DNA of 64,000 nt from Eledone cirrhosa (taxonomy: Eukaryota). A program made the translations under genes and the position numbers. How positions within the stretch are numbered: the first letter of the stretch is position 1; each line of letters opens with the position of its first letter. Below, piece by piece: positions 1-64,000 of the stretch. The stretch lies in assembly GCA_964016885.1 (NCBI GenBank), contig OZ024748.1, positions 43,214,001 through 43,278,000 on the forward strand. The letters are read 5' to 3'. A model generated the notes under the pieces. That model had not been told where the DNA came from. It was given only the letters and a program-made list of their open reading frames with translations, and did not search any database.

Positions 1-19
1 TTATTTTTAGGTAAATTGG

Positions 20-1190
20 AAAGGTTTACATCTGCTAGTTTTCCCAAGTGGTCTCCTGTATAAGTAATGTATGCTAAGTTGGAGAGGTTTACAGGACCTA
101 GATTTCCCAAGTGGTCTCCTGTATAAGTAATGTATGCTAAGCTGGAGAGGTTTACAGGACCTAGTTTTCCCAAGTGGTCTCCTGTATAAGTAATGTATGC
201 TAAGCTGGAGAGGTTTACAGGACCTAGTTTTCCCAAGTGGTCTCCTGTATAAGTAATGTATGCTAAGCTGGAGAGGTTTACAGGACCTAGATTTCCCAAG
301 TGGTCTCCTGTATAAGTAATGTATGCTAAGCTGGAGAGGTTTACAGGACCTAGTTTTCCCAAGTGGTCTCCTGTATAAGTAATGTATGCTAAGCTGGAGA
401 GGTTTACAGGACCTAGTTTTCCCAAGTGGTCTCCTGTATAAGTAATGTATGCTAAGCTGGAGAGGTTTACAGGACCTAGATTTCCCAAGTGGTCTCCTGT
501 ATAAGTAATGTATGCTAAGCTGGAGAGGTTTACAGGACCTAGTTTTCCCAAGTGGTCTCCTGTATAAGTAATGTATGCTAAGCTGGAGAGGTTTACAGGA
601 CCTAGTTTTCCCAAGTGGTCTCCTGTATAAGTAATGTATGCTAAGCTGGAGAGGTTTACAGGACCTAGTTTTCCCAAGTGGTCTCCTGTATAATTAATGT
701 ATGCTAAGTTGGAGAGGTTTACAGGACCTAGTTTTCCCAAGTGGTCTCCTGTATAAGTAATGTATGCTAAGCTGGAGAGGTTTACAGGACCTAGATTTCC
801 CAAGTGGTCTCCTGTATAAGTAATGTATGCTAAGCTGGAGAGGTTTACAGGACCTAGTTTTCCCAAGTGGTCTCCTGTATAAGTAATGTATGCTAAGCTG
901 GAGAGGTTTACAGGACCTAGTTTTCCCAAGTGGTCTCCTGTATAAGTAATGTATGCTAAGCTGGAGAGGTTTACAGGACCTAGTTTTCCCAAGTGGTCTC
1001 CTGTATAATTAATGTATGCTAAGTTGGAGAGGTTTACAGGACCTAGTTTTCCCAAGTGGTCTCCTGTATAAGTAATGTATGTTAAGTTGGAGAGGTTTAC
1101 AGGACCTAGTTTTCCCAAGTGGTCTCCTGTATAAGTAATGTATGTTAAGTTGGAGAGGTTTACAGGACCTAGATTTCCCAAGTGGTCACC
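20..1190. repeat. 63-bp tandem repeat (~18 copies), derived from the 3' end of a 5S rRNA-like sequence
   Basis: Unit aagtaatgtatgctaagctggagaggtttacaggacctagttttcccaagtggtctcctgtat repeats with a 3-nt shift per 60-nt line; its reverse complement resembles 5S nt ~75-120. Confidence 0.9.
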
Positions 1191-1267
1191 CCCATCTAAG
1201 TATTGTATGCTAAATAGTACCTAGATTTTCCAAGGGGTCACCCCTGTCCAAGTATTGTATGCTAAAC

Positions 1268-1345
1268 AGTACCTAGATTTCCAAAGGGGTCACCCCTGTC
1301 TAAGTACTAACTAGGTTCGATGTTACTTAACTTTGTTGATCGGAT
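1268..1345 (-). pseudogene. 5S rRNA-derived fragment (pseudogene or 5S-headed repeat)
   Basis: Minus strand tccgatcaacaaagttaagtaacatcgaacctagttagtacttagacaggggtgacc aligns by eye with metazoan 5S (tccgatcaccgaagttaagcaacgtcgagcccggttagtacttggatgggtgacc), covering boxes A and C; 5' third missing. Confidence 0.75.
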
Positions 1346-1425
1346 GGTTACCAAAGTTTTCAATTCCATTGTTTTCAGTTTTTTTTTCTATTCTCTCAGA
1401 TTGAAGCAGAAATTCTGTTTATGTT

Positions 1426-1601
1426 CAGTGGACAGTTCCAACTCTTGCTTTGGTCAGTGGACAGTTCCAACTCTTGCTTTGGTCAGTGGACAGTTCCAAC
1501 TCTTGCTTTGGTCAGTGGACAGTTCCAACTCTTGCTTTGGTCAGTGGACAGTTCTGACTCTTGCTTTGGTCAGTGGACAGTTCCAACTCTTGCTTTGGTC
1601 A
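1426..1601. repeat. 29-bp tandem repeat (~6 copies)
   Basis: cagtggacagttccaactcttgctttggt repeated. Confidence 0.9.
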
Positions 1602-1805
1602 GACCAGTTCTATAGATGCCATCTACTTTCTGTAAATATGAGAAAGAGAGAGAAAGAGTGTGTGATAGTGTGTGTGTTAATGTGTGTATGTATCTGTGTG
1701 TGTCGTATGAGTATGTATGAGAGAGAGAGAAACAGTGTGTGTATGTGTATGAGAGAGAGGGAGTGTGTGTATGTATGTGAGTGTGAGAGACAGTGTGTGT
1801 GTATG

Positions 1806-1849
<44 letters not shown>

Positions 1850-2090
1850 TGTGTGTATGTGTATGAGAGAGTGTGTGCTTGTGTATGGGAGAGTGTGTGT
1901 ATGTACGTGTGTGTGTGTGTGTGAGAGAGAGGTGTCAACACAAGAACTGAGGTCTATAACTGCGATGTAACTGATAGCGCCAGGCAATCAACATTGGTTT
2001 AACTACTTAATTCTTTACTTATCTTTTCATCTACACCACTTACCTCATGGCTCTTGCCACAAACATTAGCTGCATATCTGGCTGTGTGTA

Positions 2091-2132
<42 letters not shown>

Positions 2133-2192
2133 TATATATATATATATATATAGATATATATATATATAGATAGATATATATATATATATATA

Positions 2193-2520
2193 TGCAAAAG
2201 TTTTATTTAAAATTGTTGGGTTACAACAAGTAAATATTTTATAACTGATATAAAGCACTCAACAAGTTTTGGAGTAGATATACGATATTAAACAAATGGA
2301 AACTATATTTATAAAACCATATTTATTTCATTATACATATTTCGGGGATACCATATAACCAACTTCTTACATAAAAGTTGATCAATATTTATGGTACGTC
2401 AAAATTATTTATAAAACTGTTTATATATTGTATTTTATCTGAAGAAGGCATGCCATATTTTTAATATGGTATCCCCGAAATGTGTATAATGAAATAAATA
2501 TTGTTTTATAAATATAGTTT

Positions 2521-2523
<3 letters not shown>
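2193..2523 (-). mobile_element. Short non-autonomous PLE-derived fold-back element (inverted arm + arm + tail) in (TA)n
   Basis: ~2296-2355 is the reverse complement of ~2466-2524; left copy continues into a ~100-nt tail; flanked by (TA)n; same family at ~4385-4600, 44427-44541, 53903-54113. Confidence 0.7.
2432..2495 (+). ncRNA. Type I hammerhead ribozyme (somewhat degenerate)
   Basis: attttat-CTGAAGA-stem II aggcatgccatatt/aatatggtatcccc-GAAA-tgtgtaTA-atgaaat. Confidence 0.6.
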
Positions 2524-2564
<41 letters not shown>

Positions 2565-2565
2565 T

Positions 2566-2870
2566 TGCAATCGAAAGGTTGTGAGTTCAATTCTCAGACT
2601 GGGTGATGTGTTGTTTCCTTGAGCAAGACACTTTATTTCACATTGCTCCAGTTTACTCAGCTGTAGAAATGAGATGATAGGGACTGGGGTCCATATCATT
2701 CCACTGCAAAGTGGTCGTGGAGGTGCCACGGCAAAAAAGCACCCAGCACTCACTGTAAATGAGGTTGGTGTTAGGAAGGGCATCCAACTGTAGAAATCAA
2801 GCCAGAATCAGTTCCCGTCCCACCCTTGCAAGCAGGGAAAAGCAGACGTAAAATGAAATGATGATGATGA
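2566..2870 (+). mobile_element. tRNA-derived SINE with RTE-derived 3' tail
   Basis: B-box-like gagttcaattc, body ccttgagcaagacactttatttcacattgctccag, 3' end cccacccttgcaagcagggaaaagc..gtaaaatga(tga)n shared with the RTE at 54471; second copy at 4125-4383. Confidence 0.75.
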
Positions 2871-3037
2871 TATATATATATATATATAGAGTATATGTTG
2901 GTTGCTTACCGACACCTCAGTATGCAGATTGGAGCACTCGACAAAGTACGCAGGTTGGTTTGTTTACTCCGGAGTGATGTAAAATATTTAAGTTAAAAAT
3001 GTAAAATTTGGCTTCGTTTATTATAAATTATAGATAT

Positions 3038-3092
3038 ACTGCTATATATATTTCGGTGACAGCCATCATTGGCTGTGACCTCTTCAGGCAGT
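3038..3092 (-). ncRNA. Type I hammerhead ribozyme
   Basis: Minus: actgc-CTGAAGA-ggtcacagcca(atga)tggctgtcacc-GAAA-tatataTA-gcagt; stem I actgc/gcagt, palindromic stem III. Confidence 0.85.
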
Positions 3093-3613
3093 CCGAATTG
3101 GTGTGGGAAAGACAGCTACACATGTTGTTGAAGTGTGTTTTACTCCGTCAATACATCGATATACATAAATACATACACACAATATATATATATAGAGAGA
3201 GAGATGTCAACATGAATGGACCTGTTATTTTTCTCTAAAGACATTTTTTCCAATTCCATCCCACTCGTCCCCTCAATCTATCTTATTTCTCATTCTTTCT
3301 TCTGATGAAGGACTAGCATCAAAAACGTTAAGACCCTCTTCCTGCTATATCAAGCGTTAACCTAATATATCCCTTCCATATACTGTACCAATTGTGTTAT
3401 TTCTGTTAACCTTCTAAGTATATATATATATATATATATACATATCTATATATATATTCTAAACCCATGCTAGCGAGGAAGATAGACGTTAAACAATGAC
3501 GTTGATGATGATGATATATATCTTGATGATTTCCTTTGAATGATCAGTTCTAGTCCTGTAGAAGCCATTTCTATAATAAACATCTATACTCTGCTATGTA
3601 TTGAATACCTTAC

Positions 3614-3712
<99 letters not shown>

Positions 3713-3749
3713 ATATATAAGATCAAAAGATGGTTAAAAGAGTTCCAAG

Positions 3750-3820
3750 TATTTTATTATGCACATTTCAAAAACAAATATCATCATGGGGTGATAACTG
3801 CGTTTTCATCAGATAAAATA
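3750..3820 (-). ncRNA. Type I hammerhead ribozyme in a PLE pLTR-like fragment (~3710-4105)
   Basis: Minus: tattttat-CTGATGA-aaacgcagttatca...tgatatttgttttt-GAAA-tgtgcaTA-ataaaata; 8-bp stem I. Confidence 0.75.
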
Positions 3821-4124
3821 GGGATACATGATATGAAGCTTAAAAAACACTTGTGAATAGTGAAGTTTTAAATCAACATATGAAAAATAATTTAAGATTG
3901 ATGTATGAGATTGGGAAAAAGTGAGGCGGGGTTGGAAAAGGTAAGGAAGAGGAGGAGATGAGAGTAAAGAATGGTGGGGGAGGAGTAATAAAGGGAGTAA
4001 TGGGGGAGGAGTAATAAGGAAGGATGAGAGAGGAGGAGAGATGGGTGATAGAGAGAGAGAGATATTTGCATTGCTTTATTGTGCTACAATAAAACTCACC
4101 TCCTACATTATATATATATATGTG

Positions 4125-4383
4125 TGTGTGTTGTTTCCTTGAACAAGACACTTTATTTCACATTGCTCCAGTTTACTCAGCTGCAGAAATGAGATGATAG
4201 GGACTGGGGTCCCTATCATTCCACTGCAAAGTGGTCGTGGAGGTGCCACGGCAAAAAAGCACCCAGCACTCACTGAGGTTGGTGTTAGGAAGGGCATCCA
4301 GCTATAGAAATCAAGCCAGAATCGGTTCCCGTCCCACCCTTGCAAGCAGGGAAAAGCGGACGTAAAATGATGATGATAATGAT
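4125..4383 (+). mobile_element. 5'-truncated copy of SINE with RTE-derived tail
   Basis: Near-identical to 2608-2870. Confidence 0.75.
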
Positions 4384-4522
4384 ATAAGCAATGGGATATT
4401 TAATTTGTTGGTAATTCAACAAATATATATATTTATAACAGATTCAAAGCACTCTACAAGTTTTCTGGCGTATAATATATATGATATTAATAAATGGAAA
4501 CTATATTTATAAAACCATATTT

Positions 4523-4581
4523 ATTCTATTATATATATTTCAAGGGTACCAAAACTTTGGTACGCTCTCATCAGAAAAAAT
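4523..4581 (-). ncRNA. Type I hammerhead ribozyme in a short PLE-derived repeat (~4385-4600)
   Basis: Minus: atttttt-CTGATGA-gagcgtaccaaagttttggtaccctt-GAAA-tatataTA-atagaat; near-identical to 53922-53980. Confidence 0.8.
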
Positions 4582-4740
4582 ACAAAGTTTGTTTTATAAC
4601 ATATATATATATGTTATACACACACACAATCATATATATATACATACATGTACAATCATATATATATATACATACATGCGCAATCATACACACACACGCG
4701 CACACACAAATATATATATATTATTAAATATATATATGTT

Positions 4741-4777
<37 letters not shown>

Positions 4778-4909
4778 GTGTGTGTGTGTGTATGCATGTG
4801 TATGTATATATATTTGTGTGTGTATGTGTGCAAAACATTTTCTGATGGCTCATTTATATTGAGTTAAATTTCCCAAGATATCAGAGGATAGAATTAGCTA
4901 CAATTTTTT

Positions 4910-5165
4910 ATGATGATGATGGTGATGATGATGATGATGATGATGTTGGTGATGATGATGATAATGATGATGATGATTTTGATGTTGGTGGTGATGATGA
5001 TGATGATGGTGGTAATGATGATGATTTTGATGTTGGTGGTGATGGTGATGATGATGATGGTGGTGATGATAATGATGATGATGATGATGGAGGGGGGGAT
5101 GATGATGATGATGATGATGATGGTGGCGGTGATGGTGGTGGTGGTGATGATGATGATATGTTGAT
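4910..5165. repeat. (ATG/GTG)n trinucleotide microsatellite
   Basis: Direct inspection. Confidence 0.95.
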
Positions 5166-5441
5166 GATTTGTTTCAGCTGAATGCAAACAGATTTGCTTA
5201 AATGGAGGTCGGTGTTCCAGTGGGAGATGTCGATGTTCAAAATATCACCATGGTAAACGATGTGAACATAGGTACGTCCTCACCTCCTTTTAACCCTTTC
5301 ATATTTAAACCGGTCATATCTTGCCAGAATTCACTCACCTCTTTCTGTTCAAACCAGCTGTAACTGGCTTCTCATACTGATGTTAAGGTATTGTTCTCAA
5401 AATAGATAATATTAAAATCTTGTAGATTCGATATTATGTGA

Positions 5442-5650
5442 GATATTATGTGAGGTAAAGCCTTTACTGCGAAAATACAATAGTGTATATAGAGTAATGT
5501 AAATGTTATGCAAGATATTATGTGAGGTAAAGACTTTACTGTGAAAATACAATAGTATATATAGAGTAATGTAAATGTTATGTGAGATATTATGTGAGGT
5601 AAAGCCTTTACTGTGAAAATATAATAGTATATATAGAGTTATGTAAATGC
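5442..5650. repeat. 72-bp tandem repeat x3
   Basis: gatattatgtgaggtaaag starts at 5442, 5514, 5586. Confidence 0.85.
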
Positions 5651-5896
5651 TAAATGGTTAAAGATTCTTTGTGAAGCCAACTAAATGTTAAACCCTATCC
5701 TTATCATAATGAGAGACATTGCTTGTGATTCTCAAATAACCTGGTCATTGCTGGCAGTAACGCAACATTTGAAGGAGTGTATCTGACCCAACAAAAGATC
5801 CACATGAGGTGGCTTGGCTGGTGCAGTGGTTGTTGCTGGCTGATCTCTGCAGCAATAGCTTCCCCATTTTGTCCACTGGGCACAGTAATTTAGAAC

Positions 5897-6168
5897 CAGG
5901 GACAGTTTCAAATGGATTGGTACCAAACAGCTTTAGTTATGTAGAAGTAGGGATCAGCTTTAGTTATGTAGAACCAGGGATAGTTTCAAATGGGTTGGTA
6001 CTAAACAAGTTTAGTTATGTAGAAGTAGGGATAGTTTCAAATGGGTTGGTACTAAACAAGTTTAGTTATGTAGAAGTAGGGATAGTTTCAAATGGGTTGG
6101 TACTAAACAAGTTTAGTTATGTAGAAGCAGGGATAGTTTCAAATGGGTTGGTACCAAACAAGTTTAGT
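5897..6168. repeat. 51-bp tandem repeat, probably amplified from a MITE end
   Basis: gggatagtttcaaatgggttggtactaaacaagtttagttatgtagaagta repeated; reverse complement resembles the 42-bp unit at 23000. Confidence 0.8.
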
Positions 6169-7617
6169 CTTTTGTAAAGTTAGAATCTGAACCATGCAAA
6201 TATGAATTGCATTAGGTCTAACATTTGTTGTTCTCCAATAAATTTCTCACAGACAAAATGGTGCCAGATATTTCTCCTATTCAGCAGTCAGTTACAGCTG
6301 GTTATTAGTTTTCTATTAAAAAGTCATTGTGTTTCATTATTTCATTTGGAAAAATACTTACAATTCTTGTTGTCGTGTCGAAGAAAATATATTTTTCATT
6401 CCTGACTAATAATTTCTGAATTATTACAAGATTCACTATTATGAACAAGATTACAGAATATAGGACCCTGCTGCCAGTCTATGGAATATAGGAGGACCAC
6501 TTACAGAAACAATTATTGGTATTAATTTCATCGGGTTAAACTTCTTAACAGTCTTTGAGAATTTCCTCTCGTTGAAATTAATATTTCTTCTCCCTTTTCT
6601 CTTTAACTTTGTACTGTGACCTAGTTTTGGTTATAAACATTTTAGAAATCTGCATTCAATGACATTCTCTGAAGCAGAGATCTATCTTAAAGGATTTCAA
6701 AGGATAAAAACAAAAAACAAACAAACAATCAATCAAAACAAAAAAAAAGAAGAAAATCTAGTAATTCTTCCGAGTGTAGCAACTAAGTGGAGTTTTTTAA
6801 TATAGTTCCAGATGTAGAAAAAGAAGTGTTAGTCATGGTTGGAATGTATTTGGTGATAGGTTTATTCCCTCCAGACACAATTAAGGATAAATAAAAACAG
6901 AATGGTTCTGCTGGCAGTTGACTATGTAACTGTATGAGGGTGATTCAAGATACAGGGTCCCTTGTTGAATGAGCTCACCCATTAGCAACACTAGGATTGA
7001 CATCACATTCATACTTGTACTTACACTCACACTCGAACTTCACACTCACACTCATACTCTCTCACTCACACTTGTACTTATACTCACACACTCGAACTCA
7101 CACTTGTACTCACACTTGTACTTACACTTCCACTCGAACTCACACTTGCACTTACACTCTCACTCATGCTCACACTCGTACTTACGCTCCTACTCTCGGG
7201 TCTCAAATAATTGTCCCCCACCCCACTTATTAATTTTTCAGATTTTTCCCCCACTCCACGTATTTCTCCACCTCACTTGTTCCGTCCACCTCCTCTCTTA
7301 TCCCCCCACGCCGCTCTTATTCACTCCACCCCCACTTATTTGAGACCCAATGTTGTTTCTGAAAACCTCATAAACCACAGTAAATGTCTTTACGAGATAT
7401 TTAAATTGACAATGTCCTCAGAACACAGACAGTGTCCTTCTCTCCCCCCAAAATTGCTGGCCTTGTGCCTAAATCAGAAACCATTATTATAATTATTATT
7501 AATCCTGCTGAGGTTTACTTTGCCTTTCATCCTTACGGGGTCGATAAAATAAAGTACCAGTAATGCACTGGGTAATTGCTGGCCTTGTGCCAAAAATAGA
7601 AACAATTATTATTACTA

Positions 7618-8283
7618 CTAGCAGAAAAACCACCCTTCAGGTGGTTTTTCTGCTAGAATGTGTAGTGTGTATATTGACATTATACGCAAGTATATATATA
7701 CATGTAGATACGATACATCAAATAAAATCGTAATTGACAATATACACAGAAATTGAACGAAGACTGCGTTACACTGTCTTATGTAATCAGTAACGTAATC
7801 CATGATACATTAAAAAAAAGATGATATTATATATAAACTGCATTAGGAGAAAATTAGTGACAGAAATATATGTATGTTTATTTAAACGATCGCTAAATGG
7901 AAGGGTTGACATTTGAAAATTTTAAATAAGTGAGTCTTAAAATAACCAATGAAATATATTTAATGAACAACCACGAAATTTAGTAGATAAATTATGTAAT
8001 ATTCATTTGGATTGGCAGTATCGGTAGAGAGTCGGACACCATGCTTTGCAGCATAGTTACGTCCCTTTACAGTCTGAGTTCAAATCCAACCGAGGTTAAC
8101 TTTGCCTTTCATCCTTACGGGGTCGATAAAATAAAGTACCAGTAATGTACTGAGATAATTGCTGGCCTTGTGTCAAAAGTAGAAACAACTATTTATTCAA
8201 AGTAATCCAACTTATTTTACTAATGGGATAAAAAATTATAAACCGTACGCAGTCCCGCGCTCCTTACTTTATTATAGTTTAGA
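7618..8283 (-). mobile_element. Non-autonomous Helitron with a nested SINE (~8008-8190)
   Basis: Minus strand starts A|TC (8284|8283), ends CTAG|T (7618|7617), with a terminal hairpin ctagcagaaaaaccacc-cttca-ggtggtttttctgctag; no TSD. Confidence 0.75.
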
Positions 8284-8290
8284 TTATTAT

Positions 8291-8485
8291 AGGGCGGTGG
8301 ATTGGCAGTATAGGTAGAGGGTCGGACAACATGCTTTGAAGAATAGAGTTACGGCCCTTTACGTTCTGAGTTCAAATCCAGGGTCGATAAAAGAAAGTAC
8401 CAGTAATACACTGGGGTCAATTTAATTGACTTTCCCCTCCCCCAAATTACTGTCCTTGTGCTCATTAATAGAAATCATTATTTCT
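8291..8485 (+). mobile_element. tRNA-derived SINE
   Basis: ggcggtggattggcagta...gagttcaaatcc...gggtcgataaa..aaagtaccag; family also at ~7440-7615, 8008-8190, 33831-34030, 40880-41010, 51520-51700(-), 55535-55675, 61165-61325. Confidence 0.75.
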
Positions 8486-8504
8486 ATTATTTGTATTACA
8501 CATC

Positions 8505-8863
8505 GTTACTGTTTTACCGAGCACAGCTCAGTGTGCATTGGGTAGTTGCAGTGTAGTTTTTGCTGATGTTTCTATTGTATTGATAGTACATTTTCTAATA
8601 TGTGTGCAGTGCCTAGAAGTACTATCTTTTGTATGCTATATATATATATTAATATATATATATATATGTAAATCTTGTGATACTCTATATAATATATATA
8701 CAGTACCTTGTAGTGCTATCTTTTGTATGCTATTTATATATATATTTATATATATATTTATATATATATTAATATATATATATATATATAAATATATATA
8801 TGTAAGTCTTGTGGTACTCTATATAATATATATACAGTACCTTGTAGTGTATTCTTTTGTATG

Positions 8864-8870
<7 letters not shown>
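8505..8870 (+). repeat. Left half of an interspersed repeat split by the PLE cluster (right half 22315-22725)
   Basis: Matches the uninterrupted copy at ~56300-56480; internal ~78-bp unit tandemly amplified in both halves. Confidence 0.7.
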
Positions 8871-8904
<34 letters not shown>

Positions 8905-8909
8905 GATAA

Positions 8910-9875
8910 ATGTACCAAAAGTTTACGGTAGTGTCCAATCCGTATGAAGAACTCAATGTAATCCGGATATCATGAAAAGAGAAGATGCATTCAAAAACTA
9001 CTTTCGGTGAAAAAATAAACGGAAAACAGAGTCAAGATAAATTAATAAAATAATGAATAAACAAAGAAACAGTTCCTTATATTAAAAAAATTCATCATTT
9101 TACGATCGTTCGTTTCTAGGATATATATGTGTTAGAGTTGGTATGCATATTCTATAGATCTATGTACAATATTTATACAAACTATCAGAGGGAATATACA
9201 TACCTACACATATATATGCTGTCTTCAGAAATAATGATATTTGTTTATTGAAAAAAACAAAGATTCAATACAATAGGTCTGTTTGGGAACAGGTTTTGAA
9301 TTGACCAATAGAGAGATAGTGAGGGTCAAGATAGTAATATAGTAGTAGAAGAACCTTAAATTATGGGTAGAGGAAGGTAGATTTCAGTTTTGGATGGAAA
9401 AGAATATTATGAATGAAGGATTATTTTAGGGAAGAAATAGGTCTTATGCTGACCTCAGAAATAAATTTATTTGTTCATTGAATAAAACCAACAAAGATCT
9501 AATATATTCTGTCTGTTTGGTAAGAGGTTTAGAATTAACAAATAGAAAGTTAATAATTGGCCAAATGGTAAAATAGTAGTAATTGAAGCTTATTTTAGGG
9601 GTGAAAATAGGTCAGGTGGTCAGTAAAAGGTATACAAGCAGTTGCTGTTATAAAATAGTAATGCCAATACAAATATCTAAGGTGACTAAAGTTTTACGAT
9701 AAGAATGTTAGTGAAAAAAATACATCTATGAAAAGAATATAAATTAATTTAATTGATGGGTATATTTATATTGATAAAATTATACTAATACATATAGGTA
9801 TGATAAATAAGAGTTAGATGCAGTTGAAAAGTGCTGTTAAAGATGAGGGGAAATTAAAAGAATATAAAAATAATA
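8910..9875 (-). mobile_element. PLE 3'UTR/pLTR fragment between (TA)n tracts
   Basis: Contains a hammerhead (9092-9237) and a diverged ~230-bp internal duplication (from ~9215 and ~9445); purine-rich plus strand like neighbouring PLE 3'UTRs. Confidence 0.6.
9092..9237 (-). ncRNA. Type I hammerhead ribozyme with ~105-nt stem II
   Basis: Minus: tcattattt-CTGAAGA-cagc.atatatatgtgt..ggtatgtatatt...aatatgcatacc..acacatatatat.ccta-GAAA-cga(acga)tcGTA-aaatgatga. Confidence 0.8.
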
Positions 9876-10001
9876 TATATATACACTTATATATATATAT
9901 ATATATATAACGAAGGAAATGTGGTAAGGAACCAGGTGGACCATAACGCACCAAAGTACTCAATACTTGAGGTAGTAGAGTGGGTAATAGGAACCAGTAA
10001 G

Positions 10002-10095
10002 ACCCCGACAGCTGAGCTCAAGCCGTTTCGACGGCTAATTCTGAACTAAATGAAAATTTATCCTGGTATTTAAATAGCCGATCTTCTCAAGGGGT
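10002..10095 (-). ncRNA. Type I hammerhead ribozyme, U3-A8 core variant, extended stem II
   Basis: acccc-TTGAGAA-gatcggcta...tagccgtc-GAAA-cggct(tgagctc)agctGTC-ggggt; all three stems pair. Confidence 0.7.
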
Positions 10096-11197
10096 AATTC
10101 CATATATGGTCAAAGTGATTGTCAAAAATCAGTAGTAATTCTGTGGTTGCAAATTAGTAGGGGAGATGGTGGCTAAACCTGCCAGTAGGAGAAAGAGGGG
10201 AGGGGGTGGAGTAGACCCAATCAAGCGTTGGTAGTGCCAGCTACAGCTGGGCATGAGGTCAAAGAAGATACAGGGGGGGGGGAGGAAGTCGGAACGGTAG
10301 GTAGAACAATGGGGGGTAGAAATAGGAAAGAAAAAATACTGAGAGTGAAGAAAAGCAAATAAGTGTAAAGAAAAAAGTAAAGTAAATTAAATTCTACGAC
10401 CTAGGTGTCAGGCTATTGTTAGGCTAGAATAAAATAAAGAAAGAAAGAAAGAAGTAAATAAATAAATAAATAAATAAATAACGAAATAAGTAAAAGAACT
10501 AGGTGGGACGAATTAGGCAAGGACCCTTTTAAGAGGTATAAGTACGTAAATGATACGGTGACGGGTCAACAAAAGGGGCCAAAATACTAAAGAGACTACC
10601 ACGAAATAAACAATAAAGGCTTCCATCCCGGGCCAGCAACGACCCAGTGCAGCAAAGTGAACTTGTACGAGATAATAGTTCTGAGTCCCGAGAAAAATAT
10701 ATACTAATGCTAACTCTAAAAGATCTAAAACAAGCTACATGAAGGTTCGTACGAAATAAAGGTAGAATACGGAGAAATAAATTCAGAATCCACCCCGCCC
10801 AGAAGAAAAGCGAAGCAAGAAATACTGAAACGAAAAAATAAAGCATAAGTGCCACTAAGAAATATAGAGGGCACAGAGAATAGTGGGAGCGGTCGGAAAA
10901 AGGGGGCAAGTATCCGGGGTCTAAGCCAACTGCTATAAAGGGCGGAGTCCGCCAAATCTATCATAGACTAGGGGAGGGGGTGGTGGGGGTACTAAGGCTA
11001 CATGGGGCCAAAGGGCAGCCTCGGGTGGGCGAGAAAAGACGCCGACAAAGGAGAAGAGCTGGGGTAGAAGGACAAAGGAGAGAGGGGGGAAGGAAATAAA
11101 GGAAGCGATAAAAGAATACAAAGAAGATCTTACGTCTTCCTTGGCAAGCAGGGGTTACCCATTGCAAAATCGGCAAGTGGGGTGTTATAGCCCTAGT

Positions 11198-13135
11198 CTA
11201 ACCCCCCCCCGGGTCATTATGGGGTTTGAGGGCGAGGTAAGTCCTACGCAATCTATGTTTACATGCAGTAACCAGTTCATCTTTCTTGTTTAGGAGTTGG
11301 TCCGTCGAAAACAGCATTTGTAAAGTTTCCTCCGAGCATAAATTGCACGGACGGCGTCCTCCCGTGTAAGAATTGGCTCTGGACAGTAATCTCCAAGTGA
11401 GATCATAGGTGATGTTGTTGTCCTTGAGGTCCCATATGTGGCCCGAAAGTGTAGTGGCGTGACGCCGGGCCGGGTTTCGGAAGGTATGTCTATGTTGGTA
11501 TAGCCGGGTCTTGAAGTCACATGCGGTAAGTCCTATATAGGCTTTGTTGGAGGTATCCGTCCTCACGTTGCACTGGTAGATCACATTACGGTCTCTGCAT
11601 CTATTGTCGAGTGGGCAAATAGATCTATCCGGGCAGTTACACCTCCTGGTCGGTTCTCCACTGCTGTTTAGGTTATTTCTGCCATCGGGGTTGAGTTTTT
11701 TGTTGTTAGAGGAGACGATGTTTTGTGCGAAGTTTGGTGTAGTGCTGTAAGAGAGTTTGATGGTATTTTTGTTAATTATGTTGTGGTGTAATGGGAAGTG
11801 TTTTTCAATGAGCCTAAAGAATAGTTTCCCGATGGGAGTAGTCACCTCTGCGTTGTGGGGAGGATTGAACCATGTTACATTGCGTGAGCGGCGGTGTCTC
11901 CTGCTGGTTCCGCTAATGGGAGCTGGACAGTAGGATATTTCCTCCCGGAAACCACTCCGCTTGAGGGCCTGGTTGTAATAAGGCGCATGTTCATCGAATA
12001 TCCGCTCATTAGCTGACAAACGGGATATGCGGAGGGAGATGTTTTTGACCAGGTTGTTTGTGATGTTCCTAGGATGGTTTGATCGGCGGTGGATGTAGTG
12101 CAGATTGTCATTAGGTTTCCTGTATGGGTAGTACAGGTCGTTTTCGAGGTCGAGGGTCACGTCCAGGAAGTTTACTCGGGTCAGGGACGTTTGTAGGGTT
12201 ATTTTAAATCCCCAGTCGCGGAAGAATCTGATTAATTGTTTCCGGACCCGATCTGTACTACTGGGGTTGTACCCTTTAAGGGTAAGGAGCCCATCATCAC
12301 GGTACAATCCACCACCGAATGCAGGAAACATATCAGTGAGTTTGGCTATTAGGAATAATCCTATAAGATCAGTGACCTCCGCCGAATCCGTGGCGCCCAT
12401 GCTGACGTCGAAGGGTGAGTCGGGAGCTCTTTTTATCCATTTAGAGTCGTCAAAGAGTAAGACTGTCTTCCTGGCGTGGAGGATGATTTTTCTTTCCTGG
12501 TCGGTGATGGGCACGAGTGTTTCGGCGAAGTCCAAGGCGGCAGTAAGTAGCGGTAAGGTGATTGAAGCATAGTAGCTCTCTATGTCGAACTGTATGAATT
12601 TAGTTTCTCGTTTATCCTCCATATTGCTGAACCAGGAGATTACTTCCTGGGTGTTGATCCATAGGCTAAGTCGGGTGTGTTGCTTGACTTTTGGTATCAC
12701 GCGGTCTAGGATTTTTTTGCTGATTCTCCCTATGTCGGACTTCGTTGGGTTAATAAGCCTGATAGAGGGTTTACGGTCAAAATCGGATTTATGGTCCTTC
12801 AGTGTGAAGTATGGTGTCCGTGGGTCTAGAGGTTCCGTGCGGTCGGCGACCCCGAGGCTGGAGGTGATTTGTTGTCCATCTCGATTTATGTCCTCGATGC
12901 AAGAGTGGTTGGCCTTTTTATAGGTGGAGTTTAGGCTGCTCCTGATCAGTGTGTGGTATCTGTCAGGGTTGACAAAGTATAGGTTCCCAGTTTTATCCGA
13001 ATGCACCATGATGTCATTTGTGTTATCATACTCTGTTAAGTTGCTACGGAGTGTTTGTAGGAATCGGTTGTGTCTGGGTTTAAATTTAATGTTCTTGACC
13101 AGTTGGAAGAGGTCATTCTCGAAGGGTGCGAGCAA
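11198..13135 (-). CDS. PLE reverse transcriptase + C-terminal GIY-YIG endonuclease (N-terminally truncated)
   Basis: FDIESYY, MGATDS, GGLYRDDG, FLDVTLDL, SNHP; CNCPDRSICPLDNRC Zn motif; VIYQC...YIG; CNLC. Confidence 0.92.
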   Translation of the reverse strand: MLAPFENDLFQLVKNIKFKPRHNRFLQTLRSNLTEYDNTNDIMVHSDKTGNLYFVNPDRYHTLIRSSLNSTYKKANHSCIEDINRDGQQITSSLGVADRTEPLDPRTPYFTLKDHKSDFDRKPSIRLINPTKSDIGRISKKILDRVIPKVKQHTRLSLWINTQEVISWFSNMEDKRETKFIQFDIESYYASITLPLLTAALDFAETLVPITDQERKIILHARKTVLLFDDSKWIKRAPDSPFDVSMGATDSAEVTDLIGLFLIAKLTDMFPAFGGGLYRDDGLLTLKGYNPSSTDRVRKQLIRFFRDWGFKITLQTSLTRVNFLDVTLDLENDLYYPYRKPNDNLHYIHRRSNHPRNITNNLVKNISLRISRLSANERIFDEHAPYYNQALKRSGFREEISYCPAPISGTSRRHRRSRNVTWFNPPHNAEVTTPIGKLFFRLIEKHFPLHHNIINKNTIKLSYSTTPNFAQNIVSSNNKKLNPDGRNNLNSSGEPTRRCNCPDRSICPLDNRCRDRNVIYQCNVRTDTSNKAYIGLTACDFKTRLYQHRHTFRNPARRHATTLSGHIWDLKDNNITYDLTWRLLSRANSYTGGRRPCNLCSEETLQMLFSTDQLLNKKDELVTACKHRLRRTYLALKPHNDPGGG

Positions 13136-13504
13136 GGGGTATTTACTTCTTTCTTTCTTTATTTATTTTATTCTAGCCTAACAATAGCCTGACACCTAGG
13201 TCGTAGAATTTAATTTACTTTACTTTTTTCTTTACACTTATTTGCTTTTCTTCACTCTCAGTATTTTTTCTTTCCTATTTCTACCCCCCATTGTTCTACC
13301 TACCGTTCCGACTTCCTCCCCCCCCCCCGTATCTTCTTTGACCTCATGCCCAGCTGTAGCTGGCACTACCAACGCTTGATTGGGTCTACTCCACCCCCTC
13401 CCCTCTTTCTCCTACTGGCAGGTTTAGCCACCATCTCCCCTACTAATTCGCAACCACAGAATTACTACTGATTTTTGACAATCACTTTGACCATATATGG
13501 AATT

Positions 13505-13598
13505 ACCCCTTGAGAAGATCGGCTATTTAAATACCAGGATAAATTTTCATTTAGTTCAGAATTAGCCGTCGAAACGGCTTGAGCTCAGCTGTCGGGGT
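13505..13598 (+). ncRNA. Second copy of the U3-A8 hammerhead, in the inverted pLTR
   Basis: Same sequence as 10002-10095 on the opposite strand; predicted cleavage after GTC at 13593. Confidence 0.7.
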
Positions 13599-13655
13599 CT
13601 TACTGGTTCCTATATATATATATATATATATATTTACACATACACACACACACAT

Positions 13656-13775
<120 letters not shown>

Positions 13776-13834
13776 GCATATATACATACATACATATATA
13801 TATACACACACATACACACTTACATATATATATA

Positions 13835-15774
13835 ATTATTGGGGGGAGGGGGAATTAAATTTATTAGTGAGAAATAATAAATATATATAGTTTTCATGGA
13901 ACATAGAGTGATAACCTGAAGTTAAAGCATTATATATGTTTACTTAATGGTATCAGTTTTAGGAAATAATAGTTGTAAGAAGGAAAGCAAAATTATGTAG
14001 TTCATCAGTAGTAGAATATTAATTATAGGTTAACTAAATTAAAAATAGTTTATATATTAATTTCTAAAGTGTATATTAATTAGGTTTATAATATTTAAAG
14101 CAGAATTATATAGTTCATCAGTAGTAGAATATTAATTATAGGTTAACTAAATTAAAAATAGTTTATATATTAATTTCTAAAGTGTATATTAATTAGGTTT
14201 ATAATATTTAAAGGTTTTTCTCAGTTTATGATTACATGATATTATTAATTCCTGTCGCTTATTTAATAGGATATCCTTAGATTTCATTATTTCAAAAAGT
14301 TCTTGGGAACATAATCTACATTCATATCTACTATTTTGATAAGGGGTGGCCCTTTTGAGCACACTCCAGGTCAGGTCATAATCTATATTCCTCTTTCTAT
14401 AACTATTAATTATTTCAGCTAGAGATGTTGTATTAGCTAGTGCGGAATTTTTAAAACTATGTTTGTGGGTATTAAATCTTACCTTAAATTTGTTAGAGGT
14501 AGCTCCTATATATGAATAAGTTGAGTCCTTAGTGTTAACTTTACATTTATATACTAGGTTATTAACAAGGCAATTTCCTTTTAATGGACAGTTTGCCTTG
14601 TTTCTACAGTTACAACTTTTCGTGAATCCTGTATCTGAGGAGATATTATGGTTAGTTTGATGTACTGGTGGTATACTCATGGTTTTTTTTACATTTATAT
14701 GCATTATAGGCACTTATATTTTGTTTTATGTTTTTGGTTGTTGAGTAGGAGAATTTAACCGTTGATCTATTTAAAATTTGATGGTATTTGTGGTTTGGCG
14801 GGAAGTTTTTCTCTAGGATATTAAAGAATTTTTTAGGTATATTATCCTTAATTTGTAAATTAAATGGAGCATTATACCAAGTAACTCGTCTATTACGGTT
14901 TCGATGTTGTTTATTGTTTTTATAGGATGCATCCTGATGTTTATTAAGAGAATTATTGTTAATGACCTCACCACACACATTTTTAGTTAGATTTATTGAT
15001 TTAGGTGTTTTAGCTTGTTTATTAGGAGTTTTATTATTAACATTTATTAGAGTTGTAGGATGAGTAGTTTTTTGAGAGTTACTATACTGTATAATAGAAG
15101 AGTTAGAGAAATTTGGTTTTATGTTGGTGTTTTGGGGTATAGTGTGAGTGGTATTTAGGTGTGTATGTTTCATTTGGTGTTTGTTGGTAATATTAGGTTG
15201 TATGTTTGTAGTGTTATTGGTAGAAGGTATATATACTAATCTATTTTTGTGGCCACTTCTAGCTAGAGCTTCGTTATAAAAGGTCGCATTTTTATCAAAT
15301 ACATCTTGGTTAGACGAAAGGTTAGAAATTCTAAGTGATATATTATATGCAAGGTTTTTAAGGGTAGATTTAGGGTGATTAGATTGTGAGTGGATGTAGT
15401 GTAAATTTGGGTTGGGTTTATGGTAAGGTTGTAGATACCTGTAGATAAGTCATATGTTATATCTAGGAAATTAACTACTTTACTTGTGTTTTCAAATGTA
15501 ATATCTAGACTATAATAGTCTTTAAGGAAAATTCTAATAAGCTTTTTATTTTTTTCTATCTCTGAGAGGCTAAGGTTATTGGAAAGAAGAAGACAGTCGT
15601 CACGATATAAACCACCTTTAAGGTGGGGAAAGAAAGCATTTATGTTAAAAAGAAGAAAGAGGCCCACAAGATCAGTAATTTGGGCAGAATCGCTTGAGCC
15701 CATAGTAATATCGAATAGATTACTATATGTGTTTCTGGTCCAGTATTCATTCTGAAATTCCAATAGTGTTAGTC

Positions 15775-15777
<3 letters not shown>
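13835..15777 (-). pseudogene. Penelope-like element PLE2 (Naiad-type), 5'-truncated and frameshifted
   Basis: Three ORF pieces (15263-15763 MGSSDS/YRDD/FLDITY; 14652-15173 linker/VTWYNAPF; 14189-14713 CNCRNKANCPLKGNC, LVYKC..YIG, CRLC); 113-bp tandem duplication around the stop; flanked by (TA)n. Confidence 0.88.
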
Positions 15778-15835
<58 letters not shown>

Positions 15836-16047
15836 TCAGGTTTGAGGTTCACCACTGTATAGAGCTGGTCTATTCCGTATGGTCAATCGTAATGCAATTA
15901 GAGAGTACTCAACGTAAGGCAGTTCAACCGTCTTTGTTTTTGTAGTTGGTGGTGCTATTACGGAGTTAAATATTATAATGAAATGATCATAGTATAATAA
16001 ACCTTTCAAGGATTTATACAAATCCAGCCTCCTGTCATTTCATTATA

Positions 16048-16050
<3 letters not shown>
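15836..16050 (-). mobile_element. Minimal fold-back PLE remnant
   Basis: 16-bp inverted repeat tattataatgaaatga (15970-15985) / tcatttcattataata (16035-16050), ~135-nt tail to the left, (TA)n on both sides. Confidence 0.5.
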
Positions 16051-16138
<88 letters not shown>

Positions 16139-16321
16139 TATAGGATTATCCAAGATGCAGTGATGGTTAATTACTACACTGGATATGGTTGACGTACGGT
16201 AAGAGGTTACTCTACGAGTTATGGAAGAATTGTTCAAGAAACTTAGTTCCTGATCCTTCAGTATTCCGGAGTGTATATAAAGAATGAATAATAACAGGTA
16301 GACATCATAAAAAGGTAGTTT

Positions 16322-16446
16322 ATTCCGTGTGCTTACAAGTGTTTCCACGGTGGTACTGCAGCCTAGTTCCGCTACGTGCAAATTCACAAGAATTTGCAGA
16401 ACTCGAATATCCAATGCTGTGACCACTGTTTCCTCAGAGCAGAATG
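16322..16446 (-). ncRNA. Type I hammerhead ribozyme with branched ~85-nt stem II
   Basis: Minus: attctgct-CTGAGGA-aacagtggt...tgcaaattc(ttgt)gaatttgca...accaccgtg-GAAA-cacttGTA-agca(cac)ggaat. Confidence 0.75.
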
Positions 16447-16937
16447 GTAAATATACAATGTAAAAACCCTTAAGTGGGGTTGTTGGGGGAAGATAGAGTG
16501 GAACAGGAAGAGAGAAAAGTAGGGAAGATGGAGAGAGAAGGAAAGATATGCAGGGGTTGGAGAAGTAGGAGAGAGTGGCTTGTAGATATCTTAATCAAAA
16601 TGTTATGGTAGGGGTTTTATTAGTTACTTTTGGAGAGATGTGTAGATAGTTGAGGTCTGAATTATTTATTGCCCCAGAGGTCAAGTTCATAGATGTTGAG
16701 AGGGAGGTAGGTCAAAGGTGAGAGAGAGAGAGAGTGTAATGGATGTAGAGAGAGATATATAGGTAGAGAGGGGACAGATAAAGTATATGTGGTGAGTGAA
16801 CTTTTGGTTTTGTAGTAGTAATCTAGGAATTATACTGAGTTACCATGTATAGTGATAAGCAGTGTATTGTCTTGTAGTGTGGGGGAGAAGAGAAGGTTGT
16901 TAGCTAGAAAGTGGTGTTGTAGTTACGGGTTCGAATG

Positions 16938-19265
16938 TTAAGTTATTTTATAGTGAGAGAATTTAGCTTTTAGTTTGTGGTTGCAGTATAATGATCGTTC
17001 AATTCTATCGTTAAGTAGTTTGTTTTTGGATTTTAGTATGTAAAATAGCTCAAGGTTACATAACCTGCAGTACTTCAAACCACTCCGATATGCATTTGCG
17101 CTGGAAAGTATATCCCATTTTAAGGTGAACTGTTGGTTATGTTCACGGAGTTGCCAGGTCTTGTTGGCGAGCGTAGTCACAAAACGGTGATTCTGATGTT
17201 TGATTGAGAATCGATGACGGTACCAGCGAGATTTAAACGATGTGGTGGTTGATCCGATATAATACCATTTCTGGTCGTCCGATTCAACCGTGCATTGGTA
17301 AACAATGTTGGACTTTAGGCATTCATTCTGCAATGGACATCTTTCAGGTAGATGGCAGTTACATGCTTTGTTGTGGGTAGCGGGTATACCATGGATAGGT
17401 TGTGATAGCGGTACAGGTGGGTTGTGCAATACCCGTCTCCCATTTAGTGGTTGGGAGGCAGATATTGCGTTCTGCCCACCTGTTACTAAAATGTTTTGTT
17501 TTGTAGAGTTGTTTAATTGCCTTAAGTTAAGTTTTTTTATGTATGCTTCAAGGTTTGGTGCCGTGGAGTATGATAGTCTAATAGTTTTGGAGTTCAGAAT
17601 TTTGCTGTACTTATGGGAACTAGGGAAGTGTTTATTGATTAATTTAAAGAATGAAAGAGATAGTTTTGTACTAATCGAGGCATTAAAAATAGGATTATAC
17701 CAGATATACTTTCTACAACGTGATTTATTTGGTGGTGAACTTCTATTATTAGTATGTCTGGTAGTATAGTGTGTGTGTGCTTGTGTTTTAGTCCCCCGGT
17801 TACGTATACCTTGATTACGTGTAGAGCTATGTGTGTTGTGGAAATTACTATCGATGTATTCTATTGTATCCCGGTGGTCAGCATTCCTTAATGCATTATT
17901 GTAGTATTCAGCATGTTCGCTAAAAATATCAGAGTTAGACGATAGGCGAGAGATTCTAAGAGAAATACTCCGGGGAACTGATTTGATCATGGAGAGTGGG
18001 TGGTTAGAGTTAAAGTCAATATACGTAAGGTTCTCATTTACCTTGTGGAAGGGTCGTATCTGTCCGGTATTTAAATTAAGAGTTACGTCCAGAAAGTTTA
18101 CTACCTTAAGATTGTATTCGTATGTTATTTTTAGGCCCAGTTCACTAAAAGATTTTCTAATATTTTTCCGTAGCCTTTCAAGATTTTGGTTATTCAAGTT
18201 ATTAACTAATAAGAGCCCGTCATCTCTATATATCCCCCCCTGTAGATTACTAAATCTACTATGTAATATGTGGGCTATGTAAATTCCCACGAGATCCGTG
18301 ACCTCCACCGAGTCGTTGGAACCCATGGTAATATCGAAATTTGTGGGTCTGTCCTTACGTTCCCAGTAGCAGTTATCGAACTTAATAATGGTTTTTCTAG
18401 CCTCGAGAATAATATTAATTTCTTCCTCCGTTAGGTCGGAATTGGCCTTAGCAAACGATAGGGCCTTACGTAAAGTGCTTGGTGAGATTGAAGAGTAGTA
18501 TTCGTCTATGTCAAATTGTATAAACTTAGATTTATTCTTATTCTTAACATTATTAAACCAGCGAATTGCTTCGCTAGTGTTGCCCCATAATTTAATTTCA
18601 ATTTTCTTTTTCACTTGAGTTATTACTCTGTCAAGTATATGTTTGCTAATTTTCCCTATGTCTGATTTAGAAGGGCATATAAGTCTAATCTTAGGGTTAG
18701 AGTCAAAATTTACCTTATGGTCCTTCAGGTTGAAGGTGGGGGTAGCGGGTATAATCGGCTCGGTTCTATCGTCTATCTTGAGATTCTTTACCACTTTGTA
18801 TGCCTCGTTGTTAATATTTGCTAGCGTAGTTTCATTTGTTTTTCTATATTTTTTGTGTAGTTCGTTGCGTATGAAGTTATTATACGTATCGATATCCATG
18901 GTATACACGTTAGAAGTCTTGTCAGCTTTCACAACAATTCCATTGGTATTTTGCAATCTTCGGAGTAGTGCTTTCATGTTGTTCTGCAGCTCATTATTTC
19001 TATGTCTGTTGAACTTAATGTTCATGGTAGTTTTCAATAAGTCCTGTTCGAAAGCTTCGAGGTGAGGGTTTGTAGGTGGGTTTTTACATGATTTAAAACC
19101 ATATGATTCAGACGAGTGATTGGCGCGTCCTTTATCGAAGTGGAAAGCTTTCCATCGTACACGCCGAATGAAGTCGTTACTGCGTTGAATCATACTGAGA
19201 ATATATTCCCTTTTGTTAGGTATAGGTATGTTTTTAAGTGACATACCTATATGATGCCTTTCCAT
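16938..19265 (-). CDS. Intact PLE polyprotein: RT + CxCx5Cx5C Zn motif + GIY-YIG endonuclease (775 aa)
   Basis: ATG to stop uninterrupted; SLKNIPIP, KADKT, FDIDEYY, MGSNDS, GGIYRDDG, FLDVTL, SNHP, CNCHLPERCPLQNEC, IVYQC..YYIGST, CRLC. Confidence 0.95.
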   Translation of the reverse strand: MERHHIGMSLKNIPIPNKREYILSMIQRSNDFIRRVRWKAFHFDKGRANHSSESYGFKSCKNPPTNPHLEAFEQDLLKTTMNIKFNRHRNNELQNNMKALLRRLQNTNGIVVKADKTSNVYTMDIDTYNNFIRNELHKKYRKTNETTLANINNEAYKVVKNLKIDDRTEPIIPATPTFNLKDHKVNFDSNPKIRLICPSKSDIGKISKHILDRVITQVKKKIEIKLWGNTSEAIRWFNNVKNKNKSKFIQFDIDEYYSSISPSTLRKALSFAKANSDLTEEEINIILEARKTIIKFDNCYWERKDRPTNFDITMGSNDSVEVTDLVGIYIAHILHSRFSNLQGGIYRDDGLLLVNNLNNQNLERLRKNIRKSFSELGLKITYEYNLKVVNFLDVTLNLNTGQIRPFHKVNENLTYIDFNSNHPLSMIKSVPRSISLRISRLSSNSDIFSEHAEYYNNALRNADHRDTIEYIDSNFHNTHSSTRNQGIRNRGTKTQAHTHYTTRHTNNRSSPPNKSRCRKYIWYNPIFNASISTKLSLSFFKLINKHFPSSHKYSKILNSKTIRLSYSTAPNLEAYIKKLNLRQLNNSTKQNILVTGGQNAISASQPLNGRRVLHNPPVPLSQPIHGIPATHNKACNCHLPERCPLQNECLKSNIVYQCTVESDDQKWYYIGSTTTSFKSRWYRHRFSIKHQNHRFVTTLANKTWQLREHNQQFTLKWDILSSANAYRSGLKYCRLCNLELFYILKSKNKLLNDRIERSLYCNHKLKAKFSHYKIT

Positions 19266-19502
19266 ATTAATGCCGTGTGTCGATGTGGTTGCTCAACTAT
19301 GTAGGAGACGATTATTAGGTATAGGATTATCCAAGATGCAGTGATGGTTAATTACTACACTGGATATGGTTGACGTACGGTAAGAGGTTACTCTACGAGT
19401 TATGGAAGAATTGTTCAAGAAACTTAGTTCCTGATCCTTCAGTATTCCGGAGTGTATATAAAGAATGAATAATAACAGGTAGACATCATAAAAAGGTAGT
19501 TT

Positions 19503-19627
19503 ATTCCGTGTGCTTACAAGTGTTTCCACGGTGGTACTGCAGCCTAGTTCCGCTACGTGCAAATTCACAAGAATTTGCAGAACTCGAATATCCAATGCTG
19601 TGACCACTGTTTCCTCAGAGCAGAATG
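19503..19627 (-). ncRNA. Second copy of the PLE3 hammerhead (upstream pLTR)
   Basis: Matches 16322-16446. Confidence 0.75.
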
Positions 19628-20557
19628 GTAAATATACAATGTAAAAACCCTTAAGTGGGGTTGTTGGGGAAGATAGAGTGGAACAGGAAGAGAGAAAAGT
19701 AGGGAAGATGGAGAGAGAAGGAAAGATATGCAGGGGTTGGAGAAGTAGGAGAGAGTGGCTTGTAGATATCTTAATCAAAATGTTATGGTAGGGGTTTTAT
19801 TAGTTACTTTTGGAGAGATGTGTAGATAGTTGAGGTCTGAATTATTTATTGCCCCAGAGGTCAAGTTCATAGATGTTGAGAGGGAGGTAGGTCAAAGGTG
19901 AGAGAGAGAGAGTGTAATGGATGTAGAGAGAGATATATAGGTAGAGAGGGGGCAGATAAAGTATATGTGGTGAGTGAACTTTTGGTTTTGTAGTAGTAAT
20001 CTAGGAATTGTAGAGTTACCATGTATAGTGATAAGCAGTGTATTGTCTTGTAGTGTGGGGGAGAAGAGAAGGTTGTTAGCTAGAAAGTGGTGTTGTAGTT
20101 ACGGGTTCGAATGTTAAGTTATTTTATAGTGAGAGAATTTAGCTTTTAGTTTGTGGTTGCAGTATAATGATCGTTCAATTCTATCGTTAAGTAGTTTGTT
20201 TTTGGATTTTAGTATGTAAAATAGCTCAAGGTTACATAACCTGCAGTACTTCAAACCACTCCGATATGCATTTGCGCTGGAAAGTATATCCCATTTTAAG
20301 GTGAACTGTTGGTTATGTTCACGGAGTTGCCAGGTCTTGTTGGCGAGCGTAGTCACAAAACGGTGATTCTGATGTTTGATTGAGAATCGATGACGGTACC
20401 AGCGAGATTTAAACGATGTGGTGGTTGATCCGATATAATACCATTTCTGGTCGTCCGATTCAACCGTGCGGAACTAGGCTGCAGTACCACCGTGGAAACA
20501 CTTGTAAGCACACGGAATAAACTACCTTTTTATGATGTCTACCTGTTATTATTCATT

Positions 20558-20559
<2 letters not shown>

Positions 20560-20652
<93 letters not shown>

Positions 20653-20673
20653 CATATATATATATATATATGT

Positions 20674-20767
<94 letters not shown>

Positions 20768-20769
20768 AC

Positions 20770-20844
<75 letters not shown>

Positions 20845-20846
20845 CA

Positions 20847-20918
<72 letters not shown>

Positions 20919-20970
20919 ACATATATATATATATACATATATATACGTATATATATATATATGTATATAT
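20560..20970. repeat. (TA)n microsatellite
   Basis: Direct inspection; another tract at 21455-21997. Confidence 0.95.
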
Positions 20971-21451
20971 TCTCTCTCTCTCTCTCTTACTGCTCCCCCA
21001 TTCTCTCTGTTTCTCCTACTTTCTTTCGCCCCCTCTGTCATGTCAGTTAACTCTTCCTCACACTTCCACTCACTCACTCACTGTTTCTCCTCTCCCCACT
21101 TCACCCCGTTCGCGAAGAAAGCAATTTCTCTCTTTTCTCACATTGCATTCGTTCGTGAAAGGTCTGTTTTCTAAGCGCTCATATATTCACCTAGCTTATG
21201 CTAACAGAATAACTATGAAGCTTGTCTCCTTCCTTCTACGGTTAGCTCTACTCTTTGTTGTTTTCTTGTTTCACTCGCTTTACGCGTTTTAATTGTCCTA
21301 ATAACTTAATTTAGTTATTATTGCACCGACGTGAGGTATATGATTTTTAATGCAATGAAATATCTATGATCGTCGGCAAATCACTGATGAGGGACTTATT
21401 TTATTACATGTTATCCATGTGCTTCCAGCAGTATTTTTCTCCCCATTTTAT

Positions 21452-21539
<88 letters not shown>

Positions 21540-21553
21540 AATATATATATATG

Positions 21554-21596
<43 letters not shown>

Positions 21597-21597
21597 G

Positions 21598-21680
<83 letters not shown>

Positions 21681-21681
21681 G

Positions 21682-21712
<31 letters not shown>

Positions 21713-21737
21713 GTATATATATATGTATATATATCTG

Positions 21738-21802
<65 letters not shown>

Positions 21803-21905
21803 GTATATATATATGTATATATATATGTATATGTATATATATATGTATATATATATGTATATGTATATATATATGTATATGTATATATATATGTATATGT
21901 ATATA

Positions 21906-21997
<92 letters not shown>

Positions 21998-22150
21998 GTG
22001 AAGGCGTGTGGCTGAGTGGTTAGTGAATTTGATTCGCAATCGTAAGGTTGTGAGTTCGATTCCTGGACCAGGAATCGAAGGAGACGGGATGTGTATTGGT
22101 GTAATGGTAGCACATTGGTTCGACTCCCATGTACGGCAACACTCATCTTT
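21998..22150 (+). mobile_element. tRNA-derived SINE head followed by a second tRNA-like unit
   Basis: A box tggctgagtgg, B box gttcgattcc; then tggtgtaatgg ... ggttcgactcc. Confidence 0.55.
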
Positions 22151-22228
22151 TTCCATTTCTCCGAGGGTTATAAACCCCACTATCAGGCTAGAAATTTCTT
22201 TAGTCTAAAATACAGTGAAAGCTTATAA

Positions 22229-22283
<55 letters not shown>

Positions 22284-22314
22284 CATATATATACATATAT
22301 ATACATATATATAT

Positions 22315-22725
22315 ACTCTATATAAAATATATACAGTACCTAGTAGTGCTATCTTTTGTATGCTATATATATATATAAGTCTTGTGGTACTCTATATAAT
22401 ATAAATACAGTACCTTGTAGTGTTATCTTTTGTATGCTGTATATATATATATGTAAGTCTTGTGGTACTCTATATAATATAAATACAGTACCTTGTAGTG
22501 TTATCTTTTGTATGCTGTATATATATATATGTAAGTCTTGTGGTACTCTATATAATATAAATACAGAACCTTGTAGTGTTATCTTTTGTATGCTGTATAT
22601 ATATGTGTGTGTAAGTCTTGTGGTACTCTATATAATATAAATACAGTACCTTGTAGTGTTATCTTTTGTATGCTGTACATATATCTGTAAGTCCTGGGCT
22701 TTGGGCTATGTATTATTATTATTTT
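22315..22725 (+). repeat. Right half of the split interspersed repeat, with ~78-bp tandem units
   Basis: gtaagtcttgtggtactctatataatataaatacagtaccttgtagtgttatcttttgtatgct x4-5, ending gtaagtcctggg...(tta)n as at 56447-56482. Confidence 0.75.
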
Positions 22726-22999
22726 AGTAAATGCAATCTGGTGAAACACACCAAGCCGAAGACTCGGACATACAGACGACAAGTTAAAGAAGAATACATA
22801 ACACGATGTGGTTCATGGTTGATGAGAGAATGTAAGAAAACAGTGTAAGTAATTAGATAGATTAATAGATTGGTGTAATCGGTGGAGTGTCGGACTATTA
22901 TCTTGTGGTATTTAGTTACGACTCTTTAAGTTTTGATTTTGTATTCCATCTTGTCATCTTTGTGGAGTTGATTAAATCAGGCATGAACTGGAATCGATG

Positions 23000-23520
23000 T
23001 TAAACCATTTTGGTACCAAACCAACTGAAACTGACTCTGGTTTGAACTATTTTGGTACCAAACCATCTAAACCCGACACTGGTTTAAACTATTTTGGTAC
23101 CAAACCATCTAAAACTGACCCTGGTTTGAACTATTTTGGTATCAAACCATCTAAAACTAACCCTAGTTCCATTATACTAAGCCGTTTATTTCAAAATGTT
23201 TATATTTATCTAAAAAAACTTTCCATTATAATTTGATGAAAGAACCTTTCAGAAGTTAGGCTCCAAACTTAATAATGAAATAGTTATACTTTCAATTTAA
23301 ATATAGGTTAACTGTTAACTTAAAAAAACAGTCTTATGTACGTTCAAGTCCATAATTTGGCCAACATTTCTACAAATAAGATGGTTTATTAAGTTATCTT
23401 CCAAACACCAGCTTAATAATGAGAAAGTTAGTTATATCAGTAAATTCCTCTATGTTCTAGAAAATATTCAAAATTATTTCTAAAATCCCAGACAGTATTT
23501 TTCATTAGAGATGTAACAAA
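23000..23520. mobile_element. Degenerate TTAA-ended MITE-like element with 42-bp terminal tandem amplification (x4)
   Basis: Starts ttaaaccattttggtaccaaacc; 23395-23450 resembles the reverse complement of 63215-63275. Confidence 0.5.
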
Positions 23521-24026
23521 ACATTAAAGTATTTCCACTAAATTGTTGTTGTATTTATGTGTTTGTGGTTAAACACAATTTTAGATCCATGTATTGATGT
23601 CTCTGTTATTGTTTTACAAACAGCCTCAAGTATATCATCATATCAAAAGAATATCTGCAAAGTGTACCCCAGTGTTCTCACAAGAATCTATAATTTGCCA
23701 AACACAAGAATTGAGATTGCAGCATTCCATCTGAAACTAAACAGAATGAAGTCATAAATGTCTTGGAGAAAGAATCTTTAACTCAATGGTCAACTCTGAA
23801 TAAGAACAGCAGGAAGACTCAACTGTGGAATCAAAATATATTCTGTAATTATATTGTGGAGGATTGATACTTAACCATTCAAAACACATACATACATCAT
23901 GGACGTACATGCATACACACACACACACACACATATATATGTGTGTGTGTGTATGAGTATATATATGTATAAATATATATATATATATTATCATCATTTA
24001 TATGTATATATGTATGTGTATATATG

Positions 24027-24089
<63 letters not shown>

Positions 24090-24940
24090 GAAAGGTATAG
24101 AAAATATTGTAGCAAAAAGCCAACAGTATTCCATAATATATATATATATAGGGCATTCCTGATTATTTCCTTCGAATGAAACAGTTCTAGCTCTGTAGAT
24201 TTCTATATTAAATTCTGTTGTATATACTCTAGTAATGTATTGAGTACATATATAAATATATATAATATATGTAGTAAGAAACACATTCAAACAAATGTGG
24301 TTCTTCAACCCTCGTAATTTTAGACACACGATTTACTGTGTTTCTTACTACATATATTATTATAATGCTCAGTATTTATACTTTGAGCTTATTGATTACA
24401 TATATAATATATGCCGTCTAAACCCATGCTAGCGTGGAAGATGGACGTCAAACGATGATGATGATGATTATGATATATATATATATATGTATACACACAC
24501 ATACATACATATATGAGGATGATATATATATATACACACACAGACGCACACGCACACATTACATGTATACAATATATATGTAAACATTCATACATATAAT
24601 GCCTGTAAATATTTTGCAAGGGAGATAAAAACAAAAATTAAGCCAGCTCGAGTTATTTTCCTTGCATTTCTTATTTTCTTATTTTTTTTCAAATGTTCAA
24701 TAAACGTTTAAGATGAAATCCTTATTATTTATGAGTTCCCATAATAAATACTATTGTTATCTGTTAATTTTAGAATATAGTATATTTATTGTGGAGCAGG
24801 TGTGGCTATGTGGTTAAGGTATTTTTTCCAGTTGTGTCCTAATGTGTGGTACCTTTCACGACTTTCTTCTATAACTTGGACTTGAACACTAACTTGTATG
24901 TATATTAATAAGTATATTTATATATATGTATATATGTATT

Positions 24941-24999
<59 letters not shown>

Positions 25000-25000
25000 T

Positions 25001-25034
25001 TTTCTCCTGATGAAGGGCTTATGCCCGAAACGTC
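25001..25034 (+). ncRNA. Minimal hammerhead core (stem I apparently lost)
   Basis: CTGATGA-a-gggc(ttat)gccc-GAAA-CGTC; stem I does not pair convincingly. Confidence 0.45.
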
Positions 25035-25116
25035 GTCCCCCATTCCCAAGCGTGAACCTAATACTAACACTTTGTACAGCACTCTTCGTTTATGTTTTTG
25101 TTTTCTGTTTTAACTT

Positions 25117-27078
25117 CATCATCATCATCGTTTAACGTCCATCTTCCACGCTAAGCATGGGTTTAGGCGAGAATTGTCCTACTTGAGGCAAGATTGGTTG
25201 TCTTGCTCGTATAGTACTGTCTTGCAGGTTTTCTACGGCTGGATGCCCTTCCTAACACCAACCACGTCTACAGTGTGGACTGGGAGGTTTTTACCGTGTT
25301 ACCTACACGGCCAAATTACAGCGTGTTTTTTTGTCGTGACTCCTACACGACCTCATTTATTTAGGACTGGATGTTGTGGTACCAACATAACTTTACATCG
25401 AAAGGGGTGGTGTAGATTGGGTGAGGTAGTGGGACGGGGTGTATTTTGGTAAGAGGTGCCTACTGACTGTAGGTTTCGCTTTGTACTTAGGCAAGGCGGG
25501 TCTTCTGTATTACTGCGTAGCGCCAAAGATCTCGGTCCAGTGACATTGTCTTGGAGAGGTGTAAGTGTGTAAGGTCGGAATTTATCAAGTCGTCCCAGGT
25601 TTTTCTGGGTCTGCCTGCCTACTCCGTACCTACCGTCTATTTTGATTGCCCTGCACTTTTTTATACAGCTGTCGTCTTTCATGCGCATCACGTGACCATA
25701 CCAACGTAGTCTTCTCTCGAGTAAACAGCATTTGAGACCTCTTATTCCTAATTTCTCACTTAGTTCATTTATGCTTTGCCGTTCACATATATTACTATTA
25801 CACATCCAACGGAGCATGCAAGCTTCGTTCCTCTCCAGTCTGCGTAGATCCTCTGCACAAAATGCCCATGTCTCACTGCCATGTAATATTGCTGTTCGTA
25901 TGCAGGCATCATACAGCCTGCCTTTCATTTTTAGAGAGAAACCTTTAGCGGCCAATAGTGGTATAAGCTCTCTGAACTTTTTCCATCCCATTCTGACTCT
26001 AGCTACTGTACTTTCAGAGCACCCTCCACCACTGCTGATTTTGTCACCCAGGTAACGGAAGGTGTCCACTATTTCTGGGCAATGGAATGAGCTAGTATTC
26101 TGTGGGCACTTGCTACTTATTGCACCTGAGCACCGGCCACATATAAAATCTATATTCTTAGTTAGCTTACCTGTGATCCCACTACATCTTTTATGCACCC
26201 ATACTTTGCATTTGGGACATAAAATGGAGTTTCTGCCTACTCCTTTCCTACACACTGTGCATGGCCATTTCCCAGAGGGGACTAGTGCCCTGTTTTCCTT
26301 CCTACATACTAGAACTTTAGTCTTAGACAAGTTAATTTTAAGGCCTTTTGATTCTAGGCCATGCTTCCATGTTTGGAATTTCTTCTCTAGTTCAGCCATT
26401 AATTCAGCTATGAGCGTTAAATCATCTGCGTATAGAAGTTCCCATGGGTAGCCGGTCTTGAACTCCTCTGTTATAGCCTGAAGGGCAATAATAAATAGTA
26501 GGGGGCTAAGGCGGAGCCCTGATGAACACCAACTTTTACGCTAAACTCTTCACTATATTCGTTGTTAATTCTAACCTTGCTGACTGTTTCTTTATACATG
26601 GCTTGTATAGCTCTCACAAGCCATTCATCAACACCTAGTTTTCTAAGGGCCATACCAGATAATCGAGCGGGGTACTCTGTCAAAGGCTTTCTCCAAGTCA
26701 ACAAAAGCTAAGTATAGGGGTTTACTTTTAGCTAGGTACTTCTCCTGTAGTTGTTGTACAATGAAAAGAGCGTCTGTTGTACTTTTACCTGATACAAACC
26801 CGAATTGCATTTCATCTAGATCAATTCGCTCTCTGATTAGTTGCGCTATAACTTTTTCTGTGACCTTCATGACCTGTTCAATTAATTTAATGCCTCTATA
26901 GTTTCCCCTATCTAGGGCATCGCCTTTACCCTTGTAGCAGTTAATGATGATGCTGCTACGCCAGTCATTTGGTATGACCCCATTCTGTATGACTTGGTTT
27001 ACTATCCGGGTGACCATAGTGTGTCCCACTGTTCCAGATGCTTTCAGTATTTCAGCAACTATTTCCGACGGCCCAGCC
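25117..27078 (-). mobile_element. 5'-truncated RTE-clade LINE (RT + PHD-like finger), frameshifted
   Basis: NYRGIKL, QFGF, FVDLEKAFD, GVHQGS, YADD; CTVC..CPKC..HKRC..CGRC; (TGA)n tail at 25117. Confidence 0.9.
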
Positions 27079-27109
27079 TTATAAATATATATTTATATTT
27101 ATATATATA

Positions 27110-29584
27110 CAGTGGGTCCTCGATATACGGTAGTTCTTTATCCGGTAAATTCACAGATACGGTTTTGGGTAATTACTACCATCAATTCTATTTCCGGTAA
27201 AAAAATTCACAAATACGGTTTTTCGTCGTGTTTTGTTTATATTGTACCGTAGCGCCACCTGTAATAAGCAATAAATTTTCCCTTGAAACTGGCTGCTATT
27301 CGAATTCTAGGAAAATTGTGTTACTACTGCTATTGTACTAACCGACCGTACCAAGAAACTGGCCAATCACGAGCGAGTTCAGATATCGGTCGATGACGTC
27401 ATAACTCTTAACCGATAGCTTCAGTTCGGCAAACTAGCGTGTCCTCTCAGTGAGAGAATTTTTGCCGAACTGAAGTCATCAGTTAAAAGTTATGACGTCA
27501 TTGAAAGTAAGAGAAAACCCAACGGCGTGTTTTTGGAGCATAATTATCACGGCATATCTTATAACCTCATATCTCATGGCCCCAAACGTCCTGCGAATAT
27601 TTCTGATGCAGATGGAAAGGCCAAACGCATGAGGAAGAGCCTGACTTTGGAGATAAAGCTGGACATTTTGAAAAGGAAGCAACAGGGGAAAAGTACGTCC
27701 GCCATAAGTCGTAACTTAGGCATAGCCCAGTCTACAGTCTGGACTGTTTTTAAAAATAGTGAGGCTGTCAAAAAGGCTGGGGAGAATGCTACGAGTCAAC
27801 AGAGTAAATTGTTGACCAAACATCGTGAGTCGATTATGGAAAGGTTGCTCAAAATTTGGATCGACGACCAAAATCGTCAAAATATGCCTCTGTCTTTAAA
27901 TGTAATCAGCGAGAAAGCATTGTCCATTATTGACAGGCTCAAGACTGAAATGGGGGTGGAGGACTTTGTATTCAAGACAAGCAAAGGCTGGTTTGATAAG
28001 TTCAAACGACGTTCCAGTCTTCACAACATAAAAGTTACAGGTGAGGCTGCCAATTCCGACAAAGAGAGTGCTGAAAAATTCAAGGCAGTGTTAGAGAAAT
28101 GCATTGCAGAGAAGGGCTACAGCAAAAAACAGGTTATTAATTATGATGAAACAGGACTCTATTGGGAAAAGATGACCAGTCATAATTATACTGACAAGGA
28201 GGAGAAAAGTGCGAAGGGGTTCAAAGCCTCAAAGGACCGCGTTATTCTGTTACTTGGAGGGATTGCAGAAGGAGATTTAAAGCTAAAGCCACGATTCTGA
28301 AACTCCCAGAGCACTCAAGGGGTTACTGAAGCAATATCTACCAGTGATATGGAAGTCTAATAAGAAGGCATGGCTGATCACTTCAATTCACCAGGATTTT
28401 TTCACCTCATATCTGTCACCAACCCTTAAGTAATATGCATAAGCTAACAACATTGCCAACCGTTTTCTGCTATTAGTGGACAACGCTCCCAGCCACCCAC
28501 GGGCAATGGAAGACTGGTCAGAAAATATTGAGGTTCTGTTTCTAACCCCCCCCCCCCCCCCCCAACACCACAGCTCTCATTCAGCCGATGGATCAAACAG
28601 TCATCAAAACATTTAAGGCATACTACCAGCGGAGAACCATGCAGTAGTTGATAAAGGGCACAGATGGGCCTGACAGGCCCACAATGAGGGAATGGTGGAA
28701 ATTGTACAACATCAAGCACGGCTTGGGAAGAGGCATCTTGGGAAGAAGTGAAGCAGTCTACCATGAACTTGGCCTGGAAGAAATTATGGCCAGCATGTGT
28801 GAATGACTTCCAATGCTTTGCTGAGGACATTGGTGCGATAAAAAAAGATATTGTAAATCTCTGCCATAGAGCTGGCTTCGATGGTGTTAATGATGATGAT
28901 GTGCAAGACCTTTTGAAAAGCCACGCTGAACCACTCTCCAGTGGTGAACTCATAGAACTAGACAAGGCGATACAGGAGACAGAAATAGAAGAAAAGGAGG
29001 AAGAAGAACCTGTGCGTGGCTTGGACATAAAAACTCTAAGAGAATGTCTCGGGAGTATCGAAACAATCTTAGAAACCCTGAAGGAGCGTGATCCCAACTC
29101 TGCTAGGAGCAGCAAAGTGACTCAAGATGTCGAGAAAAGCGTCAAGATTTACCAAGAAAAGTATGAAGCCAAAAGAAACACTGCCAAACAGTCCTCCATC
29201 TACTCTTTCTTCAAGCCAGTCACACCTGCCAACCGTGCTACAGCTGGCCCTTCAACATCCACTGCAGTCAACGAGTTGGTTGGTTTTGAGCCTCCCACAT
29301 CCTCCCCTGCCAACTCAGTCCAAGATGAGTAAGGGCTGAAACCCAAACTGTCCCTTAGCCTCGGGAGGGACAAATGAAGTAACACATTATCTGATGGACT
29401 AGGCGGCATGTGTAAGGTACAGTAAATAGAAAAAAACATTATTTCTTTTCTGTAGGGATGACTTTTTCGATGTGCTGGAACGCATCCCTATCTATTTCAT
29501 GTTATAATGAGTTCTTTATACAGTAATTCGATAAACGGTAAGGGTTTCAGGAACGCATATATACCGTATATCGAGGACTCACTG
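27110..29584 (+). mobile_element. Full-length Tigger/pogo-like (Tc1/mariner superfamily) DNA transposon
   Basis: 23-bp TIRs cagtgggtcctcgatatacggta / taccgtatatcgaggactcactg (1 mismatch), TA on both sides. Confidence 0.92.
27576..29332 (+). pseudogene. Disrupted Tigger/CENP-B-like transposase
   Basis: RKSLTLEIKLDI HTH, SKGWFDKFKRR, NYDETGLYW, LLVDNAPSH, QPMDQ; frameshifts and stops between ~28290 and 28750. Confidence 0.88.
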
Positions 29585-29772
29585 TATTTATATTTATATA
29601 TATTTATAAATATTTATATATATTTATATATATATATATATATATATTTATAAATATATATATATTTATATTTATAAATATATATATATTTATATTTATA
29701 AATATATATATATTTATATTTATAAATATATATTTATATATATATATTTATAAATATATATATATATATATA

Positions 29773-29832
<60 letters not shown>

Positions 29833-29854
29833 ATATATATATATATTATATATA

Positions 29855-29898
<44 letters not shown>

Positions 29899-29972
29899 TA
29901 TATATATAATATATATATAATATATATATATATAATATATATATATATAATATATATATATATATAATATAT

Positions 29973-30024
<52 letters not shown>

Positions 30025-30032
30025 ATATTATA

Positions 30033-30078
<46 letters not shown>

Positions 30079-30133
30079 TATATATTATATATATATTATA
30101 TATATATATATAAATAATATATATATATATATA

Positions 30134-30188
<55 letters not shown>

Positions 30189-30223
30189 ATATATTATATA
30201 TATATATATATATACATTATATA

Positions 30224-30266
<43 letters not shown>

Positions 30267-30310
30267 ATATATTATATATATATATATATTATATATATAT
30301 ATAATATATA

Positions 30311-30348
<38 letters not shown>

Positions 30349-30463
30349 TATATATTATATATATATATTATATATATATAATATATATATATATTATATA
30401 TATATATATATTTATATATATTATATATATATTATATATATATATATATTTATATATATTATA

Positions 30464-30528
<65 letters not shown>

Positions 30529-30529
30529 A

Positions 30530-30570
<41 letters not shown>

Positions 30571-30722
30571 AATATATATATATATATATATTTATAAATA
30601 TATTTATGTATATATATATTTATAAATATATATATATATATTTATATATATATATATATATTTATAAATATATATATATATATTTATAAATATATATATA
30701 TATTTATAAATATATATATATT
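29585..30722. repeat. ~1.1-kb imperfect (TA)n microsatellite
   Basis: Direct inspection. Confidence 0.95.
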
Positions 30723-30914
30723 TAAATGGTAAAAAATGAAACGAAATTTCATTTCTCACTCTTAGTACGGCTGATACTTATTTTTTTCATTTTTTTTCCA
30801 TTTATCGTTTTCGGTACGCTTGGCCGACTAACTCACTCGATATGCAAATTAGGCTGCTCAGCCGTTAATATGCATAAGGAAAGTATATACTTTCAAACGT
30901 TCAATCATCTGATA

Positions 30915-30970
30915 GGAAGGTATACGATGCTGATGATAGCTAATAAGCTTGAAACTAGTTCATCGTTCCT
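30915..30970 (+). ncRNA. Minimal type I hammerhead ribozyme
   Basis: agga(aggtat)acgatg-CTGATGA-tagct(aata)agctt-GAAA-ctaGTT-catcgt-tcct; palindromic stem III actagt. Confidence 0.75.
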
Positions 30971-31109
30971 TTGTCAGTGTTGAACAAAAGGGCAATGATG
31001 GTCGCCGAACACTGTACGGCTTCATTCGGGCTGTTTGTTTACAAACAAACCGAACATTATAATAAATGTTCGGTAAACCCATACATACATGTATATATTT
31101 ATATATATA

Positions 31110-31470
31110 TATCCAAAATAAATTTAATTATATTAAATTAAGGGAGTCATGTCCGAATCATGCGCCATATCCACCGTAGAATAAGCTCAAAGATTCCAAT
31201 GAATAGATCCGAGCATTTTATATCAACTAGAAATTGATTGACATATATATATATTTAAAATAAACACATGAAACAATCACAGGGGATAATTTGTAAAGTG
31301 TGTAATCACTTAATCATTTTTAAAAAAGATAATATTTGAAGTTCTAGTTAAACTTTAATTAGTTACCTACCTAGTTATGTGTGATTACACACTTTACAAA
31401 TTATCCCCTGCGATTGTTTCATGTGTTTATTTTAAATATATATATATGTCAATCAATTTCTAGTTGATAT
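31110..31470 (-). mobile_element. Fold-back element (~90-bp inverted arms + tail)
   Basis: 31220-31309 is the reverse complement of 31381-31470; tail 31110-31219 matches 32621-32710 in reverse. Confidence 0.7.
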
Positions 31471-31706
31471 TTATATATATATATATACAAATGTAAAAAA
31501 ATATATATATATATATTGTTATACTTGGGGAGGGTCATATTTGTGTAATATTGCCAGAATTAATAACAGAACACACTCACTGTTTGGTTGGTTTTCGCTT
31601 TTCGCTTCTGTGTCTTTTATATCGGTTAATTTAATTTATTCGATCCTCAATGTTGCCATTGACTGACCAACGGTCAAAAATACAGATACAATATAAACCT
31701 AAACAC

Positions 31707-32161
<455 letters not shown>

Positions 32162-32168
32162 CATTTGT

Positions 32169-32242
<74 letters not shown>

Positions 32243-32255
32243 GTATATATTTATA

Positions 32256-32710
32256 TATCAACTAGAAATTGATTGACATATATATATCTAAAATAAACAC
32301 ATGAAACAATCACAAGGAATAATTTGATTTATAAACACAGATAGTTAAATCTTCTCCGTTGTTGAAAATCCAGGATTTGACTACTGTGAGTTTACAGATT
32401 AATGGTGAAATATATTTCTTTAATGAACTATATACAAGGAAGATTAATCATTTTAAAAGGTATCTATATTTGAAATTCTAGTTAAACTTTAATTAGTTAT
32501 CTACCTAGCTATGTGTGCTTATACACTTTACAAATTATCCCCTGATAATTTCATATTGTTTCATATGTTTAATTTAGATATATATATATATATATATGTC
32601 AATCAATTTCTAGTTGATATAAAATGCTCGGATCTATTGGAATCTTTGAGCATATTCTGCGGTGGGTATGGCGCATGTCTCGGACATGACACCCTTAATT
32701 TAATTTTGGA
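32256..32710 (+). mobile_element. Second fold-back element of the 31110 family, opposite orientation
   Basis: Inverted arm 32256-32326, sense arm ~32530-32620, tail 32621-32710. Confidence 0.7.
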
Positions 32711-32734
32711 TATATATTTATATAGCATTCTTCA

Positions 32735-33799
32735 CCATATGAGATGTCATCTGGTGTACCACAGGGATCTGTTCTTGGTCCCCTTTTGATTGTTGCATAC
32801 ATTAATGACATAGATGCCAACTTACAGAATGCCACGGTACTGAAATATGCAGATGACATCAAGCTGTACCTTGAAATCAAAAGGATTGATCCTGAAATCT
32901 ACAACTCTTTCCTACAATCAGACCTGGACACAATCAGCAATGGATCACAGACTGGCAACTGAAGCTGGCTGTAGACAAGTGTACCACCATGCATTTTGGG
33001 AGGAAAAATCCAGCGTCCACATACTCCCTCCACAACACTGATATCAAGAAGTCCTCTTGTGAACATGACCTGGGCATTACGGTCAGCAGCGATTTGCGTT
33101 GGACAAAGCATGTCTCTAAGATTGTCAAGAAGGCCGAGGGTGTCTTGGCATCACTCAACAAGACCTTTGTTAGCCGCTCTCCAGCTATCTATTTAAAACT
33201 GTATACAGCTATGGTATGACCACACTTGGAATTCGCATCATCAGTCTGGAACCCCTATCTTGCTCAGAACATTGACCTCCTGGAAACTGTTCAGAGACGT
33301 GCAACCAAGCGCATACCCTCCATCAGACACCTACCATACTCTGAACGCCTTGCTTCCCTGGGCATGGATTCATTGAAGCTCCGACGTCTGGCAATGGGCT
33401 TGGTAAACACCCACAAAGTTATTAACCATCTCGCCAATAACAACCCTGAACACCTTTTTGATCTCCATGTGTCTAACACACGTGGACATGCCTACAAAAT
33501 CAGAAAACAGCACAGCTCCCATGACTTTCGTAAACATTTTTTCACGTTCAGAGTTGCTGAAGCATGGAACAAACTGCCTGCGTCAGTTGTTAGCTGCCGA
33601 GACACTGCATCCTTTAAAACCCTCATGCTTCCCGAAATACGCCCAAACTACACCTGATGTACCCCTTCCATACACATGCACACATGTGTGTATCATGACT
33701 CATGTACTGTTCATTTTCCTGACGTTTGTACATTACCCTATGTACTATACATACACTTTTTGATGAGTTGTTGTGCACCTGAGCTCTGTACACAATATT

Positions 33800-33830
<31 letters not shown>
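32735..33830 (+). mobile_element. 5'-truncated CR1/L2-group LINE fragment
   Basis: SGVPQGSVLGP, YADD, DLGITV, ETVQRRATK, TRGH..K, WNKLP; frameshift and stop; (ATT)n tail. Confidence 0.88.
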
Positions 33831-33832
<2 letters not shown>

Positions 33833-34030
33833 GGGCGGTGGATTGGCAGTATGGGTAGAGGGTCGGACGCCATGCTTTGCAGCATAGTTACGACCCTTTA
33901 CGGACTGAGTTCAAATCCCGCCGAGGTTAACTTTGCCTTTCATCCTTACGGGGTCGATAAAATAAAGTACCAGTAATGTACTGGGTAATTGCTGGCCTTG
34001 TGCCTAAAGTAGAAACAATTATTATTATTA
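33831..34030 (+). mobile_element. tRNA-derived SINE, full-length copy
   Basis: A/B-box-like head, gcctttcatccttacggggtcgataaa core, (tta)n tail. Confidence 0.8.
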
Positions 34031-34204
34031 TATATATATTTACATTCATATATATATATAAATGTAAATATATATGTATATACATATATACTTAACAAAT
34101 TAAAGACCGTCACACATAGCTTGCGTTGTTTGATATCAAAAAGGCGTAAGAAAATATTTTAGTAAAAAGACGGAAATGTTGTGAAGAAGATATGTTTGAA
34201 TGTT

Positions 34205-37038
34205 TATATTACAGAACATGGTAACTAGGTGTATATATCTTTTAAAGAATGTTATATATATAATACAGAACATGGTAAATAGGTGTATATATCTTTCAAA
34301 GGTTGTTGTATATATATTACAGAACATGGTAACTAGGTGTATATATCTTTTAAAGAATGTTATATATATAATACAGAACATGGTAAATAGGTGTATATAT
34401 CTTTCAAAGGTTGTTGTATATATATTACAGAACATGGTAAGTAGGTGTATATATCTTTCAAAGAATGTTATATATATAATATAGAACATGGTAAATAGGT
34501 GTATATATCTTTCAAAGAATGTTATATATATAATACAGAACATGGTAAATAGGTGTATATATATTTCAAAGAATGTTATATATATAATACAGAACATGGT
34601 AAGTAGGTGTATATATCTTTCAAAGAATGTTATATATATAATACAGAACATGGTAAATAGGTGTATATATCTTTTAAAGAATGTTATATATATATTACAG
34701 AACATGGTAAGTAGGTGTATATATCTTTCAAAGAATGTTATATATATATTACAGAACATGGTAAATAGGTGTATATATCTTTCAAAGAATGTTATATATA
34801 TAATACAGAACATGGTAAGTAGGTGTATATATCTTTTAAAGAATGTTATATATATAATATAGAACATGGTAAATAGGTGTATATATCTTTCAAAGAATGT
34901 TATATATATAATACAGAACATGGTAAATAGGTGTATATATCTTTCAAAGAATGTTATATATATAATACAGAACATGGTAAGTAGGTGTATATATCTTTTA
35001 AAGAATGTTATATATATAATATAGAACATGGTAAATAGGTGTATATATCTTTCAAAGAATGTTATATATATAATACAGAACATGGTAAGTAGGTGTATAT
35101 ATCTTTTAAAGAATGTTATATATATAATATAGAACATGGTAAATAGGTGTATATATCTTTCAAAGAATGTTATATATATAATACAGAACATGGTAAATAG
35201 GTGTATATATCTTTCAAAGAATGTTATATATATAATACAGAACATGGTAAGTAGGTGTATATATCTTTCAAAGAATGTTATATATATAATATAGAACATG
35301 GTAAATAGGTGTATATATCTTTCAAAGAATGTTATATATATAATACAGAACATGGTAAGTAGGTGTATATATCTTTTAAAGAATGTTATATATATAATAT
35401 AGAACATGGTAAATAGGTGTATATATCTTTCAAAGAATGTTATATATATAATACAGAACATGGTAAATAGGTGTATATATCTTTCAAAGAATGTTATATA
35501 TATAATACAGAACATGGTAAGTAGGTGTATATATCTTTTAAAGAATGTTATATATATAATATAGAACATGGTAAATAGGTGTATATATCTTTCAAAGAAT
35601 GTTATATATATAATACAGAACATGGTAAGTAGGTGTATATATCTTTTAAAGAATGTTATATATATAATATAGAACATGGTAAATAGGTGTATATATCTTT
35701 CAAAGAATGTTATATATATAATACAGAACATGGTAAGGGGGTGTATATATATTTCAAAGAATGTTATATATATAATACAGAACATGGTAAGTAGGTGTAT
35801 ATATCTTTCAAAGAATGTTATATATATAATACAGAACATGGTAAATAGGTGTATATATATTTCAAAGAATGTTATATATATAATACAGAACATGGTAAAT
35901 AGGTGTATATATATTTCAAAGAATGTTATATATATAATACAGAACATGGTAAGTAGGTGTATATATATTTCAAAGAATGTTATATATATAATACAGAACA
36001 TGGTAAGTAGGTGTATATATCTTTCAAAGAATGTTATATATATAATATAGAACATGGTAAATAGGTGTATATATCTTTCAAAGAATGTTATATATATAAT
36101 ATAGAACATGGTAAATAGGTGTATATATCTTTCAAAGAATGTTATATATATAATATAGAACATGGTAAATAGGTGTATATATCTTTCAAAGGTTGTTATA
36201 TATATAATACAGAACATGGTAAGGAGGTGTATATATATTTCAAAGAATGTTATATATATAATACAGAACATGGTAAGTAGGTGTTTATATCTTTCAAAGA
36301 ATGTTATATATATAATACAGAACATGGTAAATAGGTGTATATATCTTTCAAAGAATGTTATATATATATTACAGAACATGGTAAGTAGGTGTATATATAT
36401 TTCAAAGAATGTTATATATATAATACAGAACATGGTAAGTAGGTGTTTATATCTTTCAAAGAATGTTATATATATAATACAGAACATGGTAAATAGGTGT
36501 ATATATCTTTCAAAGAATGTTATATATATATTACAGAACATGGTAAGTAGGTGTATATATCTTTCAAAGAATGTTATATATATAATACAGAACATGGTAA
36601 GTAGGTGTATATATCTTTCAAAGGTTGTTATATATATAATATAGAACATGGTAAATAGGTGTATATATCTTTCAAAGAATGTTATATATATAATACAGAA
36701 CATGGTAAGGAGGTGTATATATATTTCAAAGAATGTTATATATATAATACAGAACATGGTAAGTAGGTGTTTATATCTTTCAAAGAATGTTATATATATA
36801 ATACAGAACATGGTAAATAGGTGTATATATCTTTCAAAGAATGTTATATATATATTACAGAACATGGTAAGTAGGTGTATATATCTTTCAAAGAATGTTA
36901 TATATATAATACAGAACATGGTAAGTAGGTGTATATATCTTTCAAAGGTTGTTATATATATATTACAGAACATGGTAAGTAGGTGTATATATCTTTCAAA
37001 TGTTGTTATATATTATAGAATATGGTAAATAAGTGTAT
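34205..37038. repeat. 54-bp minisatellite (~52 copies) with a 540-bp higher-order duplication
   Basis: Unit agaacatggtaaataggtgtatatatctttcaaagaatgttatatatataatac; 34801-35160 recurs at 35341-35700. Confidence 0.95.
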
Positions 37039-37321
37039 TTATAAAAGACAGTTTCTCCAAAGTGACAAAAATTGTGTTTGAAACCATGTTGAAATATTGT
37101 TTGACATTTCTATCTCTCTCTGCCTGTTTGTTCGGTAAATAGATAGATAGTTATATAGATATGTAGACAGATAGACAGATTGATAGATGGGATATATATT
37201 TATATATATATATAAGTAGTTCCACAACATATATATATATAAGGAGAGAGAGAGATTGGTGTGTTGTGTGTGTGTTTAAGTGTGTGAATATGTGTGTTTG
37301 GTAAAGAAGTAAGCAGTGTGT

Positions 37322-39142
37322 TTACTTGAGTATTTCAATATTGATATCAGGAGCCATAGACAAATGTTTCGATTCACAAGATCGATAAAAACGTACATTT
37401 CTTGCGCGAAGAATCTTCCAGCTTGACAAAATATGTAATCCTTTATCTCCATCAATTTTGATATGATCTACATCAGAAAGACCGTCCCTGATCCACATGG
37501 AACGAAATCGAATAAATGGTAAAAATGTTGAAGTATTGACCATCGATATGTTGTAGTAGAGGATCTGGGTTTGTAAACGATTGCTGATAATTTCAATATT
37601 AGCCGATGAATTGTCATAATATTGTATGAATGCTATAAATGTTGGTTCAGTTTGGACAATTTTGATGATTCTAATGTCTGCAAATGGTCGAAAACTTGAC
37701 AAGTTAGTTGGTCCAAGAATTACGGATGAACCAAATGGAATCCAATCAACACCATGAACTAACGGTGGAAGTGTCCGGGCATTACCGTCTTGATAGAGAA
37801 CAAATATTTGTGACGTGTTACTTGATCCAAGAACACGTTTACTCAATCGAATGAAATCAATATTATCGAACTTATTACCTTCTAGAATGACACTCATAGT
37901 TCTAGGTCGTCGCCACCAGAAATCGATATTAACACCTTCTAATGCAGTATTGAGACTTCGATATAATGGTATCACTGTTTCTCCCCGTTCTGGTCGTCTA
38001 ATTAAACTAATCTCATCAATAATTACTAATTGATCTTCTTCAGAAACCAATATCAGGAATATAGCATTGATATTACTTTCTGACCATGTGAAGTCAGGTA
38101 TTGACCAAATTCCTGTTGGTGCCTGTGCAGAAAATGTCCTGTGTTGTAATTCAGAAAGCTTACTATTTCTACCATTATATGTCATATTTATAAAGAGAGG
38201 TCGAGTAATTTTCTTTAGTTTTACTGTAAAGTTCGATCCAATATCGGCATCGATCACTCCACTCATTTTACCTTTCAGCGGAAAAAATATAATAAATTTA
38301 TATAACCTTAATTTTGTTAATCTTATTGTGAACGAATTGATGTTCATGACTACATTATGTTCTGGGTCAATTGGTTTACCTTTTAACAACCAAAGCTGTG
38401 GTGATGAGAGGCTGAAACAATCCTGGAATATTGCATTGCGATTGTTAAGCAGACTTTTGTAACGTGGATATGAAGGTGTGATACGATATCTTTTTACCTG
38501 AGCATGAATAAAAGCTATGTCAATGTTGTCCTGCTCTGCACATTTAGTCGGGAAACTTCGCTGGATTAAAGTTACTAGATCAGATCTTCGAGTGTTGTCT
38601 TTCTTCGTTGGTTCTGGTTTGTCCAGTTCTGGGAAACAACTCAATCTACACGACATCAAATCTTCAGAAATATAAGGATTATCTGTCATTATAGTCAAAG
38701 AATCAATTTCGATTCCTTGTGTCTCATTTAAATTAATCTGAATATCCAAAAAATGAATACCTTCTGTTAAAAATAAAGGTTTCCTAGCTGGTCCCGAGTC
38801 ACGAAATTCATTCCATAGTTGGCCGCCTTTGGAACGGCCTGATATAGAGAATGACTGCAACAATTGGTTATTAATATTAACTAGAACAACAGTTGAGTTT
38901 CCATCAATAGAATATCGAAATCCCATCATACGAATGGAAGAATTACTAGCAATACACATGTCCAACCGAATGGTTTTCCCTGGTAATAAATAAACAGCTT
39001 TCTTATTCGAAGCATTTGATCGACTATGAACCTTTAAACCTCCAGGTTGTTCTTCAGCTTCAAAAACCAATTCCGAAGTTTCTGCTAATACATAGTTTAT
39101 GGTGATAAATAAAAAGAAAGTAGTTTGCCAACAAACGAACAT
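37322..39142 (-). CDS. Uncharacterised secreted protein, 606 aa, N-terminal CBM6/CBM35-like domain (paralogue A)
   Basis: Single 1.8-kb ORF in AT-rich DNA; hydrophobic signal peptide; FEAE..SNASNKKAV..RYS.DG..LW..G.H.L.I..GIEIDSL; colinear with 45046-46863. Confidence 0.85.
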   Translation of the reverse strand: MFVCWQTTFFLFITINYVLAETSELVFEAEEQPGGLKVHSRSNASNKKAVYLLPGKTIRLDMCIASNSSIRMMGFRYSIDGNSTVVLVNINNQLLQSFSISGRSKGGQLWNEFRDSGPARKPLFLTEGIHFLDIQINLNETQGIEIDSLTIMTDNPYISEDLMSCRLSCFPELDKPEPTKKDNTRRSDLVTLIQRSFPTKCAEQDNIDIAFIHAQVKRYRITPSYPRYKSLLNNRNAIFQDCFSLSSPQLWLLKGKPIDPEHNVVMNINSFTIRLTKLRLYKFIIFFPLKGKMSGVIDADIGSNFTVKLKKITRPLFINMTYNGRNSKLSELQHRTFSAQAPTGIWSIPDFTWSESNINAIFLILVSEEDQLVIIDEISLIRRPERGETVIPLYRSLNTALEGVNIDFWWRRPRTMSVILEGNKFDNIDFIRLSKRVLGSSNTSQIFVLYQDGNARTLPPLVHGVDWIPFGSSVILGPTNLSSFRPFADIRIIKIVQTEPTFIAFIQYYDNSSANIEIISNRLQTQILYYNISMVNTSTFLPFIRFRSMWIRDGLSDVDHIKIDGDKGLHILSSWKILRARNVRFYRSCESKHLSMAPDINIEILK

Positions 39143-39184
39143 TTTCGATAAGTTCTTGTTTTTTTAAAGAGGTTTTGTTGTTTT

Positions 39185-39220
<36 letters not shown>

Positions 39221-39790
39221 GGTGATAATATTCAGAGAGCAAACACGGCTGAATTCTTCTCTGGTATAATCCGTTTTAGAAATGCCTTGCCGCTACTTGC
39301 TATGTATTGTGTATAATAACTCACTTTATCATTTTTAACTCTTACAAATAACTGCACCCACTTCTTTTCTTATTATGCTGCTAATGTACATACACACAGA
39401 TACACACACAGTCACATATACACATATGCATTAACAAAGCAATATAAACAAGCACCGACTCGCACACACCCAGCCAGTGACATACACAAACATATACCCA
39501 CATACATACACAGTCACACATACACACACACACCGCCACACAGTGACTTTGTTCAGCTATTTTGGCAGCCAAGTTCCCTGTTATCTTACAGTTCCCATGC
39601 CTCCCTGGCGGCAGATGCTAAATAAAACTCCACTTAGTTTCTTTTTCAAGTCACCAACAATAGACTCTCACGTACAAAGACACACCCTCACGCATACATA
39701 CACATACACACACATATATATCTGTGTGTGTGTGTATGTGTGTATATATATAAATTGGCAGTAAAAGAAAGAGAAATGGGTGTGGATGTG

Positions 39791-39826
<36 letters not shown>

Positions 39827-40046
39827 CACGCGTATATGCACACCGACGCATATATGTGTGTGTGTGTGTCTATATTTATAGATAGAGAGAGAGAGATATA
39901 CACACACATATATTTCTAAGTCTACACACACACAGATACACACACATCTTTCTGGCTCTCTGTGCCATTAGGATCCAACAAAAAACTTACTCTGTGCCCT
40001 CTGACATTAGCAATGTCTATTATTTGTTGACTTAAGTGAAACTGAA

Positions 40047-40595
40047 AGAGAGAACTTCACAGAGAGAGAGAGAACTTCACAGAGAGAGAACTTCACAGAG
40101 AGAGAGAACTTCACAGAGAGAGAACTTCACAGAGAGAGAACTCCACAGAGAGAGAGAACTTCACAGAGAGAGAACTTCACAGAAAGAGAGAACTTCACAG
40201 AGAGAGAACTCCACAGAAAGAGAGAACTTCACAGAGAGAGAACTTCACAGAGAGAGAACTCCACAGAGAGAGAGAACTTCACAGAGAGAGAACTTCACAG
40301 AGAGAGAACTCCACAGAAAGAGAGAACTTCACAGAGAGAGAACTTCACAGAGAGAGAACTTCACAGAGAGAGAACTCCACAGAGAGAGAGAGAACTTCAC
40401 AGAGAGAGAGAACTTCACAGAGAGAGAACTTCACAGAGAGAGAACTTCACAGAGAGAGAACTCCACAGAGAGAGAGAACTTCACAGAGAGAGAACTTCAC
40501 AGAGAGAGAACTCCACAGAGAGAGAGAACTTCACAGAGAGAGAACTTCACAGAGAGAGAGAGAGAGAGAGAGAGAACTTCACAGAGAGAGAACTA
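40047..40595. repeat. Imperfect (gagaga)aacttcaca minisatellite merging into (GA)n
   Basis: Direct inspection. Confidence 0.9.
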
Positions 40596-40617
40596 GTTAG
40601 AGAGAGAGAGAACTAGT

Positions 40618-40657
<40 letters not shown>

Positions 40658-41588
40658 ATGTTAACAGTTGTTCTGAATAAAGATGTCATTGAAATGAAGA
40701 ACGGTAATGACATTTAAAGGACTTAAACAACAACAACAACAACAACAACAACTACTACTACTATAACAATAACTACAACAACTACAACGGTAATGACATT
40801 TAAAGAACTTAAATAACAACAACTATAGCAACAACAACTACAACAACAGCAACTACAACTACGACAACTATAGCCGAATCACGACAGCAGTACCTTGTGG
40901 TATTTATTTGGCTCATAATGTTCCCAGTTCAAAATCCCACCGTAGTCAATGTTTTGCCTTTCATCTTTCCAATAAAATAAAGTACCAGTGATGTATTGGG
41001 GTCGATTTAAATAAATGAATAAATAGGTTTATAAGAAAGATTGTGTGATGTGTGGTTTGGATTGTTTGAGGAAAGTCAATACAATGCAAGTTAGAAATTA
41101 AGGAGTGAAAAGGTAATTAAATTAAGACAAACAAAATGGTAGTTATAACATGATTTTCAAAAGTCTAGGGAGCTGGAGAAATGTGGGGCTATGCTGTGTT
41201 CTATCTCATCTAATTGATGTTGGGAATTTCTTTCAGTTTTATACAAAAAATGTGGTTCAGCTTGCAATATGTTTTGTGGGGCTGTCGAGCAGGTCCTGCC
41301 GGAAATTGAGGGACGTCTTACCAGAAGCAAAGGACGATTGACGTCACCTCAGGCTTCGGGGTCTATTGACTGCCTCTTTTTCCACAGACCATGGTCAAGT
41401 GTGGACGTGTTTTACGAACATGAGAGAGGTTGTCATCCTCAGTCAGATGTAAGTCAAATGGATGTCGGCACACTGCACAGCATTCGGACTACATCTACAT
41501 CTTTGAAGTACAATTTAATAGATACAAGACCAGCAATTTAGGAGAAGGGATAAGTACTTAACTTGGTACTTGTGTGTCTGTGATATAC

Positions 41589-41668
<80 letters not shown>

Positions 41669-43043
41669 CAGCTCTGAACACAAAAGAACCAAGCTCCCAC
41701 TGTCACTGCCTCCATCCCTCCCGCTTTCCCCACCTCTCATAATTATGAGCAAACGGGGGCTCACGCACCGACTGCCGTATGGCCCCGGTGGAAAGAACAG
41801 AGAAGGCACCCCCCTGGAGGACAGCAAGGGAGATGCGTTAGTAGAGACAGGTAACCTACTCAAACATTATAACGCTATAAAAAATGTTTATGTTAGGCAT
41901 TAAAGTTGCTTAGAGTTATCTCCCTTGCATGTCGTGACTATGATGTAAATGAATTAGTGTTGTGAGTGTATGTGTGTGTGAGTGTATGTGTGTGTGTGTG
42001 CATGCGTGTGTGTGAGTGTGTGTGTGTATGTGTAAGAGTGTGTATGTGTAGGAGTGTGTATGTGTATGTGTGAGTGTGTGTATGTGTGTCAGCATTATTA
42101 ACCCTTTCATCTGAAGATTACCACATAACATCTACCCTAATATGTTAATCCACCTCATGGTCTTGGCCGTCGACAACATGGAGAAGACATTGTCCAGGAG
42201 GACGGTGAAGGGGACACGCTGGTACAGCCACTATCCACAAGTTCTTAGTTTCAATATCGCAAGCCCTGCGATGTAGAGTGGCTGTTTCAGAGCATCTCTT
42301 CGCTGTCACCCGCGGCAATGCAGACCTTGTGATGCAATTTGATGATGAAACATGTGTTAGGAAAAAAACAAGCAAGGTGTTCTAACACACACACACATAT
42401 ATATCTTTAAAAATAGACAGTTGCTGTACCAGAGATTCAGGGGTGGTTTCGGGTGCATGGAAATAAAGGACTTAATGAAGATTTAATGACTTAATGAAGA
42501 TTTAAAGACCGTCAAAGTTTCCTTGGGATTTGAGTTGTCAAAAGAGAAATTGGTCGAAGAGTTAGCTTTGAAATCCTGCTTAGGAAAATGGCTTCTGAAT
42601 CTCATCAGATATTAATCCAAAATGTCATAGATGTATGACATTCAGGACAAAGAGTATTTAATTAATATACCAGTGTACATATATATATGTGTATATATAT
42701 ATACTTTATATATATAATATATATTAATATATATATAGACACACATATATATATATATGTGTATATATATATATATACACATACATGCACACACACACAT
42801 ATATATTTGGTATGTATGCACTGTTGCCCATACACAGGGATTCAAGATTAAACAATCTAATTACCATTTCCTGTGTACATGTGAGTCAAAAGTTAGTGGA
42901 CCTTCTCGGTATTTTGTCATACTTAATTCATTATGTATGTATATGTGTGTGTATGTATGTGTGTGTATATATATACCTAATGTGAACTTAATATAACTGT
43001 GTACAATTGCTGCCTGTGTTTTGTTCGTTCATTTTCAACTATA

Positions 43044-43122
<79 letters not shown>

Positions 43123-43318
43123 ACACACACATATATAGTATCTATGTATGTATATATGTAGGTATCTATATATATGCATATATATACATACATATAAATT
43201 ATATATTTGTGTGTATGTGTGTGCATGTGTGTATGTATATATATATGCATGTATATATATGCATATATATATATATATATATACATACATATATATATAG
43301 ATATCATATATACATATA

Positions 43319-43389
<71 letters not shown>

Positions 43390-43487
43390 AAGTATATGTG
43401 TATATTTATATTTATATATATGTGTATGTGTATATATATGCGTGTATGTGCATAGTGTGCATGTATATATATATGCATGTATATATA

Positions 43488-43525
<38 letters not shown>

Positions 43526-43537
43526 TATATAGATATC

Positions 43538-43610
<73 letters not shown>

Positions 43611-43701
43611 AACAAGTATATGTGTGTATATGTGTATATTTATATATATGTGTATGTGTATATATATGCGTGTATGTGCGTATATATATATATATACATA
43701 T

Positions 43702-43732
<31 letters not shown>

Positions 43733-44193
43733 TTTCCTAATACTTTCAAGACAAAAAGATGAATAAACAAATATGTGACAGGTGACAGATGACAAGAAAC
43801 AAAAGACTTAAAAACAAAAGAGAAATATCAACATTTGAAAAGTAATGTTAAATCTGCACAGATGCTAGATCATTGTCTCAAGAGGAAAAAATATCCCCAG
43901 CTTTAACATGGAATTAGATCATCGATGTCTCCCAACTTAACCAATAGTTTGCTGCTTGCTCGTTTAGAAAGAGCCTATCAAATTGTTCTACCTGACTGAA
44001 ACCAGAATACTTATCTGCCATGTAATCACCAATCTAGTGTTGTGTAGTGCTAAGAAATTGTTGGAATTACAAAAGTTTTCACATCCTACTATAGTTTTAC
44101 ATCTGTGTGTTTGTTCCCCGGTGAAAAGATCGACATTTCTAAGTAACAACACCAACAGCAATCCTGAATGTAAAAGGTATTTATATATATATG

Positions 44194-44252
<59 letters not shown>

Positions 44253-44426
44253 TTATATATATCTATATATATATATATATATTTATACATAAATATATAT
44301 ATATAAATATATATATATTTATGTATATATTTATATATATAAAAAAATATATATTTATAAATATAAATATATTTATATATAAAATTATGTATATATAAAT
44401 ATATATATATATAAATATATGTCAAT

Positions 44427-44541
44427 ATTTTATAAAACACTCTTTGTATTTTATCTGATGAAAGCGTACGAAAGTTTTTGGTACCCTTGAAATAGAATAG
44501 ATATGGTTTTATAAATATAGTTTCCATTTATATAATATCAT
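44427..44541 (+). mobile_element. Short PLE-derived repeat with decayed hammerhead (stem III deleted)
   Basis: ttttat-CTGATGA-aagcgtacgaaagtttttggtaccctt-GAAA-tagaat; family of 53903-54113. Confidence 0.65.
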
Positions 44542-44898
44542 TGTATATATATATATACATATGTTTATATATATAAATATATATATATTTATATATATAT
44601 ATATATATATAAATATATATATATATATTTATATATAAATATATATATATGTTTATATATATAAATATAAATATATTCATTAGTTAAGCAAAACAAGACC
44701 ACAAATTTCACAAGGAAGACATTATTTAAAGATTGTTAACATATTTGTAGTTTAATGTAAGGAATGTAAAGAATAATAATAATAATACTAATAAATATAA
44801 ATATATATATATTTATATATATAAATATATATATATATATACATTTATATAATATATTTTATAATATATATATATATACATTTATATAATATATTTTA

Positions 44899-44929
<31 letters not shown>

Positions 44930-45045
44930 AATACATTTTTTTTTCTTTTTGTGATAATTGTTTACCTTGGCTTTACCGATTCCTCTCCTTTTTTCCTTCC
45001 TTCTTTTTTCTCTGTCTGTCTTTTCTTTCTTTCTTCTTCCATAGA

Positions 45046-46863
45046 ATGATCTGGAAAATGGTCGTACGGTTGATACTGCTGACTCTTCTATCTTGTATAT
45101 TAACTATGGCACTACAAGTGATACCAGTGACTGTGTCGAAATGGGTCCACAGTCACAGGATGATGGATCGAGATGGAGCAAATGAGAAGAAAACTGTTCA
45201 TTTATACGAAGGTGAGTCACTGAAGCTATCAATTTGTGTGAGACAAACAGCTATTTATTCAATAGCCAGCATTCGTTATTCCAACGATGGCTTATCTGAT
45301 AGCATTATAGTATATTTGGATGGTAAACCTATTGGAAATTTTACTTCAAAGACAAACTCAAAATATGGTGCATTGTGGAATGATTTTGACACCTCGGGAA
45401 GAATTGCTAAACCCACCATTCTTGAAATCGGTACATATTACCTGGAATTATTTGTAAGCAGTTCAGATAAGTATGGCATTGAAATTGATTCGGTGAACAT
45501 TGAGACAAATGATGCTACTGTAGGAGAATCTATTCTGATGTGTTACTTACAATGTCAAGAAAACTTCAATTACACCAGAGAGCAGATACAATGTTCTTCT
45601 TCAGCTAAAATGGAATTAATTCAAAGAAGTTTTCGAACTTTGTGTGCTGAGCAAGACAACATTGATATCGCACTTTTCCACAGAATTGTTTCCAAGTATC
45701 GAATTGTTGCTTCTTATCCAAAATATAACACTTCACTGAATCTAAAACATGCAGAGTTTAAAAACTGTGAAAACTTAAGCCCTTCTTTGCTGTGGAGATT
45801 ACCAGGAAAACAAAATACGGATTCTTCATTTCAATCATCTCTGAAGTCATATATATTTAAAGTAAAGAAAAATATTCCTTTTGTCTTTGAAATAAAATTT
45901 CATTTAAAGGGAAAAGATGAGGGTTTGATTGATTCAGATGTCGGATCAGTTCTGGAGATGAATTTTACAAATGTTGAAGGAAATTTCTCTGTTGGTTGTT
46001 CCTATACTATAAGAGCTGAACTATTTTCTCCAAGCATCAGCTATTTGATAACACTAAATCACTGGAACCAGACATGGACAGTACCAGATTATACGTGGTC
46101 AGAATACCAGTGCAATAGCATCAAATGTAATATCTTAAGCACTTCCAACCAAATAATTAACATCAGACACATCCAACTTTCAAGAAGAAAGGAACGTGGA
46201 GAGACTCAAAATTACATCTATAAAGACGAGGACATTATCATAAAAGGAGTAAATGTAGATTTTTGGTGGCGCCGACCAAAGACAACCCTTGTCACCTACA
46301 ACAATTCATATTTCCCTAATGTTGATTTTATTGTCGTCTACAAACGTATACCAAATACGTTTAATTTCAACCAAATCTTCGTCCTTTATCAAGATGGTAA
46401 CTCACGTACTCTACCACTCCCTCCAGAAGGAATTGATTGGATACCATTCGGATCATCAGTTATCATTGGACAAAGTAATTTAAGCGCTTTCCGCCCAGTC
46501 TCAGAAATTACAAGAATCAAAATTCTGGACGTTTCCAAAGAGAAAGTTTCATTGAGATTGTATTACTACGACGGTGGAGCAGCTATCGTTGATATATCAA
46601 GTAACGAAAGTGAAACGGAAGTGTCTGTCATACCTCTTATATACAAACAACCTCTGTCAATATCTCCATTTGCACGGTTTCGTTCCATGTGGATAATTGA
46701 TGGACAATGTGACGTTGATCATCTACAGACCGACAACAACCAACCTCGGGGTATCATGGATGGTTGGACGACAATGAAAGGATGTCAAGTGAATTTCTTT
46801 CGGATGTGTCAGTCTTCTCACTTAACACTCAGTCCAGATATCATGATGGAAATACTTCCATGA
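45046..46863 (+). CDS. Uncharacterised secreted protein, 605 aa (paralogue B)
   Basis: Single ORF, signal peptide; shares CAEQDNIDIA, PD.TWSE, DFWWRRP, QIFVLYQDGN.RTLP, DWIPFGSSVI, RFRSMWI.DG..DVDH with paralogue A; polypyrimidine tract + AG just before the ATG. Confidence 0.87.
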   Translation: MIWKMVVRLILLTLLSCILTMALQVIPVTVSKWVHSHRMMDRDGANEKKTVHLYEGESLKLSICVRQTAIYSIASIRYSNDGLSDSIIVYLDGKPIGNFTSKTNSKYGALWNDFDTSGRIAKPTILEIGTYYLELFVSSSDKYGIEIDSVNIETNDATVGESILMCYLQCQENFNYTREQIQCSSSAKMELIQRSFRTLCAEQDNIDIALFHRIVSKYRIVASYPKYNTSLNLKHAEFKNCENLSPSLLWRLPGKQNTDSSFQSSLKSYIFKVKKNIPFVFEIKFHLKGKDEGLIDSDVGSVLEMNFTNVEGNFSVGCSYTIRAELFSPSISYLITLNHWNQTWTVPDYTWSEYQCNSIKCNILSTSNQIINIRHIQLSRRKERGETQNYIYKDEDIIIKGVNVDFWWRRPKTTLVTYNNSYFPNVDFIVVYKRIPNTFNFNQIFVLYQDGNSRTLPLPPEGIDWIPFGSSVIIGQSNLSAFRPVSEITRIKILDVSKEKVSLRLYYYDGGAAIVDISSNESETEVSVIPLIYKQPLSISPFARFRSMWIIDGQCDVDHLQTDNNQPRGIMDGWTTMKGCQVNFFRMCQSSHLTLSPDIMMEILP

Positions 46864-47994
46864 ATACAAAACCTTACTCATAACAACAAGAATGACAACG
46901 ACAACAACAACAAGAACAACAACTACTGCTGCTACCATCAACACCATCACCATCACCATTGTCACTATCGCAATTAATGTTACTAACACCTCACCGCACT
47001 CGCAGCCCACCAACAGCAAATTAGATGTAACTTAGTCACTCAAAGAAGAAGAAACACTGTTTACCTATTATATACCAGACAACAACATTACGAGCAGTTG
47101 ACCTTCTAGAAATAGCAACTAAATCACCTTCAAATTACACCCTACATTAAAAAAGAAAGGACACAATGAACAGCGTAGTCGTAAATATTCTACATAAAAG
47201 ACAATAAAGAAGGGATAACCATGGCCAAAATACCTTGATCTTCTCAGTTAATGCCAGTGCTGGATTATAACTTTGAGAATCCCTAAGCTGTATAGAGCTT
47301 GGAATCCCTCTGTTAAAAAAATTACAAAAGAAGATCTCACAAAAATTGAAAAGCAACATGTCTTTCGAGAGCCCAAAGGACTGTAAAACCTCAGTTGACT
47401 GCAAGACTTTAAAAACCGTAACACCCTGTCCCTGACGAATTTTAAAGCCCTAAGAAAATTGTAAAGCTGCCGAGGACTGTAGAAGCCTTGAGAGCTGTAA
47501 AACCTACAGAGGACTGTAAAAGCCTCAAGAACTGTAAAACCTACTGAGTACTGTAAAGCTGCTGGGGACTGTAGCCACCTACCCAGGACTGTAAAAAACC
47601 CTGAGGACTGTAAAACCTCCAAGTGTTTTAAGGTCCCTAAGGACTGTAAGGTCCTAAGCTGTAGTTTGTTTAGCTTCTCTCTAAATCCGGCACCGATTAG
47701 AGTTCTGTTGGGGTTAAACAACCACTGATCGACCTTGCAGTAAAGTGAAAACTTAGATGAAACTATTGAAAGGATGTAACACACTGTTCAAACTGTTGTT
47801 CTAACTATTTCACATGGAATTAAAAACATTGGATTCTGGGTTTATTAGACGACAGACCTCAATTATTAAATCAAACAGCAAAACTTTGAACAATAATGAA
47901 AAATACATGGCTGGTTTTTGCTTGTGAAAGTTGTAGAAAGAATAAAACGAGTAATCTTTTGATTGAAACCATCAAAGATTTGTTTATTATATCG

Positions 47995-49671
47995 TTATAT
48001 TTTAACATGTTGTATAGTTAAGACTAGGATTGTTTTAAACTATATTAACTAAAATGTTTATATTTTAACATGTATAGTTAAGACTAGGATTGTTTTAAAC
48101 TATATTAACTAAAATGTTTATATTTTAACATGTATAGTTAAGACTAGGATTGTTTTAAACTATATCAACTAAAATGTTTATATTTTAACATGTTGTATAG
48201 TTAAGACTAGGATTGTTTTAAACTATATTAACTAAAATGTTTATATTTTAACATGTATAGTTAAGACTAGGATTGTTTTAAACTATATTAACTAAAATGT
48301 TTATATTTTAACATGTTGTATAGTTAAGACTAGGATTGTTTTAAACTATATCAACTAAAATGTTTATATTTTAACATGTATAGTTAAGACAAGGATTGTT
48401 TTAAACTATATTAACTAAAATGTTTATATTTTAACATGTTGTATAGTTAAGACTAGGATTGTTTTAAACTATATTAACTAAAATGTTTATATTTTAACAT
48501 GTTGTATAGTTAAGACAAGGATTGTTTTAAACTATATTAACTAAAATGTTTATATTTTAACATGTTGTATAGTTAAGACTAGGATTGTTTTAAACTATAT
48601 TAACTAAAATGTTTTTATTTTAACATGTATAGTTAAGACTAGGATTGTTTTAAACTATATTAACTAAAATGTTTATATTTTAACATGTTGTATAGTTAAG
48701 ACTAGGATTGTTTTAAACTATATCAACTAAAATGTTTATATTTTAACATGTATAGTTAAGACAAGGATTGTTTTAAACTATATTAACTAAAATGTTTATA
48801 TTTTAACATGTTGTATAGTTAAGACAAGGATTGTTTTAATCTATATCAACTAAAATGTTTATATTTTAACATGTTGTATAGTTAAGACAAGGATTGTTTT
48901 AAACTATATTAACTAAAATGTTTATATTTTAACATGTTGTATAGTTAAGACAAGGATTGTTTTAATCTATATCAACTAAAATATTTATATTTTAACATGT
49001 TGTATAGTTAAGACAAGGATTGTTTTAAACTATATTAACTAAAATGTTTATATTTTAACATGTATAGTTAAGACTAGGATTGTTTTAAACTATATTAACT
49101 AAAATGTTTATATTTTAACATGTATAGTTAAGACTAGGATTGTTTTAAACTATATTAACTAAAATGTTTATATTTTAACATGTTGTATAGTTAAGACAAG
49201 GATTGTTTTAAACTATATTAACTAAAATGTTTATATTTTAACATGTATAGTTAAGACTAGGATTGTTTTAAACTATATCAACTAAAATGTTTATATTTTA
49301 ACATGTATAGTTAAGACTAGGATTGTTTTAAACTATATCAACTAAAATGTTTATATTTTAACATGTATAGTTAAGACTAGGATTGTTTTAAACTATATTA
49401 ACTAAAATGTTTATATTTTAACATGTATAGTTAAGACTAGGATTGTTTTAAACTATATTAACTAAAATGTTTATATTTTAACATGTTGTATAGTTAAGAC
49501 AAGGATTGTTTTAAACTATATTAACTAAAATGTTTATATTTTAACATGTTGTATAGTTAAGACTAGGATTGTTTTAAACTATATTAGCTAAAATGTTTAT
49601 ATTTTAACATGTTGTATAGTTTAGACTAGGATTGTTTTAAACTATATTAACTAAAATGTTTATATTTTAAC
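47995..49671. repeat. 60/63-bp minisatellite (~27 copies), resuming at 50586-50685
   Basis: tatattttaacatg(ttg)tatagttaagactaggattgttttaaactatattaactaaaatgtt. Confidence 0.95.
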
Positions 49672-50585
49672 ACCTCTCCAAGACAATGTCACTGGACCGA
49701 GATCTTTGGTGCTACGCAGTAATTCAGAAGACCCGCCTTGCCTAAGTACAAAGCGAAACCTAGTCAGTAGGCACCTCCTAACCAAAAATACACCCCCCTC
49801 CCACTACCCCCACCCCTATCTACACCACCCTAAGCTGTATAGAGCTTGGAATCCCTCTGTTAAAAAAATTACAAAAGATCTCACAAAAATTGAAAAGCAA
49901 CATGTCTTTCGCGGGCCCAAAGGACTGTAAAACCTCAGTTGACTGCAAGACTTTAAAAACCATAACACCCTGTCCCTGACGACTTTTAAAGCCCTAAGAA
50001 TTGTAAAGCTGCCAAGGACTGTAGAAGCCTTGAGAGCTGTAAAACCTACAGAGGACTGTAAAAGCCTCAAGAACTGTAAAACCTACTGAGTACTGTAAAG
50101 CTGCTGGGGATTGTAGCCACCTACCCAGGACTGTAAAAAACCCTGAGGACTGTAAAACCTCCGAGTGTTTTAAGGTCCCTAAGGACTGTAAGGTCCTAAG
50201 CTGTAGTTTGTTTAGCTTCTCTCTAAATCCGGCACCGGCACTGTAAAGTTATGTGGGTACCACAACATCCAGTCCTAAATAAATGAGGTCACGTAGGTCT
50301 CACGACAAAAAAACACACAGTCCACGCTGTAATGTGGGCGTGTAGGTAACACGGTAAAAACCTCCCAGTCCATGCTGTAATGTGGGCATGTAGGTAACAT
50401 GGTAAAAACCTCCCAGTCCACACTGTAAACGTGGTTGGTGTCAGGAAGGGCATCCAGCCGTAGAAAAGCCGCCAGACAGTCCTATACGAGCGAGACGACC
50501 AATCTTGCCTCACATGGGACAATTCCCGTCTAAACCCATGCTAGCGTGGAAGATAGACGTTAAACGATGATGATGATGATGACGA
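49672..50585 (+). mobile_element. 3' fragment of RTE LINE inserted in the minisatellite, itself interrupted by a local duplication (49828-50237)
   Basis: Matches the reverse complement of 25117-25560; (gat)n tail. Confidence 0.88.
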
Positions 50586-51866
50586 TGTTGTATGGTTAAG
50601 ACAAGGATGGTTTTAAACTATATCAACTAAAATGTTTATATTTTAACATGTATAGTTAAGACTAGATTGGTTTAAACTATATCATCAGCTAAAATTCTCA
50701 GGAATTAAGTTTTGATTTTATTTTAATTTATCAACTTCTTAACTCTTTTACTAATTCCAGTCATTGGACTGAGTTAATGCTAAGGCACCACTTTCAGGTG
50801 TTTTAGTGTGGCAAGTAGTATTCTTTGCTTTAAGAATATAAAATGACAAAGTGTAAAATGGAGGTGAATATTATTGCCAGCCATTTTCAACACTAGCATG
50901 ATACATCAAAATTTTCTCAACAGTTTTCCTTAAGCGTTTTTGACAAATTTCCCTCAAAAATTTTACTTGAAACTTTCAAAAAAATTTCTGAAAATTATTT
51001 TGTAAAATCTCCTTAAAATGTTTGAAAAAATGTTTTGAGAAAACGTTTTGAAGAAATTTAAATTTTTTAAACAAAATTTTGAGGAAATTAAAAAAAAAAT
51101 ATTCCACAAACCTTTTTTCTTGAAACTTTCTCAAAAATTTTACTCTAATTATTCAAAAATATTCCTGAAGTTTTTGCCAAACTTTTCTCAAATATTTTCC
51201 TTAAAACTTATTCAAAAGTTTCTAAAAAATTTCTTTCAATTTTTGTAAAACTTTTTCTCAATTTTTTTTCTCAAAAATATTTCTCAAACAATTTTCCTCA
51301 AAATTTTGGAAATAGATTTAACCCACAACTGTTGCTGCTGTTACACACTCTCAGCTGTGTTGACTGAAGTAACGTGAAATGAAGTGTTTTGCTCAAGAAC
51401 ACAATGTAAAAAAAAAAGAAAAACATAAAAGAAAAGATTTTATTGCTTCAATTAAAAATTTATTGAATATAAAAAAAGAAAGGAATTCTTCGAAAAGTAG
51501 CAACAAAATACCTTGATTAATAATTGTTTCTACTTTTGGCACAAGGCCAGCAATTATCCCAGTGCATTACTGGTACTTTATTTTATCGACCCCATAAGGA
51601 TGAAAGGCAAAGTTAACCTCAGCGGGATTTGAACTCAGAATTCCAAGGGCTGTAACTATGCATGGCATCCGACCCTCAACCGATACTGCCAATCTACCCT
51701 GGCTCATTAATAAGTTACAAAAGATCAAATTATTTTCACAAGTTGTAAAGATATCTTTAAAGAATGTGGAACATTTTCCTCTCCAAATACCAACTTCAAG
51801 ATAGACACAGATTGTAAAATATAATATAATGAAGATTATGTTACACTAAGTGGTTAGTATCCTGTG

Positions 51867-51900
<34 letters not shown>

Positions 51901-51901
<1 letters not shown>

Positions 51902-53343
51902 ATCATCATCATCATCATCATCAACGTTTAACGTCCGTGTTCCACGCTTGCATGGGTTTGGACGGGGGTAGTCCCACTTGAGGCAAGAGTGATTGTCTTG
52001 CTCGCATAGGACTGTCTGGCAGGTTTTCTACAGTTGGATGCCCTTCCTAACACCAACCACATTTACAGTGTGGGTCTGGGAGGTTTTTACCGTGTTGCCT
52101 ACACGGCCACATTACAGCGTGGACTGTGTGTTTTTTTGTCGTGACACCTACACGATCTCATTTGTTTCGGCCCGGATGGCGCGGCACCAACATAACTTTA
52201 CGTAGGACGGGGTGGTGTGGATGGGGTGGGGGTGGTGGTGGTGGGACGGGGTGTATTTTGTTAGAGATGCCTACTGGCAAGGCGGGTCTTCTCTGTTACT
52301 GAGTACCGCCAAAGGTCTCGGTCCAGTGACATTGTCTTGGAGAGGTGTAAGTGTGTGAGGTCGGAGTTTATCAGCTCGTCCCAGGTTTTTCTAGGTCTGC
52401 CTATTCCGTGGCTACCGTCTATCTTTATTGCCCTGCACTTTGTTATACAGCTATCGACTTTCATGCGCATCACGTGTCCATACCAACGTAGCCTTCTCTC
52501 GAGTAAACAACATCTGATCCCTCTTATCTCTAATTTTTTCCTTAGTTCGTTTATGCTTTGCCGTTCACGTATATTACTGTTACACATCCAGCGGAGCATG
52601 CAAGCTTCGTTCCTCTCTAGTCTGCGTATATCCTCTGCACACAATGCCCAGGTCTCACTGCCATGCAACATTGCTGTTCGTATGCAGGCATCGTACAACC
52701 TGCCTTTCATTTTTAGGGAGAACCCTTTAGCAGCTAATAGTGGTATAAGCTCTCTGAACTTTTTCCAACCAGTTCTGACTCTAGCTACAGTACTTTCAGA
52801 GCACCCTCCCCCACTGCTGATTTTATCGCCCAGGTAACGGAAGCTGTCCACTATTTCTATAGAACCCTCTGCGCAATTGAAAGAGCTAGTATTGTGTGGG
52901 CACTTGCTGCTACTTATTGCACCAGAACACCGGCCACATGTAAAATCTATGTTCTTAGTTAGCTTACCTGTGATCCCACTACATCTTTTATGCACCCATA
53001 CTTTGCATTTAGGACACAAAATGGAGTTTCTACCTACGCCTTTCCTACACACCGAGCACGACCATTTCCCAGAAGGGACCGCCGCCTTGTTTTCTTTCCT
53101 ACAAACTAGAACTTTGGTCTTAGCCAGGTTAATTTTAAGTCCTTTTGACTCTAGGCCGTGCTTCCATGTTTGGAATTTCTTCTCTAGCTCGGCCATTGAT
53201 TCCGCTATGAGTGTCAGGTCGTCTGCGTATAGGAGTTCCCATGGGCAGCCTGTCTTGAACTCCTCTGTTATAGCCTGAAGGGCAATAATAAATAGTAGGG
53301 GGCTGAGAACAGAGCCCTGATGGACGCCAACTTTTACGCTAAA
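51901..53343 (-). mobile_element. 5'-truncated RTE LINE (same family as 25117), with 5' junction region duplicated at ~53455-53825
   Basis: ORF 52261-53196 with PHD-like finger and RT C-terminal region; (cat)n tail. Confidence 0.9.
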
Positions 53344-53364
53344 CGGACGCCAACTTTTACGCTA

Positions 53365-53408
<44 letters not shown>

Positions 53409-53730
53409 TTGCATATATATATATATATATATATATAATATCATTTAACATAAATTTTTCTTTCCTACAAACTAGAACTTTGGTCTTAGCCAGGTTAATT
53501 TTAAGTCCTTTTGACTCTAGGCCGTGCTTCCATGTTTGGAATTTCTTCTCTAGCTCGGCCATTGATTCCGCTATGAGTGTCAGGTCGTCTGCGTATAGGA
53601 GTTCCCATGGGCAGCCTGTCTTGAACTCCTCTGTTATAGCCTGAAGGGCAATACTAAATAGTAGGGGGCTGAGAACAGAGCCCTGATGGACGCCAACTTT
53701 TACGCTAAACGGACGCCAACTTTTACGCTA

Positions 53731-53774
<44 letters not shown>

Positions 53775-53921
53775 TTGCATATATATATATATATATATAT
53801 ATAATATCATTTAACATAAATTTTTCATGCACACACATATGTATTTGGATAGATCCAAACGGAACTTGAACCATTAAGGTCCGATTCCTGGGTTTGTCAC
53901 TATTTATAAAACAAATTTTGT

Positions 53922-53980
53922 ATTTTATCTGATGAGAGCGTACCAAAGTTTTGGTACCCTTGAAATATATATAATAGAAT
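53922..53980 (+). ncRNA. Type I hammerhead ribozyme in a short PLE-derived repeat (53903-54113)
   Basis: attttat-CTGATGA-gagcgtaccaaa/tttggtaccctt-GAAA-tatataTA-atagaat; 7-bp stem I. Confidence 0.85.
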
Positions 53981-54167
53981 AAATATGGTTTTATAAATAT
54001 AGTTTCCATTTATTAATATCATTGACATTATACTCCAGAAAACTTGTCGAGTGCTTCAAATCTGTTATAAATATATTTGTTGAATTACCAACAAATTAAA
54101 TATCCCTTTGCTTATATATATATATATATATATATATAAATGTATACTTTTATATTGCTTAAAAATA

Positions 54168-54204
54168 ATCATTTCTCAGCCTTTTGGCTAAGATCAAGGT
54201 GTAG
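54168..54204 (+). pseudogene. 3'-truncated U2 snRNA retrocopy (nt ~1-37) with 16-bp TSD
   Basis: atcatttctcagccttttggctaagatcaaggtgtag vs U2 ATCGCTTCTCGGCCTTTTGGCTAAGATCAAGTGTAG; flanks atattgcttaaaaata / atattgctttcaaata. Confidence 0.85.
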
Positions 54205-54313
54205 AATATTGCTTTCAAATATCCTTGAATTGAAAGAAACTTAGAAAAGGTTTAGAAAATGTAGGGTGAAGATTAGGTCTTACCACTTCCTCAGTAAGAG
54301 AGAGAGAGAGGGA

Positions 54314-54348
<35 letters not shown>

Positions 54349-54470
54349 GTTTGATAAAAAGGAGGCCTGACTGTTGAAATTCTCTTAAAGTTTAAATATT
54401 GCAAAAATACAAAATATATATTGAAATGCTCAAAACTTCATGTGTATAAGAATATATATATATATATATA

Positions 54471-55178
54471 TCATCATCATCATTTTACATCCGCTTTTCC
54501 CTGCTTGCAAGGGTGGGACGGGTCTTATTTAGCACAGCATCTCTCCACTTGTCACGGTCCTTCGTCATCTCCACCATGAGCTTCAGCGACCTGAGGTCTG
54601 TTCTCACCACCTCCGCCCATGTTTTTCATGGTCTACCTCTACCACATCTTCCTTCAACTGGCATTTCCTGGCACTTCTTCATCCATCAGTCATCCTCCAT
54701 GCGCATCACATGTCCATACCACCTCAGTCTCCTCTCTCGCACACTACATTCTATCCCTCTCAGACACAGTTTCTCTCTCAACACATCCATGCTGGGTCGT
54801 TCACGCACATTGACATTGCATATCCAATGGAGCATGCTTGCCTCATTTCTCTCCAGCCGTCGCATATCCTCTGCAGTTGCTGCCCATGTCTCACTACCAT
54901 GCAGCATCGCGCTCTTCACACAGGCATCATATAACCGGCCTGTCGTACGCTTCTTCATCAGCAGAGGGAGCAGCTCCCTAAACTTCTTCCAACCCGTCCT
55001 TATTCTAGATACTATGGCCTCGGAACCCCCCCTCCCATGCTAATCTGATCTAGGTACCGGAAGCTATCCACCACTTCTATAGCACCCACCTGCATTTGAA
55101 AAATGTGTCTATCAATGATGCGACTTCTACTGTCTAATTTCCCTGTACATCTACTGCATATGTATTTCTCCCTACCTG
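54471..55178 (-). mobile_element. RTE LINE 3' fragment, second subfamily
   Basis: GRLYDACVKSAMLHGSETW..RRLRWYGHVMRM; short 3'UTR and (tga)n tail. Confidence 0.85.
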
Positions 55179-56055
55179 TAAGATATATATATGTGTGTGG
55201 GTGTGTGTGAGTCCCAAGTTCAGTTGGGGGTAACCACAGTAAGTAAGGTACTCAATACATTAGTAGAGTATGTGTGTGTGTATATATATACTCTTTTACC
55301 TGTTCCAGCCATCCAGATTAAAGTTTAAGCAATCCAAATTAAGCCATCCAGATTAAAGTTTAAGCAATCCGGATTAAGCCATCCAGATTAAAGTTTAAGC
55401 AATCCAGATTAAAGTTTAAGCAATCCAGATTAAAGTTTAAGCAAAGAATTGCTGCTTTCACCCTTATCGGGATCTTCTGAAACTAAAAAGATCCCTCTTT
55501 GGATTTTAGTCTTCACATTTATTATTACTATATAGAGTTACGGCCCTTGCCATTCTGAGTTCAAATCCCGCCAAGGTTAACTTTGCCTTTCATCCTTACG
55601 GGGTCGATAAAATAAAGTACCAGTAATGCACTGGGTAATTGCTGGCCTTGTGCCAAAAGTTGAAACAATTATTACTATATATATATATAAAGTTTTGAGT
55701 ATTTCAATATAAAACACATTTCTTACAGGAAATAATGAAAAACAAAAAAAGAAAGAAGACCATTTCTGAAAGTTGCCAAGGTTTTAACCTTTACCAAATG
55801 TTTTTATTTCAAGCAGTTATAAGATAAATGCTTAAGGATGGAACTTAACATGAATATGATAAAATAAATAAATTTAAAATATATATTTTTTTAGTACATT
55901 GAATTCAATAAACACAGAAATACCACACATCATCATCAAAGATGGTCAGAAACACACTTCAGATTTTTTAGGATTAAAAATTGGAAATAAATTATTTTAT
56001 TTTAAAATTTAGCTTATTCATTAACCATTGCAATATTATTTTACCTCTAACAAGT

Positions 56056-56099
<44 letters not shown>

Positions 56100-56148
56100 T
56101 GTGGTGTGGTGTGGTGTGGTGTGGTGTGGTGTGGTGTGGTGTGGTGTG

Positions 56149-56183
<35 letters not shown>

Positions 56184-56224
56184 CGTGCGTCCCTGTGCGA
56201 GTGGTTTCATGCAATGTTTTACTG

Positions 56225-56482
56225 CTATCACCAAATGTTGGTCTTCCTCAGATGTCTAGCATTGGTTTTATATATCTCATCATCATCATTTTTATTGTGC
56301 ATCATTACTGCTTTACGCAGCACAGCTCTGTGCACCTTGGGTATGTGCAGTGTAGTTTTTGCTGATGTTTCTATTGTATTGATAGTACTTTTCATAATAT
56401 ATGTGGAGTGCCTAGTAGTACTATCTTTTGTATGCTGTATATATTTGTAAGTCCTGGGGTTTTGATTATTATTATTATTATT
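56225..56482 (+). repeat. Uninterrupted copy of the interspersed repeat split at 8.9-22.3 kb
   Basis: gcacagctc..gtgca..tgggta..tgcagtgtagtttttgctgatgtttctattgtattgatagtac ... gtaagtcctggg..(tta)n. Confidence 0.7.
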
Positions 56483-57109
56483 GCAATGAATTGTCCAATT
56501 AGTGTTATTTAAATTCTTCCAGATTGTTGGCAGTTTAAAAAAAAATATATACATTCCGATGAATATGAATGGAAGAACCACAATACTGCCATTTGCTTCC
56601 TTTAAATGTCTGACCAAGTTCTTGTAGAATAATATATGGCTTTTTAGGTATTCAGAAATTCAAGGGTGAATGCTATAAAATGAAAACTTTAAAAAAATCT
56701 CATAGATATTAAAAAAATAATAATCTCATATTTGAGTATTGAATTCTTCTTAATATATAAAAAAACAAAACAAGTTACTTCATACTGAAATAAAAATAAT
56801 CATAAAATATTACAAAATTATAGTTTTTAATTTATGTCAAAAGGATGGAAAGAGTTATTGGTTGGATTGGACAAAGGAAAGCTAGAAACTATATTTCCAT
56901 TGGACTTTCCAATCTTGATACTCTCTGTCGGATAACCCTGTATATAATATATAATATATATTATCTAGAAAATTTTTTTAGTACCAAATGCAATTTTAAA
57001 ATCACAATGAATCTATTTGAACTTTATTTTTTAGACATTATTATTGAATTGTTTTTTAAATAAAATAAACAGCAACAAATAAGTAATATTTATTATTCTT
57101 ATAAGAAAA

Positions 57110-57162
<53 letters not shown>

Positions 57163-59855
57163 AATGACTTTGAAAACCATACAATGCACTAGGAAAAATT
57201 AAAATTGCTAAGATAACAATAGAATCTTACCTTAAGCAATACAATATATAATTTAAAGTACTTATTTAAACCTGTGTTGCTTTTTAAAAAGTGGTATTAA
57301 GAGATTACAGTCTTCTTCTAAAATGTTCAACATGTTTCTTCCAATAATCTCAAAGAAATATAGAAATATTTTATAAAATGATAACAACATAAATAACTCA
57401 CATGGTTTCAACAGAACAATGGAATATAAAAATATTTAATAAGCAGAAACAAAAAATGTAACATCAATTAAAAGATTTTCCTTTTTGTTTTGATATATAT
57501 ATATATGGTACACACACATATATATAGCACATATATATATTATATTTAAGAATGCGGACTGGACTATCTATAGTAAAAAAATAAAATCATTTAGAACTAC
57601 CTATTGTATAATGTAAACTATGTGAACATCGTGTGTATAGCAAATAAGTTTAAATATTTTACAGTTCTGAAAGCAGTTTGGATATAATGAGCAAAGAACA
57701 TCTTTTGTGTTTGTTTATAGTCAAATCACATATCTGCTGTGGAAAACAGTTCTCTTAGTGAAGTAAGGCACAAGCAAAATTAGAGTGCTTATACTGAAGA
57801 AAAACCAAATAAAAAAAACCCATAAAACTAATAATAAACTACTGCTAATAATAATTAGATAAATGGTGTTGTATAGACAAGCAAAATTAGAGTGTTTATA
57901 CTGAAAAAGAAACCATAAAAATCCCCCATAAAACAACTAAAGCCCATAAACTACTACTACTAATCATAAACTACTAATGATTAGATAAATAGTGCTGTAT
58001 AGATAGAGACTAACTAACGAATGAAACAAAACAGAGTGCATGGTATCAATATTTAAATATTTTGTATTTGCGTTTAGATCTAATAAAATATTTATGATCT
58101 AACCAGTTCTGATGAGTTTAAATTGGTTTTATATCATTTAAGCTATTATAAAACATTATAAAGTAGTAATCAAACAAAAGTAATTTGAGAACCCACAAAT
58201 TAAGAGCTTGCTTTTGAAAATATTATGAAAGCTGTGGTTAAGTGAGATATTATGGCATCTGCTTACAGACCAAAATATTAATGGTACCCTGTCCCCATCA
58301 CTGTACTGGTGCCTACATAAAGACACTGGTTATGTCCTTGAAGTTAGAAATATGTGCCTTGGCTATGCAACTCCCTACAATTCATTAAATAAGAAAACTA
58401 AGGTTCTTTTAGCTTGACACGGTACTGAGTTTTAAATTTTCCAAAAGCTGGACTCCCGAGGTGGAGATCAATTGGCATTTTGTCAGTTCCAACAATAAAT
58501 ATCTCAGTTATTTCGACAGAACAGCCTGCTTGTGAAATTTATGAGCAAGTGGCTGAGCATTTCACAGACATGTGTACCTTTAGCAGAGTTGTCAGGGAGA
58601 GTCAGCTTGACAGAGAATTTGACAAGGCTGGCCCTTTGAATTATATGTACAACACATTTTTGCCAGCTGAATGGACTGCAACAATGTGAAATAAAATGTT
58701 TTGCTCAAGGACACACCGTACCGCCAGGTATGAAACTCATGACCATACGATTGTGAGCCAAATATTCTACCCAGAATGCCTCATGTCTTCACTAGGAGGA
58801 GATAGAGACCATTGATAATGTCATTATTGGAGACAAAGTATGGAAATATTTGATCAATGTAAACTACGTATATGTTAGCTTTACGTCGATGAATTGAATA
58901 CAGTTATATTAGCAGCTCTGAGTGTGTTTATGACCAGCAAGAATATCAAATGAGTTTGATTAAAGAAAACAAAATAATAATTGTCATGGAAGGGTAATTA
59001 ACAATAAAATTAATTTACAATTAATATTTTTAGAGAAAAAAAATATTTAAATGGACAGAATTATTTTGAAGTAAAAAAAACGAAGAAAAAAAATACAAAT
59101 TTTTACACAGTTCTTATAGGAGCAATAATATTAAAGTTACCAAAAAATAGATTCAAAGTATGAAGCACTCAAAATAATTTATAGTCAGTCAGTATTTTAT
59201 TCAATGTGTATCCAATAATACCAGAAGGATGGACTAAAATAATTGGTCAAAAAACCCGAGTAAATTAAAATCTTTATAAATTATGAATATTAATTTTTTT
59301 TTTTTTTGCATATAATTAAAATATATGTAAGTCATCATATGAGGCTCATTTTAATTATGAAATGAGTCCAGCTGATCAGTTTAACAAGATGGAATCATTA
59401 GTGAATAGAACTGTAATATTGTATTCATAAGAAGTTTTGATACTAAATGCCAGCTTGGTAAGAAAGTAATAGGAAGAGATATTTCAAGATGTAATATACA
59501 GAATCAGTCCCTAAATGTTGTGAAGTGTTTAAATGTAGACGTTCTAAGAAACAGAAAATTCTTTTGTTCCCTCTACCCGCCATAAATTGAAGCAGCTGAA
59601 CAAATTTCAAGTAGCAAAGATTTAAAAAAACAAATAATACTTCTTTTCGTGTTGAAGGAGCCAGAGAAGGACAAAAAAAAAAAAAAAAGAAACTAGTATC
59701 GGCATGAATATAGTGATATGTTAGTGTTAGCAGCAAAAATAACCAAGAAATAAAAAATGAAAAAAAAACGTTAAAAAAAAAAAACAATTGCAACTGTCAT
59801 AAAATTTTAAATAATAAAACTGAACTCACAAAAAAATAAAATAAAATTAAATAAA

Positions 59856-59913
59856 CTAATTTTCTGAATCAATGGAGATTTTCTCAACACAATCTTCTGG
59901 TTGAAGATCAAAA
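59856..59913 (-). CDS. ESYT: Extended synaptotagmin-like gene, terminal coding exon (FDLQPEDCVEKISIDSEN*)
   Basis: Acceptor ttcttcttctccAG; phase compatible with exon 60979-61134; long AT-rich putative 3'UTR follows. Confidence 0.75.
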
Positions 59914-59989
59914 CTGGAGAAGAAGAAGAAGAAAAACATTTATGTTAAATATTGGTAAAAATGTGTAACTGACTATTTTCATAAATACA

Positions 59990-60345
59990 TCAAAGAATAC
60001 GATTGCGAAATGGGGTTCCTCTGAAGGGTTCTTGGAGTAATGTAACCTGATAGAGTGCGTAGCTCAAAGATCAGGTAGAGCCACTACTTCACCAAAATGA
60101 GAGATCACAGCTCCGATACTATGGCATATGGTTGAATGTCTTAGGAAAGAATCGCTGGACAGATTTTACAGGCAAAACCAACCAGCAGGAAATCCAGGGG
60201 TAGACCCCGAGCAAGATGGTTGGATAACATCAATCAACTTGGCTGGTCTCACTTGGAGATCCAACTGGATTAGTTGAAGATGGTTACTTCACACAGAACC
60301 CACTGGAAGGAGTGTTTGAGGACTCTGCCACCACAAAACTTCCAT
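59990..60345 (+). mobile_element. Old RTE-like LINE C-terminal fragment (intronic)
   Basis: KPTSRKSRGRPRARWLDNI-like remnant. Confidence 0.5.
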
Positions 60346-60399
60346 GCTTCCCAAAATTTGCCAACACTACCCCTGATATTCCCCCTTCATACACACACG

Positions 60400-60695
60400 C
60401 ATGTGTGTGTGTCTGTCTCAGGAATACATATATATGTGTGTGTGTGTGTGCGTGTGTGTCTGTCTGTCTCAGGAATACATATATGTGTGTGTGTGTGTCT
60501 GTCTGTCTGTCTGTCTCAGGAATACATATGTGTGTGTGTGTGTCTGTCTGTCTGTCTCAGGAATACATACGTGTGTGTGTGTGTCTGTCTGTCTGTCTCA
60601 GGAATACATATGTGTGTGTGTGTGTGTGTCTGTCTGTCTCAGGAATACATATATGTGTGTGTGTGTCTGTCTGTCTCAGGAATACATATGTGTGT
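60400..60695. repeat. ~40-bp variable minisatellite (tgtc)n-tcaggaatacata-(tg)n
   Basis: Direct inspection. Confidence 0.85.
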
Positions 60696-60978
60696 GTTGT
60701 CACGTCACTGGTGTCAAGCTGTATTGGCTATTGCCTTTCCCTTGGACAACATCGGTGGCGTGGTGAGGAGAGACTAGTATACATGGGCGACTGCTGGTCT
60801 TCCACAAACAACCTTGCTCAGACTTGTGCATTGGAAGGGAACTTTCTTGGTGTAGATCCCATGGTCATTCCTGACCAAAGGGAGTCTTTATTATAGTAAA
60901 AACATTTTAAAGGCTCATTATATATTAATTAAATAATTATGAAATAGAAATAAGAGATAGAATGAAAGATAAACTTAC

Positions 60979-61134
60979 AAGTCAGTCACCGTTTTCATAT
61001 CTTCAATATTGTGAAGTTGTATAAAAGCAACGCCAATGATCTGGCGATCACTAGAAAACATGGATTTGTTGTGTTTCACTGCTATGTCTAGTGTACGACT
61101 TGCCAGTTCACCAGGGGCTACAGCAAATTCAAAG
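60979..61134 (-). CDS. ESYT: Extended synaptotagmin-like gene, penultimate exon (C-terminal C2 domain)
   Basis: tttctAG | FEFAVAPGELASRTLDIAVKHNKSMFSSDRQIIGVAFIQLHNIEDMKTVTD | GTaagt; resembles ESYT C2C (FDFSV..RTLDVAVKN..LLGKV..TQWYDL). Confidence 0.82.
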
Positions 61135-61641
61135 CTAGAAATAAATAAACCATATAAGTATACAAAGGTGGCAAATTAGCAGAGTCATTAAGACATCGGA
61201 TAGAACGTTTTATGGTATTCCTCCCACCCCATTGCACGCTCTGTGTTCAAATCCCACCGTGGTCAACTTTGCCTTTCATCCTTTCGAGGTCAATAAAAAA
61301 AAGTACCAGTCCAGTACTGGGGTCGATTCTTCCTCTGTAGGAAAAATCGGCTGTGTTCAGACCTGGACAGGGTTGGGCTTCACCAGGGTTAAAAGTGCCC
61401 TAGACACACCATATGACGGTGACTCTGTGACGCCACAAGGAGTTATGGCATCTTTATCCTTTATTGATAAGTATACGGCATTACACAAAGATTTTGCTCA
61501 TCGCTTGCTACCAAGAATGTAAAGGGCCGTAACTCAATGCTGCAAGGCATATTATCTGACACTCTACTGATATTGCCTTCTTAGATTAATTCAGTGCCAA
61601 TCAAGAATTGAGTTATGAAATACCTATTAACTCTTCTGTTA

Positions 61642-63180
61642 CCATATTTCTAGTGAAAGACACTGCCGGCCATATTTCTAGTGAAAGACACTGCCGACCA
61701 TATTTCTAGTGAAAAACAGTGCCGACTATATTTCTAGTGAAAGACACTGCCGGCCATATTTCTAGTGAAAGACACTGCCGACCATATTTCTAGTGAAAGA
61801 CACTGCCGGCCATATTTCTAGTGAAAGACACTGCCGACCATATTTCTAGTGAAAGACACTGCCGACCATATTTCTAGTGAAAGACACTGCCGACTATATT
61901 TCTAGTGAAAGACACTGCCGGCCATATTTCTAGTGAAAGACACTGCCGACCATATTTCTAGTGAAAAACACTGCCGACTATATTTCTAGTGAAAGACACT
62001 GCCGACTATATTTCTAGTGAAAGACACTGCCGACCATATTTCTAGTGAAAGACACTGCCAACCATATTTCTAGTGAAAGACACTGCCGACTATATTTCTA
62101 GTGAAAGACACTGCCGACCATATTTCTAGTGAAAGACACTGCCGACCATATTTCTAGTGAAAGACACTGCCGACCATATTTCTAGTGAAAAACACTGCCG
62201 ACCATATTTCTAGTGAAAGACACTGCCGACCATATTTCTAGTGAAAGACACTGCCGACCATATTTCTAGTGAAAGACACTGCCGACTATATTTCTAGTGA
62301 AAGACACTGCCGACTATATTTCTAGTGAAAGACACTGCCGACCATATTTCTAGTGAAAGACACTGCCGACTATATTTCTAGTGAAAGACACTGCCGACCA
62401 TATTTCTAGTGAAAGACACTGCCGACTATATTTCTAGTGAAAGTCACTGCCGACCATATTTCTAGTGAAAGACACTGCCGACTATATTTCTAGTGAAAGA
62501 CACTGCCGACCATATTTCTAGTGAAAGACACTGCCGACTATATTTCTAGTGAAAGACACTGCCGACCATATTTCTAGTGAAAGACACTGCCGACTATATT
62601 TCTAGTGAAAGACACTGCCGACCATATTTCTAGTGAAAGACACTGCAGACTATATTTCTAGTGAAAGACACTGCCGACTATATTTCTAGTGAAAGACACT
62701 GCCGACCATATTTCTAGTGAAAGACACTGCCGACTATATTTCTAGTGAAAGACACTGCCGACCATATTTCTAGTGAAAGACACTGCCGACCATATTTCTA
62801 GTGAAAGACACTGCCGACCATATTTCTAGTGAAAGACACTGCCGACCATATTTCTAGTGAAAGACACTGCCGACCATATTTCTAGTGAAAGACACTGCCG
62901 ACCATATTTCTAGTGAAAGACACTGCCGACCATATTTCTAGTGAAAGACACTGCCGACCATATTTCTAGTGAAAGACACTGCCGACCATATTTCTCGTGA
63001 AAGACACTGCCGACCATATTTCTAGTGAAAGACACTGCCGACTATATTTCTAGTGAAAGACACTGCCGGCCATATTTCTAGTGAAAGATACTGCCGACCA
63101 TATTTCTAGTGAAAGACACTGCCGGCCATATTTCTAGTGAAAGACACTGCCGACCATATTTCTAGTGAAAGACACTGCCG
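61642..63180. repeat. 28-bp minisatellite (~55 copies) amplified inside a TTAA-ended MITE
   Basis: ccatatttctagtgaaagacactgccga; preceded by ttaactcttctgtta, followed by MITE-like body to ~63310. Confidence 0.92.
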
Positions 63181-63654
63181 ATGAGTTTCAAATGATTTCG
63201 AAGCTAATCAAGAATTTTGAAGAATTTAGTAATAAAACTAATTTTCTCATTATTAAATTGGTTTTTAAACATAACCTAACAAAAGTTCTTACATAAAATT
63301 ATGTCAGAAGGTTTTTAGATAAATACAATGGTAGAGTCTATGGCAGTGGAGACTTCTGGCATTATTGGTCTCTGGATCATATTCCTGCTCACTGCTATCG
63401 GAGCAGAGTTGGCCACCCGTAGGTGTGAGCCCTGTGAGGTAGAGTGACTGTTCCAGTGTATCTCCCTCATTATCCTCCATGGTAATGTATTCTCCATCCT
63501 ATCATCTAGGACCATGAGGCGGAGGAGAAGATAGTTGGAATTGGAGGATACTTGTTTGGATGTCAACACATTCACACACATACCCAACCTCTTACATAGT
63601 ACATCGAAGATATTTAATATAAAGGTTTTAACACAAACAGTTTTGTATGGTAGA

Positions 63655-64000
63655 AATATAGACAGTTTGGTATTAGAAAGTTTGGTATCAGAAAGTTTGG
63701 TAGCAGAAAGTTTGGTATTAGAGAGTTTGGTATCAGACAGTTTGGTATCAGAAAGTTTGGTATCAGAAAGTTTGGTATTAGAAAGTTTGGTATCAGAAAG
63801 TTTGGTATCAGAAAGTTTGGTATCAGAAAGTTTGGTATTAGAAAGTTTGGTATTAGAGAGTTTGGTATCAGAAAGTTTGGTATCAGAAAGTTTGGTATTA
63901 GAGAGTTTGGTATTAGAGAGTTTGGTATTAGAAAGTTTGGTATTAGAGAATTTGGTATTAGAAAGTTTGGTATTAGAAAGTTTGGTATTAGAAAGTTTGG
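63655..64000. repeat. 15-bp tandem repeat
   Basis: agaaagtttggtat(c/t). Confidence 0.92.

What the first reader, a model, noticed from the sequence alone, without database searches (positions are those of the whole stretch)
16137..20562. Apparently intact, young Naiad-type PLE with two ribozymes bracketing a ~3.18-kb unit
Seen: uninterrupted 775-aa ORF; near-identical direct repeats (~1.15 kb) forming a 1.4-mer; hammerheads at 16322 and 19503 spaced 3181 nt apart; the 3' tail (16137-16275) equals the 5'UTR in front of the ATG; a 94-bp inverted arm at the 5' end. Inference: double cleavage would release a unit-length RNA that could circularise, and more-than-one-round reverse transcription would explain the partial tandem. 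Stem II carries a perfect nested hairpin tgcaaattc-ttgt-gaatttgca.
Basis: partly seen in the sequence, partly recalled or inferred. Interest (0 to 1): 0.7.

Follow-up and report, generated by a model that had tools for sequence, protein, structure and literature searches.

The report
Twin-ended Hydra-type Penelope retrotransposon
This is a real, young, intact copy of a known kind of jumping gene (Penelope-like, Hydra type rather than Naiad), and every two-armed copy examined with both ends intact has one long and one short end, which likely records copying of its RNA from both cut DNA strands; the proposed circular RNA is an older, still untested idea.

Summary
The anatomy is real: a 775-aa ORF, 1.15-kb direct repeats (99.3%, period 3181), two hammerhead motifs, a 99-bp inverted arm and (TA)n on both sides. 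The label is wrong. The RT comes first and the GIY-YIG nuclease last, with the RWK, DKT, CxCX5C, CxxC and CxH motifs and no CCHH, so this is Hydra clade, not Naiad. The family is young (15 of 42 ORF-spanning segments intact; purifying selection). Most informative: in 91 of 91 two-armed insertions with both outer ends intact, one arm ends at a 'long' site and the other 137 nt earlier at a 'short' site. A neighbouring family does the same. The arms share haplotype and usually meet at microhomologies. This best fits priming of both target strands at two fixed RNA sites. The circle model was proposed in 2014 and is neither shown nor excluded here: 26 of 50 over-unit arms run past the upstream ribozyme, but no arm ends pile up at the cut. 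The 'perfect' hairpin is a rare allele (2 of 179). This scan's earlier notes reached the twin-priming reading on other DNA, including this genome.

The parts
16053..16136 (.). (TA)n target microsatellite, left flank
16135..16273 (-). 'Long' 3' end with the 137-nt tail (unit positions u3045-3181, u = 19318 minus window position); outer end of the main arm
   Evidence: 488 exact long ends in the genome, control 0
16274..16279 (-). 'Short' site TATATA (u3039-3044): read through in this arm, used as the outer end of the inverted arm
   Evidence: 1264 exact short ends in the genome, control 0
16322..16445 (-). Type I hammerhead motif, copy 1: core CUGAGGA 16437-16431, 85-nt stem II region, GAAA, 3-bp stem III with 2-nt loop, predicted cut GUA at 16334/16333; A.G at the first stem II pair. 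Activity untested
16135..17293 (-). Downstream copy of the direct repeat (pseudo-LTR plus ORF 3' part)
16938..19265 (-). 775-aa ORF: RWK (37-39), DKT (115-117), RT core with YRDD, linker CNCHLPERC, C-terminal GIY-YIG (IVY..YIG) without CCHH, then CRLC and CNH
19266..19317 (-). 52-nt leader between the unit junction and the ATG
   Evidence: 46 exact junctions in the genome
19316..20469 (-). Upstream, 5'-truncated copy of the direct repeat (u2025-3181), containing a copy of the tail at 19318-19454
19503..19626 (-). Hammerhead motif, copy 2; predicted cut 19515/19514
20468..20566 (+). Inverted arm (u2946-3044) ending at the short site; joined to the main arm at a 2-nt GC microhomology (20468-20469); holds only the 3' half of the hammerhead
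20561..20970 (.). (TA)n-rich right flank (perfect run 20561-20616, then interrupted)

Best explanation
This is an intact, young Hydra-type Penelope-like retrotransposon inserted in a (TA)n repeat as two head-to-head arms, likely made when its enzyme nicked both target strands and primed reverse transcription twice, once at a short site and once at a long site 137 nt further 3', probably on one RNA, with the two copies likely joined through a few shared bases. Shown: anatomy, motifs, the one-long/one-short rule, shared haplotypes, microhomology at the centre. Inferred: double nicking and double priming (both strands were cut and extended by another PLE in vitro), use of one RNA molecule, and end joining. 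The 1.36-mer needs a template that continues past one unit. Re-use of the same source sequence is supported, but circle, homologous strand transfer and read-through of a longer parent cannot be told apart from DNA. The ribozyme is likely a weak, assisted cleaver and is probably not what defines the insertion ends, which lie 60 and about 200 nt downstream of the predicted cut.
For: One long plus one short end: 29 of 34 length-selected loci, the other 5 being one-ended. Over all 164 regions, 91 of 107 inversion-centre rows were long+short, 0 long+long, 0 short+short, and 16 had an arm ending elsewhere. Dropping 2 duplicates leaves 89; two more read by eye give 91. This holds although 93 regions were chosen for having a short end and short ends outnumber long ends 1264 to 488. 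The neighbouring family (43% aa identity) shows the same rule with an 82-nt tail in 7 of 30 loci where both ends were visible, and none showed long+long. Arms overlap by 1-10 nt in 62 of 89 centres (rough BLAST overlaps). Shared-SNP discordance between inverted arms is 65 of 5318 (1.2%) against 8.3% between loci. Inner ends coincide within 20 nt in 16 of 89 against 4.8 by permutation (all). 32 of 89 cannot be made by one cDNA folding back on itself. In vitro, an anole PLE cuts and extends both strands and starts RT at two internal sites that bound the tail (PMC11167929).
Against: In that in vitro study the start site did not differ between strands. 57 of 89 centres, this locus included, are also compatible with fold-back, and coincident inner ends fit fold-back as well as a shared RNA end. 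Shared haplotype shows one source locus, not one molecule; 27 of 65 informative loci have at least one discordant site, and later gene conversion is not excluded. A test for RNA-editing marks shared by both arms was negative: A>G in 4 of 33 shared versus 22 of 147 unshared private variants, p=0.79. Single-armed insertions with TA on both sides exist (about 12 of 93 by eye), so the second priming is optional or leaves under 4 nt. No nick positions or target duplications can be read inside (TA)n.
Confidence: 0.62

Rival explanations
1. Circle model (first reader; Cervera and de la Pena 2014): both hammerheads cut, the 3181-nt monomer is ligated, and RT runs more than once round the circle. It is compatible with twin priming and concerns only the template.
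For: Both priming sites lie 60 and about 200 nt after the cut, so a cut linear monomer could template only stubs, yet 0 of 50 second-round ends and 2 of 83 nearby ends fall at the cut (about 3 expected if uniform). 26 of 50 over-unit arms run upstream of the ribozyme, the longest to 1.72 units, with a stop rate of 1.5/kb against 1.1/kb in the first round and no wall. Direct repeats are discordant at 17 of 1602 shared sites against 7.3% in controls, and 27 private variants are shared by both repeats, 2 of them at this locus. No two of 46 exact junctions lie one unit apart in the same orientation.
Against: The same data fit an uncut RNA with homologous strand transfer through its repeated end. 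The hammerhead fold (-29.4 kcal/mol without stem III) lies above the predicted minimum (-34.5), stem III is 3 bp with a 2-nt loop, and the youngest subfamily has A.G at the base of stem II (123 of 179). Covariation is weak. In the anole PLE, ribozyme mutants inserted normally and no reads ended at the cut. No arm reaches two full rounds.
Confidence: 0.3
2. Self-priming or fold-back: one cDNA (or an antisense template) folds back and copies itself to make the inverted arm, as proposed for rotifer Penelopes (PMC3846280).
For: It explains shared haplotypes and coincident inner ends (16 of 89). 57 of 89 centres are geometrically compatible, this locus among them. The short site TATATA is self-complementary and could anneal to the far target end.
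Against: 32 of 89 centres have a short-ended arm that extends beyond the long-ended arm in a way that neither order of simple fold-back allows; some long arms are only 9-20 nt.
Confidence: 0.18
3. Two independent RNPs from the same expressed locus act on the two strands, in an ordered reaction that uses the short site first and the long site second.
For: It accounts for the rule, for the excess of single short-ended arms and for occasional discordant arms such as L055 and L191.
Against: It needs an extra ordering assumption and does not predict coincident inner ends far from the hot zone (2349/2336, 2362/2364). Two apparent chimeras with the neighbouring family proved to be adjacent separate insertions.
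Confidence: 0.17
4. The tandem or the inverted arm is an assembly artefact or a product of later DNA rearrangement.
For: No read or contig spanning the locus was available; the TA flanks are hard to assemble.
Against: The two repeats differ at 5 places, and the same fixed outer ends with different inner breakpoints recur across many contigs.
Confidence: 0.03

Closest known systems
Hydra clade of C-terminal EN+ Penelope-like elements (Craig et al. 2021, PMC8557442; abstract, sections 3, 11 and 12, further passages, part 2 of 59 of the supplement and search hits in it)
   Same: Single ORF with C-terminal GIY-YIG; RWK, DKT, CxCX5C, CxxC, CxH; no CCHH; hammerhead near the 3' end, often with an unpaired first stem II position; (TA)n targets.
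   Different: Unit of 3181 nt against 'generally <3 kb'; stem II region of 85 nt, far longer than the short stems and 3-10-nt loops tabulated for Hydra families; 137-nt tail. The hammerhead differs from that listed for Hydra-1_oBim. The best of 662 database homologues are 33-42% identical among the 120 listed.
[quoted passage not shown] 2 legend; Pen2a_Av in PMC3846280, passages read)
   Same: Exactly this layout.
   Different: Here the one-sided tail is counted as a strict rule (91 of 91), the tail is 137 nt, and the proposed self-priming fails for 32 of 89 centres.
PAc, Poseidon-clade PLE of the green anole (Frangieh et al. 2024, PMC11167929; parts 1-2 of 4 and passages read)
   Same: Two internal RT start sites bound the tail; both target strands are cut and extended; AT-rich targets; hammerhead close to the start sites.
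   Different: Its start sites lie inside the ORF and are not homologous to the target, with no strand difference seen. Here the sites lie about 190 and 50 nt before the ATG, are TA-like, and are always split one per arm.
PLE hammerhead circle hypothesis and metazoan retrozymes (PMC4209133 and PMC7229834, passages read; bioRxiv 10.64898/2026.07.22.740005, abstract and outline only)
   Same: Type I hammerheads about 3 kb apart in the pseudo-LTRs; proposal of ligation to a circle and more-than-unit reverse transcription.
   Different: In the passages read, circles are shown for 170-400-nt non-coding retrozymes, not for a coding PLE unit.
LINE-1 twin priming
   Same: Works like it: the second target strand primes internally, giving an inversion joined by microhomology.
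   Different: In L1 the second site is variable and the two segments do not overlap. Here both sites are fixed, and only 20 of 89 long arms stop at or after the short site.
Naiad clade (PMC8557442)
   Same: (TA)n preference; tandem and inverted arrangement.
   Different: N-terminal nuclease, CxC linker, DKA, CCHH and no canonical hammerhead; none of these fits.

Membership tests
Hydra-clade PLE | Single ORF, RT followed by C-terminal GIY-YIG | tested here: met
   YRDD precedes IVY..YIG in alignment A1; homologue P0067 matches Pfam GIY-YIG at 599-639 of 718, above the cut-off; 2 of 14 members match. The window protein itself has no Pfam match above threshold
Hydra-clade PLE | N-terminal RWK motif | tested here: met
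   R37-W38-K39
Hydra-clade PLE | DKG modified to DKT | tested here: met
   D115-K116-T117, conserved in A1
Hydra-clade PLE | CxCX5C linker before the nuclease | tested here: met
   CNCHLPERC
Hydra-clade PLE | CCHH motif absent (no two Cys between GIY and YIG) | tested here: met
   One non-conserved Cys between IVY and YIG
Hydra-clade PLE | C-terminal CxxC and CxH around the conserved E and N | tested here: met
   CRLC..E..N..CNH (definition)
Hydra-clade PLE | Canonical hammerhead near the 3' end | tested here: inconclusive
   Core and stems I and III are present, but stem II is 85 nt and no Rfam model matched
Hydra-clade PLE | Insertion into (TA)n | tested here: met
Hydra-clade PLE | RT phylogeny inside the Hydra clade | not testable with these tools
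   No named Hydra, Naiad, Neptune or Penelope reference proteins were held as session sequences; 119 of 120 listed homologues are unnamed
Naiad PLE | N-terminal GIY-YIG nuclease | tested here: not met
   The nuclease is C-terminal
Naiad PLE | DKA motif and CCHH in the nuclease | tested here: not met
   DKT; no CCHH
Naiad PLE | No canonical-order hammerhead | tested here: not met
   A type I motif in canonical order is present twice
Active self-cleaving hammerhead | Conserved core boxes and three helices | tested here: met
   CUGAGGA, GAAA, GUA; stem I paired in 98.5% and stem III in 100% of cells over 17 variants. The variants were collected with a pattern that required most of the core, so this is partly circular
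Active self-cleaving hammerhead | Compensatory changes in the helices | tested here: inconclusive
   4 of 38 pairs change on both sides (275 of 500 shuffles reach this); covariation score reached by 3 of 500
Active self-cleaving hammerhead | Self-cleavage of the RNA | not testable with these tools
   Needs a bench assay

The most novel reading that the evidence does not exclude
A dimeric Hydra-type enzyme holds one 3181-nt ribozyme-made circular RNA, primes both strands of a nicked (TA)n at two fixed sites 137 nt apart on that circle, and runs both polymerases round it by strand displacement. One mechanism would then give the one-sided tail, the inverted arm and the partial tandem of PLEs, with L032 (both arms over one unit, ending at the same base) as its full expression. 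This would be a protein-coding retrotransposon that moves through a circular RNA.
Probability: 0.22. Interest if true: 0.78.

Novelty: new member of a known kind. Interest (0 to 1): 0.44.

Why it matters
How Penelope-like elements make their tandem and inverted insertions is named as an open question in PMC8557442, and the steps after priming are unvalidated in PMC11167929. This family gives a sharp, countable rule (one long and one short end per insertion), intact ORFs, a simple target and two exactly mapped start sites, so twin priming, single-molecule templating and the circle idea can be tested directly. The single locus is ordinary PLE anatomy. The rule sharpens a published qualitative remark, and this scan has noted it before in other families.

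Tried and rejected
Rfam scan of 14000-23000: only microsatellite-driven miRNA hits, no hammerhead. Pfam on the ORF and PDB with the alignment profile: nothing above threshold. Unconstrained folding of the ribozyme region: z -0.79, no hammerhead fold; forcing stem III with its 2-nt loop gave no valid fold in ViennaRNA. Sequencing runs: no RNA holder listed. Four runs of unstated kind, contigs only, one study, hold the family but span neither the locus nor its ends. ADAR-type A>G marks shared between arms (lead from e1-10280452): not found, inverted p=0.79, direct 4 of 27 versus 12 of 116, p=0.50. Pile-up of arm ends at the ribozyme cut (suggested for another family in e1-9504305): not found. 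Apparent chimeras between this family and its neighbour (L060, L147): adjacent mini-insertions. An apparent short+short pair on C1 near 126.63 Mb: the fetched region showed a short+long insertion (L114) with the second short end beyond it. A structure or dimer prediction was not run. In-print searches for the twin-priming reading: 'Penelope-like'+'twin priming' gave 3 unrelated listings, and searches returned only the papers cited or listings that I did not open. Subscription papers, such as Arkhipova 2006, were not searchable; supplements of the 2024 paper were not opened and those of the 2026 preprint are closed, and either could bear on this.
Full report
Observation. The coordinates hold. 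A 775-aa ORF lies at 16938-19265 on the minus strand. Direct repeats 16135-17293 and 19316-20469 are 99.3% identical (2 substitutions, 3 small indels), giving a 3181-nt unit and a 1.36-mer. The arm 20468-20566 is the reverse complement of 16274-16372 and joins the main arm at a 2-nt GC overlap. Both outer ends run into (TA)n. Unit coordinates below are u = 19318 minus window position. A type I hammerhead motif (CUGAGGA, 85-nt stem II region, GAAA, 3-bp stem III, GUA cut after u2984 = 16334/16333) occurs in each repeat. Rfam did not detect it.

Identity. The RT motif YRDD precedes the nuclease motif IVY..YIG. The protein has RWK, DKT, CNCX5C, C-terminal CxxC and CxH, and no CCHH. A homologue matches Pfam GIY-YIG near its C-terminus. 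These are the features given for the Hydra clade, while Naiads have an N-terminal nuclease and lack canonical hammerheads (PMC8557442). A tree with named references could not be built. The search found 662 homologues; the 120 listed are 33-42% identical and essentially unnamed, so this looks like an undescribed family of a described clade.

Youth and activity. The genome (G000, 3.0 Gb) holds dozens of near-full copies at 94-100% identity (34 of 6783 candidates scored). Exact patterns give 488 long ends, 1264 short ends and 46 tandem junctions (controls 0). 15 of 42 segments spanning the ORF keep at least 770 aa. Variants shared by four or more loci are 57 synonymous to 36 non-synonymous, against 188 to 469 for singletons (p=1.4e-9), the signature of selection during transposition. 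Current expression is unknown.

The end rule. I fetched 164 regions. 34 came from the length-ranked search. 93 covered the first 100 listed short ends on C1 (4 already held, 2 members of a segmental triplicate and 1 neighbour were not fetched separately). 7 were from 9 unpaired long ends. 30 were junction loci not yet held. In the first set, 29 of 34 have two outward-facing 3' ends, one at u3181 plus a few bases (long) and one at u3044 (short); 5 are one-ended. Over all regions a script found 107 inversion-centre rows: 91 long+short, 0 long+long, 0 short+short, 16 with an arm ending elsewhere. Removing a repeated row and a segmental duplicate leaves 89; L032 and L047, read by eye, make 91. Long arms can be as short as 9 nt. 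About 12 of the 93 short-anchored regions are single arms with TA on both sides, and about 16 are old or broken (by eye). The neighbouring family at 9905-13613 (43% aa identity) has its own short and long ends 82 nt apart. It shows short+long in the window copy and in 7 of 30 loci where both ends were in view, with no long+long (those loci were chosen for a long end).

Mechanism tests. Centres show 1-10 nt overlap in 62 of 89. Inner ends coincide within 20 nt in 16 of 89 (4.8 expected; 0 of 20000 permutations reach 16). Arms are discordant at 65 of 5318 shared polymorphic comparisons against 8.3% between loci of like age; direct repeats at 17 of 1602 against 7.3%. 32 of 89 centres cannot arise by simple fold-back in either order, while 57 can. 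Frangieh et al. showed that an anole PLE cuts and extends both strands and starts RT at two internal sites bounding the tail, with no strand preference, and that ribozyme mutants still insert (PMC11167929). I therefore favour two priming events, one per target strand and one per site, most simply on one RNA, followed by microhomology joining (0.62). Two ordered RNPs and fold-back are rivals. The one-sided tail itself is in print as a qualitative remark (PMC8557442 Fig. 2; PMC3846280, which proposes self-priming).

The circle. Both priming sites lie just after the cut, so a cut linear monomer could give only 60-200-nt stubs ending at u2985. Only 2 of 83 arm ends in u2855-3044 fall within 3 nt of it, and 0 of 50 second-round ends (the 50 were listed by hand). 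Templates are therefore uncut or re-ligated. 26 of those 50 arms run upstream of the ribozyme, up to 1.72 units, with a stop rate like that of the first round. No multi-unit array shows among the 46 exact junctions (collapsed or diverged arrays could be missed). So re-templating is likely, but circle and homologous strand transfer make the same DNA. The ribozyme looks weak: its fold lies about 5 kcal/mol above the predicted minimum, the youngest copies carry A.G at the first stem II pair (123 of 179; T.G 44; A-T 8), and covariation is slight. Mismatches at that position are common in the published Hydra table. The 'perfect' inner hairpin is an allele of this locus (2 of 179). I give the circle 0.3.

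Prior notes and verdict. After forming this reading I found that the scan had recorded twin priming for PLEs in at least 12 genomes, this one included (none by sequence). These are unchecked AI notes and not independent support. Verdict: a new member of a known kind. The locus is ordinary; the family is a good system for an open mechanistic question. Interest 0.44.

Noticed in passing
window 9905-13613 (-): A second Hydra-type family: 5'-truncated ORF 11198-13009 (603 aa, 43% identical), long end at 9905, inverted arm 13300-13613 ending at the short site, 82-nt tail, and a hammerhead with a UUGAGAA core (U3/A8 variant), 54-nt stem II and palindromic stem III loop.
   Followed up: partly
L060, L083, L147, L156, L159, L196, L220: About 200-bp head-to-head mini-insertions of that second family with inner ends near the same place (b3095-3119), some 25-50 nt upstream of its predicted cut, often sitting in the same TA run as the first family.
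   Followed up: partly
window about 14000-15780 (-): A third, frameshifted Hydra-type relic (YRDD, CNCX5C, YIG, CRLC, CNH), Asn/Thr-rich between RT and nuclease, with a 101-bp duplication at 14000-14213. Three such elements lie head to tail in adjoining TA runs between 9.9 and 20.6 kb.
   Followed up: partly
L032 (G000:C4:39640300-39650100): An 8.8-kb near-perfect palindrome: both arms exceed one unit and end at u1868; both ORFs intact.
   Followed up: partly
L186:4431-6450: Two short-ended segments in tandem without the tail (u2712-3044 then u1527-3044), as if RT restarted at the short site; the opposite arm ends about 29 nt beyond the usual long site.
   Followed up: no
L069, L076, L083, L085, L165, L169: Other hammerhead motifs in flanking DNA with long stem II regions (37-102 nt), so long stem II may be common in this genome.
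   Followed up: no
L080, L091, L097: Three older copies break off from the unit at the same point (u2696), two with near-identical upstream sequence: a possible internally deleted non-autonomous subfamily.
   Followed up: no
window 37322-39142 (-) and 45046-46863 (+): Two divergently oriented, single-exon paralogous ORFs of 606 and 605 aa, 38% identical, with signal-peptide-like N-termini and no Pfam family above threshold (weak CBM_6, E 0.078): a possible host gene family of unknown origin.
   Followed up: partly
window 27629-29332 (+): Tigger/pogo-like transposase remnant (CENP-B and Tc5 HTH domains).
   Followed up: no
window 25353-26399 and 52261-53196 (-): Two related non-LTR RT C-terminal fragments with an inserted PHD-like finger.
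   Followed up: no
window 34136-36973 and 22290-22690: A long short-period tandem array that reads as a spurious 945-aa ORF, and a five-copy 78-nt minisatellite.
   Followed up: no

Follow-up and report, generated by a model that had tools for sequence, protein, structure and literature searches.

β-1,2-glucans are described as factors in the symbiosis and virulence of bacteria (PMC10514313, PMC11842490). The described enzymes closest to the proteins presented here are those of glycoside hydrolase family GH186 (the MdoG family, PF04349), including the Escherichia coli proteins OpgD and OpgG (EcOpgD, EcOpgG) and OpgD from Xanthomonas (XccOpgD); hydrolysis by GH186 requires Loop A, according to PMC10514313. 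Two further families acting on β-1,2-glucan, GH144 and GH162 of the SGL clan, are unrelated to GH186 in sequence (PMC11842490), and GH162 is given as the known eukaryotic family in PMC12102758. A literature search with most subscription journals outside its scope returned no account of the family described below, a permuted OpgG or a β-1,2-glucanase from molluscs or other animals.

Two divergent genes, A and B, are located on a 60.6-Mb contig of Eledone cirrhosa, within the window (the whole stretch of 64,000 nucleotides that was analyzed) (Table 1). The first-pass annotation of this DNA had described two divergent open reading frames (ORFs) of about 605 aa, 5.9 kb apart and sharing six motif blocks; this description held, as the proteins comprise 606 and 605 aa, the start codons are separated by 5903 bp and all six motifs occur in both proteins, which are 38% identical. 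Its reading of the genes as single-exon was correct for the coding ORFs, which are uninterrupted, but B likely has a 5′ intron, since a polypyrimidine tract and an AG are located just ahead of its ATG. Three B orthologues are annotated from a Met near residue 40 and lack the signal peptide, which would fit an overlooked upstream exon. Both A and B are predicted to be secreted members of an unnamed family. B matched a protein from Octopus vulgaris at 75%, and orthologues of A were found in Octopus sinensis, Argonauta and one Sepia-containing cluster. An A and a B protein were each present in Argonauta and one further assembly, which suggests that the pair is conserved. A genome search with the last 225 residues of B retrieved these two copies only. 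The remaining long ORFs of the window and its flanks were transposon-like or repeats.

Table 1. Features of the paralogous genes A and B (positions within the window)
Feature	Position	Strand	Basis or remark
Paralogue A CDS, 606 aa	37322..39142	-	Signal peptide (predicted), followed by a CBM35/6-like module and a GH186-like core that holds a CBM-like insert
A predicted signal peptide, about residues 1-20	39083..39142	-	Hydropathy
A CBM35/CBM6-like module, about residues 24-156, E-A-E motif kept	38675..39073	-	Alignment to B; fold from the model of B
A D205, predicted general acid (= EcOpgD D388)	38528..38530	-	Conservation and block register
A D557, predicted general base (= EcOpgD D300)	37472..37474	-	Residue conservation
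Microsatellite-rich spacer, 5903 bp, divergent start codons on either side	39143..45045	.	Sequence
Polypyrimidine tract, AG one base ahead of the B ATG; likely splice acceptor	44975..45044	+	Sequence
Paralogue B CDS, 605 aa, architecture as in A	45046..46863	+	ORF; model pLDDT 92.3
B CBM35/CBM6-fold module, residues 24-157	45115..45516	+	Predicted model
B T198-x5-D204-N205-I206, acid loop predicted to be permuted, with D204 at 45655-45657	45637..45663	+	Conservation, register
B CBM-like insert at the predicted junction of the permutation, residues 245-385 (approximate)	45778..46200	+	Most bacterial members lack the insert; PF14683 in homologues
B main part of the GH186-like β-supersandwich, residues 386-605; D556 (46711-46713), R546, R586, H592	46201..46860	+	

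The N-terminal module of B forms a jelly-roll of CBM35/CBM6 fold in the predicted model, in agreement with the CBM6/CBM35-like β-sandwich proposed at first pass. The fold resembles that of known CBM35/CBM6 modules (3wnk, 3zm8, 5fui); however, the octopus modules stay below the Pfam cut-offs (CBM35/CBM6 score of 13.7 bits versus a cut-off of 28.9), and the E-A-E motif has been lost from B. The fold matches of the module cover several ligands. Rows of Cry toxins also appeared in the fold lists, but a toxin reading was rejected because they reflect the shared jelly-roll only. A second CBM-like module is inserted in the catalytic domain.

The homologue search yielded at least 80 proteins (from O. 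vulgaris, O. sinensis, Argonauta, a chiton, bivalves, gastropods and others), with the octocoral Paramuricea clavata in one cluster and Sepia in another; among the matches listed, the named animals were molluscs and this one octocoral only. Sinanodonta has at least 8 family proteins. Five weak matches had the core domain alone in common, and a search started from one of them gave 197 proteins; among 120 of these, the named ones were bacterial. Scanning genome contigs with a single octopus protein as the query gave no matches, and a profile search of genomes gave 97, from many phyla, of which 79 loci were kept. With 811 representatives at 50% identity and bacterial matches in both the protein and the profile searches, the earlier suggestion that the C-terminal motifs belong to a bacterial hypothetical family was substantiated. 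The core is found alone (about 270-320 aa) or fused with varied modules. It had no family match by sequence in Pfam, NCBIfam or PDB, and the ESM Atlas returned leads below 0.9 only, CBM-like for the whole protein and nothing usable for the core.

In the structure model, the core has the β-supersandwich of the GH186 N-terminal domain, and comparison of core folds gave a Z gap (14-15 versus 6.8) favoring a GH186-like fold. The guess of an unclassified carbohydrate-active enzyme thus gained support from the predicted fold, with the catalytic domain split by the second CBM-like insert and likely permuted. When the full-length model (605 aa) was run through Foldseek, the matches were mostly CBM folds and OpgG was not among them. 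Identity between the family and GH186 was 8-12%, hhalign gave no signal between them in natural or permuted order (probability <2%) or in reversed or rotated order, and MdoG (PF04349) matched neither A nor B nor 18 family members (set A2).

We consider it probable from sequence and model that the catalytic domain is circularly permuted relative to GH186. The structural alignments end at residue 341 of OpgG, 368 of EcOpgD and 359 of XccOpgD, in each case 20 residues before the acid, and the first ~65 core residues, comprising three strands and the loop T-x5-D-N-I, lie outside the alignment. The spacing of this loop equals that of OpgG T355-D361-N-I. Conserved blocks, with registers picked by eye, were slid over the OpgG catalytic domain. 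The predicted register of the acid-loop block ranked 2/357 (the best offset lay two residues away in the same loop), that of the end block 1/363 and that of the D556 block 16/363, while three of the nine blocks fitted poorly (ranks 45, 85 and 150 of about 360). On an intermediate Verrucomicrobiota family, the end block ranked 295/357 and the D556 block 5/357. The six members of this family are large proteins (L107-L113) with a GH186-like domain in normal order (hhalign 96.5% to OpgG). They have in common with the octopus family a strand pair (PxVLxxxGxGxxR) and an acid loop (D-N-I-N-I), and a similar CBM-like module precedes the domain in L107; however, their order is OpgG-like, and the link to the octopus family reached E 0.03-0.06 only. 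The CBM-like, repeat and propeller-like inserts are all located at the predicted permutation junction.

Unlike GH186 enzymes, the octopus proteins carry the predicted acid loop N-terminally, are modular with CBMs and occur in animals. Both stop 8 residues past a conserved Pro, without a C-terminal Ig domain or Loop A. The site equivalent to OpgD R359, before this Pro, is occupied by Ser or Ala, and the exact position of E385 is not kept. Lacking R359 as well as the Ig domain that bears Loop A, the family does not belong to GH186 by definition; it nevertheless likely works like a GH186 enzyme. The equivalents of B E202, D204, N205, D450, R454, R483, R546, D556, R586 and H592 were conserved at 97-100% (256-307 non-redundant family rows) and at 94-100% among animal-type rows (about 187, with near-duplicates counted), and A and B keep all ten. 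The D204 equivalent is an invariant Asp in an OpgG-like loop, yet N-terminal, and D556 is near-invariant and on the expected strand. Covariation placed the D204 loop next to the regions of H592 and M548 (in bacterial numbering, D18 near H275/N276, M232 and D238). R546 possibly stands in for the missing R359.

Gene neighborhoods were analyzed for the 79 loci. In 9 of them, opgH lies immediately upstream on the same strand (4 of the 9 confirmed as MdoH), 3 have opgG nearby (one also with opgH) and a distant OpgH-like GT2 is present at 4 planctomycete loci; links of the opgH/opgG type total 16/79. A separate sample comprised 201 related, mostly incomplete genomes of one order. All 23 carriers of the gene had opgH, and none of the 89 opgH-negative genomes was a carrier (Fisher p 5e-7, genomes not independent); in 12 carriers, the gene was located downstream of opgH at a distance of 0.77-0.93 kb. 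Replacement of opgG by the gene was rejected, as 21/23 carriers also have opgG (p 0.52); 2/16 opgH-positive, opgG-negative genomes of this sample carry the gene. In an earlier small sample, opgG was present in 0/10 genomes with opgH and the core, versus 15/16 opgH-positive genomes of a 61-genome control, whose lone exception carried the gene. Caulobacter has opgH alone, according to PMC11389396. GH144-like genes, whose products share the proposed substrate, adjoin the family gene at three loci (L015, L031 and L148); the neighbors at L148 and L015 matched the endo-β-1,2-glucanase 5gzh with E 1.5e-42 and E 1.2e-21. The locus L148 is from the insert-bearing clade nearest the animals, with GH1 and LacI genes as further neighbors, and the commoner neighbor in insert-bearing bacteria is a protein with CBM32 and an (α/α)6 domain. 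From this gene context, the bacterial family probably acts on β-1,2-glucan.

Since both the predicted shape and the bacterial gene neighbors match β-1,2-glucan enzymes, molluscs likely carry a rearranged enzyme that would cut this glucan. A and B would be secreted and then held on glycan or mucus by their two CBM-like modules, and β-1,2-glucan would be cleaved by an anomer-inverting mechanism with D204 as the general acid and D556 as the general base (B numbering). The targets in octopus, the least certain step, may be bacterial β-1,2-glucans, periplasmic or cyclic, at mucosal or digestive surfaces. We give even chances to A and B being circularly permuted GH186 relatives of old bacterial origin that hydrolyze or remodel β-1,2-glucan with inversion. 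Somewhat more tentatively, we propose an undescribed glycoside hydrolase family derived from a circularly permuted GH186 domain, which operates in bacterial β-1,2-glucan pathways, entered early animals once and may serve molluscs and octocorals as a secreted β-1,2-glucanase for disarming or digesting the periplasmic and cyclic glucans of bacteria. If true, this would define a new CAZyme family with a candidate catalytic pair, a natural circular permutation of GH186, an overlooked partner of opgH in many bacteria and a candidate way for molluscs and corals to handle Gram-negative microbes; the bacterial members of 270 aa would be convenient for assays.

A change of substrate in animals, with the GH186-like fold and catalytic pair kept, appears unlikely but is the strongest competitor; algal or dietary β-1,3/1,6-glucans or the animals' own glycans would then be examples of substrates. 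The long residence in animals (hundreds of millions of years), lineage expansions as in Sinanodonta, the several ligands spanned by the CBM matches and the mixed glycan neighbors of the insert-bearing bacterial clade would fit such a change, but the conserved residues of opgH-linked bacteria are near-invariant in animals too, and a GH144-like gene adjoins a member of the clade nearest them. Less probable still are transglycosylases that cyclize or branch β-1,2-glucan, so that the octopus copies would modify glucan and not destroy it. Many GH186 members are anomer-inverting cyclases, according to PMC11228985 and bioRxiv 10.1101/2025.04.21.649730. The position of bacterial members behind a glucan synthase gene points the same way, as does the absence of the Loop A motif, which holds the nucleophilic water in place; however, extracellular architectures with several CBMs beside GH144, GH1 and LacI genes fit degradation. 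We also know of no β-1,2-glucan synthase in animals, which counts against such an activity. We regard as improbable, too, a noncatalytic lectin or pattern-recognition protein of three modules, which would bind bacterial glucan but leave it uncut, and place it slightly below the transglycosylases. The loss of OpgD R359, the two CBM-like modules and the very low activity of EcOpgG itself (PMC10514313) would agree with a lectin, but both predicted catalytic Asp residues and the Glu/Arg/His cluster are near-invariant from bacteria to animals, and covariation brings the acid loop close to the residues listed above. That the likeness to GH186 reflects a shared β-supersandwich only, in an unrelated enzyme, for instance a mutarotase or a lyase, is very improbable given the Z gap and the independent linkage to opgH, opgG and GH144, despite the nonsignificant profile comparison with GH186 and a weak PL35 match across the H-N-T motif (E 0.32).

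For the proposed glucanase family, a tree was calculated on core columns without the insert, with the root imposed on the proteobacterial clade and six rows left out for parsing reasons (P0015, L032, L069, P0050, P0053 and P0347). The 32 animal rows formed one clade (97/91), which divided into a mollusc branch (96/87) and an octocoral-containing group (98/98). Placed together with this clade (97/91) were 13 bacterial rows with the CBM insert and a protist-like row on a long branch, P0082, and the opgH-linked proteobacterial clade was the farthest from the animals. A quick 96-row tree likewise showed animal monophyly and nesting in bacteria. The suggestion of an old horizontal transfer followed by duplication was thereby strengthened. 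A bacterial origin of the animal genes is likely because the family is broad and has operon links, and the transfer would predate molluscs because an octocoral falls in the same clade. One old transfer into early animals may have come from CBM-insert-bearing bacteria, Verrucomicrobiota among them; the animal distribution would fit a single transfer followed by many losses as well as multiple transfers. Vertical descent in molluscs would have followed. The A and B lineages each hold non-octopod cephalopod rows, one tied to Sepia; therefore, the duplication is old, and we infer that it preceded the octopod/cuttlefish split. Judging from stalk-and-anchor tails, our guess is that the octocoral-containing group consists in part of sponges.

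A recurring arrangement among the bacterial loci placed a short, second-type opgH (glucan synthase) gene ahead of the core gene, with a gap of ~0.8 kb between the two (L121, L060, L063, and 11 further genomes). The gap in L121 and L063 was occupied by a methyltransferase-like ORF, which we take from its motif to be of the FkbM type, and a cluster labeled by eye as RibD-like, dehydrogenase, PTPS-like, glycosyltransferase, and methyltransferase genes lay beside several of these loci. Within the 201-genome sample of one order, both opgG and the core family were missing from 14 of the 112 opgH-positive genomes; thus, opgH commonly has some other partner or serves in an opgH-only pathway. In four planctomycete loci (L015, L031, L034, and L040), a divergent OpgH-like GT2 adjoined the core gene. 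Three of these loci also contained an HlyD-like gene, identified by eye, and a GH144-like gene was present in two. This arrangement possibly constitutes an unusual locus for β-1,2-glucan synthesis and export.

An unnamed Verrucomicrobiota family (1500-1850 aa; 6 of 401 genomes) carried an unpermuted, strongly divergent GH186-like domain set among CBMs; this domain matched PF04349 with an E value of 2e-7 and OpgG with an hhalign probability of 96.5%. An unclassified CBM32 plus (α/α)6 protein was a repeated neighbor of the core family. It showed weak matches to GDE_C and GH15-like proteins, and none of the PDB entries matched its catalytic part.

Features outside the core family
Feature	Position	Remarks
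Unnamed-family protein	L107:8498-13810 (G002:C64)	further members L109-L113
CBM32 plus (α/α)6 protein, unclassified	L148:12402-15542	also L144, L152, L079, L080, L081
Long minisatellite	window 34136-37028	shortly downstream of gene A; open 945 codons on minus strand
Transposon remnants	window 11198-13162, 16938-19292, 25353-27092, 27419-29332, 32726-33654, 52261-53727	

The open frame over the minisatellite is a repeat artifact. Among the transposon remnants, Pfam identified LINE fragments (RT plus PHD) and one Tc5/CENP-B transposase; Penelope-like ORFs and CR1-like fragments were recognized by eye.

The eukaryote-looking, membrane-anchored protein P0082 combined core and insert as in the animal proteins. 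Its long branch was placed outside the animal clade, and it may mark a second transfer. Freshwater mussels displayed an expansion (P0367-P0397), with three family proteins in Potamilus and seven in Sinanodonta woodiana, the latter with locus tags in a consecutive range (ACJMK2_034789-034798).
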